A stretch of 64,000 bases of DNA, taken from positions 1,285-65,284 of the forward strand of contig JAHFNJ010000005.1 in NCBI GenBank assembly GCA_023267375.1. The letters run 5' to 3'. The notes beneath the pieces are model-generated. The model was given only the letters and a program-made list of their open reading frames with translations, had not been told where the DNA came from and made no database searches. This document shows, piece by piece, positions 1 to 64,000 of the stretch. The position numbers and the translations under genes are program-made. Position 1 is the first letter of the stretch. The number at the start of each line of letters is the position of its first letter. Source of the DNA: Candidatus Nomurabacteria bacterium (lineage in GTDB: Bacteria; Patescibacteriota; Minisyncoccia; Phycocordibacterales; UBA9973).

Positions 1-158
1 TTGGTGCCAAGTATGAAGCAAAGACTGAGCTTTCAAGTAAGAATCTTGCGGTGGCACTTGAGCCGGTGATGTTGGTAATAGTCTGGCTCGGTGTTGTCAT
101 GGTTGCGCTTGCTGTTATTTTGCCTATCTATAGTTTGATTGGAGGTGTGAATAAATAA
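1..158 (+). CDS. pilC: Type IV pilus assembly / T2SS platform protein PilC/GspF family, 3' end (partial, start outside window)
   Basis: Frame 3 translates to ...LAVALEPVMLVIVWLGVVMVALAVILPIYSLIGGVNK*, matching the conserved C-terminus of GspF/PilC inner-membrane platform proteins (LEP...G...LPI..L). Stop TAA at 156-158. It sits directly upstream of the pilin genes. Confidence 0.55.
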   Translation, partial: GAKYEAKTELSSKNLAVALEPVMLVIVWLGVVMVALAVILPIYSLIGGVNK

Positions 159-206
159 GAAGCAAGAGTGCTATACAATAAGTAATGCATAGAGGATTAT
201 ATTTGA

Positions 207-2507
207 ATGCTTCATGTCAATCGTCAAATAATAAAAGTGTGCAAGCAGCGGCTTTTTTCGTACACGAAAAGTGTTCGCGGTTTTACGCTTATTGAAGTAG
301 TTTTGGTGATTGCTGTGATAGCCATCATTTCAGTTGTTAGTATCCCGCTTTCGCAATCTATCATCGAGCAGAATAATCTCAACTCAGCTCTTGATGTTAT
401 TCGTACTGATTTAGTGAGTGCACGATCGTTCGCTACTTCAGGAAAAAATAATACCTCTTGGGGTGTTCATATTGAGGCAAATAACGTTACGCTTTTTTCT
501 GGTTCTTCATATGGAGAGAATCCTGATTTTGATCAAACGGAGGCAATTCCTCGGTCTATTACGATAGAGGGGACACTACTTTCCGGTCGCACTATTGATA
601 TTGTGTTTTTGGAATGGTCCGGGCTCCCTGTATTGGAATCTACTTCTGGAACAATCACGCTTACTACAGCTAGTGGTAAACAAAAAACACTTACAATCAA
701 TTCGCAGGGAGTGGTTTATTTGTCTCAAAATGTCTCAATTGTGGAAGTGTCGTGTCATGCGGCGTATTCGGGTGATTGGTCAAGCGGTAGTGCCAACAAT
801 GGAAATGGTATTTGGCGCGGGTGTCATGGATCAGGGGGAACTCCAGCGCAAGACGAAAATATCACGATTGATGATGGAGTTGCAGTATCGATTGACACCG
901 CTCTTTCAAAAGATTTTGGTGATATTACAATTCTGGGAACACTCACTAACAATAGCGGGTCAGGATTGGTTGCACGTTCATTAACAACTCAAAGTAGTGG
1001 TTCGTATACATCATTCGGGACGACCGTAACGCTTGGCGGGAACACGGGGACGCTGGTGACTGTCGATGATGGAAGTTCGATTGATTCAAGTACTCATTTT
1101 ATTATTACGAGCGATGCTGATATTCAGGTATTTGGCGGAACCAATATTGATTCCTTTTTTTCTGGGTTCTCAGGGTCAATTACTTTTTCTCCAACACTTT
1201 CTACTGCGAGGCAGTATGTCTTGGCTGATGGAGGACATTCTATTAGTAATGCGTTTAATATTCTCTCAACTTCTCATAGCGGAGGAGTATTAACACTTAC
1301 CATTGCTGGTAGTAACACTATCGATTCTTTGCATCTCACAAACAGTGGCGACGATGCGGTGCTCCTTCTTAGTGGGGCCAATACTATCAATACAACTACG
1401 TTACTTAATTCATCAGAAAATAAACGATTATCTCTAGGGACATGGGGTGAACAAATCTTGAATGATATTTCTCTGACTGCTGGGGCGCAGGATAGCACTA
1501 TCTTTTTTTCACCGGAGAGTTCGAATACTTACGGTTCGTTTTCAGCTACGGGGAGTGTCTCGTTGAATGCGCAGGTATCTTTTTTACCGAGTGCTGGTCT
1601 TACTCAGACATTTTCCGGTTTGATAAACTTTGGTGAAAATACTAATTTTGTAATAATTGCACCATTAGTTGATTTTTCGAATATTCCGTCACTCTCTTTC
1701 TATAATTTTACTATCCAAAATAATGGCTTTCCTGTCACGGCGACATTTCCATATGCAGTTACTACTGTTATTGCCAACAATTTTATAGTGACTGGTACAG
1801 CTGAAAATAGTATTACGCTCATTTCAAGTGATGATATTACACCGACGCAATTTCAGATTGCTGGTGATGCAAGTAAATTTACTGTTACGTATGCCGACAT
1901 AAAAGATGCTGGTTGCGCAGAGATAACGGGAACGGGAATTGGGACTGACGGGTTTATTACAACAGATACCTCTGTTGATTCTGGTAATAATGGTACCTGC
2001 TGGTTTAACCATGGTATCGATCAGTCTCAGACAACACTCGATGGTAACAACATTTCAATTGGGAAGACGAGCGGCAATGGTATTCATCGAATTGCACAAT
2101 CATTTATTCCGTCAGTCGGCACCGTCTCTGGTTTTTCTCTTTCAAAGTTTACTGGGGATACAAATGAAGGAGTAATTAGTGGTGACGTTATCGTTTCAAT
2201 AGAAGCAGATGATGGATCTGGGCACCCCGACCATACTCCTATTGTTTCTTATACGATTGCAAATCAAGATTGGATTGGTTTGTCGGAAGGTCCATTCTCG
2301 TTTTCCTTCGATACACCAGGATCCCTTACTGTTGGTAATACATACTATTTAGTTGTTGAGGCAACAAGTGCGGATAACTCAAATTATGCAAACATTGACA
2401 TCAATATAAGCGATCTTTATGCAAATGGCAGCCTCTCAATATTTGATGATGCTGGTCTTGTGCAAAACTATTCAGGATACGATCTGTATTTTGCAGTTTC
2501 TTATTAA
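207..2507 (+). CDS. Prepilin-type N-terminal domain protein with large (~700 aa) C-terminal region; minor pilin / pilus-tip adhesin candidate
   Basis: 766-aa ORF. N-terminus has a class III signal peptide: ...RGFTLIEVVLVIAVIAIISVV (G|FTLIE with Glu at +5). It is Ser/Thr/Gly-rich. Its C-terminal ~145 aa are homologous to the C-terminus of the next ORF. It contains a Cys motif YADIKDAGC...DSGNNGTCW shared with the 1897-aa protein. Confidence 0.6.
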   Translation: MLHVNRQIIKVCKQRLFSYTKSVRGFTLIEVVLVIAVIAIISVVSIPLSQSIIEQNNLNSALDVIRTDLVSARSFATSGKNNTSWGVHIEANNVTLFSGSSYGENPDFDQTEAIPRSITIEGTLLSGRTIDIVFLEWSGLPVLESTSGTITLTTASGKQKTLTINSQGVVYLSQNVSIVEVSCHAAYSGDWSSGSANNGNGIWRGCHGSGGTPAQDENITIDDGVAVSIDTALSKDFGDITILGTLTNNSGSGLVARSLTTQSSGSYTSFGTTVTLGGNTGTLVTVDDGSSIDSSTHFIITSDADIQVFGGTNIDSFFSGFSGSITFSPTLSTARQYVLADGGHSISNAFNILSTSHSGGVLTLTIAGSNTIDSLHLTNSGDDAVLLLSGANTINTTTLLNSSENKRLSLGTWGEQILNDISLTAGAQDSTIFFSPESSNTYGSFSATGSVSLNAQVSFLPSAGLTQTFSGLINFGENTNFVIIAPLVDFSNIPSLSFYNFTIQNNGFPVTATFPYAVTTVIANNFIVTGTAENSITLISSDDITPTQFQIAGDASKFTVTYADIKDAGCAEITGTGIGTDGFITTDTSVDSGNNGTCWFNHGIDQSQTTLDGNNISIGKTSGNGIHRIAQSFIPSVGTVSGFSLSKFTGDTNEGVISGDVIVSIEADDGSGHPDHTPIVSYTIANQDWIGLSEGPFSFSFDTPGSLTVGNTYYLVVEATSADNSNYANIDINISDLYANGSLSIFDDAGLVQNYSGYDLYFAVSY

Positions 2508-2542
2508 CGGTAAGAAGTAAAAATTTTTTTTCTAATGGTACA

Positions 2543-3508
2543 ATGAAGTACGTGGTTAAACAGCCTTATCACAATACTGCCGGTTTTACGTTAATTGAGC
2601 TCATGCTTGCCGTGGCGCTTTTAGGACTCGTGGCACTCGGTATTTTTTCGGGCGTTTTGTTTGGACAACAAAGTATTACCAATGCTGGTACGCGCAACCG
2701 TACCACAGCTGTTGCGAATGCTACACTTGATATCGTACGCGGGTTGCGCAGTCAGATTTTTGACACCAATACCATACTTGCTGATGGGACGTATGGACTA
2801 GAGAGAAGCACCGGGCGGTGGTTGCTCGATGTGAGCAATTACGGCACAGGGGATACAAACGATTCGACGGGGCTCTATCGGGAGATTGCCATTGATCGAT
2901 CCACCAACCCAGATCAAGCAAAAATAAAAATAACAGTCTGGTCATCAGGAGACAGCAATAGTAGTACCACCCAACCACTCTCTGTTTCCACTATTGTTTC
3001 AAATTGGGAGTCCTTTGTTGATCAACAGCAAGTCTCGCAAGATTCAGCGCTCTCGTTTGGAGAAGGTACTACGACCGGTTTTACGTATGGCATTGTGCAA
3101 TCGTTTGTACCAACGGTGAGTTCTATTTCGGGTGTACGTTTGTACAAAAAAGCAGACACAGGATCTTTTACTGCTGGCGTTCAAGTTTCAATATATGCTG
3201 ATGCTGGTGGAGTCCCAGATATTGGTAGCCTTGTCACGCAGCAGAGTGGGACTTCGTTGGAACTTACTGATTGGTGGGCAAGTCTCGATGTCGGCGTTTT
3301 TTCTGTCGATTTACCTGATGCTGGTTTGACTCCTGGGAATACATACTGGATCGCTGTGGAACCGACTGCTGTTGATATTTCTGGGTCGACGCATCCAAAT
3401 CTTGGTGTCTATTCATCTGGTGGATACGGGGATGTTGAAACGTATAATGCCGATGATGGATGGAGTGTTCCAACAGGGGAGAGTTTTTATTTTGAAACAC
3501 TGTATTAA
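2543..3508 (+). CDS. Prepilin-type N-terminal domain protein (minor pilin candidate) with C-terminal domain shared with upstream ORF
   Basis: 321 aa. N-terminus is ...TAGFTLIELMLAVALLGLVALGIF (prepilin cleavage/methylation motif). C-terminal ~145 aa align with the C-terminus of ORF 207-2507 (QSFVPTV..G..L....TG...G..V.I.AD.GG.P....G.TY...VE.T). Confidence 0.6.
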   Translation: MKYVVKQPYHNTAGFTLIELMLAVALLGLVALGIFSGVLFGQQSITNAGTRNRTTAVANATLDIVRGLRSQIFDTNTILADGTYGLERSTGRWLLDVSNYGTGDTNDSTGLYREIAIDRSTNPDQAKIKITVWSSGDSNSSTTQPLSVSTIVSNWESFVDQQQVSQDSALSFGEGTTTGFTYGIVQSFVPTVSSISGVRLYKKADTGSFTAGVQVSIYADAGGVPDIGSLVTQQSGTSLELTDWWASLDVGVFSVDLPDAGLTPGNTYWIAVEPTAVDISGSTHPNLGVYSSGGYGDVETYNADDGWSVPTGESFYFETLY

Positions 3509-3513
3509 AATAT

Positions 3514-4815
3514 ATGGATACTCAAGCAAATAATAATAAAAAATATTATCGCAAGATTTTAAAGAAGAGAATGAAGCCTAGCGCTACAGGCTTTACGCTC
3601 ATGGAAATCATGCTCTATATTGCTGGTCTCTCACTTATTGTGCTCGCCATTTCCGCTTTGTATGTTATTACGCAAAAAACGAGAATTAAAACGGAGGCGA
3701 TTACCGCAGTAGAAGATCAAGGAGTCTTTATTTCTGATTTTATTACACACAAAATCCATGACGCTGTTAGTTTGACAACGCCAGCTACTATTGGGGCAAG
3801 CGCGTCCTCGCTCCAATTTGTGACATCTACTGGTACCAGTGCCACTATTGGTGTCGACACTGATAGTGGCATTCCGTATTTCCAAAATAGTACGACGTTT
3901 AATTTGTCGGATGATAGGGTAAAGCTTTCCCCTCGCATATATGCTATCAGCGAGAGTTTATCGTTGCTAGAGTACGATAATGGATGGAAAAATAAATTCT
4001 CCATCGATTGCTGTGGACTTGTGCATATAGCTTCTGATAAATATGGAAACTTATATATCTCAATAGGGGACGAAAACAAAGTATTTAAATATAATGGAAA
4101 AACTGTAAGTGCTCTTGGAGATGCTAGTGACGGGTTAAATTATCCCATAGGGATGGCTGTCGATTTTTTCGGGAATCTCTATGTTGCGAATCGTGATAGC
4201 AGTTCAATAGTAAAGTATGATGGTGCTTCTTGGAGTGAATTTGCAAATGCGGGAGATAATATAAGTGTGCCCACGGGTGTGGCTATTGATTCTCAAAATA
4301 ATATATATGTAGCAAATATCAATAGTTCTGATAATACAATTCTAAAATATGATGGTATCTCCTGGACTAGTATTGCTTCGGTTTCGGATTTTGGCACAAC
4401 CCCACTTGATATTGCTGTTGATTTATTGGATAACGTATATGTGAGTATTCCTGGAGCGGGGGCAATTATGAAATATGATGGACTTTCATGGGTTGCTATC
4501 GGTTCCCCTAGCGATGGTCTAACATCACCTAGTAGTATTTCTATAGATGCATTTAATAATGTATATGTAAATAATCAAGAAGGCTATGGTTCCATTTTAA
4601 AATACGATGGCTTATCATGGGCCACGATAATACCCGAAAGTAGTGATACCCCTCTATCTTATGGGATTGGTGCGGTTGGTCCCATAACATTTACTCGTGA
4701 TTCGGCAGATACTATCTCATATCGTTTTACGCTTAGTTCCAATACGACCAATACTGGCAATGAATATCAATATTCAAAAACATTTACCGGTACCGCATCA
4801 CTTCGGGTAAACTAA
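3514..4815 (+). CDS. Prepilin-type N-terminal domain fused to NHL-repeat beta-propeller
   Basis: 433 aa. N-terminus is ...TGFTLMEIMLYIAGLSLIVLAISALYV (pilin-like). C-terminal half has 5-6 NHL-type repeats (NLYVANRDSSSIVKYDG; NIYVANINSSDNTILKYDG; NVYVSIPGAGAIMKYDG; NVYVNNQEGYGSILKYDG). The 3' half is AT-rich. Confidence 0.6.
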   Translation: MDTQANNNKKYYRKILKKRMKPSATGFTLMEIMLYIAGLSLIVLAISALYVITQKTRIKTEAITAVEDQGVFISDFITHKIHDAVSLTTPATIGASASSLQFVTSTGTSATIGVDTDSGIPYFQNSTTFNLSDDRVKLSPRIYAISESLSLLEYDNGWKNKFSIDCCGLVHIASDKYGNLYISIGDENKVFKYNGKTVSALGDASDGLNYPIGMAVDFFGNLYVANRDSSSIVKYDGASWSEFANAGDNISVPTGVAIDSQNNIYVANINSSDNTILKYDGISWTSIASVSDFGTTPLDIAVDLLDNVYVSIPGAGAIMKYDGLSWVAIGSPSDGLTSPSSISIDAFNNVYVNNQEGYGSILKYDGLSWATIIPESSDTPLSYGIGAVGPITFTRDSADTISYRFTLSSNTTNTGNEYQYSKTFTGTASLRVN

Positions 4816-4838
4816 ACAATCGTTATGTTATATACTGT

Positions 4839-5801
4839 ATGTATCGAATGAACATTACTACGTCAAATACTACTGGTGGATATATTGCCCTTATGACGGT
4901 TATTATTGTGGCGACAGTTATTTCTGCTATCAGTGTGTCGATGCTTGCAAAGGGGACAAGTAGTTCCCAAGAAAGTTTGTCCGCATTACAGTCACAGCAA
5001 TCTCTTGCCTATGCAAGTGGGTGTATCGAAGCAGTACTCCTTGATTTAAAAACTGGCTCTACAACAGCCAACCAATATTTCCCTTCAGCAGATTTGTATC
5101 CGCTCACTGGAGTAGATATTAATGCTTTAGTAACACAACCTGTGTTACTTGAAAATCCAAATGGTGATGATTGCACCTATGCACTCGATTTAACAAATTT
5201 CTCTCAATTGAATACGCTGGCAACTGGTTCGATTACGGCGACAGGTTTTTCTGGTCCCGTCTCGAGTCAGATCGTCGCGACATTTTCAGGTAATCTCGAA
5301 AGTACTGAACCGATGATTATTAGTAACCTGTCCATCACTACATGGCATGAAAAGCCATATTTAAGTTTAAGTGTTTCCGATTCAAACGATGTTTTTGCTG
5401 TTTGGGAAGAAGACTCAGGAGATGTTCGTTGTGATGATTTGTCGACTGTCTGCGCAAAAACCTACACGATCGCAAACAATGGCGACAGTACGTTGACCTA
5501 TGATGTCACTGCGGATAAAAGCTGGGTCGTATTAGGTGGTGATCCATCGACGGGGACGTTGGGTGGTGGGCAGACTGCCACGATTCAAGTTTCTATTTCA
5601 ACCGATACATTACCTGATACACTGGCAACATCACCAACGTATCCAACGACGCCGATTGCAACTGCGACAATACAATTTGGTTTTGTGAGTTATCAAAATG
5701 GTGCCGGCGCAACAACACGCACGGTCAATTTTATGGTGCCTTCCGGGGTGACTGTCGGGAAGGCTGGTGCTACCATAGAAGGACTAGTTGCTATAAGATA
5801 A
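4839..5801 (+). CDS. PilX-like minor pilin / pilus assembly protein
   Basis: 320 aa. N-terminus is ...GGYIALMTVIIVATVISAISVSMLAKGTSSSQESLSALQSQQSLAYASGCIEAVL, which resembles the PilX N-terminal domain architecture (short leader, hydrophobic helix, then conserved A/E/G-rich segment). The rest is Thr/Ser-rich. Confidence 0.45.
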   Translation: MYRMNITTSNTTGGYIALMTVIIVATVISAISVSMLAKGTSSSQESLSALQSQQSLAYASGCIEAVLLDLKTGSTTANQYFPSADLYPLTGVDINALVTQPVLLENPNGDDCTYALDLTNFSQLNTLATGSITATGFSGPVSSQIVATFSGNLESTEPMIISNLSITTWHEKPYLSLSVSDSNDVFAVWEEDSGDVRCDDLSTVCAKTYTIANNGDSTLTYDVTADKSWVVLGGDPSTGTLGGGQTATIQVSISTDTLPDTLATSPTYPTTPIATATIQFGFVSYQNGAGATTRTVNFMVPSGVTVGKAGATIEGLVAIR

Positions 5802-5804
5802 AAC

Positions 5805-8800
5805 ATGGCTGAAACATATACAATTAGAAATGGTGCGCTCAAGAAAGTGTTTTCTTTTTTTTCAAAGCGCAGCAAACTCTTTTTTACCATAGGGGTTTGT
5901 ATGTTTCTTTTTCTCGCCTCACCACACTCGGCATTTGCGGTGAATACTTGTGTTTCAAATGCAAGTGGTAACTGGAATACTGCAGCGACGTGGACTTCTT
6001 GTAGTAGCACTGTGCCACAAACAGGGGATTCAGTAAGAATTAGTAGCGGTCATTCAGTGGTAATGGATGTCGATACACCAGTACTTGGAAATGTGACAGT
6101 AAGAGGAACACTCAATACGTCAGATGGTGTAACGAGTCATACTCTCTCAGCTTCTCAGCTTTTTGTTGGAGAAAGTCTCGGAGGATATAACGGTACCTTT
6201 ATTGCTAACTCTTCTACTATCAATCTTTCAGGGACATCTGCTGTGTTGAGTATTCAAACAACTAGTAGTATTTTTACCTATGGCACTTCTACTGTAAATT
6301 TCACTGGTAACAGTGTTTCAGGTATGATTAATTTAGCATCTTCAGGTTCAGTTACCTTGTATAATGTAAACTCATCAGGAACCGGCACAAAGACAATAAG
6401 CTTAGCGAACGCTACCATCACAATTGCTAATGTCTTTACTATTTCTGCAGGCACTGTTGCGTTTTCAACAGCTGTGACCTCTGCGAACCTCATACTTTCA
6501 GGCACTACGGGTACACCACTTAATCTTACTGGTGGAAGTTTTACGGCCACAGGGAACAACACTACCGTTACGTATTCTGGAAATAATGCCGCGGGTAATA
6601 CCACTGTTGCCGCAGCTACATATGGCTCTTTGACTTTAAATAACAGCAGTGAGAGGTATCAACTTGGCGGAGATATTACTGTGGGTGGTACAACTATTAT
6701 ATCGGCCAGCACCGAGTTTACTTCGAGTGATGGGACAGATCATAACTTAACCACTGGCGGTCTTGTTATTTCCTCAAATGCGCTCTTCCTCATGAATAGT
6801 TCGACTATTACTATTACAGGTAATGCAAATACTGTTGCTAGTCAATTTACAAATTCTTCCAGTCGCCAAGACGCGATTGCTGCCGGAACCTCTACTATTA
6901 AGTTTACTGATACAAGTGTCTATTCTAAAACAATGAGCTCTGCTACTGCCACCTTTTATAATCTTTGGATAACTGGAACTGGAACTGGAACATATACTAT
7001 TACTGGGAGTGGTAGTAGCTCTTTTACTTTTAACGACATAAAAGATGATAATACTTCTGCGCATACGGTTAGTTTAAATTCAACCATATATGTAAACACC
7101 TTTAATGTTTCTGGGGCGGATAGTTCGCATAAAATTTCACTTACAAAGGCTGGTGGGGCAGGTGTTCTACATAAGACGAGTGGGTATGTAAGTATTGACT
7201 ATGTGAATATCGCGAACCTTACAGCTCAAGGTGGTGCTGCGTTTTATGCTGGTTCACACAGTACTGATAACGGAGGTAATTCTGGATGGATTTTTGGAGA
7301 TCCTTCATGCACAGCAACAACAAGCGGTGATTGGAATACGGGAGGGAATTGGACTGGTTGCTCGGGCGGTGGCGGTATTCCAGGAACATCAGATAACGTG
7401 ATAGTTCCTTCTGGAATAAATCTCACACTGAGCACGAACACAGCTACACTTGGAAATGTAAACGTGGCTGGCTCGATTGACACAACTGGCTCAAACTACG
7501 CAATCAATGCAGCGGGGCTTGTTATAAGTTCAACAGGTACAGTTATTGCAAATGGTTCAACTATTACACTCTCAGGTACGGGGGCGGCATTTTCTCTTTA
7601 TGGGGGGATATTTAGTGCCGGAACTTCAACAATTAATTACACAAACAGTTCAAGTGCTGCTAAAGCATTTACGGGTGGCAACGGAACATTTAATAATGTT
7701 ACTTTTACTACCGGTAGTACAGGAACATATACTATTACGGGTAACAATACATTCAACATTTTCTGGATTACTGGAACAGGGACAGGAACGTTTACATTTT
7801 CTAGTTCTTCCAATACTTTTACTGAACTAAAAGATGATAATACTTCTGCTCATTCCATCTTTGGAAATTCTTCTACGCAAACAGTGACAACTTTTTCTGT
7901 ATCGGGTGCCGATAGTTCGCATAAAATAAACTTTGGTTTAAACGTTTCAAAATCAAGTGGGGTTGTTGTTGCAAATTACCTGACTCTTACTGGTAGTGTT
8001 GCGAGCGGTGGGGCCTCGTGGTATGCCGTAAACAGTAATAATGGGGGCGGTGGAACATCAGGTTGGGTTTTTATTAGTGGTTGTGTAGCGATAACAACAG
8101 GAAATTGGAATACGGGAAGTAATTGGAGTGGTTGTACTGGTGGAGGAGGGGTTCCGGCGGCTGCGGACACTGTCACCATTGTATCTGGTGTAACAACTAC
8201 ACTTGATGTAGCGACTCCTGTTGTCACTGGCCTCACTGTTTCTGGCACGCTTGATACTAGTGTCACAAATTATGCACTCAATACAACGACACTCACCATT
8301 AGTTCCGGGGGAACGCTTACTGCTAATGGTTCAACCATTACACTTTCTGGAACTTCTGGAACGCTGTTTACAAACTCAGGTACTTTTACTGCAGGTACTT
8401 CGACGGTCGATTTCTCTGGAGCGAGTTCCGTAACTCTTAATTCTGGATCAATTACATTTTATAACCTCACTGTTTCTGGTGGCACTGTTGCAACAGTCAA
8501 AACACTCGGCGCCGCCACTACGCTTGCCTCTGGTGGTACGCTGACTGTTTCTGCGGGGACATTTGATCCAAGTACGTATCTTGTTACTGGTAATGGTTCA
8601 AACACTCTGGTTGTGGCTGGTGGAGCGGTTGCTCGAGTGAAAGCATCTACGTTTACAGGGAATTATTCATCGGGTTTCAGTAGCACTTCGTTTGCCGCCA
8701 ATTCCACTATTGATTACACCTTAAACGGTACGCAGACAGTTGATAGCACTATAAGTTATGTTAATTTGACGGTTTCAACGGGAGGAACAAAATCGTTGAA

Positions 8801-11498
8801 CGGATCGACTGTTGCCACGGGCACGACTACAATTAGTTCTGGGGCGACACTTACTACTACCGCGTCAAATTATGCGCTATCGACCGGGACGATTTCAATT
8901 GCTGGTACGCTCACTGCGAATGCCGCTACTATCTCGCTCTCGGGGACAGGTTCACTTTGGACAAAAACTGGAACGTTTACTCAAGGAACCTCAACAATAA
9001 AACTCACGGATGCATCTTCATCGAGTAAAACATTTGCAGGTGGTGGTGGAACGTTTTATAACTTCTGGATTTCTGGAACTGGTACTGGAGCATATACTAT
9101 TTCAGGTTCGAACACCTTTTCTACTTTTAAGGATGATAATACTTCAGCACACACCGTAAACTTTACTGCGAGTACAACACAAACAGTAACGACGTGGACT
9201 GTTTCTGGTGCAAGTAGTTCAAACAAGATTACAATGCAGAGTACTTCTTCTGGTAGTGCATGGAATTTGTCGAAATCAAGCGGAACAGTTACTTCAAATT
9301 ATTTGATTTTGCAAGATAGTCATGCTGCCGGTGGGGCAACCTGGAATGCAAACGGTAGTACAAATGTATCGGGGAACACCGGTTGGAATTTTGGCACGGT
9401 TTCTTGTACCTCAGTAGCTACTGGAGCTTGGAACACTTCTGCTACGTGGGATTGTAGTCATGTGCCTGCAACTGGTGAAACTGTTACCATCGCGGCTTCT
9501 CATGTTGTGACAATGGATGTTAATTCAGCGGTGCTCGGTTCTATTACTATTAGTGGAACCCTGACGACGAGTGCGAGTAATTACAGTTTGTCTGGAACAA
9601 CGATCACTATCGGTTCTAGTGGAACACTCACTGCCAACAGTTCAACCATTACGCTTTCTGGAACCTCTGGAACGTTGTTTACAAAAACAGGAACATTTAC
9701 AGCTGGGTCATCAACGGTGGTACTTTCAGGAAATGGATCTGCATCGGTAAATTCAGGTTCTATAATTTTCTACAATCTGACTTCTTCAGGGACAGGAACT
9801 AAAACAATTACAGGAACTACTGAAGTTGGTGGTGTGCTTACTGTTTCTGCTGGAGTATTCAGACTCAGTTCCGGTACGCTGGTACTTTCCGGAATTTCTG
9901 GGACACCAATTGTAAATTCAGGGACGATAAGTACTTTAAGCGCGACTACTGTTGTTTTTAGTGGTGATAATCCAGGGGGTAATACCACCATTCCTTCGTC
10001 AATCTCTTACTACAACCTCTCTTTTAATGGTACTGACACATACGATCTTTCAGGTGAAACAACCGTAAATGGGTCATTAGCAATTTCACAAGGAACTCTT
10101 TCTGCAGGGGCGCAGTATCTCAACGTTGCTAGAGATTGGATAAACTCCGTTGGAGTAGGTGGTTTTAGTGCTGGCACAGGGAGAGTTATCTTAAATACTG
10201 CTAATGACAGCACTATTACTGGCGCAACAACTTTTAATGATCTGACTATTTATTCTACTGGTGGTAAAAATGTATACTTTTCATATCAGGGTGGCGACAT
10301 TATCACTGTTGGTGGATCATTTGTTGTTACTGGATCTTCTGGGTCTCTTGTGTATCTCCGTTCAACGAGCTCGGGAAGTCAGTGGCATCTTTTGCCACAA
10401 GGTTCAGCGACGGTTGACTACGCCGACGTGATGGATGGTGGTTGTGAATCAGGAGCAATCACTATCACTGACAACCTTACAGATACTTCGATTGATTCGG
10501 GCAACAATGATTCATGCTGGTCATTCTTTGTGTCGCCTGCGGTGCGGTACATGCTTACGTCTGCAAATACTATGGATGTGTACGGCATCGGTGGTGGTTA
10601 TGGAGGATCGCCCGCGAGTCCGACTAAAATCCGTTCAGTTGCGCTTTCTGGTGGTTATACGCGCGTACAGCCAAAAAGTATTTTTGCTGAGGGGAGAACT
10701 GGTCGCATTTATGTGGCAACTAGTGATTCAAATGGGGAACTGCAAGTTTATGAAACAAATAATTATAACGGTTCAGGAAGTTCACCATCAAATCCGAAGT
10801 TGCTCACTACATACAATGCTTCTGTTTCTGGTACTGGAAATCGAGTTTGGGCGGATAGTGCCGGGAACGTGTTACTTGCCGTGTCGTCTGATACCACTGG
10901 CTCACTCATACTGCTTAACTCGAGCGGGGAAGCTGTTTCAAGTGCGAGTGCCCCAGCTACTATAAGTGATATCGCTGTGTATAAAGATACCGGTAGTACT
11001 GGATATGTGTATGTGGGTTCAGATGATACAACACTCCATATTTATTATTTTGATTCAGGTGGGGTGTATGACACAGGTAGCACTTTTGATATTGCGGTTG
11101 CTTCTCCGTATATAACTTCAGTAACAGCAGGCTCAGGCACAAAACTTGCGTACACTACTCTTGGTTCTGATCAGCTCTATTTAACAAATGATATTTCTCT
11201 CGATCCCGCGAATGCTAGTAATTCGTTGGTAACCGCTGAGAACTCTTCACTAGACACAGAGGTCCAAGGAGCTATCACTGCTTCAAGTTTGGGTGAGGTG
11301 CTCTTTGTTCCCGGTGCTGATGGGCTCTATCAGCCATATGTAAGTAATATTGCGGTGATTATTAATCCAGGAAACTACGCACCCTACACTCTCTCTGGGG
11401 GATTGACTGGTGTCTTTTATGATTCGACTGCAGTACATCTTTTTGGTTCTTCCGCTGTTGATGGGACGATACATTCGTTTGAACCGTATATACCGTAG
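5805..11498 (+). CDS. Giant (1897 aa) secreted repetitive surface protein; putative adhesin of the pilus locus
   Basis: Signal peptide ...FLFLASPHSAFA|VN. Four ~300-450 aa tandem modules each begin with a G(N/D/A)WNT..(N/T)W..C motif. Three internal sub-repeats of the form F(Y/N)(N/I)FWI(T/S)GTGTG...DDNTSAH...SGA(D/S)SS(H/N)KI were found. The unique C-terminal ~400 aa contains YADVMDGGCESGAITITDNLTDTSIDSGNNDSCW, shared with ORF 207-2507. Ser/Thr/Gly/Asn-rich. Confidence 0.7.
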   Translation: MAETYTIRNGALKKVFSFFSKRSKLFFTIGVCMFLFLASPHSAFAVNTCVSNASGNWNTAATWTSCSSTVPQTGDSVRISSGHSVVMDVDTPVLGNVTVRGTLNTSDGVTSHTLSASQLFVGESLGGYNGTFIANSSTINLSGTSAVLSIQTTSSIFTYGTSTVNFTGNSVSGMINLASSGSVTLYNVNSSGTGTKTISLANATITIANVFTISAGTVAFSTAVTSANLILSGTTGTPLNLTGGSFTATGNNTTVTYSGNNAAGNTTVAAATYGSLTLNNSSERYQLGGDITVGGTTIISASTEFTSSDGTDHNLTTGGLVISSNALFLMNSSTITITGNANTVASQFTNSSSRQDAIAAGTSTIKFTDTSVYSKTMSSATATFYNLWITGTGTGTYTITGSGSSSFTFNDIKDDNTSAHTVSLNSTIYVNTFNVSGADSSHKISLTKAGGAGVLHKTSGYVSIDYVNIANLTAQGGAAFYAGSHSTDNGGNSGWIFGDPSCTATTSGDWNTGGNWTGCSGGGGIPGTSDNVIVPSGINLTLSTNTATLGNVNVAGSIDTTGSNYAINAAGLVISSTGTVIANGSTITLSGTGAAFSLYGGIFSAGTSTINYTNSSSAAKAFTGGNGTFNNVTFTTGSTGTYTITGNNTFNIFWITGTGTGTFTFSSSSNTFTELKDDNTSAHSIFGNSSTQTVTTFSVSGADSSHKINFGLNVSKSSGVVVANYLTLTGSVASGGASWYAVNSNNGGGGTSGWVFISGCVAITTGNWNTGSNWSGCTGGGGVPAAADTVTIVSGVTTTLDVATPVVTGLTVSGTLDTSVTNYALNTTTLTISSGGTLTANGSTITLSGTSGTLFTNSGTFTAGTSTVDFSGASSVTLNSGSITFYNLTVSGGTVATVKTLGAATTLASGGTLTVSAGTFDPSTYLVTGNGSNTLVVAGGAVARVKASTFTGNYSSGFSSTSFAANSTIDYTLNGTQTVDSTISYVNLTVSTGGTKSLNGSTVATGTTTISSGATLTTTASNYALSTGTISIAGTLTANAATISLSGTGSLWTKTGTFTQGTSTIKLTDASSSSKTFAGGGGTFYNFWISGTGTGAYTISGSNTFSTFKDDNTSAHTVNFTASTTQTVTTWTVSGASSSNKITMQSTSSGSAWNLSKSSGTVTSNYLILQDSHAAGGATWNANGSTNVSGNTGWNFGTVSCTSVATGAWNTSATWDCSHVPATGETVTIAASHVVTMDVNSAVLGSITISGTLTTSASNYSLSGTTITIGSSGTLTANSSTITLSGTSGTLFTKTGTFTAGSSTVVLSGNGSASVNSGSIIFYNLTSSGTGTKTITGTTEVGGVLTVSAGVFRLSSGTLVLSGISGTPIVNSGTISTLSATTVVFSGDNPGGNTTIPSSISYYNLSFNGTDTYDLSGETTVNGSLAISQGTLSAGAQYLNVARDWINSVGVGGFSAGTGRVILNTANDSTITGATTFNDLTIYSTGGKNVYFSYQGGDIITVGGSFVVTGSSGSLVYLRSTSSGSQWHLLPQGSATVDYADVMDGGCESGAITITDNLTDTSIDSGNNDSCWSFFVSPAVRYMLTSANTMDVYGIGGGYGGSPASPTKIRSVALSGGYTRVQPKSIFAEGRTGRIYVATSDSNGELQVYETNNYNGSGSSPSNPKLLTTYNASVSGTGNRVWADSAGNVLLAVSSDTTGSLILLNSSGEAVSSASAPATISDIAVYKDTGSTGYVYVGSDDTTLHIYYFDSGGVYDTGSTFDIAVASPYITSVTAGSGTKLAYTTLGSDQLYLTNDISLDPANASNSLVTAENSSLDTEVQGAITASSLGEVLFVPGADGLYQPYVSNIAVIINPGNYAPYTLSGGLTGVFYDSTAVHLFGSSAVDGTIHSFEPYIP

Positions 11499-11527
11499 AT
11501 ATATCTATAATGTAAGGTTTGTTGTGG

Positions 11528-11536
11528 TGGTATAAT
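11528..11536 (+). promoter_or_regulatory. Extended -10 promoter element (TGgTATAAT) 8 nt upstream of the ATG of ORF 11545; possible leaderless transcript
   Basis: Sequence tggTATAAT at 11528-11536, with start codon at 11545. Confidence 0.35.
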
Positions 11537-11544
11537 AAAAATAC

Positions 11545-12078
11545 ATGCAGAGTAAACATAAGAAGATTATCGTAAGGGGTTCACTGCTCATCGTCTGTGT
11601 GGGAGTCTTTTTGTATGTCTATATTAGAAATACGGCAATTCGTGCTCCAGTATCGCCAATAGTTATACCAGAGGTAAGTCCTTTGCCAGAAAATGCTGAT
11701 AATCTCACCGGCGCAGATCTTGCTGCATACAACGAACGAATTGCATGGAAATCCTTATACGTGGGAAATCAAAAGCAGCTAAAAACAGCACAGCGTTTTT
11801 CATTGCCTGCTGGTTGGATTATCCGCGAGGATTATTTGTTTACTGTTTTGCCGCCAACGCTTGAATCAAAAATAAAAACCCATCGCGCTATTATTATGCG
11901 TCCACAAAAAACAATGAGTCGTGACGATGCTATTTTTACTGTAGTTAATACAAGTGATTCGTATTTGCAAAATCGTTGCCATAAAAGCACTACAAAGGTG
12001 AGTGTCTGCTATGGCGGGTCTAATCCCGAGACAAAGCAGGTGTTTGATTTACTCTTTTATCAATTCAAAGTACAATAA
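11545..12078 (+). CDS. Hypothetical membrane-anchored protein
   Basis: 177 aa. N-terminal TM helix (LLIVCVGVFLYVYI). No recognisable domain. Located between the giant protein and the major pilin genes. Confidence 0.5.
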   Translation: MQSKHKKIIVRGSLLIVCVGVFLYVYIRNTAIRAPVSPIVIPEVSPLPENADNLTGADLAAYNERIAWKSLYVGNQKQLKTAQRFSLPAGWIIREDYLFTVLPPTLESKIKTHRAIIMRPQKTMSRDDAIFTVVNTSDSYLQNRCHKSTTKVSVCYGGSNPETKQVFDLLFYQFKVQ

Positions 12079-12080
12079 TA

Positions 12081-12635
12081 GTGGGTATGAACAATAAGAA
12101 AATCAAAAGAGTTTTACATAAAGGTTTCACCCTTCTTGAAATCCTCCTTGTTGTTGCGGCAATTGCTATTTTGGCGGCAGTTGTTATTCGGGCGCTCAAT
12201 CCATCAAAACAGCTTGCTGATACGCGAAACTCGCAACGATCACTTGATTTGAATACCATTGTGAATGTTATCTATCAATACGAGATTGATAATAAAGGAG
12301 CTCTTCCTGATACTGATGCTAATGGGGGAGTCCTCATTCCGGTTGGCACCTATGATGCATCTGACCCAGACAATATCATCGATGACTCAGTAGAAATATG
12401 TCGATCGACAAGTACTGCAGATTGTGCAACAAATGGGCTCGTTGATTTATCTCCACTGCTTGAAAATAAAAAGTATATCGTTGCCATCCCAAACGATCCT
12501 TCCAACACCGATCCCGATGGCACCGGGTATTTCATTGTACAAGATTCAGAAAGTAACCGTATTACAGTGATAGCTCCAAACACAGAGCTTGAGCCAACAA
12601 CGTCGCTTCTAGTGCCACTCAACGCTTCTTTGTAA
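12081..12635 (+). CDS. pilA: Type IV major pilin (PilA-like), paralog 1
   Basis: 184 aa. Begins ...KGFTLLEILLVVAAIAILAAVVIRALNPSKQLADTRNSQRSLDLNTIVNVIYQYEIDNKGALP, a classic class III signal with G|FTLLE and a conserved N-terminal alpha-helix. C-terminal globular part is divergent. Confidence 0.8.
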   Translation: MGMNNKKIKRVLHKGFTLLEILLVVAAIAILAAVVIRALNPSKQLADTRNSQRSLDLNTIVNVIYQYEIDNKGALPDTDANGGVLIPVGTYDASDPDNIIDDSVEICRSTSTADCATNGLVDLSPLLENKKYIVAIPNDPSNTDPDGTGYFIVQDSESNRITVIAPNTELEPTTSLLVPLNASL

Positions 12636-12735
12636 AAGGAAATTTTCACTGTGGATAACTAAACTTCGTTAGTATTTCGATGTGCAGTATACTGTCTATA
12701 TTAGTAATTAGGTTTTTTTGTTCCATTTTTAATAT

Positions 12736-13347
12736 ATGAAAAAGAAATTAGGTTTATCATTTCGAAATAACAAAGGCTTCACTCTCCTTGAAATCCTCCT
12801 TGTTGTTGCGGCGATCGCTATTTTGGCGGGTATTGTTATTTTGGCGATAAATCCAGGTAAACAACTCGGCGATACTCGTGATGCGCAACGTAGAGTTGAT
12901 GTAAATACAATCTTGAATGCAATTTATCAATATGCTATCGATAATGGAGGCGCTTTCCCAGGAGATCTTGATGGTAGCAACAACTGTATCAGTGGCAATA
13001 CGTGTGTATCTGGTGCAATTGCGATTCCAGAAGGTACCGCGCCAACTCTTCCACTTGTTATAGATCCATCGGATCTTTCTGTTGATTCAGGCGATGTCGG
13101 TGCTGCTGTTGAGATTTTGAAGTACGACGGTACTTGTGATGCTTCTGGTACTGGATTGGTTGATATTTGTACTGATCTAACAGAAGATGGTGTGTATCTC
13201 GCTGGTATTCCTAATGACCCTTCGCTTAACACTACTGTTGATCCTCATGGTACTGGATACTGGATTTACAAGACCAGCAGTGGCCGTATTACCGTGATTG
13301 CTCCGTTTGCCGAACAAGCAGCGAGTGGTATTAGTGTGACGCGTTAA
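12736..13347 (+). CDS. pilA: Type IV major pilin (PilA-like), paralog 2
   Basis: 203 aa. Begins ...KGFTLLEILLVVAAIAILAGIVILAINPGKQLGDTRDAQRRVDVNTILNAIYQYAIDNGGAFP. The N-terminal ~75 aa and the underlying DNA (about 12123-12180 vs 12775-12832) are near-identical to paralog 1; the C-terminus is divergent. Confidence 0.8.
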   Translation: MKKKLGLSFRNNKGFTLLEILLVVAAIAILAGIVILAINPGKQLGDTRDAQRRVDVNTILNAIYQYAIDNGGAFPGDLDGSNNCISGNTCVSGAIAIPEGTAPTLPLVIDPSDLSVDSGDVGAAVEILKYDGTCDASGTGLVDICTDLTEDGVYLAGIPNDPSLNTTVDPHGTGYWIYKTSSGRITVIAPFAEQAASGISVTR

Positions 13348-13361
13348 TTACACCTAACAGA

Positions 13362-15641
13362 ATGAAGGAGACACTTGGCACAATTTTTGCCAAATTCGGC
13401 GGCGCACAGAATAAATTGCACCGCCGAATTTATTTGGGAGGCACGCTCATTGCTTTCTCAGTTTTTGTTTTTGCCTTAGTCCTTACGTTTATCGCTTGGC
13501 GATATAATGTGCAAGTATTTAATCTTCAGTCGCAGTTGCGGTTTGATACAGTAAATCACAACGTTGTTGCCGATCTACAGAATAAAGCAAACAGAGATAT
13601 GGATGTCTTGCTTGCAACACAAGGTTTCTTTTCTGCCGCAGCAAGTATCAACCAAAAATCATTTCATGATTTTGTCGGAACACTTGATATTACTTCTCGC
13701 TACCCATCACTCTATGCACTCAACTACATAAAACGTGTTCCTGAAAGTTCGAAAAATATATTCCTCCAGTCGGTTCGTAATGATTCTTCTGTCAACAAAA
13801 AAGGATCACCGAATTTTACGATCACACCTACTACTACTTTTTCAACGTATGATATTTTAACCTACAGCCATGCGCGTGATATACCATTTCCTGCAATAGG
13901 AACAAATGTGAGTGCTGACGCTTCTTTTAAAGCTGCAATCGAACAAGCTCGTGATGAAGCAAAACCCATTGTTTTCAATACGCTCATGTCTACCTCTGAT
14001 GGCACACAGGTGTTTGCCGTGCTTGTACCGATTTATACAAAAACACCGACCCCTGAGACAGTAGCTCTTCGTCGCGCAGCATTTCGTGGCGTTATAGAAG
14101 GGGTATTTGAGTTAAAGTCATTTTTCAATGAAGCATTTCCTAATAAATTTGCATACCAAGGTGTCAACTTTGATGTGTACTATGGCGAGAATCTAATAAA
14201 AGATAATGTACTCTATAGCAATACCGTAAGTCCGGTTCCTGAGAATGAAAATCCTGAGATGCTCCTTGTTAATACAAGCAAGGTGATTGTCGCGAACACA
14301 CCACTCACTGTTACCTTCAGTGCAACACGCCAGGCGGTGGTTGGAGGGGTAACTGCTAAAATTCCACGAATCATTGGTTTGGGTGGTATTTTGGCGAGTC
14401 TATCACTCTTTGTCTTGGTATTGTCGTTTACAACCTCGCGACGTCGTGCTACTGAGCTTGCAAACATGATGACCTCGAGCATCAAGGAAAAAAATGAGCA
14501 GCTCGAAGCAAGTACCGCACTGTTGCAGCACGAGACGCATAAAATTAATGCCATCTTTTCTTCGATGGCAGAGAGTTTGATTGCCATCGATGATCAAGGT
14601 CGTGTGAAGTTGCTGAATCAAGCTGCCTCGGTTACATTGGGAATCGCAGAAGGTGATGCGCATGATAAAAAGATTGAAGAAATATTGCCCCTCTTTAGAA
14701 ACAAAGTACCTATTACTGAAAAGGAATCACCAGTCTATTATGCAATTCGCGAGAAGAGTATTGCTCGAACATTACTTCGTGATGATATGTATACTATGGG
14801 TCGCGATGGGAATACTTTCCCGATTGTGCTTTCTGCAACGTCGCTGTTAAATAAGGCTGATACAGGAGGTGTGTCTGGTATTATTATGTTTCGTGATGTA
14901 ACTGTAGAAAAATCAATTGACCAATCAAAGACAGAATTCGTGTCGCTAGCATCGCACCAGCTCCGCACGCCACTCACCGCTATTGGTTGGTATACCGAAA
15001 TGCTTATGTCAAACGACGTAGGTAAGACAACAAAAAAACAGCGTGAGTATCTTTCCGAAATTTCAACAAGTACCAAACGTATGGTTGACCTTATGAACGC
15101 GCTCCTTAACGTATCACGTATTGATTTGGGCACTTTTGCTATTGAGCCTGAAATGGTTGATGTTACCGAAATCGCAGAGAGTGTCATTAAAGAACAAGAG
15201 CCAACCATTGCGCTTAAGAAAATGAAAGTGACGCATGCATACGATAAGGGAATTCCAAAGATGTCGATGGATCCGCGTCTGACCCGTATTGTGTTCCAGA
15301 ACTTGCTTTCGAACGCCATAAAATATACTCCAGAGAAAGGATCTATCCATATGGCCGTTGAGAAACAGAAAGATAAAATACGCATTTCAGTTTCCGACAA
15401 TGGCTATGGTATTCCAAAATCAAATCAGGTAAAGATTTTCACAAAGCTCTATCGTGCTGATAATATTCTTATTAAAGATACCGACGGCACAGGGCTTGGC
15501 CTCTATATCGTGAAAGAAATTGTGGAACAATCAGGTGGTTCTATTTCGTTCACTTCAGAAGAAAATAAGGGGACAACATTTTATGTCATCTTTCCCAAAG
15601 AGGGGATGAAACCCAAAAAGGGCACAAAAGGGTTATCGTAA
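13362..15641 (+). CDS. Sensor histidine kinase with large periplasmic sensor domain, PAS, HisKA and HATPase_c domains
   Basis: 759 aa. Two TM segments flank a ~290-aa extracytoplasmic domain. H-box is FVSLASHQLRTPLTAIGWYTEML. ATP-binding G-boxes are DNGYGIP...GTGLGLYIVKEIVEQSGG. No adjacent response regulator. Confidence 0.8.
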   Translation: MKETLGTIFAKFGGAQNKLHRRIYLGGTLIAFSVFVFALVLTFIAWRYNVQVFNLQSQLRFDTVNHNVVADLQNKANRDMDVLLATQGFFSAAASINQKSFHDFVGTLDITSRYPSLYALNYIKRVPESSKNIFLQSVRNDSSVNKKGSPNFTITPTTTFSTYDILTYSHARDIPFPAIGTNVSADASFKAAIEQARDEAKPIVFNTLMSTSDGTQVFAVLVPIYTKTPTPETVALRRAAFRGVIEGVFELKSFFNEAFPNKFAYQGVNFDVYYGENLIKDNVLYSNTVSPVPENENPEMLLVNTSKVIVANTPLTVTFSATRQAVVGGVTAKIPRIIGLGGILASLSLFVLVLSFTTSRRRATELANMMTSSIKEKNEQLEASTALLQHETHKINAIFSSMAESLIAIDDQGRVKLLNQAASVTLGIAEGDAHDKKIEEILPLFRNKVPITEKESPVYYAIREKSIARTLLRDDMYTMGRDGNTFPIVLSATSLLNKADTGGVSGIIMFRDVTVEKSIDQSKTEFVSLASHQLRTPLTAIGWYTEMLMSNDVGKTTKKQREYLSEISTSTKRMVDLMNALLNVSRIDLGTFAIEPEMVDVTEIAESVIKEQEPTIALKKMKVTHAYDKGIPKMSMDPRLTRIVFQNLLSNAIKYTPEKGSIHMAVEKQKDKIRISVSDNGYGIPKSNQVKIFTKLYRADNILIKDTDGTGLGLYIVKEIVEQSGGSISFTSEENKGTTFYVIFPKEGMKPKKGTKGLS

Positions 15642-15685
15642 ATAAGCTTTCAAAAACAACCCTTTTTTGCTAAAATGGGCTCCAT

Positions 15686-16396
15686 ATGAAAGACGCACAT
15701 ATCCCAGGCCACCCGCACCCACTCTCAGCTACAATTGAAGAAGCAGTAGCTATTTTTGCTAAAATGGGCTTTTCGGTTGCGCTTGGCCCTGAACTTGAGG
15801 ACGAGTATCACAATTTTGATGCGCTCAATATCCCCAAAGAGCACCCAGCTCGGGATATGCAGGACACCTTTTGGATAAAAAATAAACCAGGGTATGTCAT
15901 GCGGACGCACACTTCCAATGTGCAGATTCGCTTTATGGAGCAATTGGTGAAAGCGGGCAAAACACCGCCGTTTGCGATCATCGTGCCGGGCAAAGTGTTC
16001 CGCAACGAAGCAACTGATGCGACACACGAAATGCAGTTTTCTCAAATTGAAGGATTGGCTATCGGTAAGGACATTACGATGGCGCACTTAAAAGGGACAC
16101 TCCTTGCATTTTTCAAACATTTTTTTGGCGACGATAGCGAGATTCGTTTTCGTCCTTCATTTTTCCCATTTGTGGAACCAGGCGTTGAGGTTGATGTTAA
16201 AACTGGTGGTCGCTGGGTGGAACTTTTGGGTGCTGGCATGGTGCATCCAAAAGTGCTTGAAAACTGCGGTATTGATCCGAAGGTGTACCAAGGCTTTGCC
16301 TTTGGTATGGGCGCTGATCGTTTGCTTATGATGAAAAAGGGTATTCCTGATGTCCGCTACTCTTACCAGGGTGATTTACGGTTTAATCAGTTTTAA
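15686..16396 (+). CDS. pheS: Phenylalanine--tRNA ligase alpha subunit, catalytic core only (N-terminally truncated form, 236 aa)
   Basis: ...ALNIPKEHPARDMQDTFWI...FRNEATDATHEMQFSQIEGL...GRWVELLGAGMVHP...GFAFGMGADRLLMM are the class II motifs of PheS. It begins at a position equivalent to about residue 95 of E. coli PheS. The stop codon directly abuts the pheT ATG. Confidence 0.8.
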   Translation: MKDAHIPGHPHPLSATIEEAVAIFAKMGFSVALGPELEDEYHNFDALNIPKEHPARDMQDTFWIKNKPGYVMRTHTSNVQIRFMEQLVKAGKTPPFAIIVPGKVFRNEATDATHEMQFSQIEGLAIGKDITMAHLKGTLLAFFKHFFGDDSEIRFRPSFFPFVEPGVEVDVKTGGRWVELLGAGMVHPKVLENCGIDPKVYQGFAFGMGADRLLMMKKGIPDVRYSYQGDLRFNQF

Positions 16397-16397
16397 T

Positions 16398-18209
16398 ATG
16401 AAAATTTCCTATAATTGGCTCCAAGAATATTTTGATGAGAAGTTGCCCGCACCAGAACATGTTGGTGCGATGATAACAATGCACTCGTTTGAGGTTGATT
16501 CTCTTGAAACGGTCGGCACTGACACCGTTTTTGATTTTAAAATCTTACCTGATCGTGCACATGATTGCATGAGTCACTATGGCATAGCCGCCGAGATCGG
16601 TATGCTCTTTGATCTCTATCCCAAAGAATTGGCGATTGACGCAAAAACGACGAAAGATTTCTCCTCTCACAATTTAGTGACAGTGACGCTCGATGATGAA
16701 AGCCGCTGCCGTCGTGCAACAAAGCGGGTTATCAAGAATATAAAAGTAGGGGAATCGCCGTTGTGGCTCAAGGAACGCTTGGCGGCTATTGGACAGCGCA
16801 GCATCAACAATGTTGTAGATATCGCAAACTTTGTGATGTTTGAGACGGGACAGCCAGTGCACACCTTTGATTTTGATAAGGTTGCTGGCGATACGAAACA
16901 CATTACTATTCGCGCAGCAAAACCGGGCGAGACACTGAAAGCGCTTGATGGAAAAGACTATACACTTGATGAAACCATGCTCGTTATTGCTGACGAAAAA
17001 GAAGCACTCGATATTGCTGGTATTAAAGGAGGAATGGCGTCGGGTATCGATGAGAAGACTACTACTGTCATGCTTTCTGTCTGTAGTTTTGAACCGACCA
17101 TGATTCGAAAAACACGGACGAAGCTTGGCTTGAAAACTGATGCATCGGATCGTTTTGAGAAAGGGCTTTCACCTGATCTTGTAAAAACAGCACTGCTTCG
17201 CCTTTCCTTTTTACTGCAGCGTGTTGCTGGCGGAGAATTGTCGGAAGATTTTGTGGATGTCTATCCGCAGCCAGTAGAAATGCGGCACATCATCCTTTCT
17301 CTCGAGTACGTTAATTCTCTTCTAGGAATTACCCTTTCTGAGGAGGGGATTGAGGGCATGTTTCGTAAGCTTGGTTTTGGTACGGAAAAAATCGATCACA
17401 GTATCTACCGTGTCGCCGTGCCTACAAATCGTCTTGATATGAATTTGCCATGCGATGTTGCCGAAGAAATTATTCGCATTATGGGCTATGATCGGCTGAC
17501 CCCAATAGACAATCCGCACTTCGCTGAAAATTCGATCACGAATACGTTGTTTTTAGAAACAACTGCTGCGCGTAAAAAATTGTTGAATGAGGGTTATTCA
17601 GAAATCTGTACTTCAAGTTTCTCTGCAAAAGGGGAAGTGGAAGTGCTTGCAAGCGCGTCGAACAAAAAATATTTACGCGCAAATCTTACTGACGGTCTCA
17701 AGGAAAGTATCGCTCTCAATCAGACCAACCTTGCCCTTTTGGGAGTGGACACTGTGAAAGTATTTGAAATCGGTGCTGTCTTCACTAAAGATGGTGAAGC
17801 ATTGCATGTGGCTTATGGTGATAAGAAAAAGGTGACCGAAGTTGCTTTTGAAACATTTATGAAAGATGTTGATGTCTCAGCAATTGATACAAGTACTTCA
17901 ATGCTCTCTAGAACATCTCGATTTAAACCATGGTCGCTCTATCCGTTTATCGTCCGTGATATTGCGCTCTGGGTTCCCGAACAGGTGCAAAGTGATGAAA
18001 TAAAAACAGTGCTCGAAGAAAATGCAACCGAACTGCTGGTGCAAGAACCGCGATTATTCGATGAATTCTCAAAAGATGGTAAGAAGTCATACGCCTTTCG
18101 GCTCGTTTTTCAATCATTTGAACGTACGTTAACCGATGATGAGGTGAATAAAATCATGGAGGGTATTACTGGTGAGATTAAAAAACACCCAGATTGGACA
18201 ATTCGCTAG
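16398..18209 (+). CDS. pheT: Phenylalanine--tRNA ligase beta subunit (compact form)
   Basis: Starts MKISYNWLQEYF (canonical PheT N-terminus) and contains B3/4 and B5 domains plus a C-terminal FDX-ACB-like region. The 604-aa form is shorter than the usual ~800 aa. The track ORF start at 16350 overlaps pheS; the ATG at 16398 immediately follows the pheS stop. Confidence 0.8.
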   Translation: MKISYNWLQEYFDEKLPAPEHVGAMITMHSFEVDSLETVGTDTVFDFKILPDRAHDCMSHYGIAAEIGMLFDLYPKELAIDAKTTKDFSSHNLVTVTLDDESRCRRATKRVIKNIKVGESPLWLKERLAAIGQRSINNVVDIANFVMFETGQPVHTFDFDKVAGDTKHITIRAAKPGETLKALDGKDYTLDETMLVIADEKEALDIAGIKGGMASGIDEKTTTVMLSVCSFEPTMIRKTRTKLGLKTDASDRFEKGLSPDLVKTALLRLSFLLQRVAGGELSEDFVDVYPQPVEMRHIILSLEYVNSLLGITLSEEGIEGMFRKLGFGTEKIDHSIYRVAVPTNRLDMNLPCDVAEEIIRIMGYDRLTPIDNPHFAENSITNTLFLETTAARKKLLNEGYSEICTSSFSAKGEVEVLASASNKKYLRANLTDGLKESIALNQTNLALLGVDTVKVFEIGAVFTKDGEALHVAYGDKKKVTEVAFETFMKDVDVSAIDTSTSMLSRTSRFKPWSLYPFIVRDIALWVPEQVQSDEIKTVLEENATELLVQEPRLFDEFSKDGKKSYAFRLVFQSFERTLTDDEVNKIMEGITGEIKKHPDWTIR

Positions 18210-18242
18210 AATATCCTTGTTTTTCAAGGTAAAAAAGAGATA

Positions 18243-18270
18243 AAAAAGCTTCCTATCTGGAAGCTTTTTT
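18243..18270 (+). terminator. Rho-independent terminator after pheT
   Basis: aaaaaaGCTTCCtatcTGGAAGCtttttt: 6-7 bp GC-containing stem followed by a T-run. Confidence 0.6.
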
Positions 18271-18278
18271 GGTATACT
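18270..18278 (+). promoter_or_regulatory. Extended -10 element (TGgTATACT) upstream of gyrB
   Basis: tggTATACT immediately after the terminator T-run, about 85 nt upstream of the gyrB ATG. Confidence 0.35.
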
Positions 18279-18362
18279 AGAGGGGTAAAAAAGACGAGTA
18301 TTTCAAGCATTTTCCACCAATAGCGGATTCGCCGTTGGCGGACATTTTTAAAATAAATCACT

Positions 18363-20432
18363 ATGGCAAAAGAATCTGAAAAAGCAAAAAAGTATGGTGC
18401 AGAGTCTATTTCTGTCCTTGAAGGATTGGAGCCGGTACGTCGCCGTCCGGGCATGTATATCGGTACGACTGGTATCGATGGTCTCCATCACTTGGTTTGG
18501 GAAATTTTCGACAACTCACGCGACGAAGCGATGGGTGGTTTTTGTACGCACATTGAAGTAGCGCTCCTTCCAAACAATCGCATTCGTGTCGCCGACAACG
18601 GCCGCGGTATTCCTGTCGACGTGCACCCAAAAACAAAAGTATCCGCATTAGAAACTGTCATGACGACGCTTCACGCCGGCGGTAAATTCGGTGGTGATGA
18701 TTCTGGCTACAAGGTATCTGGCGGTTTGCACGGGGTAGGCGCATCTGTGGTGAACGCACTTTCTACGTATACAAAAGCAGAAGTGCATCGCGATGGCGGA
18801 AAGTATATGCAGGAGTATGCGCAGGGAAAGAAAAAAGGCGCTGTTAAAAAAGTGGGCTCATCAAAAGCGCATGGCACCATCATTTCATTTGAACCAGATC
18901 CAGAAATTTTCAAAGAGGGAACTGCGTTTGATTACAATACGATTGTGAATCACTTGCGCCAACAGGCATACCTCGTGCGTGGTTTGCGTATCAGTATTAT
19001 TGATGCGCGTCTGTATGAAGGAAAGATCGACGACGATGTGATCTATCTCGCAGAAATCGGATTCGAAATGCCTTCAACAACATTTTATTTTGAAGGCGGA
19101 CTCGTGTCTCTCGTAAAATACTACACGCGTATGCAGAAAGCGCTCCACGACAATATTTTCTATGTGGAGAAAGAGCAAGACGGTGTGGGCGTAGAAATCG
19201 CCCTCCAGTATGTAGATGACATGAGCGATAAGATCGTTCCATTTGCGAACAACATCTACAACCCAGAAGGTGGTACACACGTGACTGGTTTCAAAACTGC
19301 GCTTACTCGTTTATTGAATACCTACAGCAAGAAAAATAATATTTTGAAAGAAGCGGAAGGAGGATTTACTGGTGAAGATGTCCTTGAGGGTCTCGTGGCG
19401 GTTATTTCAGTAAAGCTTCGTGAAATTCAATTCGAAGGCCAAACGAAAGCGAAGTTGGGCTCAATGGAAGCACAAGGAGCTGTGGCTACGGTATTTGGAG
19501 AAGCTTTTGCGAACTTCCTTGAAGAGAATCCTGATAACGCTAAAGCTATCATCAATAAGGCAATTTTGGCGCTTAAAGCTCGTAAGGCGGCAAAAGCGGC
19601 AAAGGATTCAGTGCTCCGTAAGGGGGCGCTTGAAGGTATGACTCTTCCAGGTAAACTCTCCGATTGTCAGAGTAAAGATGCAAGTGAATCAGAAATCTTC
19701 ATCGTAGAGGGAGATTCGGCAGGCGGTACGGCAAAAATGGGACGTGACCGAAAGACACAGGCAGTGTTGCCACTCCGCGGTAAAATCTTAAACGTTGAAC
19801 GTGCACGTCTTGATCGCATGCTCGGTTCTGAACAAATCAAGAACTTGGTTATCGCAATGGGTACTTCGATCGGCGACACTTTCGATCTTTCAAAGATGCG
19901 CTATCACAAGATCATTATCGCGACAGATGCGGACGTCGACGGTGCGCACATTCGTACGCTTTTGTTGACGCTCTTGTACCGTTACTTCCGTCCAATCCTC
20001 GACGCTGGATTTATTTATATTGCGCAGCCACCGCTTTTCAAGATAAAAAAAGGAAAGGAAATTCACTATGCATACAGCGACGAAGAGCGTAACGCTATTG
20101 CTGGAGATATGCCTGATATCGAAGAGATGATTAAGAAAGCTGAGGACGAGGATGCTGAAGGGGGAGGCGAGGAATCAGAAGAAGCTGAAGAAGAAAAAAC
20201 AAAGAAAGGTTCTACAAAAGTGCACATCCAGCGTTACAAAGGTCTCGGAGAAATGAATGCTGAAGAACTCTGGGAAACGACTATGGATCCAGCTCGCCGT
20301 GTACTTAAACAAGTAAATATCGAAGACGCAGAGCTTGCAAACGAAGTCTTTGACACGCTCATGGGTTCTGATGTCGGTCCTCGTAAATCGTTCATCCAAT
20401 CGCACGCAAAGACTGCAGAGATTGATATCTAG
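18363..20432 (+). CDS. gyrB: DNA gyrase subunit B
   Basis: 689 aa. Motifs: ...GLEPVRRRPGMYIGTTG..., EGDSAGG, PLRGKILNVE, IIATDADVDGAHIRTLLLT. The ATPase, transducer, toprim and C-terminal domains are all present. Confidence 0.85.
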   Translation: MAKESEKAKKYGAESISVLEGLEPVRRRPGMYIGTTGIDGLHHLVWEIFDNSRDEAMGGFCTHIEVALLPNNRIRVADNGRGIPVDVHPKTKVSALETVMTTLHAGGKFGGDDSGYKVSGGLHGVGASVVNALSTYTKAEVHRDGGKYMQEYAQGKKKGAVKKVGSSKAHGTIISFEPDPEIFKEGTAFDYNTIVNHLRQQAYLVRGLRISIIDARLYEGKIDDDVIYLAEIGFEMPSTTFYFEGGLVSLVKYYTRMQKALHDNIFYVEKEQDGVGVEIALQYVDDMSDKIVPFANNIYNPEGGTHVTGFKTALTRLLNTYSKKNNILKEAEGGFTGEDVLEGLVAVISVKLREIQFEGQTKAKLGSMEAQGAVATVFGEAFANFLEENPDNAKAIINKAILALKARKAAKAAKDSVLRKGALEGMTLPGKLSDCQSKDASESEIFIVEGDSAGGTAKMGRDRKTQAVLPLRGKILNVERARLDRMLGSEQIKNLVIAMGTSIGDTFDLSKMRYHKIIIATDADVDGAHIRTLLLTLLYRYFRPILDAGFIYIAQPPLFKIKKGKEIHYAYSDEERNAIAGDMPDIEEMIKKAEDEDAEGGGEESEEAEEEKTKKGSTKVHIQRYKGLGEMNAEELWETTMDPARRVLKQVNIEDAELANEVFDTLMGSDVGPRKSFIQSHAKTAEIDI

Positions 20433-20446
20433 TGTAGTAAATTTTT

Positions 20447-21187
20447 ATGGATGAGACTCCTATAAAAAAGACAAACTGGAAACTAATATCTATTACAATA
20501 ATATTAGTTGTTATACAAGCAGCACTAGTTTTTTATGGATTTCTTCTTGTTATTTTTAATGGTCTCGATACTTATAGTCCAGAACTCGTTTTTCAGGGGG
20601 CAATTTTTTTACTTATTGCCACAGCCCTACCTATACCATTTGTACGTTCTGCTAAAAAATCAGGATCGCTTTCTATTCTTAGTTTAAACTTGTTTATTAG
20701 CGGAGCAACTGCTTTATTTTTGATAGGATTACTTCTCTCCTCTATTCTAGGTAGTATACAACACCATAAAGAACAAAAAGACTTTCAAAATAAAACTGCT
20801 ATCTATGCAGATGCTGCAAAAATTCAATATGAAAAAATACTAACTGAAACAAATGAAGTAAAAATTATAGGGTGGATGAATAACAATTCAGGAACTAATC
20901 TTTTGCAGACTGACAAGGGTTTCGAAGTCCACTTCAATGATATGTCATATGTACCTGAAGTAGTTGACTATATAAATAAAAACGTAATTGGGCGTACTGT
21001 TGATGTTGTTGTTCCTAGTTTTGTCTCTGAAAGTACAATATTTTTTGTTGATTCTAACGGCGGAGCTACGGATTCCACGATTAATTCAATACCTGTATGC
21101 GGATGTGATCTTAATGTTGATGGTAAAACTCTGACCCCTATTTTATCAAATATGCTACAGCAGCTTTTTAAGGAAGGAAAGTATTAA
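20447..21187 (+). CDS. Hypothetical membrane protein (3-4 TM) with extracytoplasmic C-terminal domain
   Basis: 246 aa. Hydrophobic N-terminal half. Markedly AT-rich (~30% GC) relative to the flanking gyrB and rdgB genes. Confidence 0.5.
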   Translation: MDETPIKKTNWKLISITIILVVIQAALVFYGFLLVIFNGLDTYSPELVFQGAIFLLIATALPIPFVRSAKKSGSLSILSLNLFISGATALFLIGLLLSSILGSIQHHKEQKDFQNKTAIYADAAKIQYEKILTETNEVKIIGWMNNNSGTNLLQTDKGFEVHFNDMSYVPEVVDYINKNVIGRTVDVVVPSFVSESTIFFVDSNGGATDSTINSIPVCGCDLNVDGKTLTPILSNMLQQLFKEGKY

Positions 21188-21732
21188 TGAAATCAAAACT
21201 CATCATTGTTACCGGCAATCCGCTCAAATTTCGAGAGCTCTCAGCCGCACTTGGTGAGTTTTTTGATTGTGAACAGCGGGTGCTTGAAGACAACTATGAA
21301 ATACAGGGAGCTCCAGAAGAAATTCTTCAACACAAACTCTTGCGCGCCTATGAGACTTTTAAACAACCGGTTTTGGTAGATGATACCTCGCTCCATTTTG
21401 AAATACTCGGAGGTTTTCCTGGTCCGTACATTCGAGATTTTTTTCGAGCACTCAAGCCATGGCAGATGGGGGAACGGTTTGCAGGGAGCCGTATTGAAGC
21501 AGTCTGTCGACTAGGAATTTGCAAAGGGGAGAATAATATAACTATCGGCGAAGGTCGCGTGCAAGGGGTGGTGGTGAAGCCTGAAACAAAAGATGATAAC
21601 GCACGAGAGTTTGATTTATTTTTTCTTCCTGATGGCGTAGAAAAAGTGATGCTCGAATATTCTCCCGAAGAGAAAAATGCTTTCTCTCACCGTGGGAATG
21701 CCATACGAGATTTGATAAGCAAATTACAATAA
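21187..21732 (+). CDS. rdgB: Non-canonical purine NTP pyrophosphatase (RdgB/Ham1 family ITPase)
   Basis: 181 aa. Motifs: KLIIVTGNPLKFRELSA..., VLVDDTSLHFEILGGFPGPYIRDF, FSHRGNAIRDL. These are typical Ham1/RdgB motifs. Confidence 0.75.
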   Translation: MKSKLIIVTGNPLKFRELSAALGEFFDCEQRVLEDNYEIQGAPEEILQHKLLRAYETFKQPVLVDDTSLHFEILGGFPGPYIRDFFRALKPWQMGERFAGSRIEAVCRLGICKGENNITIGEGRVQGVVVKPETKDDNAREFDLFFLPDGVEKVMLEYSPEEKNAFSHRGNAIRDLISKLQ

Positions 21733-21733
21733 C

Positions 21734-21759
21734 AAAAATCCCGCATATGCGGGATTTTT
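21734..21759. terminator. Bidirectional rho-independent terminator between rdgB (+) and thrS (-)
   Basis: Perfect palindrome aaaaaTCCCGCAtatGCGGGAttttt, flanked by A-run and T-run. Confidence 0.65.
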
Positions 21760-21760
21760 G

Positions 21761-23515
21761 TTATTTTCTTTCTTTAATTTCAGCAGAGACTGTTTGTATA
21801 AATTCTTCCGTTCCCATTTCCACTTTTGTCCCGTCACGTTTTTCAATCGTCAGATTACCGGACTCGATTTCTTTATCGCCCAGAACGATGGTGTAGGGAG
21901 TTTTCATTGCCTTTGCTGCATGAATGCGCTTCCCGAGGCTATCATTTGAAGAAATAATTTCGACGCGGATGTTTGCAGTTTTTAATTTTTTTGCAATCTC
22001 TTTGGCGCCCTCATCATGATTTTCGCGTACGGGAACAATCGCAACTTGAATGGGAGCAAGCCAAGTAGGGAAGTTTCCAGCGTAGTGTTCAAGGAGAATT
22101 CCCATGAATCTATCGGGAGATCCAATAAGTGCACGGTGAATCATTACCGGTGTTTTTCGGAGTCCGTCGCTATCAGTGAACTCAAGTTCAAATCTTTTTG
22201 GTTGATTGAAATCAAGCTGAATGGTAGATATCTGCCATTCACGTCCTAGTGCGTCGACTGCCATGATGTCTATCTTTGGTCCATAAAACGCAGCTTCACC
22301 CTCTGCGTCTTTATGAGGAATTTTTTTTTCTTCTAGAAGTTTCTTCATGATTGTTTGAGATTTTTCCCATACAGCATCTTCTCCTAGATATTTTTCTTTT
22401 TTGTTCGGGTCACGCAGTGAAAGTCGCATCCAGTATTCTACGTTATAGACAGCGAGCGCTTTTTCAATTGCCTCAAGTACGTGTTCAATCTCGCTTTCGA
22501 TTTGATCCTCTCGGCAGAAAATATGTCCATCATCTTGCGAAAATGCTCGTAGGCGCGTAAGCCCAGACATTTCCCCTGGACGCTCATCGCGGTAGAGGAC
22601 TGCAAAATCAGAATAACGGATGGGAAGGTCGCGATAACTTCTTGGTTTTGATGCGTAGATCTGGGTGTGCTGTGGGCAGTTCATCGGCTTTAAGAACATT
22701 TCATCGGAAACGTATTGTGATGTTACTGAAAGCATATCTTCTTTATATTTGTCGTAATGACCAGATATTTTGAATAGTTCTCCCTTGTTTATATTTGGTG
22801 TGTGTACTTCTCCGAAACCAAGCGCATCATTTAATTCGCGAGAGAATTTTATTATTTCTTCGCGTACAATATTTCCTTTTGGCGTAAACAATGGCATTCC
22901 AACACCGACTAAATCAGAAAAAGTGAAAAGATCCATTTCTCGTCCAAGTTTTCTGTGATCTCGTTTTTTTGCTTCTTCTTGCTGGAGAATGTATGCATCG
23001 AGTTCTTCTTTGGTAGGGAACGCTAGGCCGTAGATGCGGGTGAGCATCGGATTTTTTTCATCGCCGCGCCAGTAGGCGCCGGCCACACGATCTAGTTTGA
23101 ATGAGTCGGGTGAAATTTCTTTGGCTGGATTTTCAGCGTGTCCGCCGCGACACAGATCAGTAAATCCTCCGCAGGTATAGAGAGTGATTGTTTCGCCACG
23201 ATCAGCGATTTCATTGATGAGTTCTATTTTGTATTGATTGCCACTAAAGAGTGCGAGGGCTTCATCCTTTGACACTTCCTTGTGGGTAAATTCGGTCCAC
23301 TTCGGGAGGCTTTTCTTCATGTATTTCTCGATTTTCGCCAAATCAGCGTCGCTGATCTTTTCAGTGCCGAAATCAATATCGTAGTAGAAGCCATTATCTA
23401 CAGCAGGACCCAATGTAAGGTGGGCGTTTGGGTACTGGTCTTTGACAACTTGTGCCAAAAGGTGCGCCAATGTATGGCGGACATGGGCTAGTTTTTCATC
23501 GTTCATACCGGTCAT
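21761..23515 (-). CDS. thrS: Threonine--tRNA ligase (lacks N-terminal TGS domain)
   Basis: 584 aa. Begins in the editing-domain His motif (HVRHTLAHLLAQ...CGGFTDLCRGGH), followed by the class II catalytic core and the C-terminal anticodon-binding domain (...VAIVPVRENHDEGAKEIAKKLK...). Confidence 0.85.
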   Translation of the reverse strand: MTGMNDEKLAHVRHTLAHLLAQVVKDQYPNAHLTLGPAVDNGFYYDIDFGTEKISDADLAKIEKYMKKSLPKWTEFTHKEVSKDEALALFSGNQYKIELINEIADRGETITLYTCGGFTDLCRGGHAENPAKEISPDSFKLDRVAGAYWRGDEKNPMLTRIYGLAFPTKEELDAYILQQEEAKKRDHRKLGREMDLFTFSDLVGVGMPLFTPKGNIVREEIIKFSRELNDALGFGEVHTPNINKGELFKISGHYDKYKEDMLSVTSQYVSDEMFLKPMNCPQHTQIYASKPRSYRDLPIRYSDFAVLYRDERPGEMSGLTRLRAFSQDDGHIFCREDQIESEIEHVLEAIEKALAVYNVEYWMRLSLRDPNKKEKYLGEDAVWEKSQTIMKKLLEEKKIPHKDAEGEAAFYGPKIDIMAVDALGREWQISTIQLDFNQPKRFELEFTDSDGLRKTPVMIHRALIGSPDRFMGILLEHYAGNFPTWLAPIQVAIVPVRENHDEGAKEIAKKLKTANIRVEIISSNDSLGKRIHAAKAMKTPYTIVLGDKEIESGNLTIEKRDGTKVEMGTEEFIQTVSAEIKERK

Positions 23516-23570
23516 AGTAGCATATCTCTACAGTGAAAAAAAGTTCCGTTTGTTGCAGAAAACCTTATTT

Positions 23571-23580
23571 TTGCTATACT
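23571..23580 (+). promoter_or_regulatory. Putative promoter -10 (TGcTATACT) for the tRNA-fMet transcript
   Basis: ttgcag-N16-TATACT with an extended TG. It lies 20 nt upstream of the tRNA start. Confidence 0.35.
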
Positions 23581-23600
23581 GCGTGGACGAGTTTTTACAT

Positions 23601-23672
23601 CGCGGGGAGGAGCAACGGTTGCTCGTCGGGCTCATAACCCGAAGGTAGTTGGTTCAATTCCAGCCCCCGCAA
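23601..23672 (+). tRNA. tRNA-fMet (initiator, anticodon CAU)
   Basis: Manual fold: CGCGGGG/AG/GAGC-AACGGTT-GCTC/G/TCGGG-CTCATAA-CCCGA/AGGTA/GTTGG-TTCAATT-CCAGC/CCCCGCA/A. It has the C1:A72 mismatch and three G:C pairs closing the anticodon stem, both hallmarks of the bacterial initiator. It is near-identical to E. coli tRNA-fMet. CCA is not encoded. Confidence 0.85.
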
Positions 23673-23678
23673 CAATTC

Positions 23679-23810
23679 AACAAACCGGTAGGTTTGTGAA
23701 TTTTGCGAGGGGAGTAAGCAAATTGATTTGCTTACGTCTGGAATTGAAAGACTTTTCGTTGCCGAGCTTTGCTCGGTCGAAAAGTACCTGGCTACGTGGT
23801 AGCCAATGAA
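23679..23810 (+). mobile_element. 132-bp insert flanked by a 17-bp direct repeat of the tRNA-fMet 3' end; putative small non-autonomous integrative element or remnant
   Basis: agcccccgcaacaattc occurs at 23662-23678 (tRNA 3' end) and again at 23811-27. The insert contains hairpins caaaccGGTAggtttg, gtaagcaaatTGAtttgcttac, ccgagcTTTgctcgg and ggctacGTGgtagcc. It is homologous to the insert at 59306-59412. Confidence 0.35.
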
Positions 23811-23868
23811 AGCCCCCGCAACAATTCGGCACGTGACATGCCCACTATGTCTATTTGCTGAATAATAT

Positions 23869-23942
23869 GTCGGCGTAGCTCAGGTAGTTAGAGCATGGCA
23901 CTCATAAAGCCAAGGTCGGAGGTGCAAGTCCTCCCGCCGACA
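23869..23942 (+). tRNA. tRNA with anticodon CAU (elongator Met or Ile2-lysidine)
   Basis: Manual fold: GTCGGCG/TA/GCTC-AGGTAGTTA-GAGC/A/TGGCA-CTCATAA-AGCCA/AGGTC/GGAGG-TGCAAGT-CCTCC/CGCCGAC/A. The acceptor stem is perfect. There is one A.A mismatch at the base of the anticodon stem. Confidence 0.7.
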
Positions 23943-24135
23943 CCCGTTTAGGCGGAACAAGCAAATTTATTTGCTTGTGTGAGGACTTGCAAGGCGCAGC
24001 TATACTTTGCCAGTAGGCAAAGTAGCGAGCCGGGGTCGAGAAATTTTGCGAGTGACGGCGAGCAAAATATTCGTGACCAAGTCCTAGAAATTAGAAAATT
24101 TTTCTAATTTGTGGTAGTTTAGAGAAGTTATATTT

Positions 24136-24209
24136 GCGGGCGTAGCTCAGCTGGTTAGAGCGCTCCCCTGTCACGGGAGAGGTCGTGGGTTCAAATCCCA
24201 TCGCTCGCG
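24136..24209 (+). tRNA. tRNA-Asp (anticodon GUC)
   Basis: Manual fold: GCGGGCG/TA/GCTC-AGCTGGTTA-GAGC/G/CTCCC-CTGTCAC-GGGAG/AGGTC/GTGGG-TTCAAAT-CCCAT/CGCTCGC/G. There is one G-U pair in the acceptor stem. Confidence 0.85.
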
Positions 24210-24214
24210 CAATT

Positions 24215-24241
24215 AAAAAATCCCCTTTATGGGGATTTTTT
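24215..24241 (+). terminator. Rho-independent terminator after tRNA-Asp
   Basis: aaaaaaTCCCCtttatGGGGAtttttt: stem AAATCCCC/GGGGATTT followed by a T-run. Confidence 0.7.
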
Positions 24242-24389
24242 AATGCGAGCGAAGCAAGACAACTGCTTGTCTTGCGTTGGGATTTGAACAGCGGAGCTAT
24301 GTTTTACAAGCTTGCAAAACAAGCGAGCTGGTGCCCAGACCGAGCCGAGTGGCGACGAGGCGAGAGTCGCGGGAAAATCCCATCGCTTA

Positions 24390-24433
24390 CACACATAAGA
24401 AAATTCCCATAAAAAGGAATTTTCTTATGTGTG
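24390..24433 (+). promoter_or_regulatory. Perfect 18-bp stem hairpin 35 nt upstream of the AsnB-like gene start
   Basis: CACACATAAGAAAATTCC-cataaaaa-GGAATTTTCTTATGTGTG: 18/18 complementary pairs with an 8-nt loop. No clean T-run follows, so it is more likely a regulatory or protein-binding structure than a terminator. Confidence 0.4.
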
Positions 24434-24468
24434 GTCGAAAATATTTTTTATCTGCTATAATTCTCAAC

Positions 24469-27400
24469 ATGTGTGGCATTACTGCAGTTTTCAATTCTAG
24501 TAACTCAGAATTAAAAGCCAATAAATCTCTAGAAAAAATCCAACATAGAGGAGGTAGTACTTTTGAGCTGGAAACATTTCCAAACGCAACTATCGGCGCT
24601 AATCGTTTGCCTATAGTTGGAAGACTCTCTGGAAAGCAACCTCTCCATAATGAAGACAAGACTATTTTTGCAGTTCAGAATGGTGAAATTTTTAATCATA
24701 AAGAATTACGTGCTGAACTTGAAAAACTGAATCATGTTTTTTCATCTGAATCAGATACAGAGGTTCTCGTGCATGCGTACGAAGAATGGGGATCTGAAAT
24801 GGTATATAAGCTGGATTCGGAGATGTATGCATTTATTGTATACAACACAAAAACTAAAGATATCTTCGCCGCTCGTGATCCACTTGGAGTAAAACCTTTT
24901 TATTACACAAAAACTAAAGATGGAGAAATATTATTTGCTTCAGAGTTGAAGCAGCTAGTGCAATTTGAAAACGTAACTACAGTGAATGAATTTCCACAAG
25001 GTAGCTATTACTTCAATGGAAAATTCACTAAATACTTTAAAATAGAAGATCCAAAAACGAAGCTTTCCGAAACTTCCGCTATTCGTTTGCTTGAAAAAAA
25101 TATTGTTGAGGCAGTGAGAAAACGAGTAGATACAGATTTACCTATCGGTGTCTTTTTAAGTGGAGGAGTTGACAGCTCTCTTGTTATGGAAATCGCGACG
25201 CGTTTTCATCCGGATGTCACTGCTATTATTTTAGGAAATACCGGTTCTTCGGATTATGAATTTGCTCTACGTCTCTGTAAGGACCGTGGATACAAATATC
25301 AGATAGTATCTCCAAATATCGACTATAAACAAGAGCTTGATGAGGTACTCTATTACCTGGAAACATATGAGCCATTGGTGATTCGGCAAGGATTTGCCAA
25401 CTGGATTTGTTCTCGTGAAGCACAGAAGCTCGGCTTGAGCATTGTTCTTGTTGGCGAAGGAGCTGATGAATTGTTTGCTGGATACAATGAGTTTTCTGCT
25501 CTGTCAGATAATAATATAAATAAGGGGTGTAAAATGCTTACTGAAAATCTTGGCAAAGGCCATCTCAAGCGAGTTGATCGTGGGGCGATGCGTTTTACCG
25601 TAGAAGTAAGATCTCCCTTGTTAGATACCAAAGTCATTGATACCGCGTTTAAAATCAAAGGAGATTTAAAAATTAAAAAAGAAAATCATCGTGTTACTAC
25701 AAAATATATTCTTCGCAAGGTGGCTGAAAACTTTCTACCAGACTACATTGCATGGCGCTATAAGATGCCTTTTGCTAATGGAGCCGGAATGAATGTGGGT
25801 TATAACTATAAATCTGGCGATGGTGCGCTTGGAGAAATAACTAAATCATACAAGACTACAATTGATTCAAAAACCGCAAAAGAATTTAAACTCGAAACCC
25901 CAGAAGAGAATTATTACTTCCAAAAGTTTAAGGAATTTGGCTACGCAAAGCTTGCCGAAGCAAAGGACCGAATAATAGTAAAAGACATTCTACAAACCCT
26001 CAATACCTCAAAAAAGCAGAGGATTGTTGTGGCAGAGTTCGGAAAGTTAGCTCTTTATTTTCCTGTATATTTAGCTGCACAAAAGAAAATTTTTGATATG
26101 CATGAGTTGGAGGTTGATTTCATTGCAACTGGTGGCGACGATAAAACATACGCGACCCTGTTGAACAATTCAGGACAAATAGGTCTTTCTGACCCTCTAT
26201 TCGCAATGTTTGAAGACGGAATAAACATGAATGGATACGGTGAAATAATTGGAGAGTTGGTTCACTCAACTCCAATTGTTGCAGTAACACTTAACCCAAA
26301 GATTACTATCAATTCACTTCAGGATTTTTCTCAATATAAGGTTGGATCTTTTCAAAAATACTCCACGACAAACACCGTAGCTTCGTATCTTTTGAAAAAC
26401 CAAAACATTTCTGCCTATGACTTTAAAGAGTTTCCAAGCAAGCTAGTTGATAGAGAGATCGATATCGCCGTAGTACTGCTTGAACAAGCACTTAATATCG
26501 AAGCATTAGGTGGCAGAATCGTACACGATTTTAGAAACGATATGTCTCAATACCTATTTTCTGGTTTTACAATTGCTTCGACGTTACCTAAAAATGTAAG
26601 GGGTAAACTTCCTAGTTTCACTTCAGCTATTAAAGAAGCTTTGAAGTACATCAAATTCAATCAAGCAGATGCTGTTGCTGAATTTAGAGCATTGTTCCCA
26701 GAGTTGATAAACCCAGAAAAAGTATTACTTGAATACCAAAAGTTTTGGGTCCAGAGTCTTAAAATCAACAGAGAAGACTATCTCAAGTCGCACACTACGT
26801 GGAAAAGCTTGTACCCAAACATACTTAAGAATCATGACCTCCCTTACTACCGAAGTTATTCAGACGCAGATAAAATCCTAGATACGATAAATGCCCGGGC
26901 AATTCGTAGAGAATATCCATATCGTGAAGATAAGCTTATTGAACTAATAAATAAAAAAATCAGCACAAAAGAACCACTTACTTTTTTTGGTTTTTGGGGT
27001 GCAGGACCAAAAAAAGATACGGATGATCGCGATAAACGAACCTTGGACTATCTCGCTCAGTACATCTCGAACTTAAACAAAGTATATAAAAATGGAGTTT
27101 CTGTGACTTTTATATTAGCGGACAAGCATGCTGAAAATAACGAGTACGACAAATCAAATATTGGCCCATACATTCAACAAGTAAAACAAGAGATGGCAAA
27201 TCGTGGGTTTAAAACGGTTTTACTGTCCGATATCTGGAAAAAATATGACCTTACCCGCGATAAAGTTGTTTCCACACTTAATTCCAAGCCAAAAGGATGG
27301 TGGCAGAAGATTTCCATTGCAAAAAAACTAGAAGAGAAATCCAATGAATATTTCAATGGAGCTGACAAGTTACTTGGTGCACAGCGCTATTATGTATTAA

Positions 27401-27561
27401 GAGATCTAGAAAAAAGAATACTAAAACAAGAGTATCCGGACTCAATATTCTTTGTATATGGAGACAGTTTTGCCCAGCAAATCTATCCGGATATGCCTAC
27501 TCTGTATTTCTTTACTGAAAAGATCTATTACGGCAATTGTCCTTGGTTTAATCTTGATTAG
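24469..27561 (+). CDS. Asparagine synthetase-like class II glutamine amidotransferase fused to a ~500-aa C-terminal extension (NMT1/THI5-like periplasmic-binding-fold segment plus unknown domain)
   Basis: 1030 aa from the MCGITAVFN start (Ntn Cys2 nucleophile). The PP-loop is VFLSGGVDSSLVM and the AsnB C-domain is ...GEGADELFAGY.... Residues ~560-800 (...IVVAEFGKLALYFPVYLAAQKKIFDMHELEVDFIATGGDDKTYATLLNNSGQIGLSDP...) resemble SsuA/NMT1-type binding domains. The last ~200 aa are unassigned. AT-rich (~35% GC). The track start at 24277 is an upstream extension through the hairpin. Confidence 0.7.
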   Translation: MCGITAVFNSSNSELKANKSLEKIQHRGGSTFELETFPNATIGANRLPIVGRLSGKQPLHNEDKTIFAVQNGEIFNHKELRAELEKLNHVFSSESDTEVLVHAYEEWGSEMVYKLDSEMYAFIVYNTKTKDIFAARDPLGVKPFYYTKTKDGEILFASELKQLVQFENVTTVNEFPQGSYYFNGKFTKYFKIEDPKTKLSETSAIRLLEKNIVEAVRKRVDTDLPIGVFLSGGVDSSLVMEIATRFHPDVTAIILGNTGSSDYEFALRLCKDRGYKYQIVSPNIDYKQELDEVLYYLETYEPLVIRQGFANWICSREAQKLGLSIVLVGEGADELFAGYNEFSALSDNNINKGCKMLTENLGKGHLKRVDRGAMRFTVEVRSPLLDTKVIDTAFKIKGDLKIKKENHRVTTKYILRKVAENFLPDYIAWRYKMPFANGAGMNVGYNYKSGDGALGEITKSYKTTIDSKTAKEFKLETPEENYYFQKFKEFGYAKLAEAKDRIIVKDILQTLNTSKKQRIVVAEFGKLALYFPVYLAAQKKIFDMHELEVDFIATGGDDKTYATLLNNSGQIGLSDPLFAMFEDGINMNGYGEIIGELVHSTPIVAVTLNPKITINSLQDFSQYKVGSFQKYSTTNTVASYLLKNQNISAYDFKEFPSKLVDREIDIAVVLLEQALNIEALGGRIVHDFRNDMSQYLFSGFTIASTLPKNVRGKLPSFTSAIKEALKYIKFNQADAVAEFRALFPELINPEKVLLEYQKFWVQSLKINREDYLKSHTTWKSLYPNILKNHDLPYYRSYSDADKILDTINARAIRREYPYREDKLIELINKKISTKEPLTFFGFWGAGPKKDTDDRDKRTLDYLAQYISNLNKVYKNGVSVTFILADKHAENNEYDKSNIGPYIQQVKQEMANRGFKTVLLSDIWKKYDLTRDKVVSTLNSKPKGWWQKISIAKKLEEKSNEYFNGADKLLGAQRYYVLRDLEKRILKQEYPDSIFFVYGDSFAQQIYPDMPTLYFFTEKIYYGNCPWFNLD

Positions 27562-27629
27562 CTAAACTTGGGGGTATAGATATCTCGGGTGTTTTTTTGT
27601 TTGCATTTCATATATACATATGCTAATAT

Positions 27630-27920
27630 GTGCATATGTCTGATTTATGTAAAGAAATAGCCAAGATGGGCAAGGGGATAGGGAACGAGAACCGTTTCCG
27701 TGTCCTTGAAGCAATTATGAAAAAACCGCAAACAGTAGGGGAGATTGCGGTGAAGGTAAAACTCCCGCAGCCCGCTGTCTCGCAACATCTTAAAATACTC
27801 AAATCCGCAAATTTAGTCGAAGATGTGCGGTGTGGAAAAACAGTAGTGTATACAGTAAACGTCGCTTACATGGCTTCACTTCTGAGAAAATTAACAATTG
27901 GATTACCTAATAAAAAATAA
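27630..27920 (+). CDS. ArsR/SmtB-family winged-helix transcriptional regulator
   Basis: 96 aa. ...ENRFRVLEAIMKKPQTVGEIAVKVKLPQPAVSQHLKILKSANLVEDVRCGKTVVYTVN matches the ArsR HTH signature. Confidence 0.6.
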   Translation: MHMSDLCKEIAKMGKGIGNENRFRVLEAIMKKPQTVGEIAVKVKLPQPAVSQHLKILKSANLVEDVRCGKTVVYTVNVAYMASLLRKLTIGLPNKK

Positions 27921-27921
27921 T

Positions 27922-28539
27922 ATGAATTACACTACATTAGCAAACAAAGAAACAGTACAAAAAGTTGCCGATGCGCTTGCGCTCAGGAACGTAGAGGCTA
28001 TTGTTGTAGAAAATGGTGTAGCGGCAGTTGCGAAACTCAAAGAGCTTATTCCCGCTGGAACTTCTGTCATGAATGGATCCTCAGTAACACTTGAACAGAT
28101 CGGCTTCGTCGATTATTTAAAAGGAGATCAGCATGGTTGGAACAATTTACACAAAGCTATTGTGGAAGAAAAAGATCCTGCCAAACAAGCGGCGTTAAGA
28201 AAACAAGCTTTGCTGTCTGATTATTATCTAGGTAGCGTGCATGCTCTTGCTGAAACAGGCGAATTTGTCATTGCTTCAAACACTGGTAGCCAGTTGCCGC
28301 ATATTGTTTTCAGTTCTGCCAATCTTATTTTTGTGGTGAGTACGAAGAAAATTGTTCCAACACTCTCCGATGCTATGCAGCGACTCATGGAACACGTTGT
28401 TCCACTAGAAGATAAGCATATGCAAGAAAAATACGGTGTTGGCACGGCCGTTAATAAGATTGTTACTTTCAACAACGAGAATCCCATGATGGGAAGGAAG
28501 GTGCGAATGATATTGGTAAACGAGGATTTTGGCTTTTAG
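27922..28539 (+). CDS. LUD-domain protein (YkgG/LutC family)
   Basis: 205 aa from the ATG at 27922, which immediately follows the ArsR stop. ...AETGEFVIASNTGSQLPHIVFSSANLIFVVSTKKIVPTLSDAMQRL... matches the LUD/DUF162 core (ETG..V......G..R.LP..HI.V....KIV). Confidence 0.55.
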   Translation: MNYTTLANKETVQKVADALALRNVEAIVVENGVAAVAKLKELIPAGTSVMNGSSVTLEQIGFVDYLKGDQHGWNNLHKAIVEEKDPAKQAALRKQALLSDYYLGSVHALAETGEFVIASNTGSQLPHIVFSSANLIFVVSTKKIVPTLSDAMQRLMEHVVPLEDKHMQEKYGVGTAVNKIVTFNNENPMMGRKVRMILVNEDFGF

Positions 28540-28575
28540 CTGAGTCCAAGCAGTGTTTTATTATTTCGCGTCCTG

Positions 28576-28606
28576 AAAAAGAACCCTAGAAATGGGGTTC
28601 TTTTTC
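28576..28606 (+). terminator. Rho-independent terminator after the LUD gene
   Basis: aaaaAGAACCCtagaaatgGGGTTCTtttttc: 8-bp stem, 8-nt loop, T-run. Confidence 0.55.
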
Positions 28607-28616
28607 TGTGTACTGA

Positions 28617-29315
28617 TTGGACCGAGGAACTGGTATAATAGATTGTATGAAAAATAATAATTCAAAGTATTCTACTGTGCGAGGATTTGCGCCAGTAATG
28701 ATTATTCTGGCAGTTGTAGTTGCTGGCAGTATTGTCTATGCAGTAGTATCGCGTGATGTTCTTAAAAGTTTTTTTGAAAAAGGGGACAAGCCGACTTCAG
28801 CACAGTTCAGTACTACGATTGATTCATCAGTGAATCGAAATGACGATCGAAACCTTCTTGGACTCAAAGAGTATAATCCTACGAAGCAGTATCAATCGGG
28901 CGATACTGTTGTTGTCTCACAACCTGTATATCAGGCAAAAATTCTCACTGAAGATCAAAAAGAATTCAAGCTTGATAGCAAGCAAGATGTTACATTTAGA
29001 TGGACGCCGCTGGTGCCCAAACCAAAAGAACCAGTAACCTATCGCTTGAAAGTATGGCAACTCATGCAGGGGCAAACTGGTATACAAGCCATGAAAACAA
29101 ACCAGCCAATCGTTACTAAAGATGTCGATGCTAGTACTGAAGCAACTATCAGCAATATATACACCGGTCCCTGCAAGCCCCCATATCTCTGTGATTTTGT
29201 CTGGAGTGTTGAAGTGCTAACAAAAAATAATGCTGATACGGGAACGAGTGGAGGATCAGCAACCGGCGTGATAGATGCATCTATTTCTTCTGACGGTACT
29301 GCTACAACTAGATAA
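28617..29315 (+). CDS. Hypothetical membrane-anchored secreted protein
   Basis: 232 aa. N-terminal TM anchor (FAPVMIILAVVVAGSIVYAVV). It is pilin-like but lacks the Glu at +5. The rest is hydrophilic. Start may be the ATG at 28644. Confidence 0.45.
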   Translation: MDRGTGIIDCMKNNNSKYSTVRGFAPVMIILAVVVAGSIVYAVVSRDVLKSFFEKGDKPTSAQFSTTIDSSVNRNDDRNLLGLKEYNPTKQYQSGDTVVVSQPVYQAKILTEDQKEFKLDSKQDVTFRWTPLVPKPKEPVTYRLKVWQLMQGQTGIQAMKTNQPIVTKDVDASTEATISNIYTGPCKPPYLCDFVWSVEVLTKNNADTGTSGGSATGVIDASISSDGTATTR

Positions 29316-29359
29316 TACAATTACTAACGTATTGAGTAGGGAATTGGTATAATAAAAAC

Positions 29360-32300
29360 ATGAAAAATAAAACTACGCTTTTGGTTCTCGGCGGAATTAT
29401 AGTTATTGCAGTCATTCTTTCGACTGACCACACATTTGAAAAAACATTGCGTGGCTTAGGTCTTACCGCAGGGAGTGGTGATGCATCACCAGTTCCTTAT
29501 GTCCCAATCAAGCCTACTGTCGTTAATTTTCTAGAAATTACACAGCAAACCGTAAAGGATAATAAAAAAAATATAAAAGCAGATACTCACCCCCCGATGA
29601 TTGTCAGCGTGTTTCCTACTCCCAATGACACACTTTCTGGTATCACCGCTCTGAAGGTTCAGGCTAACGACAATGTTGGTGTCGCAAGTGTGGAATATTT
29701 TGTAGATGGAAAGTCTGTAGGGAAAAGTACTACGCCACCTTTCATTTATATGTGGGATACAACGAAAGTAACCACGGGTTCCTATACATTAGTTGCTAAA
29801 GCTCTTGATCTAAATGGAAACACCACGACATCCCGAGGCATTTCTTTTGCTGTTGATAATAGCGATCCCTTTAATAAGCAGAAGAACAAGAAAAAAGGTG
29901 GGTATCCTCAATTTACGTCATCTGATTTTGCTGGTCAAGAAGGAACATCTGTCTGTGATTGCAATATTGCGGTAGGCCCGAAAGACATCGTGGCTGTGAA
30001 CAACTATAGTATTAGTACGTATGATAAAAATGGTGTGCCGACTACATCAAGCATTAGCCTAGAGAAATTTTTTGATCCAACGAATACCTACATTCCAGGG
30101 GCATTGTTTCAGATGGGTAGTGCGCGAGCCTACTTCGACGACAAGAGTCAGAAGTTTTTTGTTACCTCTATATCAACTTCAAGGACGAGAGCTGACTACA
30201 CATTTCTTGCTGTATCGCAAACAAGTGATCCCACCGGTAACTGGTGGGTCTATCCTTTCTCTCATCCGTGGGATACAGGCAATAATGGGTTTTATAAAGT
30301 TTCCTATCCTCAATTGGGGGTGAATGCAACAATGGTTGTGATAACTGAGAAAGAAGCTGCCGGTGGTGTCCAGTTATTTATAATCGATAAAGCTACTCTT
30401 ATCACTGGAAGTCCGGCCGTATATTCTCTACACAATCGAAACATCAATGAATCTCCTTGGCCACCCCTTACCGATGAATTGCAACTTGCCCCCGTGCGAG
30501 AATACGATGATAATGGTGTACCTTTACCAATGTATCTTGTTGCTCGTTCAGGTAAAGGGGTTGTTATCTATTCTATTAAAGGACCTGCAGCTACTGCTAC
30601 TTTTACAGTAGTAGGTAATGTAATTGGGCCAAAAAGTACGGTACCAGTAGTTATGCCTCCTGCACCTGAGCCACAAGCTGGTGGAATTGATTATGTGCTA
30701 CTCACCAATGGATATTCAGATGTAAGTCCAACCAACAATTTTGTAAATGATCCAGTTCTTCGGAATAATTCTCTTTACTATACATACAATATAAATCCTA
30801 CAACTGGTGGAGGCACAGGTCCCTCTCGTATATCAGTATATTGGGCGCAAATTGATATGTCAGCAGTTCCTTCTGGCGGAGCTCCTATTTTTGTTCAAGA
30901 CGGTCTTGCTGCAGATGATCCGACAGGGAATATGAACTATCTTTTCCCCGCCCTTTCTGTAAATGAGTGTAACGATGTAGGAATTGGATTTTCTGGTTCA
31001 TCATCCACTACTTTTCCAAGCACGTACTACACAAGCAGAGCTTCGGGTGACCCGCTTGGATATATGTCCGCACCAACGTTAGGGCATGCTGGTTTATCTA
31101 CGTTCTCTTCTTCTACTATGTGGCCTTTTTCAGATTGGGGACGTTACAGTGGAACCCATGTTGATTCTAGTGATAACTCATTTTGGACATTCCAACCTTT
31201 TTCTCCATCTCCTGATGTAGGAAAATCAATAAGTTCACGTTGGGCAGGTTGGATAAATAATTTTTCAGTGCCGTCAGTACTAGGTGTTCCAACCTTTACT
31301 ACTAGATATATCAACTGGCCAGTCAATTCAGTAAATCCTGCAAGTACGACTGGACTCAATAGTCCTACTAACGTACTTGTTGATGCAGCGAACCAACGGA
31401 TCTTTGTGTCTGACACAAACAACAATCGCGTGGTTGTTTTTAAACAATCATGTGGTAAATATATGGTGCAGTATTCTCTTGGTCAACCAACACTTACTTC
31501 AAACTATGAAAACTGGGACGGAGTAACTGCGCAAAGCAACGTAGCTGCTTCTCAGTACGGACTATCATATCCAGGAGGGCTTGCATATGATGCTGTTCGA
31601 AAAATTCTTTTCGTTGCGGACTCCAACAACCGTGTAGTGACATTTAATGTTGACCCTGCAACCATGACTACTGGTGAGCCCGCTTCGTATGTACTCTTTG
31701 GTCAACCGAACTTTACTGCAGTGCAAGTGAATGCAGGGAATCTTAACCCTACTGCCAATTCTCTCTGGGATCCTCGCGGGCTTTTGTATGATGATGCAAA
31801 CAAAATGCTCTATATTGTTGATCGTAACAATAGTCGTGTTCTCGGAGTAGGTGTCACAACACTTTCTAACGATATGTCTGCTACCTCTATACTCGGTCAA
31901 CCAGTATTCACTTCAAATGTTCCAACAGTAACTCCTACTGGTTTGTGGGGTCCAGAGTTTGCTGTTATCGATAAAACGGGTCACTTCCTGTACATCTCTG
32001 ATACTGGTTCAAGTCGAGTGCTCGCGTACCCACTCACTGCTGGCAATCAGCTCATGACGCCAATAGGTCAAGCTGCTTCGGTTGTTCTTGGTCAGACAAG
32101 TTTTACAACACAGATGCCAAATGGTGGACCAACGGGAACATGGACGTTGCCGCCGACACAATCAAGTTTATATATCCCGTATGGACTTGCGTTTGATCAA
32201 ACAAAAAAACTCCTCTACGTCGCTGATCCGGGTAACAACTGGGACAGCTATACTGCATCAAACAATCGCATTATGGTATTTAATATGTCGAGTGGTCCTT

Positions 32301-32539
32301 CTACGAATATGTTGGCTTCGTACGAGCTGGGGCAGTCAAGCTTTACTGCTTCAGGTATTGATGGTGGTCTTGGAGGACCAAATGCGAAAGGTTTACATGC
32401 ACCGTTTGGAATTGACTTCGATCCTGCAACTGGGAAACTCTTTGTTGCAGAACAAGATAACAACATCATCAAGATCTTTGATGTGACAACTCTCTCTAAC
32501 TATATGTCTGCTGTGGATGAGATTGGACAGCCGCATTAG
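29360..32539 (+). CDS. Large secreted protein with Ig-like (Big) domain and C-terminal NHL-repeat beta-propeller
   Basis: 1059 aa. Signal anchor is LLVLGGIIVIAVILS. The Big-like domain is ...VSVFPTPNDTLSGITALKVQANDNVGVASVEYFVDGKSVG...YTLVAKALDLNGN. There are six or more NHL repeats (RIFVSDTNNNRVVVF; ILFVADSNNRVVTF; MLYIVDRNNSRVLGV; FLYISDTGSSRVLAY; LLYVADPGNN; KLFVAEQDNNIIKIF). Confidence 0.65.
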   Translation: MKNKTTLLVLGGIIVIAVILSTDHTFEKTLRGLGLTAGSGDASPVPYVPIKPTVVNFLEITQQTVKDNKKNIKADTHPPMIVSVFPTPNDTLSGITALKVQANDNVGVASVEYFVDGKSVGKSTTPPFIYMWDTTKVTTGSYTLVAKALDLNGNTTTSRGISFAVDNSDPFNKQKNKKKGGYPQFTSSDFAGQEGTSVCDCNIAVGPKDIVAVNNYSISTYDKNGVPTTSSISLEKFFDPTNTYIPGALFQMGSARAYFDDKSQKFFVTSISTSRTRADYTFLAVSQTSDPTGNWWVYPFSHPWDTGNNGFYKVSYPQLGVNATMVVITEKEAAGGVQLFIIDKATLITGSPAVYSLHNRNINESPWPPLTDELQLAPVREYDDNGVPLPMYLVARSGKGVVIYSIKGPAATATFTVVGNVIGPKSTVPVVMPPAPEPQAGGIDYVLLTNGYSDVSPTNNFVNDPVLRNNSLYYTYNINPTTGGGTGPSRISVYWAQIDMSAVPSGGAPIFVQDGLAADDPTGNMNYLFPALSVNECNDVGIGFSGSSSTTFPSTYYTSRASGDPLGYMSAPTLGHAGLSTFSSSTMWPFSDWGRYSGTHVDSSDNSFWTFQPFSPSPDVGKSISSRWAGWINNFSVPSVLGVPTFTTRYINWPVNSVNPASTTGLNSPTNVLVDAANQRIFVSDTNNNRVVVFKQSCGKYMVQYSLGQPTLTSNYENWDGVTAQSNVAASQYGLSYPGGLAYDAVRKILFVADSNNRVVTFNVDPATMTTGEPASYVLFGQPNFTAVQVNAGNLNPTANSLWDPRGLLYDDANKMLYIVDRNNSRVLGVGVTTLSNDMSATSILGQPVFTSNVPTVTPTGLWGPEFAVIDKTGHFLYISDTGSSRVLAYPLTAGNQLMTPIGQAASVVLGQTSFTTQMPNGGPTGTWTLPPTQSSLYIPYGLAFDQTKKLLYVADPGNNWDSYTASNNRIMVFNMSSGPSTNMLASYELGQSSFTASGIDGGLGGPNAKGLHAPFGIDFDPATGKLFVAEQDNNIIKIFDVTTLSNYMSAVDEIGQPH

Positions 32540-32555
32540 TACTGCGATAAGCCGA

Positions 32556-32596
32556 AAGAAAAAAGCCTCGGTGCAAAATGCACCGAGGTCTTTTTT
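32556..32596. terminator. Bidirectional rho-independent terminator between convergent genes
   Basis: aaaaaaGCCTCGGTGCAaaaTGCACCGAGGtctttttt: perfect 10-bp stem (CCTCGGTGCA/TGCACCGAGG), 3-nt loop, with A-run and T-run on either side. Confidence 0.75.
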
Positions 32597-32612
32597 ATTG
32601 AGCACTGAATAT

Positions 32613-34172
32613 TTATTTTTTTATCAGTGTTTTTGAAACTGTTTTTCCTCGGGTGCGTACCTGTATGTGGTACACACCAGAAGACAATGAACTTATGGGG
32701 AGTACAATCGATTGAGTACTGAGAGTTTCTTTTTGAAGCACTGGTTGCCCAAAAGAATTAAAGATTTCGATCGTTCCTGTAAGTGGAGCATTAGATTCAA
32801 CAGTAACGTACTGTTCTGCCGGAAATATTTTTATTTCAGAATGTTCTGACTCAAAAATGTCCGTCGGAAGTTCTGCTCCCAAAAATACTAGCCATGCACT
32901 TGATCCAGTGTGGTTCGAATTGATGTCTCCATCAGTTGACCAGGTGGTTCCACCGATAATAAGATCGTCAGTTGTTGTTTCCACAACTCCCCGCGCTTCA
33001 TCATCGGCTGTTCCGCCAAGAGACTTTTGCCACATGAGCGACCCCATGTTGTCTACGCTGACGATCCAGTAGTCATAACCGCCATGATTGAGAGTTGTAT
33101 TGCCGTTCCAGGAATTGCTTTTTCCGGCAACAATAAAGTCACCATTTTTTCTCTCAATTACTGAATAGGCAACATCAGTGCCACTACCCCCCAGACATTT
33201 CTGCCACTGTAGATTTCCATCGGCTTCAATTTTGATTACCCAATAATCCGTGTTGCCATGGTTACCGGTGACATCGCTGTCATTTGAAGCTGTAGATCCG
33301 ACAATAAGGTAGCCACCATCACTCGTCTCCGTCATAGAGTTGGCTTCTTCGTTCCCCGAACCGCCGTAGCATCGCTGCCACAGGATAACGCCATTGAAAT
33401 CAATCTTGATAATCCAGAAATCTGAACCTCCATTATTGTCGGTGACATCACCATCAGTTGAAGTGGTAGAGCCAGCGATGATATAACCACCGTCTGTGGT
33501 GGTGGCAATACAATTGCCAAGATCATCACCTGTACCGCCATAACATTTGCTGGTAATGGGGGACATGGTGTATGTCCTTTTTATGAAGAAAACATCTTTG
33601 CTGGCGACCTCGTGATTTTTTGGAACATCAAAGCTGTTGCTTGAAGTTGTCCATCCGACAGCAGTATAACTTTCGTCGCTCGCATTTTGAACAATGTCTT
33701 TAAAAACATCGTAAACGGATCCGCCGATTGTTTTTACCCCGGCATTCGTACCAAAGAGTGTGGTGCCGCTCATAAGTCCATTCACTGGACCGTTCTTTTC
33801 CCAGATATCTCCGGTATAAGCGATCGAGCCTGTGCTGCCAATTGCCTTACAGCCGACAAATGAATTAGCTTCATGGCGATACGGAATGACAGAAAACAGT
33901 GTGTCGTTCCCATTTCCACCAATAGCGAGATGCCATGTTTCATTACCCAGACTATCTGTCAGGATGTAATAAAAATCAGTGCCTGCCCCGTGATATTGCG
34001 TAGAGTAGGTTATTCCTCCGATGACAAAAGTGCCACCAGGATTTTGTTTGATGGAGAAGCACATCGTACTGTCTCCATACAAGCGTCCCCACTTTACATG
34101 AGGAACTTGTTGGGCAAAAACTTCGCCATCGAAGGCGAGGAATGTGAAGAGAATTACTAGTATTTTTTTCAT
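32613..34172 (-). CDS. Secreted SBBP (beta-propeller repeat) protein with T9SS-type C-terminal sorting domain
   Basis: Signal peptide is MKKILVILFTFLAFDGEVFA (track start 34205 adds 11 aa). Repeated units are CYGG(T/S)G(D/N)(D/E)...DGGYIIAGST.S.DGDVT.N.GG.D(F/Y)W(I/V)IKID. The C-terminal ~75 aa, ...IFPAEQYVTVESNAPLTGTIEIFNSFGQPVLQKETLSTQSIVLPISSLSSGVYHIQVRTRGKTVSKTLIKK, fits the Por/T9SS sorting-tail pattern. Confidence 0.6.
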   Translation of the reverse strand: MKKILVILFTFLAFDGEVFAQQVPHVKWGRLYGDSTMCFSIKQNPGGTFVIGGITYSTQYHGAGTDFYYILTDSLGNETWHLAIGGNGNDTLFSVIPYRHEANSFVGCKAIGSTGSIAYTGDIWEKNGPVNGLMSGTTLFGTNAGVKTIGGSVYDVFKDIVQNASDESYTAVGWTTSSNSFDVPKNHEVASKDVFFIKRTYTMSPITSKCYGGTGDDLGNCIATTTDGGYIIAGSTTSTDGDVTDNNGGSDFWIIKIDFNGVILWQRCYGGSGNEEANSMTETSDGGYLIVGSTASNDSDVTGNHGNTDYWVIKIEADGNLQWQKCLGGSGTDVAYSVIERKNGDFIVAGKSNSWNGNTTLNHGGYDYWIVSVDNMGSLMWQKSLGGTADDEARGVVETTTDDLIIGGTTWSTDGDINSNHTGSSAWLVFLGAELPTDIFESEHSEIKIFPAEQYVTVESNAPLTGTIEIFNSFGQPVLQKETLSTQSIVLPISSLSSGVYHIQVRTRGKTVSKTLIKK

Positions 34173-34287
34173 GGTTACAAAGAATTTTGATTGGTTAGTT
34201 TGCAACTATAATACTACATTTATATGACTATGTCAATATTCTGTTATTGTTCACTATACTTTGCAACCTCCTTAATCTAGTGAGAAC

Positions 34288-34296
34288 TGATATAAT
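34288..34296 (+). promoter_or_regulatory. Extended -10 element (TGaTATAAT) 7 nt upstream of ATG 34304; possible leaderless transcript
   Basis: tgaTATAAT at 34288-34296. The element overlaps the alternative ATG at 34295, which favours the MKNKKQ start at 34304. Confidence 0.35.
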
Positions 34297-34303
34297 GGAA
34301 TGT

Positions 34304-35203
34304 ATGAAAAATAAAAAACAAGTCATATCAATCGCAGCTATTTTCCTGTTATTAGTGTTTATTGCATCTGCTTTGAGTAAAAATAATGATAGTAATCAGT
34401 TGGGAGCAGCAGCACTTAAGCCGGGAATCGCTAATGGGATATATGTCGTGAATGCGGAAAGTAGTACATTGCTCCGGTCGCTCGATGAGGGAAAAACATG
34501 GAAAGAGGTAGCGAACAGCAGTTCGTTGTATAGACCGTATGGCGTTGCTGTTTCAACCTCAGGAGTTATCTATGTAACTGATGCAGGTAATTTGAAAGTT
34601 CTCAAATCAATAGATGGTGGTACTACCTGGACTGATACGACGAACAATATGCAGACAATGGGTCCATTCGCTGTTGCAACTTCTGGGAAAAACATTGTGT
34701 ACGTTACTGACGGCATCGGCAACAGGATTTTTAAATCAGTTGATGCCGGAGCTTCGTGGGTGGATATAACCAATAATGCCGTCCTTAATCATCCATTTGG
34801 GATAGCTGTCGGTCCAGCAGGGGCCGTATATGTGACGAACTACAGCGTTAATACTATTTTTAAATCAACAAACGGGGGCGCTAGCTGGACAGAAATTACC
34901 AATGGCGGAGCATTCAATATCCCTGGCGGAGTAGCTGTCGGGCCAAATGGAACAGTGTACGTTACGAATACAGGAAACAATACTGTCTTAAAATCAACGA
35001 ACGGCGGAACGACATGGACTGATACAACGAATGGAGGAGCATTCTATGTGCCACTTGCAATCGCTACTGCTGGTCCTGGGGTGGTGTATGTTTCAAACTA
35101 CGATGGCAATAAGATATTAAAATCTACAAACAGTGGAGGAACTTGGATTGATATATCCAACGGTGGCGCCTTCAGTCTTCCCGCGGGAATTGGTATCCGT
35201 TGA
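34304..35203 (+). CDS. Secreted beta-propeller protein with BNR/Asp-box (S-x-D/N-x-G-x-T-W) and YVTN-like repeats
   Basis: Signal peptide is MKNKKQVISIAAIFLLLVFIASALS. Five repeats of ...(V/I)YVT(D/N)...(I/V)(L/F)KS.(D/N)GG.(T/S)W.(D/E)(I/T)(T/S)N... (SIDGGTTW, SVDAGASW, STNGGASW, STNGGTTW, STNSGGTW). Confidence 0.6.
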   Translation: MKNKKQVISIAAIFLLLVFIASALSKNNDSNQLGAAALKPGIANGIYVVNAESSTLLRSLDEGKTWKEVANSSSLYRPYGVAVSTSGVIYVTDAGNLKVLKSIDGGTTWTDTTNNMQTMGPFAVATSGKNIVYVTDGIGNRIFKSVDAGASWVDITNNAVLNHPFGIAVGPAGAVYVTNYSVNTIFKSTNGGASWTEITNGGAFNIPGGVAVGPNGTVYVTNTGNNTVLKSTNGGTTWTDTTNGGAFYVPLAIATAGPGVVYVSNYDGNKILKSTNSGGTWIDISNGGAFSLPAGIGIR

Positions 35204-35217
35204 GACTCTCAACGTAA

Positions 35218-36762
35218 ATGGTACAATGGTTTTGTATGGAAAATCATGAAGATTTTATAAAACCAAAGCAGGAAGAAAGTTCAGCAAAGAAAGGCATTAA
35301 GCGTTTTTTCAAGAAGGCGCTTTTTGCGACGACTGGGGTAATGATGGCGACTTCGCCGATGGTCTCTGCCAATCCGGAAAAAGGTGAAAATACAGATCAT
35401 GCGAAAAATAAAATAGAAGTGACTTCAGTAACAAGTCCTGAGAAGTTAAAAGAGGCAACAACAATAAACTTTTCCCAGTATTTCGAAACTGACAAGGCTG
35501 AAATTTCACCCGAAAATGCAGAGAAAATTGAGAAAGATTTCGACGAATTCCTTTCAAAGATAAATGCAGAAAATAGTAAACAGCTCCTTGCTTCTTCGTT
35601 TGTGTTGTATGGATCGAGCGATGAACGTCCGACAACGAAATGGGAGAATAATCTAGCGCTTACCAAGGCGAGGCTTTCTGTTGCAGAGCAGATTCTTTCT
35701 CGTGACCTAAAGAAGTATGATTTTTCTAAGCAGGGACTTTCGGTAGCGCAAATTGAGGCGCTCAAAAATCACCCATTTACTTTTAAAGTCGCGAACGAGG
35801 GACAGAAAGAATTTCCAAATGTTGAGGAAGGGACAACTCCATGGACTGCTATTACAAATCCAACTACTGGGAAACCGTATACAGAAGCAGAGAAATCACA
35901 AGCTCTTCAAGAAGCTCGCCAGGTAAAATTTTATGCAGAAATAATCGCTAGTGCTGAGAAAGGAATTGTGGGAAGCGAATCTGATATTTATGATATTCTC
36001 ACACATAAATTTGCTCCGTATTCAAAAGTAGCAGTTCTTGTCGACAACAGTCCTTCGATGATTAATTCTAAAAATTTACTTGCACGGGCGCTCACACGTA
36101 CCAAGGAAAAGCTTCCGCCGTTTATGGTTGGTACTTTTTCAAATACGGTTGATCGGTTAGTAAAAACTAATGATCCTGGTCAAGTACTCAGTAAACAAGT
36201 CATCGGGCAGGGTAGCGGTAATGAGCGTGTGCTCAAATCAATGATTGATGCGTTTGATCTAGGAGCTGGGAATACAAATCTTTCTGAAAAAGAAGTGATG
36301 ATCTTCGTTACCGATGAAGCGGTTCAGGATGCATCGAAAGTGAATTTCGAAGAACTGCAAAAACGGGCGCAGGAGAATAACTGTGATCTCTACATCATTC
36401 TTATTTCTAAAGATGCTAATAAAACAGTGATGCTTCCATTGAGTGAAATAGAAGCATCATATGACAGAGCTTTCGAGCAGGAAATGAGTGTTCTTGAAGA
36501 GCAAATTGCGAAACTCGAAACAAAAATAAAAAATACAAGTGAGAAAATTACTGAGATGCAGAATGAGGATGCTGTCGGAGGTGGAGACATCACTGTCGCT
36601 GAAACCCGTAAGCATATTCTGCAGAAACATCAGGTAATACTGCGCAAGGTTTCAAACGACCTTCAAGAATTGAAAGAGAAAAGAGATTCGATGACGAAGA
36701 AAGATTTTACCGTCACTCGATACAAGGTTGGGGATGAAACGCTCGCAATGAGCGCTATATAA
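35218..36762 (+). CDS. Secreted von Willebrand factor A (vWA)-domain protein with C-terminal coiled coil
   Basis: 514 aa. Hydrophobic signal-like segment is ALFATTGVMMATSPMVSA. MIDAS-type motif is VAVLVDNSPSM...MIFVTDEAVQD. The K/E-rich C-terminal heptad region is ...EEQIAKLETKIKNTSEKITEMQNED.... The true start may be an internal Met. Confidence 0.55.
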   Translation: MVQWFCMENHEDFIKPKQEESSAKKGIKRFFKKALFATTGVMMATSPMVSANPEKGENTDHAKNKIEVTSVTSPEKLKEATTINFSQYFETDKAEISPENAEKIEKDFDEFLSKINAENSKQLLASSFVLYGSSDERPTTKWENNLALTKARLSVAEQILSRDLKKYDFSKQGLSVAQIEALKNHPFTFKVANEGQKEFPNVEEGTTPWTAITNPTTGKPYTEAEKSQALQEARQVKFYAEIIASAEKGIVGSESDIYDILTHKFAPYSKVAVLVDNSPSMINSKNLLARALTRTKEKLPPFMVGTFSNTVDRLVKTNDPGQVLSKQVIGQGSGNERVLKSMIDAFDLGAGNTNLSEKEVMIFVTDEAVQDASKVNFEELQKRAQENNCDLYIILISKDANKTVMLPLSEIEASYDRAFEQEMSVLEEQIAKLETKIKNTSEKITEMQNEDAVGGGDITVAETRKHILQKHQVILRKVSNDLQELKEKRDSMTKKDFTVTRYKVGDETLAMSAI

Positions 36763-36859
36763 CTTTTTTATAAAATGCATTTATACAACCTAAAAAGGCC
36801 TCATTCTAAGGGGTTTTTGGCTGGTTGTTGTTCGTTCGTTTTAATGACATAATCTTGGT

Positions 36860-37969
36860 ATGGAAAACAACAGTGGCGGTGGATTTGAACGGTATATCTA
36901 TGGATACAAACGTGCAAAACAGGAAGCCGGAAAGGTGGGAGAAGAGACGAAAGGGATAGAAGTAAAAGAGTTTGGCCCGATTGATACAGAGATCAATGGC
37001 TATTTTTTTGAACTCCAGTCGCGTCTTGAGAAAAAAGCAGAAAAAGAAGGTGGGCGATTCAATTACAATACCTACGCCGAAACACTCTGGAAGGAGGTGC
37101 TCGATGGTGGCCAGTCACCAGAACGATTGCAAACTTTCAATAACTTATTGGTCCGAGAGCTACATAAGATAGATATGACTGAACATGTCTACGAACACGT
37201 ACAGCAAAGTTTGATTGATCTCGTAGAACAGTACTCTGATAAGGTAAAAAATATTGCACTCTGGTCAACGGGGGATACTTCGACAACGGGGTATCAGGCG
37301 GGTAAAATCCATAGTGCAGAAATTATTAAGAATTATCTTGCCGCGGTACGGGAATTAAAGAAACCCAAAATTCAGAAAGGTCAAGATAATAAAAAAGAAA
37401 AAACAGCGGATCAGAAATATCTTGATGAAAAAACTGCATACATGGTAGACGATAATAAATTCTCGCGACTCGTGAGTTTTATGGAAGGTAAAATTCCAAG
37501 CGAAGGTGATGAAAAAGTGAAAATAGTTATCATTGAAGATTCCCGAGGCAATTTTGCTAAGGCAGAAAAAGCGCTAACAGCACAGCTTGGAGAAAAAATG
37601 AAAAATGTAGAAATAATTCCAATCTGGGCTGCGTATAGTCGGGAGGGGATACAGGCACAAGAAAAAGCACAAAAGGATGCAAATCCAGATGAAGCGATCG
37701 AAAGACTTCATGATGAAAAAGAGAAGCTCAATACAATTCACAGTTTCAAAGAACTAAAAGGCGAAAAATTTCAGGAGATACTCTCGGATGCGTATGTCTT
37801 TGTCGATTTTGATGGGGTCATCGGTAACAATGTCACCATGCGCCAGAGCCAAGCACGGGCAATTTATGATTCGTTGATGACTACTGTTGTTGATGAGAAT
37901 CATACAGAAGAAAAAATAAAACAAGAAATGATCGAACGGATTAGGAGTATGAAAGAGTCTTCAAAATAA
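36860..37969 (+). CDS. Hypothetical K/E-rich cytoplasmic protein
   Basis: 369 aa. No confident domain. Contains a DxDG-like segment (YVFVDFDGVIGNN) near the C-terminus. Charged and low-complexity. Confidence 0.45.
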   Translation: MENNSGGGFERYIYGYKRAKQEAGKVGEETKGIEVKEFGPIDTEINGYFFELQSRLEKKAEKEGGRFNYNTYAETLWKEVLDGGQSPERLQTFNNLLVRELHKIDMTEHVYEHVQQSLIDLVEQYSDKVKNIALWSTGDTSTTGYQAGKIHSAEIIKNYLAAVRELKKPKIQKGQDNKKEKTADQKYLDEKTAYMVDDNKFSRLVSFMEGKIPSEGDEKVKIVIIEDSRGNFAKAEKALTAQLGEKMKNVEIIPIWAAYSREGIQAQEKAQKDANPDEAIERLHDEKEKLNTIHSFKELKGEKFQEILSDAYVFVDFDGVIGNNVTMRQSQARAIYDSLMTTVVDENHTEEKIKQEMIERIRSMKESSK

Positions 37970-38026
37970 TCTATGCATTTTCCCGAAAAAAATGAACACC
38001 TACCAAGTAGTAACAAAAATCGTCCT

Positions 38027-38686
38027 ATGACTCAACCAGAATTTCACACAAGTGCTTCACCCGAAAAAGAAGCAACAGCATATCTTGCAGAAACGTTGAA
38101 GCATGAGCTTGTGGGTGGTAAAAAAGTGCTCTGGCTACTCTCTGGTGGCTCTGCAGTTCTTGTTGCACAAAAAACAGCAGAAGCATTGCAGGGCATCGAT
38201 ATGAGCAACCTTACTGTTACTTTAATCGATGAGCGGTATGGCGATGTTGGGCACACTGATTCCAATTGGACAAAGCTTCAGAATGCGGGATTTTTTTTAC
38301 CGGGAGCAATGCTACACCCTGTACTTACCGGAGAGAGTAAAGAGACGACCTCGAAACAGTTTGCCGTATTCCTTGAGAATGCCCTCAGGGAAAATGAGTA
38401 TAAAATAGGTCTTTTTGGTATTGGAATAGATGGGCATACTGCCGGAATATTGCCGCACAGTCCGGCTGTGGCAGATACCCGTTTAGTGGTAGGATATACG
38501 ACGGAAACACACGAACGTATTACGACTACACCCGCACTCATCAGAGAACTTGATGAAGCAGTCGTGTACGCAGCTGGTGATGAAAAAAAACAAACACTTG
38601 AAATGTTGAAAGGAGACTATTCGATTGACGAACAACCGGCGCAGGCATTAAAACAAGCAAAAAAATTTATTATTTTTAACGATTAA
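38027..38686 (+). CDS. pgl: 6-phosphogluconolactonase (NagB/RpiA/DevB superfamily)
   Basis: ...KVLWLLSGGSAVLVAQKTAEAL...VTLIDERYGDVGHTDSNW...GLFGIGIDGHTAGILPHSP... matches the Pgl/DevB signature. The track start at 37973 adds 18 aa. Confidence 0.65.
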   Translation: MTQPEFHTSASPEKEATAYLAETLKHELVGGKKVLWLLSGGSAVLVAQKTAEALQGIDMSNLTVTLIDERYGDVGHTDSNWTKLQNAGFFLPGAMLHPVLTGESKETTSKQFAVFLENALRENEYKIGLFGIGIDGHTAGILPHSPAVADTRLVVGYTTETHERITTTPALIRELDEAVVYAAGDEKKQTLEMLKGDYSIDEQPAQALKQAKKFIIFND

Positions 38687-38700
38687 GGGAAAATCATTTT

Positions 38701-39609
38701 ATGAAAATAGCAATTTCTGGTTTGGGGAAAATGGGCATGCAGATTGTTCGCAAGCTGACTGAAGATGGACATGAAGTCATTGCGCACGATATTAATGCAA
38801 GTGCTATCGATGAAGCAAATACATATAACGCAATTCCTGCTGCTACACCAAAAGAAGTTGTCGGCGCGTTCAAAGAAGGGGAACAGTTTGTTGTTTGGAT
38901 TATGGTTCCTTCAGGCGTGGTTGATGATACGCTCGCAAACTGGCTCGAGATTATGCCAAAAGGAAGTATTATTATCGATGGCGGTAATTCAGATTTCCGT
39001 TTGACCAAAGAGCGCTCAAAGAAAGTGAGCAGTGCTGGTTCGTATCTTATTGACTGCGGTACGAGTGGTGGTGTGTGGGGATACAAAAACGGATTTGCCA
39101 TGATGGTTGGAGGTGATGAAGCATCTTTTAAAAAAGTGGAGCCGGTGTTACAAACGCTCGCAAAACCTGAAGGCGCATACCATTATTTCGGCGAAAGTGG
39201 CGCAGGTCACTTTGTGAAAATGACACACAATGCGATCGAGTACGGCATGATGCAGAGCTTGGCGGAAGGGTATCAGTTATTGAAAGATGGTCCGTATAAA
39301 ACTATTGACCTCGGTGCTGCGGGCGAAGTGTGGCAACACCACAGCGTGATTACGTCATGGCTCAATGAACTCTGTCGTGATGCGCTCAAAGCGAATCCAG
39401 AACTTTCCGGTATCGATGGCTTTGTTGCCGAATCTGGCGAAGCACGCTGGGCGCTTGAAGTTGCAAAAGAATTTGCGGTGCCGACGCCGTCGATCCAAGC
39501 ATCGTTTAATGTTCGCTTGGCTTCACAGAAAGGAGTTACCAACTTTGCTACGAAACTATTAGCCGCGATGCGTAATGCATTCGGTGGGCACCAGATTAAT
39601 AAGTCGTAA
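38701..39609 (+). CDS. gnd: 6-phosphogluconate dehydrogenase, decarboxylating, short YqeC-type
   Basis: 302 aa. MKIAISGLGKMGMQIVRKL (Rossmann GxGxxG) followed by the 6PGDH C-terminal domain (...HFVKMTHNAIEYGMMQSLAEGY...). Confidence 0.75.
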   Translation: MKIAISGLGKMGMQIVRKLTEDGHEVIAHDINASAIDEANTYNAIPAATPKEVVGAFKEGEQFVVWIMVPSGVVDDTLANWLEIMPKGSIIIDGGNSDFRLTKERSKKVSSAGSYLIDCGTSGGVWGYKNGFAMMVGGDEASFKKVEPVLQTLAKPEGAYHYFGESGAGHFVKMTHNAIEYGMMQSLAEGYQLLKDGPYKTIDLGAAGEVWQHHSVITSWLNELCRDALKANPELSGIDGFVAESGEARWALEVAKEFAVPTPSIQASFNVRLASQKGVTNFATKLLAAMRNAFGGHQINKS

Positions 39610-39620
39610 TTTATTTATTG

Positions 39621-39812
39621 GGAATCTACCTCAAAAATAATCATGATTATCAGTAATAAAAAAGAATCATTTCGCTACTACGGTCGCCAAAATCAGGCTA
39701 CGAACCGTCGAAACCTTAGTTGCAGTACGATGAGTACTGTTCCTGCGGTTTCTCGGATTCTCGCTTCTGATTTTGGCGACCTCGCGACGCGATTATTTTT
39801 GAGGTAGATTCC
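39621..39812. repeat. 192-bp nested inverted-repeat element (MITE-like or structured RNA) between gnd and zwf
   Basis: Outer 22-bp perfect inverted repeat: GGAATCTACCTCAAAAATAATC (39621-42) paired with GATTATTTTTGAGGTAGATTCC (39791-812). Inner 14-bp inverted repeat: GTCGCCAAAATCAG (39683-96) paired with CTGATTTTGGCGAC (39767-80). The outer right arm ends 10 nt before the zwf ATG. Confidence 0.5.
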
Positions 39813-39822
39813 TTTCTACGCT

Positions 39823-41166
39823 ATGGACACCGAAACACCAGTTATTCTCGTTATTGTAGGTATCACCGGAGACTTGGCGAAGCGTATGATCTTGCCGGCA
39901 ATTGGAAGAATCGCTGCAGCAGGTACGTTGCCGCATCATTTTCATATTTTAGGTGTGACGCGACAAAAGAATGTGTCTATCGACCACTTGCTCGCCAGAG
40001 TTGAGAATAAAGAATTTGTTACCGAGCACCTGCAAATTTTCCAGATGGATTTGGATAGTCCGAAAGAATACCATCGCTTAAAAACAGAGCTTGAAAAAAT
40101 AGAAAAGAAATTTGGTCGTGGAGCACAGCGACTCTTCTATCTTTCTGTCCCACCGCATGTTTCTGAAACGATTATTAAATATCATGGTGCATCTGGTTTG
40201 GCGAAAGTGGAAAAAACAAAACTGTTGCTTGAGAAGCCCTTTGGTATTGATATGGCGACTGCGACTGATCTTGTCGGGGAAATTGAAAAATATTTTTCGA
40301 ATGAGCAGGTATACCGTATTGATCATTATGTGGCGAAGGGAATGGCTCAGAATATAATCGTCTTCCGCGAGGAGAATTCACTGTTCCGTCGGACGTGGAA
40401 TAAAGAGTTTATTGAGCGCATAGAAATTATTGCGAGTGAATCAATTGGGATTGAAGGCCGTATTGGTTTTTATGAACAAGCTGGTGCGTTGCGTGATTAC
40501 GTACAAAACCACCTCTTACAACTAGCCGCACTTACTCTTATGGAAATTCCACCGTCGGGCTCTATGATGGAAGATGTTTCCGTGCGACGACTGGCAGCGC
40601 TTAAGGATCTTTATTTCCCGACAGATGCACCTCTTCAAAAGTACGTGAGGCGCGGGCAGTACCGAGGTTACACACAAGAAGTAGATAATCCAAAAAGTAC
40701 TGTGGAAACATTTACTGCGGTAACACTTTTTTCAAAAAACAGTCGATGGAAGGGGGTTCCTATTGTTCTGGTTGCTGGAAAAATGCTTGAGAAAAAAATG
40801 ACTGAAGTCCGTATCTTTTACAAAAAAGATCAGGAGACAGAATCAAATGAGCTCGTGCTTCGGTTGTATCCCGACGAGGGGGTGCTTATTCGAGTGTGGG
40901 CGAAGCGGCCAGGCTATCAGAAGGACGTAGAAAAACATATACTACGATTTACCTACGCAGATCACTATAAAGTCTTGCCTGAGGCGTACGAGCAGGTGCT
41001 GCTTGACTCCATTCGCTCCGATCAAAGTCGCTTTACCTCAAGTGCCGAGGTGCTTGAATCGTGGCGCATCCTTGCTCCTGTGCAGGAAGCATGGAAAAGG
41101 GGGAGCGACGATTTGTTTCTCTACGAACCAGGAGCCAGTGTCGCGGAGATTCTTACGCAAGAATAA
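39823..41166 (+). CDS. zwf: Glucose-6-phosphate 1-dehydrogenase
   Basis: 447 aa. ...VIVGITGDLAKRMILPAI..., EKPFGIDMATA and RIDHYVAKGMAQNIIVFR are the Zwf signature motifs. Confidence 0.85.
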   Translation: MDTETPVILVIVGITGDLAKRMILPAIGRIAAAGTLPHHFHILGVTRQKNVSIDHLLARVENKEFVTEHLQIFQMDLDSPKEYHRLKTELEKIEKKFGRGAQRLFYLSVPPHVSETIIKYHGASGLAKVEKTKLLLEKPFGIDMATATDLVGEIEKYFSNEQVYRIDHYVAKGMAQNIIVFREENSLFRRTWNKEFIERIEIIASESIGIEGRIGFYEQAGALRDYVQNHLLQLAALTLMEIPPSGSMMEDVSVRRLAALKDLYFPTDAPLQKYVRRGQYRGYTQEVDNPKSTVETFTAVTLFSKNSRWKGVPIVLVAGKMLEKKMTEVRIFYKKDQETESNELVLRLYPDEGVLIRVWAKRPGYQKDVEKHILRFTYADHYKVLPEAYEQVLLDSIRSDQSRFTSSAEVLESWRILAPVQEAWKRGSDDLFLYEPGASVAEILTQE

Positions 41167-41200
41167 TCTAATCGGTGCTATTTCGTACAACGGCTCACGC

Positions 41201-41860
41201 ATGGTATATACTTATCCAATGAAACGTTTTTTCGTTTTTTTACTAAAGACCTGTGGCATCATTCTGGGCGCCGTTGTCATTGTTAATGTGAGTATCGTCT
41301 TGGGATCTGCGCCTTACATATATGAGACTGTTGAGGAGGCGCCAGAAGCAGATCTTGTCTTGGTGCTTGGCGCGGCCGTGTATTCAAACGGTAATTTAAC
41401 TCCGCTGTTTAAAGATCGGGTTGATACCGCGATTGCTTTGTACAACGCAAAGAAAGTCAAAGATATTTTGGTTTCAGGAGATAATGGGACTCTGGAGCAC
41501 AACGAGGTAAATCCTGCTCGGGTATATCTCTTAAAACAGGGCATTCCCGATAAGGACATTTTTTTGGATCATGCCGGCTTTGATACATATAGTACGCTCT
41601 ATCGTGCTCGTGATGTGTTTGGGGTGAAGTCTGTCCTCATCACTACGCAGTCCTTTCATCTGTCGCGTGCGTTATTTATAGCTCGCATGTTAGGCTTACA
41701 TGCCTATGGTGTTGCCGCCGATAATCATGTTCCGCTTCTCAAAAATTATGTTCGGGAATTATTTGCCGATGAGAAGGCCGTGTTTGACGTGATTGTGCAC
41801 CGCGTGCCAAAATACTTAGGAGAACCGATTCCGATAACACCCGAAGGTCAACCACATTAA
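41201..41860 (+). CDS. DUF218 (SanA/YdcF/ElyC-like) membrane-anchored protein
   Basis: Start is MVYTYPMKRFF. N-terminal TM helix. ...DLVLVLGAAVYSNGNLTPLFKDRVDTAIALYNAKKVKDILVSGDNG...GFDTYSTLYRAR...ITTQSFHLSRALFIA matches the DUF218 pattern. The track start at 41003 overlaps the zwf 3' end. Confidence 0.6.
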   Translation: MVYTYPMKRFFVFLLKTCGIILGAVVIVNVSIVLGSAPYIYETVEEAPEADLVLVLGAAVYSNGNLTPLFKDRVDTAIALYNAKKVKDILVSGDNGTLEHNEVNPARVYLLKQGIPDKDIFLDHAGFDTYSTLYRARDVFGVKSVLITTQSFHLSRALFIARMLGLHAYGVAADNHVPLLKNYVRELFADEKAVFDVIVHRVPKYLGEPIPITPEGQPH

Positions 41861-41863
41861 TAT

Positions 41864-42958
41864 ATGAAATTTTCAATCACGCACATTCGAAATTGGTATG
41901 CTCGCAATGAGCGCAGGGTCTCTTCGGTGTCTCTGTTTGGTGGTTTCGTTTTTAATGCGCTTACGCTAAAGCGTGTCGATTTTTTTTGGGAAAATTTTTG
42001 GGTTGTCATCCATCTGCTTGTTGTTGCTCTCTGTATCATCCTCATTAATCGCAATGAAAATAATCCGCAAGCAGAAAAAGATCCGGGGCGGTTTCATTTT
42101 TGGCTGATCACTATCGTACAGTTTTTTTTCGGGGGCCTATTATCCACGTATATTGTTTTTTATTTTCGCTCAACGACATTTTCAGTCACATGGCCGTTCC
42201 TTTTTCTCTTAGCTATTGCCTTTCTTGCGAATGAATCACTCCGCAAGCATTCAACGCGTCTTACGTTTCAGATAAGCCTCTTCTTCCTCTCGGTGCTATC
42301 CTTTGCTATTTTTATCGTGCCAGTATTTTTTCACAAAATTGGAGATGGAGTATTTATCGTCAGCGGAATTGCAAGCCTGGTCATCCTCATGTTTTTTCTC
42401 TACGGTCTTCGTTCTTTTGCTCGTGAACGATTTAAAAAAAATAAACGATGGCTCGCTTTTTCTATTGTTACAATTTTTACACTTGTAAACGTGCTCTACT
42501 TTAGTAATCTCATTCCACCGATACCGCTTTCACTTAAAGACGGAGCTATTTACCACGAAGTTGTAAAAGATGGGAATGGTAATTATCTTGTGCGGGATGA
42601 GGTGAGGGGGTGGCTCGATTATTTTAAAATACACCAAAGCATCCATGTACTTCCCGGTGATGTCTTGTATGCATACAGCGCTATATTTTCTCCGGCGTTA
42701 TTCAATACTGATATTATTCACGAATGGCAACTCTATGATGAGTCGTCACAATCATGGATCACCACAAATCAAGTGATTCTTTCTGCGCTTGGCGGGCGAG
42801 AAGGAGGGTTTCGTACGTATTCAAAAAAAAGTGGAATAACTCCCGGTAAATGGCGGGTGAACGTTGAAACACGAAAAGGGCAAGTGATTGGCCGTTTGCA
42901 GTTTAATGTTGCTGTGGTTGGGGAAGAGCCCGTTTTAATACAAAAAATAAAAGAGTAG
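41864..42958 (+). CDS. Hypothetical polytopic membrane protein with soluble C-terminal domain
   Basis: 364 aa. About 6 predicted TM helices in the N-terminal 220 aa. The C-terminal ~140-aa hydrophilic domain is unassigned. Confidence 0.5.
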   Translation: MKFSITHIRNWYARNERRVSSVSLFGGFVFNALTLKRVDFFWENFWVVIHLLVVALCIILINRNENNPQAEKDPGRFHFWLITIVQFFFGGLLSTYIVFYFRSTTFSVTWPFLFLLAIAFLANESLRKHSTRLTFQISLFFLSVLSFAIFIVPVFFHKIGDGVFIVSGIASLVILMFFLYGLRSFARERFKKNKRWLAFSIVTIFTLVNVLYFSNLIPPIPLSLKDGAIYHEVVKDGNGNYLVRDEVRGWLDYFKIHQSIHVLPGDVLYAYSAIFSPALFNTDIIHEWQLYDESSQSWITTNQVILSALGGREGGFRTYSKKSGITPGKWRVNVETRKGQVIGRLQFNVAVVGEEPVLIQKIKE

Positions 42959-43053
42959 ATACCGATGCACTGAATTAAAATACACCACGATTTCATATTT
43001 TTTCAATGTCATATAAGTTTACTAACTTCACAAAATACTAGTATACTAGAGCA

Positions 43054-46035
43054 ATGATTTCACGAATCTATGTCGCTCAAAAAGCGATAGATAGCCGTGC
43101 CAAAGTGTTGCAAAATTCCTGGAATAAATTGGGTCTTTCTGGTCGCGTGACGGGTGTGACATTGCTTGATTCGTACACCATCCACGCTTCGCTTACATCT
43201 TCGCATCTCAAAAAAGCAGCTTCTGCGCTTTGTAATCCCTCACTTGAAATTGCGACTATCAGCAAGTTGCCGAAAGTTGCCTCGTATACGTATGTCATTG
43301 AAATCGGCTTTATGCCAGGGGTAACAGACAATGTTGCTAAGACGGCAGAAGAGGCGATCGCGGACACGCTCCATCGACCCTTTAAAAAGGGTGAAGCAAT
43401 TTATACCTCAAAAGTTTTTTTTGTTTCAGGAACACTTTCCAAAAAAGATGCTGAACTAATCGCCGGATCACTCCACAATCCGCTTATTGAGCGTGCTGCT
43501 ATCTTTTCAAAAAATGAAATTGCCAAGAAGGGAACATTGCCACTTGTGGTACCAGAAGTGGTACTACCAAAACGTACGCCAGTCATCCCTGTATCGCTCG
43601 CCTTGCCGGACGAAGAACTCATTCGTATCGGTAAAGAGGGTATCTTTGATGCTGAAATCGGTACGCGTCGCGGTCCGCTTGCGCTTGATCTTGCTTCAAT
43701 GCGTGTTATTAAAGACTATTTCAAAAAACTGAAACGCAATCCGACCGACATTGAGCTTGAATCGCTTGCGCAGACGTGGAGCGAGCACTGCAAGCACACT
43801 ATTTTTGCGAACTCGATCGACGACATCAAAGATGGTTTGTATAAAACCTATATCAAAGGCGCGACGAATATTATCCGTCAGAAAAAAGGAACAGATGATT
43901 TTTGTCTCTCTGTTTTCTCTGACAATGCTGGCGGTATTATGTTTGATAATGATTATTTGGTAACGCATAAAGTTGAAACGCACAACAGTCCTTCAGCGCT
44001 TGATCCGTTTGGTGGGGCCATCACTGGTATCGTCGGTGTGAATCGCGATACGATCGGTTTCGGTCTGGGAGCTAAACCTGTCGCAAACTGCTACGGCTTT
44101 TGTTTCGGTGATCCGTTCGATACGCGTCCGCTCTATCGCGATAAAAATCGCACACAAAAAATGCTTTCACCCCGCCGCATTATGGATGGGGTAATCAAGG
44201 GTGTGAATGTCGGCGGCAACTGCTCAGGCATTCCAACCTTAAACGGTTTCGTGCGATTCGATGACCGTTTCCGCGGCAAGCCACTCGTCTTTGTGGGAAC
44301 AGTAGGACTCATGCCGCGCGAGAAAAAAGGAAAACGGCTTGATGAAAAAGAAGCGAAGGCTGGCGACTACATCGTGGTGGTTGGTGGACGTGTGGGTGCC
44401 GACGGTATTCATGGGGCGACATTCTCTTCAGTGGTGATGGATACATCGTCGCCAGCAACTGCAGTGCAGATCGGGGATCCCATTACCCAGAAAAAATTAT
44501 CTGACGCGATTGTGAAAGAAGCGCGTGATCTTGGACTGTACTCAAGCATTACCGACAACGGTGCTGGCGGTATTTCTTGTTCAGTCGCAGAAATGGCAAA
44601 GGAGTGCGGCGGGGCGAAAGTACATCTCGAAAAAGTGCCGCTGAAGTATCCTGGCCTTCAGCCATGGCAGATTTGGATCTCTGAATCGCAGGAACGCATG
44701 ACACTTTCGGTGCCGAAGAAAAAGTGGAAGGCATTTCAATCGCTTATGAAAAAGCGCGGTGTTGAAGCGACTATTATCGGTGAATTCACGAGCTCAGGAA
44801 ACATGGTAGTGAACTGGAAAGGTAAGAAGATTATGGATTTGCCGCTTGAATTTTTGCACAATGGTTTGCCAAAACACCAACTTCAATCTGAGCAAGTTGT
44901 TCACACATACAAAACACCAGCACTTCCGAAAGGTGGCGATCGTACAAAGATACTTGAAGAATTGGTGGCGGTAGGGAATATCGGTAGTTTTGATTGGATT
45001 TCTACACAATACGATCACGAGGTACAGGCTGGATCAGTGGTGAAGCCACTTTCCGGTCGGGGTCGTATCAACACTGATGCACAGGTATTTCGTCCACTGC
45101 TTTCATCAAAAAAAGGTGTCGTTCTTTCGTCGGCGCTCTATCCTTCATATTCTGATCTCGACACCTACGCTATGGCAGCAGCAGCAATTGATACAGCAAT
45201 CAGAAATGCGGTAGCAGTTGGCGGATCGCTCGATATGCTCGCTATCCTCGATAACACCTGTTGGTGCTCCTCGTATGATAAAAATCGCCTAGCAGAACTC
45301 GTGGATGCCATCCGTGCTTGCTACGATGTGGCCGTGGGTTTTGAAACGCCGTTTATTTCCGGAAAGGACAGCATGTTTAATGATTTCAAAGGCTACGATG
45401 GGAAAGGGAATCCAGTAAAAATTTCTATTCCGCCAACATTACTCATTTCAGCTATTGGAGTAATGTCTGATCTCCACAAAGCTGTTACGCCAGAATTTAA
45501 AAATGCTGGTGATTCTATTTACTTACTCGGTGAGACAAAAGATGAACTTGGTGCATCTGAATATTTCAAACTCCTTGCGAAAAAACAGAAGTCTGAAGCA
45601 CTTGGGAAAAATGTGCCGAAAGTTGATATTGAGAAAAACAAAAAGACGTATCGTGCACTTGAAAAGGCAATTGGGCTTGGCTTGGTTGCATCGTCGCTCT
45701 CAGTGACTTCTGGTGGGCTTGCTGCAGCGCTTGGAAAAGCGGTTGTTGGGGGTATGCTTGGTGCAACTATCTCACTCAAGAATCTTCCTGGTGAAAAACT
45801 GTCTGTGGATCAAGCGCTTTTTTCTGAAAGCCAAGGACGTATTTTGGTTTCAGTTGCGCCGCAAGATATTACCGATTTTGAAGAAATCATGAAAGAAGTA
45901 CCACATGCAGAAATCGGTATTGTTTCAGCTGGGCGTGCACTCGTTGTGAATGATGCAAAAAATAAAGTAGTCGTTAAGACAACCGTTGATAAATTGAATA
46001 AGGCGTACCGAATGTTATCAACAAAAGTCGCATAA
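43054..46035 (+). CDS. purL: Phosphoribosylformylglycinamidine synthase subunit PurL with N-terminal PurS-like/N-domain extension
   Basis: 993 aa. Two AIRS/AIRS_C repeats (...GGAITGIVGVNRDT..., ...DNGAGGISCSVAEMA...). The ~220-aa N-terminal region resembles the N-domain of large-type FGAM synthase. Confidence 0.85.
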   Translation: MISRIYVAQKAIDSRAKVLQNSWNKLGLSGRVTGVTLLDSYTIHASLTSSHLKKAASALCNPSLEIATISKLPKVASYTYVIEIGFMPGVTDNVAKTAEEAIADTLHRPFKKGEAIYTSKVFFVSGTLSKKDAELIAGSLHNPLIERAAIFSKNEIAKKGTLPLVVPEVVLPKRTPVIPVSLALPDEELIRIGKEGIFDAEIGTRRGPLALDLASMRVIKDYFKKLKRNPTDIELESLAQTWSEHCKHTIFANSIDDIKDGLYKTYIKGATNIIRQKKGTDDFCLSVFSDNAGGIMFDNDYLVTHKVETHNSPSALDPFGGAITGIVGVNRDTIGFGLGAKPVANCYGFCFGDPFDTRPLYRDKNRTQKMLSPRRIMDGVIKGVNVGGNCSGIPTLNGFVRFDDRFRGKPLVFVGTVGLMPREKKGKRLDEKEAKAGDYIVVVGGRVGADGIHGATFSSVVMDTSSPATAVQIGDPITQKKLSDAIVKEARDLGLYSSITDNGAGGISCSVAEMAKECGGAKVHLEKVPLKYPGLQPWQIWISESQERMTLSVPKKKWKAFQSLMKKRGVEATIIGEFTSSGNMVVNWKGKKIMDLPLEFLHNGLPKHQLQSEQVVHTYKTPALPKGGDRTKILEELVAVGNIGSFDWISTQYDHEVQAGSVVKPLSGRGRINTDAQVFRPLLSSKKGVVLSSALYPSYSDLDTYAMAAAAIDTAIRNAVAVGGSLDMLAILDNTCWCSSYDKNRLAELVDAIRACYDVAVGFETPFISGKDSMFNDFKGYDGKGNPVKISIPPTLLISAIGVMSDLHKAVTPEFKNAGDSIYLLGETKDELGASEYFKLLAKKQKSEALGKNVPKVDIEKNKKTYRALEKAIGLGLVASSLSVTSGGLAAALGKAVVGGMLGATISLKNLPGEKLSVDQALFSESQGRILVSVAPQDITDFEEIMKEVPHAEIGIVSAGRALVVNDAKNKVVVKTTVDKLNKAYRMLSTKVA

Positions 46036-46037
46036 GT

Positions 46038-47765
46038 ATGGAAACTCGCAACTGTCAAAACTGCAAAAAAGATTTTACGATCGATCCAGAAGATTTTTCT
46101 TTTTATGAGAAGATAAAAGTCCCACCACCAACATTTTGTCCTGAGTGTAGAAATATACGTAGGACTATTTGGAGAAACGAAAGAACTCTCTATAAGAATG
46201 AGTGCAATCTTTGTAAAAAAGGCATTGTTTCAATTTATTCCCCAGATAAACCATACAAGATTTATTGTGATAAATGTTTTCACGGAGATGGATGGGATCC
46301 TTTTGAACACGGTGTCGATGTAGATTTTACAAAACCATTCTTACAGCAATTTATGGAGTTGCAATTGAAAGCCCCCCGTCTCTATTCTCTTGTTTTCCAG
46401 AATCACAACAGCGAATATGTAAACGGTGCCGCATTCAATAAAAACTGTTACTTGATCTTCGTAAGCGATTACAACGAGGACTCGATGTACTCATATTCTC
46501 TGGTAAAATCGAAGAATACGCTCGACTGTCTCAATTCTTCTGAGTGTGAACTGTGCTATGGGGATATCTCATGTAATAAATGCTATCGCGTTATTTTTTC
46601 AGAGGATTGTCAAAATTCACAAGAATTGATGTTCTGCAAGAATTGCGTCAATTGTAGCGATTGTATCCTTTGTGTGAATCAAAGGAATAAGAAATACTGT
46701 ATAGAAAATATACAGTATACAAAAGAAGAGTATCTGAAAAAGAAGGAAGAATTATATACCGCAAGCAGCAAGAGTTTAGATTTACTGAAGAAGAGATTCA
46801 ATGAATTTAAGAAAGGTTCCATCAATAAATATATTAATGGATTCCAAAACCAGGACGTTTTGGGAAATTTTGTAAATAATTCCAAGAACTCAAAATTTAT
46901 TTTTAACTCTGAAAATGTTGAAGATTCAAAGTATATAAATCATGGCAATAAGATAAAATCTGTTTATGATGCGTACGTTGTAGTCGATGGAACTACTGAT
47001 AGCTATGAAATAGTTTCCGCGATTGCTTTAAATAATGTTATTTCTGGGTATTCTATATGGCATGATTACAATGTTTTCTATTCTGATACTTGCGAGAATT
47101 CAAATAATCTATTCGGTTGCGTCGATTTGAAAAATAAATCCTACTGCATACTCAATAAACAATACACAAAAGAAGAATATGAAAATCTTGTTCCTAAAAT
47201 CATCAAACATATGGAAGAGATGCCTTATACAGATAGATTGGGAAGAACGTATAAATATGGTGAATTTTTTCCAGCAGAATTAACCCCATTTTGCTATAAC
47301 GAAACAATTGCCCAGGAATATTTCCCATTAACTAAAGAACAAGCTTTAGAACAGGGATATGAATGGAAAGATAAAGAAGAAAGAAGTTATAAAATCGATA
47401 TCGCATTAGAACATATTCCAGATGTTATTGAGGAAGTAAAAGATGATATTACCAATAAAATAATAGAATGTGGTCATAAAGGAAATTGTAATCATCAATG
47501 TACAGAAGCATTCAAGATAATTGCTGATGAGCTTAAATTTTATAAAAGAATGAATCTTCCTATACCGCAACTCTGTCCTAACTGCAGACATTACGAACGA
47601 TTGTTACAACGCAATCCTCTGAAACTTTGGCATCGTTCTTGTATGTGTTCCCAAGACAATCATGATCACTCAGGAAATTGTCAAAACGAGTTTGAAACTT
47701 CGTATGCCCCAGATAGACCTGAAAAAGTATATTGTGAAAGTTGTTACCAAAAAGAAGTATTGTAA
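46038..47765 (+). CDS. Cys-rich multi-zinc-ribbon protein of unknown function inserted in the pur operon
   Basis: 575 aa, about 45 Cys. Related N- and C-terminal modules: F.ID.EDF.FY.KI..P.P..CP.CR..R.......L......C.........Y.PD.P..I.YC..C. Internal repeats of CxxC...YC(I/L)(E/L)N.QYTKEEY were found. About 30% GC against ~48% for the flanking purL and purQ. The ATG lies 3 nt after the purL stop. Confidence 0.55.
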   Translation: METRNCQNCKKDFTIDPEDFSFYEKIKVPPPTFCPECRNIRRTIWRNERTLYKNECNLCKKGIVSIYSPDKPYKIYCDKCFHGDGWDPFEHGVDVDFTKPFLQQFMELQLKAPRLYSLVFQNHNSEYVNGAAFNKNCYLIFVSDYNEDSMYSYSLVKSKNTLDCLNSSECELCYGDISCNKCYRVIFSEDCQNSQELMFCKNCVNCSDCILCVNQRNKKYCIENIQYTKEEYLKKKEELYTASSKSLDLLKKRFNEFKKGSINKYINGFQNQDVLGNFVNNSKNSKFIFNSENVEDSKYINHGNKIKSVYDAYVVVDGTTDSYEIVSAIALNNVISGYSIWHDYNVFYSDTCENSNNLFGCVDLKNKSYCILNKQYTKEEYENLVPKIIKHMEEMPYTDRLGRTYKYGEFFPAELTPFCYNETIAQEYFPLTKEQALEQGYEWKDKEERSYKIDIALEHIPDVIEEVKDDITNKIIECGHKGNCNHQCTEAFKIIADELKFYKRMNLPIPQLCPNCRHYERLLQRNPLKLWHRSCMCSQDNHDHSGNCQNEFETSYAPDRPEKVYCESCYQKEVL

Positions 47766-47814
47766 AAATGACCGACAACTAATTTCAATGAAAAAAATAA
47801 CCAAAAAAATAAAT

Positions 47815-48591
47815 ATGAAACCAAAAGCGTTGATTCTTTCCGGTTACGGACTCAACTGTGAGGAAGAAGCAAAATTTGCTTTTGAGATGGCCGGCGGGGA
47901 AGGAGATATTATACACATCAACGATTTGATTGTGAAGCCAGCGATGCTTTTGAAATACCAGATTTTGGTTTTTCCTGGTGGTTTTTCATACGGTGATGAT
48001 ACAGGATCCGGTAAAGCGTATGCGAATAAATTGCGGAATCACTTGAAAAAGGAACTCGATGTATTTATCAAGCGCGACACACTTACGATTGGTATTTGTA
48101 ATGGTTTTCAGATTATTACAAGCTTGGGCCTTGTGCCTGGCGCATTAACGCACAACGAAAGCGCGCAGTACATTGATCGCTGGGTTGATTTGAAAGCAGA
48201 AGGAGATAGCCCATGGCTTACCGGGATTGAGAAAATATCGGTGCCAATTGCTCACGGCGAAGGACGTTATATTATCGACGAAAAAGAATATAAGAAAATG
48301 AAAGCAAATGGTCAGATTGCATTTACCTATACCAAAGGGGATATGTGTGCGTACCAAAACTTACCATCAAATCCAAACGGAGCGATGTATGATATTGCTG
48401 GGGTGCTGTCATACGATGGCCGCGTGTTAGGTATGATGCCGCATCCAGAACGTGCCCTCTTTTTCCATCATTTACCAGACTGGACCGAAAAACGTGAACA
48501 ACTACGCCGTAAAGGTATTACTGAAATCCCTGAAGAAGGTCCAGGGCTTGCGCTTTTTAAGAACGCTGTAAACTACTTTAAGAATAAATAG
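47815..48591 (+). CDS. purQ: Phosphoribosylformylglycinamidine synthase glutamine amidotransferase subunit PurQ
   Basis: Starts MKPKALILSGYGLNCEEE. ...GICNGFQII... is the catalytic Cys and ...MMPHPER... is the His. The track start at 47662 is an upstream extension overlapping the previous gene. Confidence 0.8.
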   Translation: MKPKALILSGYGLNCEEEAKFAFEMAGGEGDIIHINDLIVKPAMLLKYQILVFPGGFSYGDDTGSGKAYANKLRNHLKKELDVFIKRDTLTIGICNGFQIITSLGLVPGALTHNESAQYIDRWVDLKAEGDSPWLTGIEKISVPIAHGEGRYIIDEKEYKKMKANGQIAFTYTKGDMCAYQNLPSNPNGAMYDIAGVLSYDGRVLGMMPHPERALFFHHLPDWTEKREQLRRKGITEIPEEGPGLALFKNAVNYFKNK

Positions 48592-48635
48592 AGCTAGAAT
48601 ATTTTCTTGCTTCATGCTCATAAAAAACCAAAAGT

Positions 48636-49181
48636 ATGAAAAAGTCGTCTCTTACGATGGATAATGAATGGTATGTCATCACCGGGGCTCCGTGTTCAGG
48701 TAAGACAACTGTTTTAAATGGGCTTGTTGCTCGTGGCTACAATGTCGTGCCAGAAATTGCTCGAGCTTACATTGACGAGTCACTAGCAAAAGGTGTTTCG
48801 GTTGAAGAATTGCGTAAAGATGAAGTTTCATTTCAAAAAGAAATTTTGCACAGAAAAATTGAAGAAGAGAAAAAACTTTTACCGCACACAATAGTATTTT
48901 TTGATCGTGGTATTCCAGATACCTGGGCATATCTGGTATTCCATGGCATCAAAGATAAAGCACTTTTACAGAAGTCTCTTCTCGGAAAGTATCAAAAAGT
49001 ATTTATCCTTGATCCCTGTCCATTCAAGAAGGATTATGCTCGGATAGAAACAGAAGCTGACCAGAAAGAACTCCATCGGCTCATTGTCGAAGGGTACGAC
49101 AAAACAGGCATCCCGATCGTGCACGTGCCAATTCTTGAGACGAAAGAAGCGCGTGTTGATTTTATATTGAAACACCTATAA
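48636..49181 (+). CDS. P-loop NTPase, AAA_28 / nicotinamide-riboside-kinase-like family
   Basis: 181 aa. Walker A is ITGAPCSGKTT. ...VVPEIARAYIDE...VFFDRGIPDTWAY... resembles the NadR-C/NRK-type small kinase fold. Confidence 0.55.
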   Translation: MKKSSLTMDNEWYVITGAPCSGKTTVLNGLVARGYNVVPEIARAYIDESLAKGVSVEELRKDEVSFQKEILHRKIEEEKKLLPHTIVFFDRGIPDTWAYLVFHGIKDKALLQKSLLGKYQKVFILDPCPFKKDYARIETEADQKELHRLIVEGYDKTGIPIVHVPILETKEARVDFILKHL

Positions 49182-49190
49182 AATGCTTGT

Positions 49191-50657
49191 ATGAAACGTG
49201 AAAATTCCGCGGAATCCTTTTCTTTTTCTTCTGAAACGGAACCAATAGACGATACGCTTCGTGAAAAATGCGGTATTTTCGGCATATACGGAACAGGCGA
49301 TACTGCCGCTCACACTCTCTTCTATGGGCTCTTTGCATTGCAGCATAGAGGACAAGAAGGTTCAGGTATGTGTGTTTCAGATGGTGAGGAACTCCACTCG
49401 CACAAAGGTATAGGGCTCGTCTCTCAGATCTACAACGAAGAGCATATGCAAAAACTTGTCGGAAGTATCGGCATTGGACACAACCGCTATTCGACATCGC
49501 GCGGAGGGCAAGCACTTCTCGAAGATGTGCAGCCATTCGTTTCAAAAACAATGAGAAGCTCACTCGCACACAATGGTAACTTGCCGTCAGTTGAAGCGCT
49601 TCGAACATTTTTAAAATCAAAAAATATTGAAACTGCAGGAGCAAATGATTCACGACTCATGCATCTAGCGATTGAAGCATATCTTGATGAAGGATTTACC
49701 TTGCCAGACGCTGTAGAAAAAGCATTCCCGCTTTTTACTGGAGCGTTTTCTGTTTTGGTTATGGACAAAGAAGCAATCGTTGCGGTACGCGATAGTTTTG
49801 GCATGCGACCATTTTCCATGGGAATGATCGGAGATGATACCTATATTTTTGCGTCTGAAACGTGTGCTATCGATACTGTCGGCGGAAAGGCGCTTCGTGA
49901 TGTTAATCCTGGAGAAATGATTGTGGTAAAAGCAGGGAAGATGCAAAGCAAGCAAGTGGCGAATCCGACGCCAAAATTCGACATTTTTGAACTCGTGTAT
50001 TTTGCTCGCCCTGATTCAGTGCTTTTGGGAGAGACTGTGTATCGCGTGCGTTCAAATTTTGGCAGAGAGCTTGCCAAGGAAACAAAAATCGAAGCCGACA
50101 TTGTGATCCCTGTTCCAGAGACCGCTATTCCTTCAGCCGTCAGTTTTTCTCGTGCATCGGGTATTCCGCTTGAAATGGCACTGACGAAAAATCGTTACAT
50201 TCACCGCACATTCATTCAGCCAGACCAGCGTACGCGTGAACTTGGCGTGAAGCTCAAATTGAATGCACTCCGGGAAATTATTGATGGTAAGCGCGTGATC
50301 GTGATGGATGATTCTATCGTTCGTGGTACAACGTCGCGTGAAATTGTAAAACTTCTTTTTGCTTCTGGCGCCACTGAGGTGCATTTTCTGGTGGCTTCAC
50401 CACCGGTACGTTTTCCTGATTTTTATGGCATCGATACGCCGAAGCAAGAAGACCTGATCGCGTCGCGCATGAGTGTGGCTGATGTGGCAACATTTTTAGG
50501 TGTGACATCACTGCACTATCTTTCTGTCGATGGTATGGTACGTGCGACAGGTGTTTCTCGTGATCTTCTCTCGCTCTCTGCTTTTACTGGCGAATATCCA
50601 ATCCCACTTTTGGAACGTGAAAAAGAAGTAAATCATAATGTGTTTATCGGCGAGTAG
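49191..50657 (+). CDS. purF: Amidophosphoribosyltransferase
   Basis: ...EKCGIFGIYG (Ntn Cys after propeptide processing). PRTase motif is ...VIVMDDSIVRGTTS.... About 470-aa mature protein. Confidence 0.85.
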   Translation: MKRENSAESFSFSSETEPIDDTLREKCGIFGIYGTGDTAAHTLFYGLFALQHRGQEGSGMCVSDGEELHSHKGIGLVSQIYNEEHMQKLVGSIGIGHNRYSTSRGGQALLEDVQPFVSKTMRSSLAHNGNLPSVEALRTFLKSKNIETAGANDSRLMHLAIEAYLDEGFTLPDAVEKAFPLFTGAFSVLVMDKEAIVAVRDSFGMRPFSMGMIGDDTYIFASETCAIDTVGGKALRDVNPGEMIVVKAGKMQSKQVANPTPKFDIFELVYFARPDSVLLGETVYRVRSNFGRELAKETKIEADIVIPVPETAIPSAVSFSRASGIPLEMALTKNRYIHRTFIQPDQRTRELGVKLKLNALREIIDGKRVIVMDDSIVRGTTSREIVKLLFASGATEVHFLVASPPVRFPDFYGIDTPKQEDLIASRMSVADVATFLGVTSLHYLSVDGMVRATGVSRDLLSLSAFTGEYPIPLLEREKEVNHNVFIGE

Positions 50658-50663
50658 CCTTTT

Positions 50664-51383
50664 ATGAGAATCGCGCTTCTTACTTCTGGTGGTGGGACAA
50701 CGATGGCAGCGATTATTTCAGCATGCAAAGAGGGTGTGTTACAAAATGTAATACCTGCACTTGTGATCGCAAGCAAGGAGGATGCAGGAAGTATTGCAAA
50801 GGCGCGTACTCTCGGTATTTCAGAAAAAGATATTCTGGTTATTAATCCAAAATCATTTGAAACCCGTGAAGCATTTGGAGAAAAAATTATCGCCGAGTGC
50901 AAGGCGCGCGGTGTGGAATTTATCGGCCAATATGGTTGGATGGTGAAAACCCCAGAAAATGTTATTGCAGCATTTCCAAATATGGTAGTGAACCAGCATC
51001 CTGGTCCACTCGATACCGGACGGATCGATTTTGGTGGTCCGGGTATGTATGGCATGCGTGTGCATCAAACGCGGCTTTGTTTTGTGCAAAAGACGAACCG
51101 CGAATTTTGGACAGAAGCAACCTCGCATCGAGTGGTTGGAGAATATGACAAAGGTGCAATTGTCGGACGTGAACGAGTGCCGATTTTATCAGACGACACC
51201 ACTGAAACGCTTCAATCTCGGGTACTTCCAGTTGAACACGCTGTGCAGATTAAAACATTGCAAGATTTTGCGAATGGTACAGTACAAGAATATCATCGCG
51301 AAGAACCACTTATTCTCCCTGGCGAAGAGGTGCTGTTTGAAGAGTGTAAAGAGAATGCTATAAAATTATACCCACATGGATAA
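50664..51383 (+). CDS. purN: Phosphoribosylglycinamide formyltransferase (formyl_trans_N family)
   Basis: MRIALLTSGGGTTMAAII...NVIPALVIASKEDAGSIAKA...NQHPGPLD: PurN-like fold. The longer C-terminus is atypical for PurN. Confidence 0.7.
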   Translation: MRIALLTSGGGTTMAAIISACKEGVLQNVIPALVIASKEDAGSIAKARTLGISEKDILVINPKSFETREAFGEKIIAECKARGVEFIGQYGWMVKTPENVIAAFPNMVVNQHPGPLDTGRIDFGGPGMYGMRVHQTRLCFVQKTNREFWTEATSHRVVGEYDKGAIVGRERVPILSDDTTETLQSRVLPVEHAVQIKTLQDFANGTVQEYHREEPLILPGEEVLFEECKENAIKLYPHG

Positions 51384-52653
51384 CAAACAAACTATTTTAA
51401 TAATCGGTGGTGGCGGACGCGAACATGCCGTTGGCTGGAAAGTGGCACAATCGCCACGTGCAGGGAAACTATACTTTGCTCCTGGAAATGCTGGCACGGC
51501 AAAATTGGGCGAGAATATCTCAATCAAGGCAACTGATATCGACGGACTTTTAGATTTTGTAAAAAAAGAAAAAATCGATCTAACACTTGCTCTTCCCGAT
51601 GATCCGCTGGCTCTCGGTGTTGTAGATGCGTTTCAAAAAGAAGGGTTACGAATTTTTGGCCCAACAAAAGCCGCAGCGCAGCTTGAATCATCAAAAGCAT
51701 TTTCGAAGCATTTTATGCAGAAGCATAATTTGCCGACCGCACAATTCGAAACATTCACTGATTTTGAAAAAGCTGATGAGTATCTCAAGAATCACTCCTT
51801 GCCGGTTGTGGTGAAGGCAAGTGGTCTGGCCCTTGGAAAGGGGGTGGTAATCGCACAAACATACGAAGAAGCTCATGAAGCACTCGAGAACATGATGATT
51901 AAGAAAGTATTCGGGGAAGGTGGAACAGAAGTTGTGATTGAAGAATTTTTAACCGGACCGGAAATTTCAATTCATGCTTTTTCGGATGGGAAAAATTACT
52001 CTCTATTCCCGTCGGCTCAAGACCATAAGCGAATCGGAGAAGGGAATACAGGACTCAACACTGGCGGTATGGGTACCATTTCACCACTGCCATTTGTTGA
52101 CAGCGCACTTATGGAAAAAATCGAAAAGGAAATTGTGGCACCAACATTGGCCGCGATGGCTAGCGAAGGAATGTCGTTTCAAGGAGTACTCTACCCAGGA
52201 CTCATGCTTACGAAAGATGGTCCGAAAATTTTGGAATACAATGCACGTTTTGGCGATCCGGAAACAGAAACATATATGCGACTACTCGATACAGATTTGC
52301 TTGATATTGTGGATGCGACGATTGATGGTACGCTCGGTACGTTTGATGTAAAGTGGAAGCCTCTTTCTGCCTGCACGATTATTTTGGCTTCAGGTGGGTA
52401 TCCTGAAAAGTATGAAAAAGAAAAACCAATTTCAGGAATTGAAGAGGCCGAAAAAAATACGGACATTATCGTTTTTCACGCTGGAACAACCCTAAAAGAA
52501 GGAGTACTTGTGACAAATGGCGGACGAGTCCTTGGTGTAAGTGCTACCGGTGTCACTCTCAAAGAAGCACTTCAAACAGCTTATGAAGCTATCCCAAAAA
52601 TATCCTTTGAAGGTATCTATTATCGAAAGGATATTGGCGATAAATATATTTGA
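51376..52653 (+). CDS. purD: Phosphoribosylamine--glycine ligase
   Basis: ILIIGGGGREHAVGWKVAQSP..., an ATP-grasp core, and the C-terminal ...GGRVLGVSATG.... Confidence 0.85.
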   Translation: MDNKQTILIIGGGGREHAVGWKVAQSPRAGKLYFAPGNAGTAKLGENISIKATDIDGLLDFVKKEKIDLTLALPDDPLALGVVDAFQKEGLRIFGPTKAAAQLESSKAFSKHFMQKHNLPTAQFETFTDFEKADEYLKNHSLPVVVKASGLALGKGVVIAQTYEEAHEALENMMIKKVFGEGGTEVVIEEFLTGPEISIHAFSDGKNYSLFPSAQDHKRIGEGNTGLNTGGMGTISPLPFVDSALMEKIEKEIVAPTLAAMASEGMSFQGVLYPGLMLTKDGPKILEYNARFGDPETETYMRLLDTDLLDIVDATIDGTLGTFDVKWKPLSACTIILASGGYPEKYEKEKPISGIEEAEKNTDIIVFHAGTTLKEGVLVTNGGRVLGVSATGVTLKEALQTAYEAIPKISFEGIYYRKDIGDKYI

Positions 52654-52740
52654 TTTGTATATCAAAGCTTGCTTGGAGTCTGGTTGACTTCATTTTGCGA
52701 GTTGCTATGCTTAAATGGAATAACGTAAAAATAAGCAACA

Positions 52741-52911
52741 ATGAGTAAACAACAGCACCCTGATGACCATGAGGAAGGAGATGTTCTTCCACCCATAGAT
52801 CCGCTCAAAAAGCAGGAACCGTCGGATGCTATATCCGAACGTTTGGGAAATAATGAACCAGGAGGTCCTGGTTCGGGCTATGATACTGCAGAAGATAGAA
52901 AAGGAAAGTAA
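52741..52911 (+). CDS. Possible small acidic protein (56 aa); weak call
   Basis: ATG..TAA ORF MSKQQHPDDHEEGDVLPPIDPLKKQEPSDAISERLGNNEPGGPGSGYDTAEDRKGK, sitting in the purD-purK gap. No Shine-Dalgarno sequence. It is followed by a hairpin plus T-run at about 52935-52975. Confidence 0.2.
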   Translation: MSKQQHPDDHEEGDVLPPIDPLKKQEPSDAISERLGNNEPGGPGSGYDTAEDRKGK

Positions 52912-53156
52912 AATTGGTTAGGTTAGAAAGGAGAGAAAGAGGCGTTCCGCACATTGTGGGGCGCCTCTGATTTTTTATCTTGTCCTTACCTCTTCCTGAT
53001 GTTACAGTACTCCTATGAAATCCTGTAGTAGAACTTCAAATGATTGCTTTGTTTTTACAGACTATTGGGATGGACAGCCTTATTTATTATCAGTGTAATT
53101 AATACTTTAAAACGTTATTTTTCGCAATTAAAAACGATTTGAAGTTTCACTACGGG

Positions 53157-54281
53157 ATGAAAACCATTGGTATTGTTGGCGGAGGACAGCTTGGCAAAAT
53201 GCTCGCTGATGCAGCTAAAAAGCTTGGTTTTAAAACCATTGTTCTCGACCCGACACCAAATGCGCCCGCTTCACTTTCGGCCGATAAACAGATTGTTGGT
53301 AGCTTTAAAGACAAGCAGAAAATTTTGGAACTTGCAGATGAAGTCGATGTGATTACTTTTGAAATTGAATCCGCGAATGCAGAAGCACTTGATGAATTGG
53401 AAAAGAAGGGAAAGGAAGTACACCCATCCCCAAAAACACTTTCAATCATCAAAGATAAATTTGAACAGAAAAATTTCCTGCGCGAGCACGATATCGCAGT
53501 TGCAGATTTTGCCTTGATTGAAAATGAAGATGACTGTTTAAAACAAGGTAAACTATTCGGCTACCCATTTTTACTCAAGGCACGTTTTGATGCCTACGAT
53601 GGTCGTGGCAATTTTGTGATAAAAAGTGAGGGTGATATTACTCCAGCATTTGAAAAGCTTAAATCAAGCCCGCTCTACGCTGAAAAGTTTGTGCCATTTG
53701 TAAAAGAATTGGCTGTTGTTTCCGTGAGGGGGAAGGACGGCAAAATAGTTTCATTCCCGACTGTTGAGACGGTGCATAAAAACAATATTTGTCATATCGT
53801 ACGTTCTCCAGCTCCGGTCTCTGAAGAAATACGCTCTCGCGCAGAAACACTTGCACGCAGCGTACTTTCTGCGCTTGAAGGGGTTGGTGTCTTTGCTATC
53901 GAAATGTTTTTAACAGCCGATGGTGAAGTGTTGGTGAATGAAATTGCTCCACGCGTACACAATTCAGGACACCACACAATTGAAGCCTTTACTGCTTCGC
54001 AGTTCGAGCAGCATATCCGCGCTATTGCTGGCATGCCACTCGTTGATCCATCACCCAATGCAGAAGTCTCAGTTATGATCAATATTTTGGGTGAACAGAG
54101 CGGTCCCGCGATTCCAAAAGGTGTTATGGAAGCAGAAAATCTTGGCGATACTACTGTACATATTTATGGTAAAATGGAAACTCGTCCAGAGCGTAAAATG
54201 GGACACATTACTACGTTGGCTAAGACGCTTTCCGAAGCTGAAGAAAAAGCGGTGAAAGCGCGCAAACATATTTCAATATAA
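53157..54281 (+). CDS. purK: N5-carboxyaminoimidazole ribonucleotide synthase
   Basis: [25 protein letters not shown]... followed by an ATP-grasp domain. The stop overlaps the purE start. Confidence 0.8.
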
Positions 54282-54802
54282 TGAAAAAAAATATTCAAGT
54301 TGGGATAATTATGGGTTCCGATTCAGATTTGCCAGTCATGCAGGACGCAGCGGCAATACTCGATGATTTTGGGGTGAGTTATGAAATCACTGTTGTTTCA
54401 GCGCACCGTACGCCTGATGTGCTGGTGAGCTATTCAACAAAAGCAGCTAGTCGCGGGCTCAAGATTATTATCGCAGGTGCAGGCGGGGCAGCTCACCTGC
54501 CTGGTATGGTAGCTTCTATGACGGTGCTTCCAGTTATCGGCGTGCCGGTCAAAACAAAAACAATGGATGGTCTTGATTCACTCCTTTCAATTGCTCAGAT
54601 GCCGCCTGGTGTGCCAGTAGCGAGTGTTGCTGTGAATGGTGCAAAAAATGCCGGCCTTTTGGCGGTGCAGATGTTAGGAATGACTGACAAAAATCTCCAG
54701 AAGAAAATGGCTGCGTACAAAAAGAAAATGAATGTTGAAGTAAAAGGAAAAGCAGAGAAGCTTATCAAGAAAGGATACAAAAAATATTTAGCTGAAAAAT
54801 AA
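54281..54802 (+). CDS. purE: N5-carboxyaminoimidazole ribonucleotide mutase
   Basis: ...[40 protein letters not shown]...[17 protein letters not shown]: canonical PurE motifs. Confidence 0.85.
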
Positions 54803-54805
54803 TCT

Positions 54806-55846
54806 ATGTCGGATTTATACACACAAGCAGGAGTAAATATTGAAGCAGGGAATGAAGTCGTGCGACGCATTAAGGCAGACGTGGCAGCAACGCATACGAG
54901 TGCAGTGCTCACGGGTATTGGCAGCTTTGGTGCGCTCTATGATCTGGGTGATATCATCAAAAACTACAAACACCCGGTTTTGGTGCAGAGTATCGATGGC
55001 GTCGGTACGAAGCTCTCTGTTGCTCGCATGATGAACAAATATGATACCGTTGGTGCAGACATTGTGAATCATTGCTGCGATGATCTTTTAGCTATGGGTG
55101 CCCGTCCACTGACCTTTCTCGATTATGTAGCCCACGATAAGCTTGATCCAGCTGTGATGGCCGCAATGGTGGCTGGGATGGCAAAAGCCTGCCGAGAGGC
55201 TGGGGTAGCGCTTACTGGAGGAGAAACAGCTGAAATGCCAGGTGTGTATATGAAAGGCGAGCATGACATTGCTGGTTCAATTACTGGGGTTGTTGAAAAA
55301 GAAAAAATTATTACCGGTGAACGAATCGAGGAAGGTGATCTTATTTTTGGCTTTGCCTCAAGTGGTTTGCATACGAATGGTTTTTCTTTGGCACGTAAAT
55401 TACTTTTTGATGTCGCAGGACATACCGTCGAAACAAATGTGCCAGAACTTGGGATGATAGTGGGGGAAGCACTTTTGAAAACGCATGTGAACTATTGTCC
55501 GCCGGTGCTTTCGATGCTCGATGCTGGCGCTGATATTCGTGGTATTGCGCATATTACCGGTGGTGGATTTTTAGAAAACATTCCGCGCGTTTTACCAAAA
55601 AATCTCGATGCTGAAATTACAAAAGGAACCTGGCCAATGCTGCCAATTTTCCCGTATATGCAAAAAATCGGCACTGTTGCCGAAGAAGAAATGTACCGCG
55701 TATTCAATATGAGTATTGGTTTGGTGGTTGTGGTGCCAGGAACCGAAAAAGAAAAAATACAATCCATGATACAAAAATATTCTGATTACAAAATGTTTGA
55801 GATTGGGAAAATTATAAACGGGGAAGGGAAGGTTGTTCTTAAATAA
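54806..55846 (+). CDS. purM: Phosphoribosylformylglycinamidine cyclo-ligase (AIR synthetase)
   Basis: MSDLYTQAGVNIEAGNEVV...DGVGTKL...AHITGGGF: PurM signature. Confidence 0.85.
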   Translation: MSDLYTQAGVNIEAGNEVVRRIKADVAATHTSAVLTGIGSFGALYDLGDIIKNYKHPVLVQSIDGVGTKLSVARMMNKYDTVGADIVNHCCDDLLAMGARPLTFLDYVAHDKLDPAVMAAMVAGMAKACREAGVALTGGETAEMPGVYMKGEHDIAGSITGVVEKEKIITGERIEEGDLIFGFASSGLHTNGFSLARKLLFDVAGHTVETNVPELGMIVGEALLKTHVNYCPPVLSMLDAGADIRGIAHITGGGFLENIPRVLPKNLDAEITKGTWPMLPIFPYMQKIGTVAEEEMYRVFNMSIGLVVVVPGTEKEKIQSMIQKYSDYKMFEIGKIINGEGKVVLK

Positions 55847-55849
55847 TAT

Positions 55850-56809
55850 ATGGAAATTGAAACTATTAAAGCGCATTTGAACGACGTCATAAAAGAAACT
55901 GATTTTCCGTCGCTTGGCGAGAAGAAGATCGGCAAAGTGCGCGACATTTATATTGCGCCGGATAAAATTACGCTCGTTGCTACAGACCGTCACTCCTCAT
56001 TTGATCGCATCATCGCCCATATTCCATTTAAGGGCGAAGTATTAAATCAGATCAGCGCGTTTTGGTTTGAGCAAACGAAGGACATTATTCAAAATCATGT
56101 TATTTCAGTGCCTGACCCAAACGTACTGATTGCCAAAAAGTGTACACCACTACCCATCGAAGCTGTGATGCGCGGATATATTACTGGCGTGACCTCGACG
56201 TCACTGTGGACGCACTACAAAGATGGCAAGCGCGACTTTGGCAATTTTGTCTTGCCGGAAGGTCTCAAGAAAAATCAAAAACTTCCACAGCCGGTTTTTA
56301 CGCCTTCCACCAAATCCGACGAACATGATCGCACGCTTTCACCGCAGGAAATTGTGGCCGAGGGAATTCTCTCGGCTGAAATGGTGGCTGAAGTTGAACG
56401 CGTAGCGACAGCACTCTTTTTACGAGGACAAGAAATTGCTGCTAAACACGGCCTTATTTTAGTCGACACAAAATATGAGTTTGGTTTAGATAGCGACGGC
56501 AAGCTCACGCTTATCGATGAAATCCACACACCGGATTCATCACGTTATTGGAAAGCGGGAAGTTATGACGAGCGATTTAGCAAAGGTGAAGAACCAGAAT
56601 ATTTTGATAAAGAATTTTTACGTCTCTGGTTTAAAGAAAACTGCGATCCGTACAAAGATGCAGTATTGCCAGAAGCTCCGGCGGACCTTGTGGCGGAACT
56701 CTCTAGACGCTATATTGAGATTTACGAGACGATTACTGGCAAGCCATTTACTCACGATTTCAACCTGCCGTTACTCGAACGGATTAAGAAAAATCTTTCA
56801 ATCATCTAA
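55850..56809 (+). CDS. purC: Phosphoribosylaminoimidazole-succinocarboxamide synthase (long form)
   Basis: ...GKVRDIYIAPDKITLVATDRHSSFDRI...LILVDTKYEFG...: SAICAR synthetase motifs. 319 aa. Confidence 0.85.
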   Translation: MEIETIKAHLNDVIKETDFPSLGEKKIGKVRDIYIAPDKITLVATDRHSSFDRIIAHIPFKGEVLNQISAFWFEQTKDIIQNHVISVPDPNVLIAKKCTPLPIEAVMRGYITGVTSTSLWTHYKDGKRDFGNFVLPEGLKKNQKLPQPVFTPSTKSDEHDRTLSPQEIVAEGILSAEMVAEVERVATALFLRGQEIAAKHGLILVDTKYEFGLDSDGKLTLIDEIHTPDSSRYWKAGSYDERFSKGEEPEYFDKEFLRLWFKENCDPYKDAVLPEAPADLVAELSRRYIEIYETITGKPFTHDFNLPLLERIKKNLSII

Positions 56810-56811
56810 CT

Positions 56812-58182
56812 ATGAATACAAATGCTATAGACCCACTGGATGGACGATATTCCGAGAGAATACAGGCCCTTGTGCCATATTTTTCAGAGCCGGCACTCAT
56901 GAAGTATCGCGTCATGATGGAGTGTGAATATTTGATCACCCTTTCTTCATCTGGTAAGACTGGTTTGCGGAAGTTTACACCGGCGGAAATAAAAACACTT
57001 CGCGGTCTGTATGAAAAATGGAGTGATGAGTCTTACACAAAAATAAAAGAATTTGAGGCAACAACAAACCACGATGTAAAATCGGTAGAATATTTCATAA
57101 AAGAGAAAATGAAAAATACCTCACTCAAAAATGCGATTGAGTGGGTGCACTTTGCGACGACCTCCGAAGATACGAACAATATCGCTTATGCGCTTATGAT
57201 TCGTGATTCACTCGAGAATGTGATGATTCCAAAACTAAAAGAAATCGTCGGGGTGCTTGATGTAATGGCAAAAAAATATAAAGCATTGCCGATGCTTGCC
57301 CGTACGCACGGACAGAGTGCTTCGCCGACAACTTTTGGTAAAGAGATGAAGGTGTTTATTGCCCGTCTCCAAAAACGTCTTGATGGTCTAATGAATATTA
57401 AGATTCAGGCAAAACTAAACGGTGCGACAGGCAATTGGAATGCGCATATGGCGGCATATCCTAAGGTAAACTGGCCAGATTTCAGTAAGAAATTTATTGA
57501 AAGTTTCAACACTGGCCATACGCAAAAACTCGAGGCAAATCTTATTACAACGCAAATAGAATGTCATGACAGTTATGTAGCGGTGTTTGATGCGGTCCGT
57601 CAGATCAACAGTGTTCTTCTCGATTTCAACCAGGATATGTGGCGCTACATTTCTGATGGTTGGGTGACACAGAAACCAAAGGCCGGAGAAGTTGGCTCAT
57701 CGACCATGCCTCACAAAGTAAATCCGATTGATTTTGAAAATAGTGAAGGGAACTTAGGTATTGCAAACGCACTCTTTGAATTTTTTGCGCGCAAGCTTCC
57801 TGTTTCGCGACTACAGCGCGACCTTTCTGATTCCACGGTGGAGCGTGCCTTTGGAACGGCATTCGGTCACTCCTATCTTGCGTATGTGATGCTTGAAAAG
57901 GGATTAGGGAAAATCACTGTCAACGAGCAACGTATCCAGCAAGATCTCCTTGCTCATCCAGAGGTGATTGCTGAAGCAATTCAGACCATTCTCCGTCGTG
58001 AGAGCTACCCAGTGCCCTACGAAGCCCTCAAAGAGTTGACGCGTGGCAAAGAACTCGTGATGGCAGATTTTGCAGCGTTTATTGATGGGCTCAAAGTATC
58101 AGCGCAAGTTAAGACAGAGCTTAAGAAAATCACTCCGCTTTCATACACGGGCCTCGCAGAGAAGTTGGCGGGAGATAAGTAA
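56812..58182 (+). CDS. purB: Adenylosuccinate lyase
   Basis: 456 aa. Fumarate-lyase signature ...GSSTMPHKVNPIDFENSEG... and ...HFATTSEDTNN.... Confidence 0.85.
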   Translation: MNTNAIDPLDGRYSERIQALVPYFSEPALMKYRVMMECEYLITLSSSGKTGLRKFTPAEIKTLRGLYEKWSDESYTKIKEFEATTNHDVKSVEYFIKEKMKNTSLKNAIEWVHFATTSEDTNNIAYALMIRDSLENVMIPKLKEIVGVLDVMAKKYKALPMLARTHGQSASPTTFGKEMKVFIARLQKRLDGLMNIKIQAKLNGATGNWNAHMAAYPKVNWPDFSKKFIESFNTGHTQKLEANLITTQIECHDSYVAVFDAVRQINSVLLDFNQDMWRYISDGWVTQKPKAGEVGSSTMPHKVNPIDFENSEGNLGIANALFEFFARKLPVSRLQRDLSDSTVERAFGTAFGHSYLAYVMLEKGLGKITVNEQRIQQDLLAHPEVIAEAIQTILRRESYPVPYEALKELTRGKELVMADFAAFIDGLKVSAQVKTELKKITPLSYTGLAEKLAGDK

Positions 58183-58189
58183 TTTCACT

Positions 58190-58957
58190 ATGCGTATCAA
58201 TTTTTTTGAGGAGTATCCAACAGCGGAAAATCTACTCAAAGCAAAAATGGTCGACTTTCCATCGACGATTTTTTTAGCAGCTCATTCTCTGCAAGAATTT
58301 AAAGAAGTTCGAGAAAAATTAAAAGCAGTAAACCCGCTTGTCGAAGTTGCCTACTGGCCTATCTTGCCCAAAACGTACTGGCTATCGCCATTTATGGATA
58401 CTGTCGATCTTGTGCATTTTATTGATGAAATGAAAAATGCCGGTGAGTCAATTACTGTCTTGGCAGACCTTGAGCTCCCGCTGGCAAAACTTGCGTATCT
58501 ATATGTTAAAAACTGTTTTGCGTTTTCAGAAAATAAAAAATTGCTACAATCTTTTTTTGCGAATGCACCAGAATGGGGGATAAAAATCATCGCTGCCGAA
58601 TATCCGCCACCATCTGATTTTTGGGCAAAACTATTCCGTAAACTGGGTGTTTCGTATGACGTGAACGAGTATCACCATACGTCGTGCGTGATGTATTACA
58701 CGAGCATGATTCCTCAGGCGATACTTCCTAGAACGCGTGAGATGATTCAAAAACTACAGAAAGAGAATGGAGCGCTCGAGCTTGGGTTGGGTACGATCGC
58801 TACGGGGATGCTTGAAAATGAGCCGCTTTTGCCCGCGGAAGAATTGGATCGAGATTTAGCTTTTATGAAAGAAAATAATTTCACTACAGCCACCATTTTT
58901 CGACTCGGAGGTCTCACTGAAGAGTATTATCGAGTCATTCGAAAATACACGAATTGA
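58190..58957 (+). CDS. Hypothetical protein
   Basis: 255 aa from the MRINFFEEYP start; the track start at 58070 overlaps the purB 3' end. No recognisable domain. Confidence 0.45.
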   Translation: MRINFFEEYPTAENLLKAKMVDFPSTIFLAAHSLQEFKEVREKLKAVNPLVEVAYWPILPKTYWLSPFMDTVDLVHFIDEMKNAGESITVLADLELPLAKLAYLYVKNCFAFSENKKLLQSFFANAPEWGIKIIAAEYPPPSDFWAKLFRKLGVSYDVNEYHHTSCVMYYTSMIPQAILPRTREMIQKLQKENGALELGLGTIATGMLENEPLLPAEELDRDLAFMKENNFTTATIFRLGGLTEEYYRVIRKYTN

Positions 58958-59012
58958 AAACATCGGTAATTTGTAGTACCATCAGTGCTGTTGTTTTTTA
59001 GTTTGCTGATAA

Positions 59013-59085
59013 GCCGTTGTAGCTCAGTTGGTAGAGCACGTCATTGGTAATGACGAGGTCTCCGGTTCAATCCCGGACAACGGCT
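59013..59085 (+). tRNA. tRNA-Thr (anticodon GGU)
   Basis: Manual fold: GCCGTTG/TA/GCTC-AGTTGGTA-GAGC/A/CGTCA-TTGGTAA-TGACG/AGGTC/TCCGG-TTCAATC-CCGGA/CAACGGC/T. All stems are perfect. Confidence 0.85.
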
Positions 59086-59231
59086 CTAGAGAACCTGTTC
59101 TTTTGAATAGAATAATGATATGGACGTTTGTTTCGGATTCAACCACACTATTCAAATACAATCCGTTTCAAATTAATTTGTCCAGCTTTCCATCTTTTCA
59201 ACCCCGTAAGGTTGTACCGGAAAGCCTTTTT

Positions 59232-59304
59232 GCCACCTTAGCTCAGTTGGTAGAGCACGTCTTTCGTAAAGACGGGGTCCGCAGTTCGATCCTGCGAGGT
59301 GGCT
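59232..59304 (+). tRNA. tRNA-Thr (anticodon CGU)
   Basis: Manual fold: GCCACCT/TA/GCTC-AGTTGGTA-GAGC/A/CGTCT-TTCGTAA-AGACG/GGGTC/CGCAG-TTCGATC-CTGCG/AGGTGGC/T. Confidence 0.85.
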
Positions 59305-59305
59305 C

Positions 59306-59412
59306 ACGAAGTGAGGTAGCTCAGTTCGCAACCTGCGTTGCGAACGGCAGGATCGAAAGACTTTTCCGTACAAGCGAAGCGAGGTGGAAAAGTACCTGGC
59401 TATGTAATAGCC
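59306..59412 (+). mobile_element. 107-bp insert flanked by an 18-bp direct repeat of the tRNA-Thr(CGU) 3' end; homolog of the element after tRNA-fMet
   Basis: gatcctgcgaggtggctc occurs at 59288-59305 (inside the tRNA) and again at 59413-59430. The insert shares gaaagactttTC...GAAAAGTACCTGGCTAyGTrrTAGCC with the 23679-23810 insert, including a covarying hairpin (ggctatGTAatagcc vs ggctacGTGgtagcc). It also contains a tRNA-like fragment, GGTAGCTCAGTT...GGATCGAAAG. Confidence 0.35.
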
Positions 59413-59448
59413 GATCCTGCGAGGTGGCTCCAAATATCCACATTTTCT

Positions 59449-59475
59449 TGATATTTTTCGAGAATCTGCTATAGT
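59449..59475 (+). promoter_or_regulatory. Putative sigma70-type promoter for rpmF (TTGATA-N16-TATAGT with TGc extended -10)
   Basis: ttgata tttttcgagaatctgc TATAGT. The -10 ends 9 nt before the rpmF ATG at 59485, a leaderless-like arrangement. Confidence 0.4.
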
Positions 59476-59484
59476 ATCCACATT

Positions 59485-59712
59485 ATGGTAGTACGAATGC
59501 GACACACACGGGCTCACACGGCAAACCGCCGTTCCCACCACGCTTTAAAAGCAGCGTCTTTTTCAGTATGTTCAAATTGTAAGGCTAAGGTTGTTCCTCA
59601 CACTGTTTGCAAGGCGTGTGGTTTCTACAAGGGCCGAAACGTTATCGACTTGGTTAAGAAAGTTGAAAAGAAACAGAAGAAAGCTAAGGCAAAGGCAGCA
59701 GAAGCAAAGTAG
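59485..59712 (+). CDS. rpmF: 50S ribosomal protein L32
   Basis: 75 aa. MVVRMRHTRAHTANRRSHHALK... matches the L32 N-terminal signature, followed by a Lys/Ala-rich tail. Confidence 0.8.
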   Translation: MVVRMRHTRAHTANRRSHHALKAASFSVCSNCKAKVVPHTVCKACGFYKGRNVIDLVKKVEKKQKKAKAKAAEAK

Positions 59713-59776
59713 TATCTGGGCTTGTTTCTTGAGGTTTAACATATACTAAAATGGTGCGCGGGTTAGTGAGTTCTTT

Positions 59777-60673
59777 ATGGCAAATAGACATTTATCACGA
59801 TCAATTGTGCTCCAAATCCTCTTTGAGTGGGATTTTAATGGGGGGCATACTGAAAATGTAAAAGAAATAACTGGACGAATCATTGAAGAATTCGGCCCTG
59901 GTTTAAACGACAGCGCCTTTGTGAATGGCCTTGTTGATCTTGTCATTACAAAACAGAAAATAATCGATGAAATCATCGAGAAAGCTGCGCCTGATTGGCC
60001 GATCGCAAAAATCTCCATCGTTGATCGCAATATCCTCCGCATGGGACTTACGGAGCTTCTTTTTGGCGACCGTGAGCAAGTGCCGCCGAAGGTAGCCATT
60101 AATGAGGCTATTGAGCTCGCTAAGACCTTTGGAGGTGAGAACTCAAGTAAGTTCGTCAACGGTGTACTCGGTGCGGTATACAAGGAAATTGGCGAACCAG
60201 GCAAAGAACAAGTAAGTAAGAAGAAAAAGGAAGATGTCGTGATTGACCCATCAAAACTACCTGTTGAAAAGAAGGGTGGTGCGGTTGTGTATGCGAGGCA
60301 TGATGGTACAATTTACTTCGCATTAGTGCATGACGTTTTCGGTTATTGGACGCTCTCAAAGGGCGGTATCGAAGCCGGAGAAGATGAAAAGCAGGCGACC
60401 ATCCGTGAAATCAAGGAGGAAATCGGACTTGATATCACCATTGTTGAAAAGCTCGGCGAGAACGAGTATATTGCTTCACATCCGGTGCAGGGCAAGATTC
60501 GAAAGCAGGTGTCCTATTTCTTGGGCGAATCTGAGTACAAGCCAGTTGTGCTTGAAGAATCTGGTGGACTCGATGATGCCAAATGGTTTTCAATGGCGGA
60601 AGTTGCAAACCTGAAGATGTATGATGATATTTTTCCGCTGATCGGCAAGTCGGTTGAACTATTAACAAAGTAA
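59777..60673 (+). CDS. nusB: NusB antitermination factor fused to a C-terminal NUDIX hydrolase domain
   Basis: The N-terminal ~150 aa are NusB-like (...SRSIVLQILFEWDF...VDRNILRMGLTELLF...AINEAIELAKTFGGENSSKFVNGVLGAV). The C-terminal ~140 aa carry a NUDIX box, GGIEAGEDEKQATIREIKEEIGL (G-x5-E-x7-REUxEExGU). Confidence 0.7.
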   Translation: MANRHLSRSIVLQILFEWDFNGGHTENVKEITGRIIEEFGPGLNDSAFVNGLVDLVITKQKIIDEIIEKAAPDWPIAKISIVDRNILRMGLTELLFGDREQVPPKVAINEAIELAKTFGGENSSKFVNGVLGAVYKEIGEPGKEQVSKKKKEDVVIDPSKLPVEKKGGAVVYARHDGTIYFALVHDVFGYWTLSKGGIEAGEDEKQATIREIKEEIGLDITIVEKLGENEYIASHPVQGKIRKQVSYFLGESEYKPVVLEESGGLDDAKWFSMAEVANLKMYDDIFPLIGKSVELLTK

Positions 60674-60675
60674 CT

Positions 60676-60745
60676 AGGTTCTAGGTTCTAGTTGCTAGGT
60701 TCTAGTGGAATGCACTAGCCCCTAACAACTAGCCCCTAGCCACTA
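60676..60745. repeat. Tandem CTAG-containing heptamer repeats (about 10 units) in the nusB-rnc intergenic region
   Basis: ctaggtt ctaggtt ctagttg ctaggtt ctagtgg aatgca ctagccc ctaacaa ctagccc ctagcca ctatggc: 7-nt periodicity with a CTAG core. Confidence 0.6.
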
Positions 60746-61446
60746 TGGCTATGGTTGATTTCGGAGAGTTTGAGAAAAAAACAAAAATTGTTTTCAATGA
60801 TAAAAAATTACTAACGCAGGCATTTGTGCATCGTTCGTATATAAACGAAAATCCAAACTTGGGTCTCTCGCACAATGAGCGACTCGAGTTTTTGGGTGAT
60901 GCCGTGCTTGAACTTGTGGTGACTGATTATCTCTATAAAAAATATGGAACACAGACCGAAGGGGAACTCACCTCATATCGTGCAGCCCTCGTGAACGCAG
61001 TTATTATCGGTGAAATTGCAGCAGGACTCATGATGAATGATTACCTGCTTCTTTCTCGTGGTGAGGCAAAAGATAATGGTAAAGCACGTCAGTATATTCT
61101 CGCCAATACCTACGAAGCATTTGTAGGCGCAGTGTATCTTGATCAGGGCTATGCAGTTGCAGAAAAATTTATCGCCGAAACACTCTTCCCTCGTGTAGAG
61201 AAAATCGTTTCCCAGAAACTGTGGCGTGATGCAAAAAGTTTGGTACAGGAAAAAGCACAGGAGTATGTAAACGTCACACCATCATACAAAGTACTCTCTG
61301 AAGCTGGCCCTGATCATGACAAGCATTTTACGGTTGGTATATACTTTGGTAACAACGTGATTGCGGAAGGAAAAGGAAAATCAAAACAAGAAGCTGAACA
61401 GAAAGCCGCTCAAGAAGCATTAAAGGTGAAGAAGTGGGAAGATTAA
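60745..61446 (+). CDS. rnc: Ribonuclease III
   Basis: 233 aa. ...HNERLEFLGDAVLELVV... is the RNase III catalytic signature. A C-terminal dsRBD is present (...GKGKSKQEAEQKAAQEAL). Confidence 0.85.
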   Translation: MAMVDFGEFEKKTKIVFNDKKLLTQAFVHRSYINENPNLGLSHNERLEFLGDAVLELVVTDYLYKKYGTQTEGELTSYRAALVNAVIIGEIAAGLMMNDYLLLSRGEAKDNGKARQYILANTYEAFVGAVYLDQGYAVAEKFIAETLFPRVEKIVSQKLWRDAKSLVQEKAQEYVNVTPSYKVLSEAGPDHDKHFTVGIYFGNNVIAEGKGKSKQEAEQKAAQEALKVKKWED

Positions 61447-61453
61447 TCATTAT

Positions 61454-63724
61454 ATGAATTTACTCGCACTCAAGCGTATTGAGATGAATGGATTCAAGTC
61501 ATTCGGTAAAAAGACCGGACTTGATTTCACCACTCCCATCACTTCGATTGTGGGTCCGAACGGTTCTGGAAAATCAAACATCGTTGAATCGATGCGCTTT
61601 GTGCTGGGCGAGCAGTCGATGAAATCAATGCGCGGTAAAGCGGGGAGCGATCTCATCTTCAAGGGCTCGAAAGGCGTCAGTTCGCCATCTCGCGCCTCTG
61701 TCGCTATTACATTTGATAACCGTCAGAAGATTTTCTCTTTTTCAAATTCGGACAAGAATATTCCGCTCGACTACGATGAAGTCACCATTTCTCGTGAAGT
61801 GTATAGCGATGGTGCAAACAAGTATCTCATCAATGGCAGTGAAGTGCGTTTGAAAGATGTTGTAGAGCTGCTTTCGTCAGTGCATATCGGTGCGTCGGGT
61901 CACCATATCATTTCTCAAGGTGAAGCCGATCGTATTCTTTCGTCGTCGGCAAAAGATCGCCGCGCAATGGTGGAAGATGCATTGGGTCTTAAGGTATATC
62001 AATACAAAATAAAAGAGAGTGAACGGAAGCTTGAGAAAACGGAAATCAATATGAAAGAAGTGGTAGCGCTTCGCCGTGAACTTGCACCGCATATAAACTT
62101 TTTGAAAAAACAGGTAGAGAAGATTGAGAAAGCAAATGATATGCGTGGAGAACTTAAAGTGCTCTATCGTGATTATTTCGCTCGTGAGTCTGGATACATT
62201 CGCATGAAAGAAAAGATGCTCGCGGATGAAAAGAATGAGATTCATCACTCAATCAAAGAGTGCGATGCGCAGATTGCAAAATATAAGAACAATGCGCTTC
62301 ACGAAGGAAAAAGCGTGCATACTGAGCATGTGCTCTCACTCGAGAAAGAACTGATAGCACTTCGCAGTAAGAAGGAAGAAATAACCCGCGGTATCGGCAA
62401 GCTTGAAGGTGCACTTGAAATGCTTAAAGTGGAAGAAGAGGCTGGTGAGGAAGCGGCTGAGGGATCAGTACCATTTTCACGCATCAACACGTTGATTGGC
62501 GAAGCGTTAGCGGACATTGAACTTGCGCTCGAAGCAGGAGATATTGAAAATACCAAAAGCGCGCTACAGCTCGTAAAAAATCGCCTGAAAGAATTTTTAC
62601 AGACTACCGCAATTGCCAAAGAAGAAAAAAATACAGAACTCAAAGAGAAAAAAATAGCGGAACTTGAACACAGCAAGAAAATGCTTGCAGAAGAACTCTC
62701 TGGCGTAACTACAAAAGAAAAAACACTGCTTGAAGAAGTGGCAGGTCTTCGTCAGCGTGCCGATGCTGAACGTGCCGCATTTCGTGAAGATGAACGTTTA
62801 TACTACGAGCTTTCTGCAAAGAAAAATGAATTGATCGGTCAAGAAAATGTCCTTAAGATGCAGGAAGAAGCGCTTGCAAAAGTGGTTTCTGAATTTGGCG
62901 AGGAACTTCGCGAAGCGCGTATTTTAGTTGGGGCTGAAGTTACCACGTATGAAGAACTTGTTGGTGAAGCGAGCGACCGCGAGGCCCAAGAAGCGCTCCA
63001 TAAGCGTATTGAACGCATCAAGATAAAACTCGAAGATATCGGCGGGGGTGGTGCAGACACGCTCAAAGAATATGAAGAGACAACCGCACGCGATGCATTT
63101 CTTGCGCGTGAACTCGATGACCTTACCATTTCGATTGAATCGCTCCGTACGCTTATTCGTGAATTGAAAGACAGGCTTGATACCGAGTTCAAAGAGGGAA
63201 TTGAAAAAATAAACCAAGAGTTTCAGAAGTTTTTTGCGCTGATGTTTGGCGGAGGTTCTGCTTTTCTTTCGGTGATTACTGAACACAAACGTGTACGCAA
63301 AAATATTCCAGCTGATGAAGAGCTTGATGAAGACGTTGTACCCGAAGACGAAGGCGAACTCGACTTTGAGCGGGGGATTGAAATCAATGTGTCACTGCCA
63401 CAGAAAAAAGTCCGCGACCTTCATATGCTCTCCGGTGGTGAACGTTCACTCACTTCAATCGCACTTCTTTTTGCCATGTCACAGGTAAATCCACCGCCAT
63501 TTTTAGTGCTCGACGAAACTGATGCTGCGCTCGACGAAGCAAACAGTCGTAAGTATGGCGACATGCTCGAAAATCTTTCTAGGTACTCTCAGCTTATTGT
63601 GGTAACCCATAATCGCGAGACGATGTCTCGCGCCCAAGTGCTCTACGGCATTACAATCGGATCTGATGGTGCCTCAAAACTTCTCTCGATAAAGTTTGAT
63701 GAAGCAGTGCAGATTGCAAAATAG
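61454..63724 (+). CDS. smc: SMC-family ATPase, miniaturised (756 aa), no recognisable hinge motif
   Basis: The N-terminus MNLLALKRIEMNGFKSFGKKTGLDFTTPITSIVGPNGSGKSNIVESMRFVLGEQSMKSMRG is the SMC head signature. The C-terminus has LSGGERSLTSIALLFAM (signature motif) and FLVLDETDAALD (Walker B). About 450 aa of coiled coil lie between them, with no G-rich hinge consensus. It occupies the canonical position downstream of rnc. Confidence 0.7.
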   Translation: MNLLALKRIEMNGFKSFGKKTGLDFTTPITSIVGPNGSGKSNIVESMRFVLGEQSMKSMRGKAGSDLIFKGSKGVSSPSRASVAITFDNRQKIFSFSNSDKNIPLDYDEVTISREVYSDGANKYLINGSEVRLKDVVELLSSVHIGASGHHIISQGEADRILSSSAKDRRAMVEDALGLKVYQYKIKESERKLEKTEINMKEVVALRRELAPHINFLKKQVEKIEKANDMRGELKVLYRDYFARESGYIRMKEKMLADEKNEIHHSIKECDAQIAKYKNNALHEGKSVHTEHVLSLEKELIALRSKKEEITRGIGKLEGALEMLKVEEEAGEEAAEGSVPFSRINTLIGEALADIELALEAGDIENTKSALQLVKNRLKEFLQTTAIAKEEKNTELKEKKIAELEHSKKMLAEELSGVTTKEKTLLEEVAGLRQRADAERAAFREDERLYYELSAKKNELIGQENVLKMQEEALAKVVSEFGEELREARILVGAEVTTYEELVGEASDREAQEALHKRIERIKIKLEDIGGGGADTLKEYEETTARDAFLARELDDLTISIESLRTLIRELKDRLDTEFKEGIEKINQEFQKFFALMFGGGSAFLSVITEHKRVRKNIPADEELDEDVVPEDEGELDFERGIEINVSLPQKKVRDLHMLSGGERSLTSIALLFAMSQVNPPPFLVLDETDAALDEANSRKYGDMLENLSRYSQLIVVTHNRETMSRAQVLYGITIGSDGASKLLSIKFDEAVQIAK

Positions 63725-63727
63725 TAT

Positions 63728-63756
63728 TTGACACACTTAAAAATTACCCCTAGAAT
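63728..63756 (+). promoter_or_regulatory. Near-consensus sigma70 promoter (TTGACA-N17-TAGAAT) upstream of the last ORF
   Basis: TTGACA at 63728-33, a 17-nt spacer, then TAGAAT at 63751-56. An AGGAG Shine-Dalgarno sequence lies at about 63800. Confidence 0.45.
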
Positions 63757-63819
63757 CCTTTATGTTAAAGTTCTTTAACAGCGGCGCTCCGCCGGTCAGG
63801 AGATAATACTGATAGAGCC

Positions 63820-64000
63820 ATGCCAAAAAAATCGCATGTTATCGGTGATATTCCGAAGGATAGGGATCCTTTTGGTTTATCCTTAGACCTGCTTCTCAAG
63901 GTAAGAAGCGGGCATTATTCTTGGGTCAACTTGGCCCTTATGTTACAACGTAAGAACCCTTTCGATCCTCTGCTTATTGCGCAGGAAGAATGGAAAATGT
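63820..64000 (+). CDS. Hypothetical protein, 5' part only (runs off window end)
   Basis: ATG at 63820. Open to the window end: MPKKSHVIGDIPKDRDPFGLSLDLLLKVRSGHYSWVNLALMLQRKNPFDPLLIAQEEWKM.... No confident family assignment. Confidence 0.3.
   Translation, partial: MPKKSHVIGDIPKDRDPFGLSLDLLLKVRSGHYSWVNLALMLQRKNPFDPLLIAQEEWKM

What the first reader, a model, noticed from the sequence alone, without database searches (positions are those of the whole stretch)
1..13347. Type IV pilus locus with an unusual set of pilin-fused giant proteins and a 1897-aa repetitive protein
The locus runs: pilC 3' end, then a 766-aa, a 321-aa and a 433-aa protein each beginning with a bona fide prepilin signal (G|FTL(I/M)E). 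These are followed by a PilX-like protein, a 1897-aa signal-peptide protein, a small membrane protein and two tandem major pilins. Canonical minor pilins are 150-200 aa, so the pilin N-termini fused to 300-700 aa Ser/Thr-rich or beta-propeller C-terminal modules are unusual. The giant non-pilin protein sharing a motif with a pilin fusion makes this look like a modular pilus-tip adhesin system, possibly for host or particle attachment, that does not match the PilY1/PilV/W/X paradigm.
Basis: partly seen in the sequence, partly recalled or inferred. Interest (0 to 1): 0.7.

Follow-up and report, generated by a model that had tools for sequence, protein, structure and literature searches.

The report
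Pilus-tip adhesin cassette in ultra-small bacterium
This is a type IV pilus operon from an uncultured ultra-small (Patescibacteria/CPR) bacterium in which all four standard tip "minor pilins" carry extra binding domains and a giant secreted protein sits where other bacteria encode the tip adhesin PilY1; it is a striking but not unprecedented example of a known design.

Summary
In detail: every ORF lies at the stated coordinates, and five prepilin N-termini cluster here and nowhere else in the 64 kb. The 766-, 321-, 433- and 320-aa proteins are not an exotic set. They are the canonical core minor pilins in canonical order (GspH/ComGD-, GspI/PilV-, GspJ/ComGF-, GspK/PilX-like, the last lacking Glu5), each enlarged by an add-on module. 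Relatives (PilC 59-66% identical, Nomurabacteria-like) keep the pilin "carrier" modules but swap the cargo. Two relatives hold a compact cassette (154 / 547-751 / 172-174 / 130-134 aa) between the same flanking genes. The NHL propeller of the 433-aa pilin is inserted inside the pilin fold, not appended. The 1897-aa protein (signal peptide, four G8/beta-helix modules, a ~325-aa C-terminal probable propeller) belongs to a family of giants found inside the minor-pilin operons of four other genomes. They share a conserved C-terminus and variable N-terminus, which is PilY1's architecture without PilY1 sequence similarity. Modular pilins, including large CPR ones, and accessory-domain minor pilins in Saccharibacteria are already published. 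Verdict: a real feature and a new variant of a known kind. Tip docking of the giant is inferred, not shown; both structure predictions failed.

The parts
3..158 (+). 3' end of pilC (T2SSF platform protein)
   Evidence: Frame-3 translation ends ...ILPIYSLIGGVNK*. The full 361-aa PilC with Pfam T2SSF lies on source contig L001, preceded by PilB (MshEN+T2SSE) and a receiver-only response regulator.
207..2507 (+). H-class minor pilin (GspH/ComGD/FimU-like), 766 aa. Pilin module aa 1-175 (nt 207-731, cleavage SVRG|FTLIE). One G8-type beta-helix module aa ~183-600 (nt 753-2006). Unassigned beta domain 'JR' aa 604-766 (nt 2016-2504).
   Evidence: N_methyl 24.1 bits; ComGD/GspH best hits, sub-cutoff. 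The pilin module is 34-40% identical to 153-165-aa pilins that follow pilC in L005/L006 and to L003/L007 (H-HMM). The middle module is homologous to the p1897 modules at E 1e-27.
2543..3508 (+). I-class minor pilin (GspI/PilV/ComGE-like), 321 aa. Pilin module aa 1-158. 'JR' beta domain aa 159-321 (nt 3017-3505), shared with p766.
   Evidence: N_methyl 30.4 bits; XpsI/GspI/PilV hits, sub-cutoff. 35% identical over aa 6-157 to the L003 251-aa pilin (E 2e-25). I-HMM. JR is 33-36% identical to the p766 C-terminus and is not found in any relative.
3514..4815 (+). J-class minor pilin (GspJ/ComGF/PRK10557-like), 433 aa, with a six-bladed NHL/SBBP beta-propeller (aa ~141-391, nt 3934-4686) inserted into the pilin fold.
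   Evidence: aa 10-139 match 172-184-aa pilins of L005-L008 (E 1e-11 to 1e-18), and aa 393-432 match their C-termini. The J-HMM hits both 16-140 and 392-432. SBBP 40.9 bits and NHL 33.4 bits are above cutoffs. Six KYDG.SW blades. The true start may be Met20, giving a 6-aa leader (by inspection).
4839..5801 (+). K-class (GspK/PilX/ComGG-like) tip protein, 320 aa, without Glu5. Core aa 1-172. Ig-like (BACON-like) add-on aa 173-320 (nt 5355-5798).
   Evidence: An HMM of the 130-133-aa orthologues hits it at E 5.9e-13 among 172 window ORFs, next best 0.023. N-terminus GG|YIALM matches KG|YITLI etc. in orthologues. GspK hit E 3e-4, sub-cutoff. BACON_2 23.7 bits, just below the cutoff of 25.
5805..11498 (+). 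1897-aa secreted giant. Sec signal aa 1-45. Four G8-headed, presumably beta-helical modules aa ~46-1572. Conserved C-terminal domain 'GCT' aa 1573-1897 (nt 10521-11495), a probable beta-propeller.
   Evidence: G8 E 1.7e-29 in 4 stretches. Module caps and repeats. The C-terminal ~500 aa align end to end with the giants of L005, L006 and L007 and L011 (E 4e-84). GCT alone scores 76 and 71 bits against L005 and L011. No LPXTG or hydrophobic C-terminal anchor.
11545..12078 (+). 177-aa single-pass membrane protein, a conserved component of these pilus loci; role unknown.
   Evidence: 43-47% identical to proteins just upstream of RR-PilB in L005 and L006 (E 5e-32 and 6e-37), and present in L011. No Pfam or NCBIfam hit.
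12081..12635 (+). Candidate major pilin 1 (184 aa; 182 aa if it starts at the ATG at 12087).
   Evidence: N_methyl 22.3 bits; GspG best hit. 54% identical to the L005 183-aa pilin.
12736..13347 (+). Candidate major pilin 2 (203 aa), 50% identical to pilin 1.
   Evidence: N_methyl 27.8 bits; paralogy; orthologues in L003, L005 and L008.
13362..15641 (+). CHASE-PAS-HisKA-HATPase sensor kinase flanking the cassette; conserved at this position in relatives.
   Evidence: Pfam. The same kinase follows the pilins in L008 and L010.

Best explanation
The region is the variable half of a type IV pilus (T4P) operon of a Nomurabacteria-like Patescibacteria (CPR) bacterium. After pilB-pilC come the four core minor pilins in canonical order: H (GspH/ComGD-like), I (GspI/PilV-like), J (GspJ/ComGF-like) and K (GspK/PilX-like, no Glu5). 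Each consists of a conserved pilin 'carrier' plus a lineage-specific beta-rich 'cargo'. H carries a beta-helix module plus the JR domain, I carries the JR domain, J has an inserted NHL propeller, and K carries an Ig-like domain. Next come a Sec-secreted 1897-aa protein (four G8/beta-helix modules plus a conserved C-terminal probable propeller), a conserved small membrane protein, two major pilins and a CHASE sensor kinase. Inferred mechanism: as in other T4P and T2SS systems, the four minor pilins bundle through their N-terminal helices into the complex that primes assembly and ends up at the filament tip. There they display four different binding modules at once. The giant, which has no anchor of its own, is proposed to ride on this complex through its conserved C-terminal domain, as PilY1 does, presenting its variable beta-helix region at the extreme tip. 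Together they would form a multivalent, probably glycan-directed adhesin for attachment to a host cell or surface. The cassette is exchanged or remodelled between close relatives, consistent with a role in specificity. Shown here: gene content, orthology, module boundaries, synteny and module shuffling. Inferred: tip location, docking of the giant, ligand class. The confidence of 0.6 is for the whole statement: about 0.85 for 'core minor pilins with cargo modules' and about 0.4-0.5 for 'the giant is docked at the tip'.
For: Pilus context: PilC end and RR-PilB-PilC upstream. Prepilin signals. H-I-J-K orthology to compact sets in nine related loci, with independent validation on L009-L011 and consistent family matches by position. 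Conserved carrier with swapped cargo: p766 and p321 pilin modules are 34-35% identical to the L003 pilins while the C-termini are unrelated. Same chromosomal slot (UvrD..RR-PilB-PilC | cassette | CHASE-HK-pheS-pheT-gyrB) holding about 3.6 kb in L008/L010 and about 13 kb here. Giants with a homologous C-terminus sit inside or beside the minor-pilin genes in L005, L006, L007 and L011. The same module kinds move between carriers. The GCT domain is cargo of I pilins in L005, L006, L007 and L010. An NHL-type propeller sits on the H pilin in L003 but inside J here. An Ig/BACON-like domain sits on I pilins in L005 and L007 but on K here. The G8 module is on both H and the giant. Literature: a minor-pilin/PilY1 priming and tip complex, PilX/GspK lacking Glu5, and PilY1 as type I signal + variable N-terminus + conserved C-terminal propeller (PMC7541494); modular pilins as tip adhesins (PMC8179133); Saccharibacteria PilX1/PilX2 with jelly-roll and propeller domains needed for host binding (PMC11623550).
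Against: All H/I/J/K family matches are below NCBIfam's curated cutoffs, so class assignment rests on order, consistency and the Glu5 pattern. p433 has no Pfam N_methyl hit. The giant shows no sequence similarity to PilY1 (no Pfam hit at E<=0.1; no PDB hit for the C-terminal profile). Its C-terminal domain also occurs as pilin cargo, so it could be a binding module rather than a docking module. Both AlphaFold runs were low confidence (pLDDT 47.7 and 39.6), so no fold is established. The propeller call rests on LVIVD hits in 2 of 4 relatives, a marginal hhalign result (P 0.006) and Foldseek on a poor model. No PilD, PilT or PilM/N/O was seen in the window. There are no expression or proteomic data.
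Confidence: 0.6

Rival explanations
1. The giant is an independent surface or secreted protein, either an adhesin or a polysaccharide-degrading beta-helix enzyme. It is co-located and co-regulated with the pilus genes but is not attached to the pilus. Only the four modular pilins decorate the tip.
For: No PilY1 similarity. The GCT domain also appears as cargo on I pilins, so it behaves like a binding module. G8/beta-helix architecture is typical of carbohydrate-active proteins (established knowledge; G8 hit). In L003 the large LVIVD protein next to pilC ends in a sequence that looks like a peptidoglycan-binding domain by inspection, suggesting wall attachment rather than pilus attachment.
Against: Five of five giants with this C-terminus are embedded in or adjacent to minor-pilin genes, in three different gene orders. 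p1897 has no recognisable wall or membrane anchor. The pattern of a conserved C-terminus with a variable N-terminus mirrors PilY1 (PMC7541494).
Confidence: 0.3
2. The system is a T2SS-like or Com-like pseudopilus rather than a long adhesive pilus. A short H-I-J-K-tipped piston pushes the giant protein, as a substrate, through the cell wall, or the filament serves mainly for DNA uptake.
For: The best matches of the pilins are to T2SS pseudopilins and ComG proteins (GspG for the majors; ComGD/E/F/G and GspH/I/J/K for the minors). The gene order equals comG/gsp order. No pilT is in the window. Giant genes preceded by T2SS-like loci with small class-III-signal genes are reported in Omnitrophota (bioRxiv 10.1101/2023.11.21.568195). 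PilY1 has been likened to a T2SS substrate (PMC7541494). CPR pili are proposed to take up DNA (PMC8080830).
Against: All those matches are sub-threshold and reflect the shared ancestry of type IV filaments. Bulky adhesin-type modules on every minor pilin make little sense for a buried piston. No secretin or outer-membrane component is present in the locus. CPR cells do display long T4P involved in host binding (PMC11623550).
Confidence: 0.12
3. The enlarged genes are decaying or chimeric products of recombination in a hypervariable slot, with add-on domains that are non-functional passengers.
For: The slot is highly plastic between close relatives. The JR domain is found only here. The proteins are singletons at 90% identity.
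Against: All eight ORFs are intact with tight operon spacing. Module boundaries respect domain limits, and the pilin C-terminal strand is retained after the propeller insert. JR is kept in two paralogous copies at only 33% identity, which implies long-term selection. Identical sequences were recovered from two independent samples.
Confidence: 0.05

Closest known systems
Modular type IV pilins (Streptococcus sanguinis PilB-vWA and PilC-lectin; InterPro survey of >1,200 proteins in 264 architectures, including an 860-aa Candidatus Falkowbacteria pilin with 12 LVIVD-type repeats) - Raynaud et al. 2021, PMC8179133; Shahin et al. 2023, PMC9934059
   Same: An N-terminal pilin module acts as carrier and a grafted non-pilus domain as functional cargo. 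The expected location is the tip and the expected role is adhesion to proteins or glycans. CPR examples are already listed. The paper also noted that PilY1 N-terminal modules are shared with modular pilins, as p766 and p1897 share modules here.
   Different: Here all four core minor pilins are modular at once. One cargo (NHL propeller) is inserted inside the pilin fold rather than appended. The JR cargo matches no Pfam family. A non-pilin giant shares modules with them. None of this is experimentally characterised.
Nanosynbacter lyticus TM7x (Saccharibacteria) T4P-1/T4P-2 minor pilins PilX1 (beta-jelly-roll) and PilX2 (7-bladed propeller) - Grossman et al. 2024, PMC11623550
   Same: A CPR bacterium. 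Minor pilins with T2SS-pseudopilin similarity. Large accessory beta domains (propeller, jelly-roll-like). A tip candidate lacking a canonical PilD signal. A proposed glycan-binding role in host attachment.
   Different: A different CPR class with no detectable sequence relationship tested here. TM7x has one enlarged pilin per locus and no reported giant non-pilin partner. Here the propeller sits in the J-class pilin, which has a canonical G|FTLME signal.
PilY1/PilC tip adhesin with FimU-PilV-PilW-PilX (Myxococcus, Pseudomonas, Neisseria) - Treuner-Lange et al. 2020, PMC7541494
   Same: Four core minor pilins plus a large non-pilin protein encoded together. [quoted passage not shown] The Glu5-less fourth pilin is adjacent to it. 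A two-component system is linked to the operon.
   Different: No PilY1 domain was detected. The organism has no outer-membrane secretin context. The N-terminal region is G8/beta-helix repeats instead of vWA. The C-terminal domain also occurs fused to I-class pilins in relatives.
Omnitrophota giant genes preceded by T2SS/T4P-like loci with small class-III-signal genes - West-Roberts et al. 2023, bioRxiv 10.1101/2023.11.21.568195
   Same: Very large secreted repeat proteins are genomically coupled to a type IV filament machinery. The proposed function is prey or host adhesion and carbohydrate attack.
   Different: A different phylum, much larger proteins and secretin-containing loci. No evidence of module sharing with pilins is described in the passages read.
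comG operon / T2SS gspG-K of model bacteria
   Same: The gene order is ATPase, platform, then H(D)-I(E)-J(F)-K(G)-class pilins. The best, sub-threshold, HMM matches fall in that order.
   Different: The major pilins are at the end of the operon instead of before the minors. The minor pilins are 2-5 times larger. Adhesin-type cargo is absent from Com and T2SS pseudopilins.

Membership tests
Type IV pilin (class III signal peptide) | Short leader ending in Gly, then F/M at +1, Glu at +5 and a ~20-residue hydrophobic helix; Pfam PF07963 / TIGR02532 above threshold | tested here: met
   p766, p321, p184 and p203 score PF07963 24.1, 30.4, 22.3 and 27.8 bits against a cutoff of 21.2, and TIGR02532 is above 16.3. 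p766 residue 26 aligns to residue 1 of solved pilins. p433 has the motif ATG|FTLME visible in sequence and a J-HMM match, but no PF07963 hit at E<=0.1.
Type IV pilin (class III signal peptide) | Cleavage and N-methylation by the prepilin peptidase PilD | not testable with these tools
   No pilD was found in the window. Testing needs biochemistry or co-expression.
Core minor pilins GspH-I-J-K / FimU-PilV-W-X / ComGD-E-F-G | Four consecutive pilin genes of distinct classes in H-I-J-K order next to the assembly genes | tested here: met
   The order of best matches is ComGD/GspH, XpsI/GspI/PilV, PRK10557/ComGF, GspK. The same holds for orthologues in five relatives. Four distinct HMM classes recur in nine loci.
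Core minor pilins GspH-I-J-K / FimU-PilV-W-X / ComGD-E-F-G | Score above the curated cutoff of the family-specific models | tested here: not met
   All equivalog hits are far below cutoff, for example ComGD 27 bits against 70, XpsI 20 against 150, GspK 20 against 130. These are divergent class-level relatives, not members of the named equivalogs.
Core minor pilins GspH-I-J-K / FimU-PilV-W-X / ComGD-E-F-G | The fourth (K/PilX) member lacks Glu5 | tested here: met
   p320 reads GG|YIALM. Orthologues read KG|YITLI, NG|YVTLV and KG|YVTLM. The Glu5 rule is taken from PMC7541494.
Modular pilins (sensu Raynaud et al. 2021) | An N-terminal pilin module plus an additional domain not specific to pilus biology | tested here: met
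   p433 has SBBP 40.9 and NHL 33.4 bits, above cutoffs. The p766 middle module is homologous to the G8-bearing modules of p1897. In p321 and p766 the JR domain is separable from the pilin module, although JR matches no Pfam family.
PilY1 / PilC tip adhesin | C-terminal PilY1 beta-propeller domain (Pfam PF05567 / IPR008707) | tested here: not met
   No such hit was found in p1897 at E<=0.1 or in four giant C-termini at E<=1. The profile against PDB sequences gives nothing better than E 0.41. PilY1 is not among the top 50 Foldseek hits of the low-confidence model.
PilY1 / PilC tip adhesin | Type I signal, variable N-terminus, conserved C-terminal domain, encoded with the core minor pilins | tested here: met
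   An AFA|V signal is seen by inspection (one search prints the N-terminus). The C-terminal ~500 aa are conserved among five giants of 1732-3117 aa. All are in minor-pilin neighbourhoods. This supports 'works like', not membership.
PilY1 / PilC tip adhesin | Physical association with the minor-pilin complex and the pilus tip | not testable with these tools
   This needs multimer modelling with deep alignments, pull-downs or cryo-ET.
G8-domain / right-handed beta-helix proteins | Pfam G8 (PF10162) above gathering score | tested here: met
   p1897 scores 102.6 bits against a cutoff of 22.9, in 4 stretches. The beta-helix fold itself is inferred from family knowledge and was not modelled.
LVIVD-repeat beta-propeller | Pfam LVIVD (PF08309) repeats in the C-terminal domain | tested here: inconclusive
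   p1897 itself has no hit. Two of four orthologous giant C-termini hit it (best E 1.5e-4). The GCT-related I-pilin cargo of L005 and L007 passes the cutoff (25.7 and 24.8 bits against 20.2). hhalign against a clear LVIVD protein gives P 0.006.
   No DUF4082 hit was found in either JR copy at E<=5. No PilX_N hit was found in p320 at E<=0.1.

The most novel reading that the evidence does not exclude
The GCT-bearing giants define a new, PilY1-unrelated class of pilus-tip-docked adhesins in outer-membrane-less CPR bacteria. Their conserved C-terminal propeller would plug onto the Glu5-less K pilin or the J pilin. Their beta-helix modules, like the cargo of the four minor pilins, would be drawn from a common pool that is shuffled between pilin and non-pilin carriers. 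The pilC-to-kinase slot would then be a swappable host-range cassette that determines which host or surface glycans an episymbiont can grasp.
Probability: 0.3. Interest if true: 0.7.

Novelty: new variant of a known kind. Interest (0 to 1): 0.45.

Why it matters
How ultra-small episymbiotic bacteria recognise and hold their hosts is largely unknown, and type IV pili are the leading candidates. This locus and its relatives offer a natural experiment: one conserved machine, four conserved carrier pilins and a swappable set of binding modules in a fixed chromosomal slot. They also include a giant partner that copies PilY1's architecture without its sequence. If the giant really docks at the tip, the minor-pilin-plus-large-adhesin design would extend to bacteria without an outer membrane. 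It would also give concrete candidate host-specificity determinants to express and test on glycan arrays. If not, the locus remains a well-resolved example of already described modular pilins.

Tried and rejected
With p321 it found only the protein itself.

2. The exhaustive HMMER search of 1.84 billion representatives returned a single repetitive, evidently spurious protein. I first read this as orphan status and then rejected that reading. The search did not return p1897 itself, nor the L005 and L011 giants, which score 76 and 71 bits locally at the same database size.

3. Both AlphaFold2 jobs failed: GCT as a single sequence (pLDDT 47.7) and p321 with a two-row alignment (pLDDT 39.6). The tool does not accept the locus sequences that would have made a useful alignment. 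I ran one Foldseek search on the poor GCT model. Every hit is a propeller but TM is only 0.3-0.38, so I treat it as a hint. I ran no search on the p321 model.

4. The PDB sequence search with p320 gave nothing. The p766 N-terminus matched only generic pilin helices.

5. The metagenome scan with a PilC alignment returned one distant Firmicutes-type locus (L004) with ordinary 113-186-aa minor pilins. It serves only as a size reference.

6. The DGR idea, prompted by a bAvd gene in L007: no reverse transcriptase and no template/variable repeat pair is present in the window.

7. Promoter and terminator scans were at shuffle level. Rfam found only tRNAs.

Full report
**1. What is there**

There are eight co-directional genes between nt 207 and 13347, separated by 2-100 nt. 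They are preceded by the last 51 codons of a PilC/GspF platform protein in frame 3 (stop at nt 156-158). A CHASE-PAS histidine kinase follows them.

The source contig was recovered by exact protein look-up. It shows a UvrD/PD-(D/E)XK helicase, a membrane protein with Pur_ac_phosph_N (fn3-like) repeats, a receiver-only response regulator, PilB (MshEN+T2SSE) and PilC immediately upstream. A second, independent sample carries identical 766- and 321-aa proteins.

The rest of the window is chromosomal housekeeping: pheS/T, gyrB, thrS, pentose-phosphate genes and a complete purine pathway. PilC relatives identify the organism as a Patescibacteria/CPR bacterium. Its nearest named relatives are Candidatus Nomurabacteria, at 64% PilC identity.

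**2. The prepilin signals are real and specific**

- Pfam N_methyl passes its gathering score in p766, p321, p184 and p203, and TIGR02532 agrees.
- p766 aligns to solved pilins with its residue 26 as mature residue 1.
- p433 shows ATG|FTLME but gets no N_methyl hit.
- A strict motif scan of all six frames of the 64 kb finds sites only in this locus.

**3. The four large proteins are the canonical core minor pilins**

NCBIfam's best, sub-cutoff, matches fall in the order ComGD/GspH, XpsI/GspI/PilV, PRK10557/ComGF/GspJ and GspK.

I fetched loci around PilC relatives of 59-66% identity. Local BLAST and HMMs show that each window protein has orthologues at the same relative position. The classification was validated on three loci that were not used to build the HMMs (L009-L011). 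The orthologues give the same family matches by position.

The fourth protein lacks Glu5 here and in every orthologue (GG|YIALM, KG|YITLI and so on). This is the hallmark of PilX/GspK (PMC7541494).

Sizes in aa:

| Locus | H | I | J | K |
|---|---|---|---|---|
| Window | 766 | 321 | 433 | 320 |
| L008 | 154 | 547 | 172 | 130 |
| L010 | 154 | 751 | 174 | 134 |
| L005 | ~160 | 613 | 181 | 133 |
| L006 | 153 | 623 | 184 | 131 |
| L007 | 395 | 641 | 184 | truncated |
| L009 | 393 | ~240 | 177 | 146 |
| L011 | 308 | ? | 205 | 241 |
| L003 | 734 | 251 | truncated | ? |

It is that paradigm with add-ons.

**4. Carrier and cargo**

The pilin modules are conserved while the cargo is not.

- **Unrelated C-termini.** p766 aa 14-175 is 34% identical to the L003 734-aa pilin, and p321 aa 6-157 is 35% identical to the L003 251-aa pilin. 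Their C-termini are unrelated.
- **H (p766).** The cargo is one G8-type module homologous to the giant's modules (E 1e-27), plus a ~160-aa beta domain I call JR.
- **I (p321).** The cargo is a second JR copy, 33% identical to the first.
- **J (p433).** The cargo is a six-bladed NHL/SBBP propeller inserted between aa ~140 and ~392. The last 40 residues match the C-termini of ordinary J pilins, and the J-HMM hits both flanks.
- **K (p320).** The cargo is an Ig/BACON-like domain.

JR matches no Pfam family, including DUF4082, and occurs in none of the relatives.

The same kinds of module appear on other carriers elsewhere:
- An NHL-type propeller sits on the H pilin of L003.
- LVIVD propeller repeats plus a weaker BACON-like Ig match sit on the I pilins of L005 and L007.
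- A paralogue of the p433 propeller is a free-standing protein at 34247-35203.

**5. The slot**

In L008 and L010 the same flanking genes (UvrD helicase..RR-PilB-PilC on one side, CHASE kinase-RR-pheS-pheT-gyrB on the other) enclose a compact ~3.6-kb H-I-J-K-major-pilin cassette. The window holds ~13 kb in that slot. Another relative has a 1124-aa N_methyl pilin followed by three more large NHL-rich proteins. Large modular pilins are thus common in this clade. What is particular to the window is that all four classes are enlarged at once, and that J, otherwise 172-205 aa, carries an insertion.

**6. The giant**

- **Architecture.** p1897 has a Sec-type signal (AFA|V, by inspection). It has four modules that each open with a G8-type C..G.W....W..C head (G8 E 1.7e-29) and close with a Gly-rich cap. 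A distinct ~325-aa C-terminal domain (GCT) follows.
- **Repeats.** Its DNA repeats are 63-77% identical, so they are old duplications.
- **Anchor.** It has no LPXTG motif, no hydrophobic tail and no wall-binding domain.
- **Conservation.** Its last ~500 residues align end to end with the C-termini of giants in L005 (1732 aa), L006 (3117 aa), L007 (1820 aa) and L011 (1967 aa). GCT alone scores 76 and 71 bits against L005 and L011.
- **Gene neighbourhood.** All five giants lie among minor-pilin genes but in different orders. The window has H-I-J-K-G, L007 has H-I-G-J-...-K, and L005, L006 and L011 have G-J-K-major.

This combination (type I signal, variable N-terminus, conserved C-terminal beta domain, encoded with the core minor pilins) is PilY1's architecture (PMC7541494). 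There is, however, no PilY1 sequence signal.

GCT is probably a beta-propeller, but the evidence is weak:
- LVIVD hits in 2 of 4 orthologues.
- hhalign P 0.006 against a clear LVIVD protein.
- Propeller-only Foldseek hits from a low-confidence model.

A GCT-like domain is also cargo of the I pilins of L005, L006, L007 and L010. That can be read two ways. It could be a fusion hint that GCT sits at the tip next to the I pilin, or it could mean that GCT is simply another binding module.

**7. Other components**

p177 is a conserved single-pass membrane protein of these loci. p184 and p203 are paralogous candidate major pilins. The CHASE kinase and the receiver-only regulator bracket the operon in several relatives.

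**8. Mechanism**

I propose, with about 0.6 confidence overall, that H-I-J-K form the priming and tip complex and display four different beta-rich modules. I propose, at about 0.4-0.5, that the giant is held at the tip through GCT. Together they would form a multivalent, probably glycan-directed adhesin. The cassette's turnover between relatives would tune specificity.

Gene content, orthology, module boundaries and synteny are shown here. Location, docking and ligand are inferred.

The rivals are:
- The giant is an independent surface protein or enzyme (0.3).
- The system is a T2SS/Com-like pseudopilus that exports the giant or takes up DNA (0.12).
- The add-ons are non-functional recombination debris (0.05).

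**9. Comparison with what is known**

- **Modular pilins** are an established concept, with more than 1,200 catalogued examples. These include CPR proteins and an 860-aa LVIVD-repeat pilin. The same paper observed that PilY1 N-terminal modules are shared with modular pilins (PMC8179133).
- **Saccharibacteria** minor pilins with propeller and jelly-roll add-ons contribute to host binding (PMC11623550).
- **Giant genes** next to T2SS-like loci are reported in Omnitrophota (bioRxiv 10.1101/2023.11.21.568195), and giant surface proteins in a predatory CPR bacterium (PMC8080830).

Against this background the locus is a new variant of a known kind. Its new elements are the simultaneous decoration of all four core minor pilins, a propeller inserted inside a J-class pilin, the unannotated JR and GCT domains, and a conserved giant family embedded in minor-pilin operons that exchanges modules with the pilins.

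**10. Limits**

- All class assignments rest on sub-threshold family matches plus order and orthology.
- Both structure predictions failed, because the tool would not accept the locus sequences needed for a useful alignment.
- The exhaustive-search negative is unreliable for the reason given.
- The synteny sample is about ten loci from one clade.
- pilD, pilT and pilM/N/O were not seen in the window.

Noticed in passing
L007:20503-20883 (between the J-class pilin at 19914-20468 and a K-class ORF starting at ~20880): A bAvd / 23S_rRNA_IVP four-helix-bundle gene, the accessory protein of diversity-generating retroelements, sits inside the minor-pilin gene set of a relative. It could mark a DGR that diversifies a pilus-tip protein, or it could be one of the stand-alone copies.
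   Followed up: partly
window 29360-35203: A second cluster of surface proteins. It holds a 1059-aa NHL + Big_7 protein, a 530-aa minus-strand protein with a T9SS-type Por_Secre_tail sorting domain (odd for a CPR bacterium, which is expected to lack an outer membrane), and a 318-aa NHL/BNR protein that is a paralogue of the propeller inserted in p433.
   Followed up: partly
window 43054-58182: A near-complete de novo purine biosynthesis cluster (purL/purQ-like, purF, purN, purD, purK, purE, purM, purC, purB). From my own knowledge, many CPR genomes are reported to lack nucleotide synthesis, so this is worth a look.
   Followed up: no
window 24277-27561: A 1094-aa ORF fusing glutamine-amidotransferase/asparagine-synthase domains to an NMT1/THI5-like domain. 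This is an unusual architecture.
   Followed up: no
window 15686-16396; L008:17803-18525; L010:18348-19043: PheS is only 231-240 aa in the window and its relatives. From my own knowledge the usual bacterial size is about 330-350 aa, which suggests loss of the N-terminal domain in this clade.
   Followed up: no
L001:2886-4256; L003:6495-7904; L005:3411-4739; L006:2781-3917: A membrane-anchored protein made of several Pur_ac_phosph_N / fn3-like repeats is conserved next to RR-PilB-PilC or the pilin genes in several relatives. It may be a further unrecognised pilus-machine or wall-spanning component.
   Followed up: no
window 8868-9317 (p1897 aa 1022-1171) vs L007:18309-18758: One sub-module of the giant ('TFYNFWI.GTGTG...KDDNTSAH') is 57% identical to the L007 giant, against about 30% for the rest of the shared region. 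This suggests either strong constraint or recent module exchange.
   Followed up: no
L003:11070-14111: In this relative the gene right after pilC is a 1013-aa signal-peptide protein. It has about 15 clear LVIVD-type repeats, two Ig-like repeats and a C-terminus that looks like a peptidoglycan-binding domain by inspection. It appears to be a wall-anchored counterpart to the anchor-less giant of the window.
   Followed up: partly
search tool behaviour: The exhaustive representative-library search returned neither the query's own parent protein nor relatives that score 70-76 bits locally. Negative results from it for long, low-complexity CPR proteins should not be read as orphan status.
   Followed up: yes

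Follow-up and report, generated by a model that had tools for sequence, protein, structure and literature searches.

A module shared by two adjacent prepilins of a Paceibacteria-type bacterium is related to tail fiber-like proteins of uncultivated phages

The window, that is the whole stretch of 64,000 nucleotides analyzed here, is 100% identical to the ENA contig L008 from position 7459 of the latter. As GyrB is 75–82% identical to its counterparts in Nomurabacteria/Paceibacteria MAGs, the sequence identifies the source organism as a CPR (Patescibacteria) bacterium of the Paceibacteria type. The window opens with the 3′ end of a PilC-type platform gene (T2SSF; 1..158, + strand), a PF00482 gene located at 6531..7616 of L008. 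Upstream of it, beyond the window, L008 carries genes for a PilB-type ATPase (MshEN and T2SSE, PF05157 and PF00437) and for a response regulator. The PilB- and PilC-type genes of a type IV filament machinery are therefore found immediately upstream of ORF1 on an identical public contig. The gene order is response regulator, PilB, PilC, ORF1, ORF2, ORF3, ORF4, and ORF5, followed further downstream by two GspG-like pilins. The window has no CRISPR array, and none of its scanned ORFs proved to be a phage gene.

ORF1 (207..2507, + strand) encodes a 766-aa multi-module prepilin, in which a weakly GspH/ComGD-like N-terminus and a pilin module are followed by a G8-type/β-rich middle part and a C-terminal domain. 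Its class III signal peptide (207..350, + strand) comprises a 25-aa leader ending in G25, then F26, E30 (position +5), and a hydrophobic α1N helix. The cleavage region reads MLHVNRQIIKVCKQRLFSYTKSVRG/FTLIEVVLVIAVIAIISV, where the slash marks the predicted cleavage site; N_methyl matches residues 21–44, and pilins of the PDB align from residue 26, which is residue 1 of the mature protein. The bimodular prepilin encoded by ORF2 (2543..3508, + strand) is 321 aa long and has a weakly GspI/XpsI/PilV-like N-terminus, a 14-aa leader (G14/F15), and the glutamate E19. Both proteins share the motif G/FTLIE and combine the features of a type IV prepilin class III signal peptide: a final Gly, F/M at +1, Glu at +5, and about 20 hydrophobic residues. 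The original prediction that both are pilin-like agrees with their scores against PF07963 N_methyl (24.1 bits for ORF1 and 30.4 bits for ORF2; cutoff 21.2) and TIGR02532 (23.7 and 22.4 bits, respectively; cutoff 16.3).

The next two genes also encode pilin-like proteins. ORF3 (3514..4815, + strand) is a prepilin (G/FTLMEI) fused to an NHL/SBBP β-propeller and a candidate for the minor pilin at the GspJ/PilW position, its matches to GspJ/PpdC being weak. ORF4 (4839..5801, + strand), a candidate for the GspK/PilX position, has a GspK-like N-terminus lacking E5 (GG/YIALM; T2SS_GspK, E = 3.3e-4, far below the cutoff) and an Ig/BACON-like region (BACON_2, E = 5.5e-5, below the cutoff). They are followed by ORF5 (5805..11498, + strand), a secreted giant of 1,897 aa with four Pfam G8 domains. 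It is a candidate tip-associated adhesin, which occupies the place of PilY1 in fimU-pilVWXY1 operons and resembles PilY1 by gene position only; its C-terminal 338 aa had no match in a PDB sequence search. The repeats of ORF5 have a counterpart in ORF1, where a G8-type unit (residues 183–285; 753..1061, + strand) matches three of them with E-values of 5e-12, 1e-7, and 2e-4 (BLASTP). Two small GspG-like prepilins, both matched by N_methyl, are candidate major pilins (12081..12635 and 12736..13347, + strand; TIGR01710, E = 1.7e-7 and 4.8e-7, respectively, both below the cutoff).

The locus thus presents four consecutive minor-pilin-like genes, the fourth without Glu5, and then the large secreted ORF5, all assigned by position only. 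The N-termini of ORF1 to ORF4 are weakly GspH-, GspI-, GspJ-, and GspK-like in sequence, mostly along the N-terminal helix, and their scores are below the equivalog cutoffs: 19.8 bits for ORF1 against GspH (cutoff 80), 15.9 for ORF2 against GspI (44.35), 12.4 for ORF3 against the GspJ type (295), and 20.3 for ORF4 against GspK (130). The apparent operon order is suggestive of a GspH-I-J-K-like (FimU-PilV-PilW-PilX) set of minor pilins. As the scanned stretches of window and contig revealed no PilD (prepilin peptidase), PilM, or PilT, the filament could be a Com- or T2SS-like pseudopilus; the target of its module would then be a secreted substrate, DNA, or a polymer of the cell's own envelope rather than a partner cell. 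The N-terminal matches, which are to Gsp/ComG pseudopilins as much as to pilins, and the presence of PilB and PilC alone next to the pilins agree with such a system. We nevertheless consider it unlikely: the operon holds bulky β-propeller, Ig-like, and G8 modules and the 1,897-aa secreted G8 protein, surface-type features that are more in keeping with an adhesive tip than with a periplasmic piston, and the pili of cultivated CPR bacteria have been linked to host binding and motility.

The C-terminal parts of ORF1 and ORF2 are homologous. Residues 604–766 of ORF1 (2016..2504, + strand) align with residues 159–321 of ORF2 (3017..3505, + strand) over 171 columns with 33% identity, 53.9 bits, and an E-value of 4e-12 (BLASTP of the full proteins with composition-based adjustment). 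In both segments Ser, Thr, and Gly account for 33–36% of the residues, a composition that could by itself create a chance similarity. This explanation is hardly conceivable and we reject it. Beyond the composition-adjusted E-value, the segments score 52.4 bits, whereas 300 residue shuffles of the ORF2 segment gave a mean of 13.9 (SD 2.6) and a maximum of 21.9, leaving the real score about 14.6 SD above the mean; moreover, a profile built from the two copies pulls in 224 proteins at E ≤ 1e-10 with like boundaries and motifs, and the deep alignment of these relatives yields a confident fold. The shared C-terminal domain proposed originally was thus borne out, and the low-complexity explanation that had been raised against it was not. 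Its length had been underestimated at about 145 aa: the family boundaries give about 163 aa, and the domain starts with the conserved motif DQSQ/DQQQ (nt 2016 for ORF1, nt 3017 for ORF2), about 16–22 residues before the point first noted. A third copy was not detected in the six-frame translation of the window with an HMM built from both copies. A recent tandem duplication inside the operon was considered and rejected: identity between the copies is no higher than 34%, and neither is closer to the other than to phage proteins.

An exhaustive search with the two-copy profile retrieved 342 representatives at E ≤ 1e-3, including the 224 at E ≤ 1e-10, and nearly all of the best 150 listed matches span the profile from positions 1–2 to positions 167–171. 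They share the motifs DQSQ..., QSF.P, G..L.K, AD..G.P, G.TYW, T.D, and YF. Among the best 150 of the 342 matches, ORF2 is the sole prepilin; the other 149 are non-pilins that carry the domain internally and continue for a median of 230 residues beyond it. Its identical placement at the C-terminus, originally taken as a trait of the domain, is therefore peculiar to the two pilins. The modularity claimed at the same time is well founded, since the same boundaries recur in hundreds of unrelated proteins and the domain is grafted on two different prepilins. An extra domain that occurs in so many non-pilins corresponds to the definition of modular pilins (PMC8179133), and ORF1 and ORF2 are predicted to serve a type IV filament as modular minor pilins. 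Neither a GTDB genome scan with ORF2 nor a JGI metagenome scan with ORF1 yielded any relative, and no other pilin fusion with this domain was found. The two copies are unequally conserved: in alignment A2, ORF2 keeps 39 of 53 family-conserved positions and the more diverged ORF1 copy 31. As ORF1 has lost the HPNxG..GGY..TDGW cluster of family-conserved residues, its copy may differ from that of ORF2 in activity.

That the domain could be assigned to no known family holds for Pfam, where it belongs to none, but a nearest curated model does exist. NCBIfam NF041539 (choice-of-anchor R) matches ORF1 with 27.7 bits (E = 2.2e-6, 124 of 155 model positions) and ORF2 with 15.5 bits (E = 0.013), both below its cutoff of 30. 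It is the only curated model with such matches and recognizes 33 of 59 family members at E ≤ 0.01. Cellular surface proteins with C-terminal sorting signals of alternative types define this model. The relation of our domain to it is most likely one of distant homology, not membership. The motif pattern of Pfam DUF4082 (x-S/K-F ... G-x-R/L-[FL]-Y-K ... G-x-x-Y) is similar to that of the domain. Neither pilin copy matches DUF4082 (PF13313) or Lectin_like (PF18560) at E ≤ 10, and each of these models matches one of the 59 relatives (E = 3.9e-4 and 1.1e-3, respectively), which does not place the domain in DUF4082. Word-indexed homolog searches returned nothing for the ORF1 domain, only itself for full-length ORF2, and only four short fragments for alignment A2. 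When PDB sequences were searched with profiles of 2 and of 59 sequences, no credible match emerged; a "needle protein" (E = 0.07) was dismissed. The segment is a discrete, transferable module of a large unnamed family.

The relatives point to phages, on which the original prediction was silent. ORF2 matches phage carriers of the domain with E-values from 2e-34 to 3e-20 and ORF1 with values down to 2e-21 (BLASTP). The family is present in seven IMG/VR contigs, and phage hallmark genes were identified at 7 of 10 sampled carrier loci. At L003 and L095, the carrier gene comes after the tape measure and Dit genes, in a TMP-Dit-x-carrier slot; at L093, L096, and L097 it adjoins an SU10 adaptor, terminase, or holin gene; and at L001 and L090 it lies downstream of capsid genes. 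The carriers are mosaic, with 3 clusters of N-terminal and about 20 clusters of C-terminal flanks, the domain being the conserved internal part and the region after it being variable. As judged from these sequences, the non-pilin members are best explained as proteins of the tail-fiber/receptor-binding type from uncultivated tailed phages, in which the domain is the central module. This kinship with phage tail fiber-like proteins is the main point of our analysis. A tblastn search of 50,697 GenBank phage records found no match to the family which, among viruses, is confined to uncultivated viral contigs as far as the sequences searched indicate, and most carriers had no match in PHROGs.

The kinship does not extend beyond the domain, which is the sole similarity between the window and the phage contigs; no nucleotide-level or spacer-like link between them was found. 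ORF1 and ORF2, pilins encoded by a cellular operon, are not virion-tail carriers: they have the module in common with the phage proteins but not the carrier. The ORF2 copy is 45% identical to repeat 1 of the phage protein P0002. Both copies group with this protein in a neighbor-joining tree; the tree comes without support values, and the grouping could be due to long-branch attraction.

The structure of the ORF1 copy (residues 604–766), modeled from the deep family alignment, is a β-sandwich with a pLDDT of 88.7 and a pTM of 0.86. An earlier model from a two-sequence alignment (pLDDT 60.4) was left out of the fold search. With Foldseek, the best PDB matches are baseplate chains of phage phi812 (9euj, 9eui, and 9euf; TM 0.69–0.70, E = 2e-7) which, from their lengths, we infer to be the tripod protein gp119. 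This protein is described as having a Cwp84-like "leg" domain, a β-sandwich regarded as a possible receptor-binding site (PMC13433997). The lectin-like domain of Cwp84 itself (4ci7) was matched with TM 0.52–0.58, and the matches to Cwp84 lectin-like, PA14 adhesin Cea1A, and CBM6/36 structures range from TM 0.3 to 0.58. In the BFVD, 41 viral matches were obtained at E ≤ 1e-3, and those that are named are tail or virion proteins. Structure prediction and fold comparison, proposed as a check on the original prediction, thus gave a confident model resembling known carbohydrate-binding domains and phage baseplate proteins. We use "lectin-like" as a statement on the predicted fold only; no motif of a sugar-binding site could be located. 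Since the modeled β-sandwich is lectin-like and the operon order resembles that of tip-forming minor pilins, a ligand-binding role at the pilus tip is plausible.

The conservation of the domain in phage carriers, combined with the variability of the region downstream, which falls into about 20 clusters, is what would be expected if it were a shaft or accessory module and not the specificity determinant. The module might accordingly be structural, serving as a shaft, oligomerization, or assembly part in trimeric phage fibers and, on the pilins, as a lock in which the two copies pair to hold the neighboring ORF1 and ORF2 together, or as a spacer. This reading would also account for the fact that exactly two adjacent pilins bear it, at GspH- and GspI-like positions that are neighbors in tip complexes, and no relative has a known ligand. 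We regard this reading as unlikely, as the closest folds are lectin-like, CBM, and PA14-type binding domains and the putative receptor-binding domain of phi812. In addition, the two copies are only 34% identical with motifs lost in ORF1, which is unexpected for a symmetric interface, and the grafted modules of known modular pilins serve binding.

We give moderate preference to the reading in which ORF1 and ORF2 are minor pilins that display a phage fiber-type, probably glycan-binding, module at the tip of a CPR type IV filament. The prepilin peptidase would cut ORF1 behind G25 and ORF2 behind G14. Together with ORF3 (pilin and β-propeller) and ORF4 (GspK-like, without E5), the mature proteins would form a priming complex whose final place is the filament tip, from which the C-terminal modules of ORF1 and ORF2 would therefore project. 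There, their target might be a carbohydrate on the surface of a partner or host cell, bound in the manner of an accessory carbohydrate-binding domain of a phage fiber. As the domain is otherwise found almost only in tail fiber-like proteins of uncultivated phages, the predicted pilus tip probably carries a phage-style cell-surface-binding module. The module may have come from the phage gene pool. A more specific scenario, in which an episymbiotic CPR bacterium captured a host-recognition module, possibly from phages infecting the very bacteria to which it attaches, and mounted it on two tip pilins, appears unlikely. If true, pilus and phage tail fiber would recognize the same cell-surface glycan, and module-bearing phage-host pairs could predict the organisms to which uncultivated CPR bacteria attach.

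How ultrasmall CPR/Patescibacteria recognize their partner cells is largely obscure, and pili with lectin-like minor pilins, the leading candidates, have been studied only in oral Saccharibacteria. The present locus indicates that a Paceibacteria-type organism puts several different binding-type modules on its predicted pilus tip. It also defines a new domain family of at least 224 clusters at 50% identity, with no Pfam entry and a confident fold, that links phage adsorption hardware and pilus adhesins through one common module. Residues 604–766 of ORF1 and 159–321 of ORF2 provide concrete constructs for binding assays. Modular and lectin-bearing pilins were already known, CPR bacteria included; what is new is the module and its phage link. 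With the general principle established before, our finding is an extension of a known theme rather than the start of another.

The closest folds are those of the phi812 baseplate protein and the Cwp84 domain, the former sitting in a host-recognition apparatus; however, sequence identity is only 10–20% and no relationship emerges from sequence profiles. Modular pilins are widespread, and PilC of Streptococcus sanguinis has a proven lectin module at the tip; in this species PilB carries a vWA module and PilC a ConA-like lectin module (Raynaud et al. 2021, PMC8179133; Shahin et al. 2023, PMC9934059). As at our locus, a single locus encodes two modular pilins, whose prepilin N-terminus bears a grafted C-terminal domain known also from proteins unrelated to pili; further common traits are a lectin-type fold and a minor-pilin complex proposed to lie at the tip. 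In contrast, the module described here is neither ConA-like nor vWA and is absent from Pfam, its binding is predicted, ORF1 has additional G8-type/β-rich modules, and the locus belongs to a CPR bacterium instead of a streptococcus. In the Saccharibacteria strain TM7x, PilX1 has a lectin-like β-jelly-roll C-terminal domain and PilX2 a β-propeller; PilX2 is needed for efficient host binding, which is also affected by host wall glycans (PMC11623550). These too are CPR minor pilins with C-terminal accessory domains that resemble proteins binding carbohydrates and, in one instance, the capsid proteins of viruses, and PilX2, like ORF3, combines a pilin with a β-propeller. PilX1 is likened here by its published description, and the CPR class differs, Saccharibacteria there and Paceibacteria-type here. 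Unlike in TM7x, a single module is carried by two pilins, and its relatives are phage fiber proteins.

The C-terminal segments of ORF1 (207..2507, + strand, 766 aa) and the adjoining ORF2 (2543..3508, + strand, 321 aa) are homologous. Residues 604–766 of ORF1 and 159–321 of ORF2 align over 171 columns with 33% identity (BLASTP with composition-based statistics, 53.9 bits, E = 4e-12). The real pair scored 52.4 bits, as against a mean of 13.9 (sd 2.6) and a maximum of 21.9 for 300 shuffles; low complexity therefore does not account for the similarity. The original prediction of a C-terminal domain shared by two pilin-like proteins is confirmed, except that its start, giving a length of ~145 aa, was placed slightly too far downstream. 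The domain is ~163 aa long, its first residues being a conserved DQSQ/DQQQ motif (ORF1, nt 2016; ORF2, nt 3017). When all six reading frames of the window were searched with an HMM built from both copies, no third one was detected.

Both proteins carry a class III signal peptide (...SVRG/FTLIE in ORF1 and ...NTAG/FTLIE in ORF2, the slash marking cleavage), and Pfam N_methyl and TIGR02532 exceed their curated cutoffs in each. The alignment of ORF1 with mature PDB pilins starts at residue 26. A public ENA contig matches the window at 100% identity and encodes, directly upstream of ORF1, a response regulator, a PilB-type ATPase (MshEN+T2SSE), and a PilC-type platform protein (T2SSF). ORF3 (3514..4815, + strand) is a prepilin (G/FTLMEI) fused to an NHL/SBBP β-propeller. 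ORF4 (4839..5801, + strand) has a GspK-like N-terminus without Glu5 (GG/YIALM) and a weak, sub-threshold BACON_2/Ig-like region, so that all four consecutive minor pilins bear extra modules. After them, ORF5 (5805..11498, + strand), a secreted protein of 1897 aa that has a Sec-type signal peptide and four G8 domains, occupies the PilY1 position. Its repeated unit ends in "...S.D.GGN.GW.F", and its last 338 aa have no sequence match in the PDB. Residues 183–285 of ORF1 (753..1061, + strand) form a G8-type unit that shares ancestry with the ORF5 repeats (E = 5e-12), so a second module is common to this pilin and the giant protein. Two small GspG-like prepilins lie downstream of ORF5. From ORF1 to ORF4, the N-termini successively match models for GspH/ComGD, GspI/XpsI/PilV, a GspJ-type protein, and GspK. 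As all these matches are far below cutoffs, the resemblance of the locus to a fimU-pilVWXY1-type minor-pilin operon is suggestive, not proven. The Gsp and ComGD names would also suit a pseudopilus (T2SS/Com-like) context, which we regard as a lesser alternative.

An AlphaFold2 model of the domain, built on a 59-sequence family alignment, is confident and all-β (pLDDT 88.7, pTM 0.86), with 12 strands and one short helix. The best PDB matches found by Foldseek are three baseplate chains of Staphylococcus phage phi812 (E = 2.4e-7 to 2.4e-4, TM 0.62–0.70), followed by a PBCV-1 capsid-associated chain, the Cwp84 lectin-like domain (TM 0.52–0.58), and a cyanophage capsid chain. Weaker matches include PA14, CBM, PHR, and GOLD β-sandwiches. 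In BFVD, Foldseek returned 41 viral matches at E ≤ 1e-3 (TM up to 0.76, rmsd 2.8 Å), and those with names are tail, minor-tail, or virion-associated proteins. The phi812 chains are 1082 residues long before contraction and 821/908 after, lengths that would fit the tripod protein, as in the contracted state its anchor and hook domains are not resolved (PMC13433997). The "leg" domain of the tripod protein is a β-sandwich that resembles the lectin-like domain of Cwp84, and it may be a site of receptor binding (PMC13433997). ORF1 and ORF2 are most likely modular minor pilins that would present the module at the tip of the filament and there bind a cell-surface carbohydrate of a partner cell.

No Pfam model matches the domain. 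The only matching curated model is NCBIfam NF041539 ("choice-of-anchor R"), with 27.7 bits for ORF1 (E = 2.2e-6) and 15.5 bits for ORF2 (E = 0.013), both under its curated cutoff of 30 bits. It is matched at E ≤ 0.01 by 33 of 59 members of the domain's own family, which indicates that the domain is probably a distant relative of NF041539 and lies outside it. The two-copy profile, run with HMMER in an exhaustive search of 1.84 billion representatives, retrieved 342 proteins at E ≤ 1e-3, including 224 at E ≤ 1e-10. Among the best 150 of these 342 matches, a prepilin motif is found in ORF2 only; the remaining 149 all have the domain in an internal position, followed by a median of 230 residues. 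ORF2 was matched in this search and ORF1 was not, despite contributing to the profile; its cluster representative may be devoid of the C-terminus. The public ENA and Logan contigs (L008 and L009) include ORF1 among their called genes. The non-pilin carriers are mosaic: their N-terminal regions form three clusters (129/14/3) and their C-terminal regions about 20 (82/23/15...), some with Gly-rich tails, around a conserved central domain (median pairwise identity 57%). The distal modules with which the domain is paired are of several kinds. One subset of carriers, comprising P0003, P0015, and another 13 (C-terminal cluster 2; L097 9000..10544), ends in long tails rich in glycine (Pfam Gly_rich_2), with a match to PHROG 863 "tail fiber assembly". 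The main rival to a binding role is that the module is structural, or concerned with pairing. The phage domain, a conserved internal part of the fibre and not its variable tip, is a caveat to binding.

A typical family member is present on seven IMG/VR viral contigs and absent from cultured-phage GenBank records. Phage hallmark genes were found at 7 of 10 sampled carrier loci. On contig L003, genes for a major tail protein, a tape measure, a Dit, a 345-aa protein, the carrier, and a lysin follow each other in that order; on L095, PhageMin_Tail, SPP1_Dit, and a 360-aa protein precede the carrier. In siphoviruses, the position after tape measure, Dit, and one further gene is the classical slot of the receptor-binding protein or tail fibre. 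The other five loci encode a terminase and an SU10 adaptor (L093), a holin and an SU10 adaptor (L096), Terminase_3 (L097), a major head protein and a collagen-like tail fibre (L001), and Phage_capsid_4 and YopX (L090). The remaining three are uninformative: two copies of the P0004 carrier locus (L091 and L092) with LPD38 only, and a short contig (L094) with no Pfam matches. This LPD38 (large polyvalent protein-associated) domain belongs to a 2248-aa protein encoded two genes downstream of P0004 (L091 13451..20197; L092 8724..15470), and there are no other Pfam matches on these two contigs. The similarity of the window to the carrier contigs is confined to the domain, with no nucleotide-level links.

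The pilin copies have their closest relative in P0002 (L090 10001..12835), a 944-aa phage protein with two tandem domain copies. Besides the capsid protein and YopX, its 39-kb contig also encodes a collagen-like protein and a glycosyltransferase/methyltransferase. Identity between the ORF2 copy and repeat 1 of P0002 is 45%. In BLASTP, phage carriers outscore the partner copy (E = 2e-34 for ORF2 and 2e-21 for ORF1, vs 4e-12 copy to copy). With the two copies only 34% identical and each matching phage carriers more strongly, a recent duplication within the operon is excluded; an old duplication or two separate acquisitions may lie behind them. Both cluster with the P0002 repeats in a neighbor-joining tree, a grouping on which we do not rely because the tree is without support values and these branches are the longest. 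ORF2 keeps 39 of 53 family-conserved positions and ORF1 31 of 53, having lost the HPNxG...GGY...TDGW cluster; this degeneracy of the ORF1 copy is a second caveat to binding. As phages harbor a large and diverse set of family members and pilin fusions were seen in this lineage only (best 150 of the 342 matches and further searches for relatives), capture from a phage or surface-protein gene pool would be the parsimonious direction. That the same captured module lets the CPR cell and phages recognize the same host surface seems improbable.

GyrB is 75–82% identical to that of MAGs labelled Nomurabacteria, Paceibacteria, or Patescibacteria, which identifies the organism, on this marker, as a Paceibacteria-type CPR bacterium. 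T9SS is a feature of Bacteroidota/FCB, so the C-terminal Por_Secre_tail (T9SS sorting) domain of a 529-aa protein (32613..34205, − strand; 35.2 bits vs a Pfam cutoff of 27) is unexpected in a Patescibacteria genome. A 1094-aa protein (24277..27561, + strand) is an unusual fusion of asparagine synthase (GATase_7 + Asn_synthase) with an NMT1/THI5-like domain. β-Propeller surface proteins abound in this genome region, including a large NHL-repeat surface-type protein with Big_7, NHL, and arylesterase-like domains (29360..32539, + strand) and another with NHL and BNR (34247..35203, + strand).

The proposal of a modular ligand-binding or pilus-tip domain is partly supported overall: modularity stands, and binding at the tip stays putative. 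Modular pilins are widespread and have been proposed to be tip-exposed (PMC8179133), and Streptococcus sanguinis PilC has a proven lectin module within a tip complex (PMC9934059). Minor pilins of the Saccharibacteria TM7x carry C-terminal lectin-like and β-propeller domains; ORF3 is of the same architecture type as PilX2, which is required for efficient host binding, its deletion halving this binding, in which glycans of the host wall also play a part (PMC11623550). Modular minor pilins bearing a lectin-like module are already known, also from CPR bacteria. What is new here is an unannotated module family with a confident fold, the presence of one module on two neighboring pilins, and its homology to the domain at the centre of tail-fibre-like proteins from uncultivated phages.

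What the first reader, a model, noticed from the sequence alone, without database searches (positions are those of the whole stretch)
1889..2003. Conserved Cys-bracketed motif shared by the 766-aa pilin fusion and the 1897-aa giant protein
ORF 207-2507 contains YADIKDAGCAEITGTGIGTDGFITTDTSVDSGNNGTCWF. The giant protein contains YADVMDGGCESGAITITDNLTDTSIDSGNNDSCWSF at about nt 10418-10527. Both match YAD(I/V).D.GC-x18-20-DSGNN..CW, a likely disulfide-bonded module. It links a pilin-anchored protein and a free secreted giant protein, suggesting a common interaction or anchoring function such as docking the giant protein onto the pilus.
Basis: seen in the sequence. Interest (0 to 1): 0.55.

Follow-up and report, generated by a model that had tools for sequence, protein, structure and literature searches.

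The report
Disulfide-stapled end-cap of beta-helix module
The shared Cys-bracketed motif is real, but it is the last stretch of a common beta-helix building block found in thousands of giant bacterial surface proteins, so it marks shared ancestry of a structural module and not a device for docking the giant protein onto the pilus.

Summary
The motif exists in both proteins, one base off the stated frame: ORF1 aa 562-600 (nt 1890-2006) and giant aa 1539-1574 (nt 10419-10526).

It is not a free-standing 40-aa module. It is the C-terminal part of an ~84-aa segment that closes a G8 + beta-helix repeat module.
- The giant has four such modules and ORF1 has one.
- The giant's three internal end segments carry the same motif without cysteines (Ala and Gly in their place).

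A profile of this segment finds 9,043 protein clusters. Most are 1-7 kaa multi-copy surface proteins, and none of the top 150 has a pilin N-terminus.

The Cys-Cys version is a minority variant typical of Patescibacteria (CPR) giants (36 of 40 genome loci). The second Cys never occurs without the first, which fits a structural disulfide. Only 3 of 41 external loci carry pilin genes nearby.

The giant's cap is 50-60% identical to caps in other genomes and only 33% identical to ORF1's. So the disulfide idea is supported and the docking idea is not.

The real pilus link is the operon: response regulator, PilB, PilC, four modular minor pilins, the giant, then two pilins. If the giant docks on the pilus, its unique C-terminal domain is the likelier interface.

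The parts
207..2507 (+). ORF1, 766 aa. A modular minor pilin (GspH/FimU-like N-terminus), then a G8-like start, a T/S/G-rich presumed beta-helix, the Cys-Cys cap and a C-terminal beta-sandwich domain.
   Evidence: Pfam N_methyl at aa 21-44. Weak GspH/ComGD/PRK10574 hits.
267..338 (+). Prepilin-type cleavage/methylation signal of ORF1 (..RGFTLIEVVLVIAVIAIISVV).
   Evidence: PF07963 24.1 bits and TIGR02532 23.7 bits.
747..1061 (+). G8-like N-terminal part of the ORF1 module, with the Cys pair C183/C206.
   Evidence: BLASTP against the giant's fourth G8 start gives 37% identity over 106 aa, E 5e-8. Pfam G8 itself is not hit in ORF1.
1737..2006 (+). Module end segment ('cap') of ORF1, aa 511-600.
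   Evidence: An HMM built without window sequences scores 36.6 bits, i-E 7e-11.
1890..2006 (+). The finding itself: YADIKDAGCAEITGTGIGTDGFITTDTSVDSGNNGTCWF, with C570 and C598.
2007..2504 (+). C-terminal domain of ORF1 ('QSF' domain), a predicted beta-sandwich. It is paralogous to the C-terminal domain of ORF2.
   Evidence: 33% identity, E 6e-13 to ORF2 aa 159-321. The AF2 model has pLDDT 57.7 and is all-beta. Foldseek best hit is phage phi812 baseplate protein 9euj_G, E 9e-7, on a low-confidence model.
2543..3508 (+). ORF2, 321 aa. A GspI/XpsI-like minor pilin with the same QSF C-terminal domain (nt 3017-3505).
3514..4815 (+). ORF3, 433 aa. A pilin with an NHL/SBBP beta-propeller.
   Evidence: The GFTLMEIM signal is visible in the translation. 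NHL and SBBP hits. A weak PRK10557 hit.
4839..5801 (+). ORF4, 320 aa. A GspK-like minor pilin whose hydrophobic N-terminus lacks Glu5, followed by a BACON/Ig-like domain.
   Evidence: NF037980 T2SS_GspK E 3.3e-4. BACON_2. Sequence.
5805..11498 (+). Giant protein, 1897 aa. It has a Sec-type signal peptide, four G8 + beta-helix modules and a unique 323-aa C-terminal domain. It has no pilin signal and no recognisable cell anchor.
   Evidence: Pfam G8 in 4 stretches, E 1.7e-29. G8 Cys pairs C49/66, C502/519, C760/777, C1201/1217. Translation.
7077..7298 (+). Cap of module 1, Cys-less (..DYVNIANLTAQGGAAFYAGSHSTDNGGNSGWIF).
7860..8075 (+). Cap of module 2, Cys-less.
9150..9395 (+). Cap of module 3, Cys-less (..NYLILQDSHAAGGATWNANGSTNVSGNTGWNF).
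10287..10526 (+). Cap of module 4, with C1547/C1571.
   Evidence: 67.4 bits. The AF2 model of aa 1198-1577 has pLDDT mostly 81-97 per 10-residue block and is an all-beta solenoid. The Cys loop has pLDDT 76-82.
10527..11495 (+). Unique C-terminal domain of the giant. It is possibly a beta-propeller, at low confidence.
   Evidence: AF2 pLDDT is 33-64 per 10-residue block, with a repeated four-strand pattern. Foldseek gives only weak beta-propeller hits, E ~3e-3. Pfam Beta-prop_ACSF4 E 0.072 and no PilY1/PilC family hit. No homologues found, but that search was unreliable.
11545..12078 (+). 177-aa protein with one N-terminal transmembrane helix. Function unknown.
12081..13347 (+). Two GspG/PilA-like pilins (12081-12635 and 12736-13347), candidate major subunits.
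   Evidence: N_methyl and TIGR01710 hits.
13362..15641 (+). CHASE-PAS histidine kinase that closes the cluster. Its likely partner response regulator lies upstream of the window.

Best explanation
The motif is the tail of an ~84-aa segment that terminates a repeated extracellular module. Each module starts with a G8 domain carrying its own Cys pair, continues as a right-handed beta-solenoid of roughly 250-450 residues, and ends in the consensus ..Y-[AV]-D-V-x-D-s-x-A-x-G-G..//..S-x-D-x-G-N-N-x-G-W-x-F.

In the variant seen here, the Ala after 'D-x-G' and the residue before the invariant Trp are both Cys. The two cysteines most likely form a disulfide closing a 24-28-residue loop. That bond would tie the last strand (W-x-F) back onto the final rung of the solenoid. 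It would act as a structural staple for an exposed protein end, not as a ligand site.

ORF1 and the giant share the motif because both carry this type of module. In ORF1 it is grafted onto a GspH-like pilin, making ORF1 a modular pilin. In the giant there are four tandem copies behind a Sec signal peptide.

Shown: homology of the segment, its position at module ends, its wide distribution, the CPR bias of the Cys variant, the Cys co-occurrence, the beta-solenoid prediction, and the operon context.

Inferred: the disulfide itself, and the stabilising role.

Inferred from context only: both proteins act at the surface of a type IV pilus system as adhesin-like, glycan-binding or glycan-cleaving beta-helices. 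Any attachment of the giant to the pilus would go through its unique C-terminal domain.
For: Position and homology
- The Cys motif aligns column for column with the Cys-less ends of the giant's modules 1-3 (A->C, G->C).
- A profile built without window sequences finds one cap in ORF1 and four in the giant, each just before the next G8 Cys pair or the C-terminal domain.
- Pfam finds four G8 domains in the giant. ORF1's module start matches the giant's G8 start at E 5e-8.
- The giant's whole module 4 aligns over 250-370 residues with modules in more than 100 other proteins.

Structure
- The AF2 model of giant aa 1198-1577 is a confident all-beta solenoid (most 10-residue blocks have pLDDT 81-97). 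C1547 sits at the end of a strand and C1571 immediately precedes W1572.

Distribution
- 9,043 clusters at E<=1e-3, with up to 13 copies per protein.
- The Cys pair occurs in a minority of copies. It is found in 40 genome loci, 36 of them labelled Patescibacteria/CPR.

Disulfide
- (C,C) is observed 27 times against 1.7 expected, and 'CW' never occurs without the upstream Cys.
- All cysteines of both mature proteins are in local pairs.
- Other subfamilies of the cap carry different local Cys pairs in the same loop.

Selection
- Protein-level conservation with synonymous divergence.
Against: - The disulfide is not demonstrated. The tools return no coordinates, so the Cys-Cys distance in the model could not be measured, and the loop has only moderate confidence (pLDDT 76-82).
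- ORF1's module between the G8-like start and the cap has no detectable homologue by phmmer, not even the giant. Its beta-helix nature is inferred, not shown.
- Pfam G8 is not hit in ORF1.
- No Pfam, NCBIfam or PDB entry covers the cap, so 'cap' is a positional and predicted-structure description, not an experimentally defined one.
- A dual role, structural plus a conserved binding surface, cannot be excluded.
Confidence: 0.8

Rival explanations
1. The Cys-bracketed motif is a dedicated interaction or anchoring element that lets the giant protein dock onto the pilus, for instance by pairing with the same motif on the pilin fusion.
For: - Both proteins are encoded in one type IV pilus operon: response regulator, PilB, PilC, ORF1-4, the giant, then two pilins.
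- Both carry the Cys variant, whereas the giant's three internal caps do not.
- Three other Cys-cap giants (L019, L030, L035) also have pilin genes nearby. In L019 and L035 the response regulator, PilB and PilC genes are there too.
Against: - 38 of 41 external loci with the Cys variant have no pilin-like gene in the flanks.
- The closest relatives of the giant's cap (50-60% identity) lie in a different, pilin-free conserved surface-protein cluster.
- ORF1's cap is only 33% identical to the giant's.
- 0 of the 153 retrieved proteins scanned (the top 150 plus P0001-P0003) carries a prepilin signal.
- In other CPR giants the Cys cap is internal and repeated, e.g. three copies in P0044.
- What follows the cap differs widely between proteins, as expected for a generic module end.
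Confidence: 0.06
2. The giant is a PilY1-like, non-pilin tip protein. It sits after four minor pilins (H/I/J/K-like) and docks on them through its unique C-terminal domain, possibly a beta-propeller. It would present four beta-helix modules at the pilus tip. The shared motif would be incidental to this.
For: - The gene order matches fimU-pilVWX-pilY1-type clusters: four minor pilins, then a large non-pilin secreted protein, then pilins.
- The giant has a signal peptide and no recognisable anchor.
- The C-terminal domain shows a repeated four-strand pattern and weak beta-propeller matches.
- The literature reports that PilY1 N-terminal modules are often shared with modular pilins (PMC8179133).
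- A beta-propeller minor pilin mediates host binding in Saccharibacteria (PMC11623550).
Against: - No PilY1/PilC family (PF05567) hit, even at E<=10.
- The C-terminal domain model is low confidence (pLDDT 33-64 per 10-residue block), and all Foldseek hits have E>1e-3.
- Most relatives of the giant are not pilus-linked.
- No experimental data.
Confidence: 0.3
3. The shared motif results from a recent intra-locus duplication or gene conversion between ORF1 and the giant, and has no functional meaning.
For: The two genes lie 3.3 kb apart on the same strand.
Against: - Nucleotide identity in the motif is 72 of 120 aligned columns, with synonymous differences in most conserved codons.
- The longest shared word between the two genes is 14 nt.
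- phmmer does not even connect the two modules outside their ends.
- The giant's cap is closer to caps in other genomes.
Confidence: 0.02

Closest known systems
G8 domain + PbH1-type beta-helix modules (Pfam PF10162; eukaryotic PKHD1/fibrocystin, CEMIP/KIAA1199, TMEM2, and many bacterial surface proteins)
   Same: The giant has four Pfam G8 matches (E 1.7e-29). Each begins with a Cys..W..Cys pair and is followed by a predicted beta-solenoid. These are extracellular, repeated modules.
   Different: The ~84-aa terminating segment with the D-S-G-N-N-x-G/C-W-x-F end is not covered by any Pfam or NCBIfam model, and no solved structure matches it by sequence. The Cys-Cys version is largely confined to Patescibacteria.
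Modular type IV pilins (S. sanguinis PilB/PilC; survey in PMC8179133) and ComZ of Thermus thermophilus (beta-solenoid pilin, PMC6561018)
   Same: ORF1 has a class III signal peptide and pilin N-terminus followed by bulky non-pilin modules. Like ComZ, its extra part is a large beta-solenoid-type module. It lies next to a small partner minor pilin, and such pilins are argued to fit only at the pilus tip.
   Different: In ComZ the solenoid is inserted into the pilin beta-sheet and binds DNA. In ORF1 the module appears to follow the pilin domain and is itself followed by a further beta-sandwich domain. No sequence relation to ComZ was tested or found. ORF1's architecture (pilin, G8/beta-helix, cap, QSF domain) was not seen in any retrieved protein.
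PilY1/PilC tip adhesins with the FimU-PilVWX (GspH-I-J-K-like) minor pilin complex
   Same: Gene order, large size, a secreted non-pilin protein, variable N-terminal modules and a C-terminal domain that may be a propeller.
   Different: No PF05567/IPR008707 signature. The N-terminal part is four G8/beta-helix modules. The organism is apparently a monoderm-like CPR bacterium.
Saccharibacteria T4P minor pilins PilX1 (beta-jelly-roll, lectin-like) and PilX2 (beta-propeller) (PMC11623550)
   Same: These are CPR pilus operons whose minor pilins carry lectin-like beta-sandwich and beta-propeller accessory domains thought to bind host glycans. ORF1 and ORF2 carry a beta-sandwich domain and ORF3 an NHL propeller.
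   Different: No giant G8/beta-helix protein is described in those loci, in the passages read.

Membership tests
G8 / beta-helix repeat module (Pfam PF10162 G8 plus solenoid) | Significant match to the G8 profile at the start of the module | tested here: met
   Giant: 4 stretches, E 1.7e-29, 102.6 bits against a cut-off of 22.9.
G8 / beta-helix repeat module (Pfam PF10162 G8 plus solenoid) | The same for ORF1 | tested here: inconclusive
   No Pfam G8 hit at E<=0.01. However, BLASTP gives 37% identity over 106 aa to the giant's G8 start, E 5e-8, with the Cys pair conserved.
G8 / beta-helix repeat module (Pfam PF10162 G8 plus solenoid) | Beta-solenoid body after G8 | tested here: met
   AF2 model of giant aa 1198-1577: regular short strands, with most 10-residue blocks at pLDDT 81-97. 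ORF1 was not modelled.
Module end segment ('cap') defined here by profile A3 | Match to a profile built from sequences outside the window | tested here: met
   ORF1 36.6 bits. Giant 52.0, 27.5, 84.3 and 67.4 bits.
Disulfide-bonded loop | Obligate co-occurrence of the two cysteines | tested here: met
   (C,C) 27 observed against 1.7 expected in 632 copies. No 'CW' without an upstream Cys.
Disulfide-bonded loop | S-S distance or chemical proof of the bond | not testable with these tools
   The model coordinates are not returned. There are no experimental data.
Type IV (modular) pilin: ORF1 | Class III signal peptide with G-F-T-L-I-E and a hydrophobic helix | tested here: met
   PF07963 24.1 bits (cut-off 21.2) and TIGR02532 23.7 bits (cut-off 16.3).
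Type IV (modular) pilin: ORF1 | Encoded with the assembly machinery (PilB/GspE ATPase, PilC/GspF platform) | tested here: met
   T2SSE+MshEN and T2SSF genes lie immediately upstream on the public contig that carries ORF1.
Type IV (modular) pilin: ORF1 | Processing by prepilin peptidase and incorporation into a filament | not testable with these tools
   No prepilin peptidase gene was seen in the window region examined. There are no experimental data.
GspH-I-J-K / FimU-PilVWX core minor pilin set (ORF1-4) | Family-level matches for each of the four | tested here: inconclusive
   Only sub-threshold NCBIfam hits (GspH, XpsI, PRK10557, GspK). The order of the genes and the Glu5-less N-terminus of ORF4 fit.
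PilY1/PilC tip adhesin: the giant | C-terminal PilY1/PilC beta-propeller (PF05567/IPR008707) | tested here: not met
   No hit at E<=10 for aa 1573-1897. There are only weak generic beta-propeller signals.
PilY1/PilC tip adhesin: the giant | Gene placed after the core minor pilins in a T4P cluster | tested here: met

The most novel reading that the evidence does not exclude
In this Patescibacteria-like organism, a compact type IV pilus operon regulated by a two-component system builds a tip complex from four modular minor pilins. These carry a beta-helix plus beta-sandwich, a beta-sandwich, an NHL propeller and an Ig/BACON domain. The complex also recruits a 1,897-aa four-module G8/beta-helix protein through the protein's unique C-terminal domain. 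That would make it a sequence-unrelated functional analogue of PilY1, in which the same adhesin or glycan-processing module is shown both on a pilin carrier and on a docked giant. A similar gene set next to Cys-cap giants in two other CPR genomes (L019, L035) hints that this is a recurrent arrangement.
Probability: 0.25. Interest if true: 0.6.

Novelty: new member of a known kind. Interest (0 to 1): 0.3.

Why it matters
For the finding as stated, the value lies in the correction. The motif is a marker of a widespread beta-helix module, not a pilus-docking signal, so it should not be used to infer pilus association.

Two by-products have some use.
- The ~84-aa module-terminating segment is very common (9,043 clusters at 50% identity) yet has no Pfam or NCBIfam model. 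A family definition would improve the annotation of giant surface proteins.
- The locus is a clear example, in an uncultivated CPR-type bacterium, of the modular-pilin strategy: the same surface module is used on a pilin and on a large secreted protein within one pilus operon. This bears on how epibiotic ultrasmall bacteria recognise their hosts.

Tried and rejected
- **Word-indexed homologue searches with full ORF1 and with the giant's C-terminal domain** returned nothing. These negatives are unreliable.
- **The search with the two-sequence motif alignment** gave only three weak Cys-less hits.
- **Metagenome scans with ORF1 and with the QSF-domain alignment** found no relatives.
- **Sequence searches of the PDB** with the cap profile, module 4 and both C-terminal domains gave nothing meaningful. 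The best 'hit' was a chance resemblance to antibody lambda light-chain CDR3.
- **Pfam at E<=10** on cap-containing fragments and both C-terminal domains gave nothing except a weak propeller hint.
A second was misaligned at the C-terminus and was abandoned.
- **Foldseek on the giant model** did not return beta-helix structures, only weak propeller matches to the low-confidence C-terminal domain.
- **The idea that the Cys variant marks only the last cap of a protein** was rejected. Other CPR giants have internal Cys caps.
- **Recent duplication or gene conversion** was rejected.
- **The organism could not be named.** GyrB is not on record, and the best genome-collection match to the giant's cap is 60% identical.
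Full report
**Observation**

ORF1 (207..2507, +, 766 aa) contains YADIKDAGCAEITGTGIGTDGFITTDTSVDSGNNGTCWF at aa 562-600. The giant ORF (5805..11498, +, 1897 aa) contains YADVMDGGCESGAITITDNLTDTSIDSGNNDSCWSF at aa 1539-1574. The correct spans are nt 1890-2006 and 10419-10526. The strict pattern occurs nowhere else in the six frames of the window.

**What the motif belongs to**

All cysteines of the mature giant fall into five short-range pairs. Four pairs are of the form C-x15-16-C around a Trp, at aa 49/66, 502/519, 760/777 and 1201/1217. The fifth is 1547/1571.
- Pfam places a G8 domain at each of the four N-terminal pairs (E 1.7e-29).
- Just before the second, third and fourth G8 start, the sequence ends in ..GGNSGWIF, ..GGTSGWVF and ..GNTGWNF.
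- Aligned with the two Cys motifs, these three module ends match column for column. The first Cys corresponds to Ala and the second to the Gly before the invariant Trp.

The giant is therefore a signal peptide, four [G8, T/S/G-rich body, end segment] modules and a 323-aa C-terminal domain. ORF1 has the same logic: a prepilin signal (Pfam N_methyl, TIGR02532), a G8-like start with C183/C206 (37% identical to the giant's fourth G8 start, E 5e-8), a T/S/G-rich body, the Cys end segment, and a 166-aa C-terminal domain.

A profile built only from sequences outside the window recognises one end segment in ORF1 (aa 511-600; 36.6 bits) and four in the giant (52.0, 27.5, 84.3 and 67.4 bits). It recognises nothing else among 294 window ORFs.

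**Structure**

I predicted giant aa 1198-1897 with a 27-row alignment. This gave a confident all-beta solenoid for aa 1198-1577 (most 10-residue blocks have pLDDT 81-97). C1547 lies at the end of a strand. The loop between the cysteines has pLDDT 76-82. C1571 sits directly before W1572. I use 'cap' for this terminating segment in a positional sense. No solved structure or curated family covers it.

**Distribution**

An exhaustive profile search with the 84-position cap profile found 9,043 clusters at E<=1e-3, 3,678 at <=1e-10 and 214 at <=1e-30. The top 150 are proteins of 674-7,732 aa with up to 13 copies.
- The giant's whole module 4 aligns over 250-370 residues with modules in more than 100 of these proteins.
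- Smaller members carry T9SS sorting domains or Big_9/cadherin domains.
- None of the 153 retrieved proteins scanned (the top 150 plus P0001-P0003), 124 of which begin with Met, has a prepilin signal.
- Among 653 cap copies in these proteins, the first Cys position is Ala in 388 and Asn in 165. The full Cys-Cys form was at first seen only in P0044 and P0127. A broader scan also found it in P0036.

A scan of one genome per species for [DN][SG]G[NG]N[DG][STA]CW returned 40 confirmed loci. Thirty-six are labelled as Patescibacteria/CPR lineages. The best is 60% identical to the giant's cap. ORF1's cap is only 33% identical to the giant's, while P0044's three caps are 51-53% identical to it. In these genomes the Cys cap is usually the only type present and can be internal and repeated. 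What follows the cap varies: a ~160-aa 'LSFSIS..' domain, long 'SGTVYD.DG' tails, or Gly-rich linkers. That fits a generic module end.

**Disulfide**

In 632 non-redundant caps, Cys before the Trp pairs with Cys at the upstream position 27 times against 1.7 expected. No 'CW' occurs without an upstream Cys. Other subfamilies place different local Cys pairs in the same loop. This is good comparative evidence for a structural disulfide, but it is not proof.

**Pilus linkage**

Of 41 external loci with the Cys variant (L001-L041), only L019, L030 and L035 have pilin-like ORFs in the flanks. The closest relatives of the giant (L001, L002, L004, L009, L013) lie instead in a conserved pilin-free cluster of secreted and membrane-anchored proteins.

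This particular giant is nevertheless inside a pilus operon. ORF1 is on record on two public contigs. Upstream of the window start these carry a Pur_ac_phosph_N protein, a response regulator, a T2SSE/MshEN ATPase (PilB-like) and a T2SSF platform protein (PilC-like).

Downstream follow:
- ORF1 (GspH-like);
- ORF2 (GspI/XpsI-like);
- ORF3 (a pilin with an NHL propeller);
- ORF4 (GspK-like, no Glu5, BACON/Ig);
- the giant;
- a 177-aa membrane protein;
- two GspG/PilA-like pilins;
- a CHASE-PAS histidine kinase.

L019 and L035 show the same families (response regulator, PilB, PilC and pilins; in L019 also a PAS kinase and a Pur_ac_phosph_N protein) next to their Cys-cap giants. Three of 41 is within what I would expect by chance for CPR genomes. 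That background figure is my assumption and was not measured.

**Other parts of the locus**

ORF1's C-terminal domain is paralogous to that of ORF2 (33% identity, E 6e-13). A low-confidence model (pLDDT 57.7) is a beta-sandwich. Its best structural match is a phage phi812 baseplate protein (E 9e-7), followed by weaker matches to carbohydrate-binding modules.

The giant's C-terminal domain has no detected relatives, though that search was unreliable. It is modelled at low confidence with a four-strand repeat pattern. It gives only weak beta-propeller matches and no PilY1 family hit.

**Interpretation**

The best-supported reading is that the motif is a disulfide-stapled variant of the terminating segment of a G8/beta-helix module. 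ORF1 and the giant share it through common module ancestry. The motif is kept by purifying selection: synonymous sites have diverged and no nucleotide word longer than 14 is shared.

The locus fits the published 'modular pilin' concept. The same functional modules appear on pilin carriers and on PilY1-type non-pilin tip proteins (PMC8179133). There is precedent for a beta-solenoid tip pilin in ComZ (PMC6561018). Lectin-like and propeller minor pilins mediate host binding in Saccharibacteria (PMC11623550).

If the giant is attached to the pilus, its unique C-terminal domain is the more plausible interface. That is inference from context.

**Verdict**

The docking part is not. The motif itself is ordinary, and the locus is moderately interesting.

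Noticed in passing
L001 19100-24900; L002 10900-16750; L004 10827-15517; L009 10794-16141; L013 10745-16088: The closest relatives of the giant are followed by a conserved cluster. It comprises a 350-396-aa secreted protein sharing the giant's ~160-aa C-terminal domain (ending ..TYxxTLTFxxTGTF), a ~340-aa 'LTLSPVRFEL' protein with a C-terminal TM helix, a ~300-aa protein ending in a dockerin-like DLNGDGKV..FSI..YWTG motif, and two more anchored or secreted proteins. It looks like a CPR cell-surface complex locus and contains no pilins.
   Followed up: partly
window 2007-2504 and 3017-3505: Two adjacent minor pilins (ORF1, ORF2) share a ~165-aa C-terminal domain with an 'IAQSFIP' signature (33% identity, E 6e-13). 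No Pfam or NCBIfam model matches it. The low-confidence model is a beta-sandwich resembling a phage baseplate protein (best match phi812 9euj_G) and, more weakly, carbohydrate-binding modules.
   Followed up: partly
window 3514-4815: ORF3 is a pilin whose globular part appears to contain an NHL/SBBP beta-propeller. Pilin-like sequence resumes after the propeller, which suggests a domain insertion and not a C-terminal fusion.
   Followed up: no
L044 5222-9952 (upstream of the window start) and window 13362-15641; L019 12169-20219; L035 11338-17401: The pilus cluster is bracketed by a response regulator upstream and a CHASE-PAS histidine kinase downstream. The same families (response regulator, PilB with MshEN, PilC and pilins; in L019 also a PAS kinase and a Pur_ac_phosph_N/fn3 protein) recur beside Cys-cap giants in two other CPR MAGs.
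   Followed up: partly
window 32616-34205 (-); L001 1277-2518: Proteins with a T9SS C-terminal sorting domain (Por_Secre_tail) occur in genomes that otherwise look like Patescibacteria, which are not known for type IX secretion.
   Followed up: no
window 24277-27561: A 1,094-aa ORF with a TTG start fuses glutamine-dependent asparagine synthase domains to an NMT1/THI5-like domain.
   Followed up: no
window 15686-16396: The PheS-like alpha subunit is only 236 aa (core domain only). PheT is 619 aa and its ORF overlaps the end of PheS.
   Followed up: no
'No homologues' for such low-complexity proteins is not reliable.
   Followed up: yes
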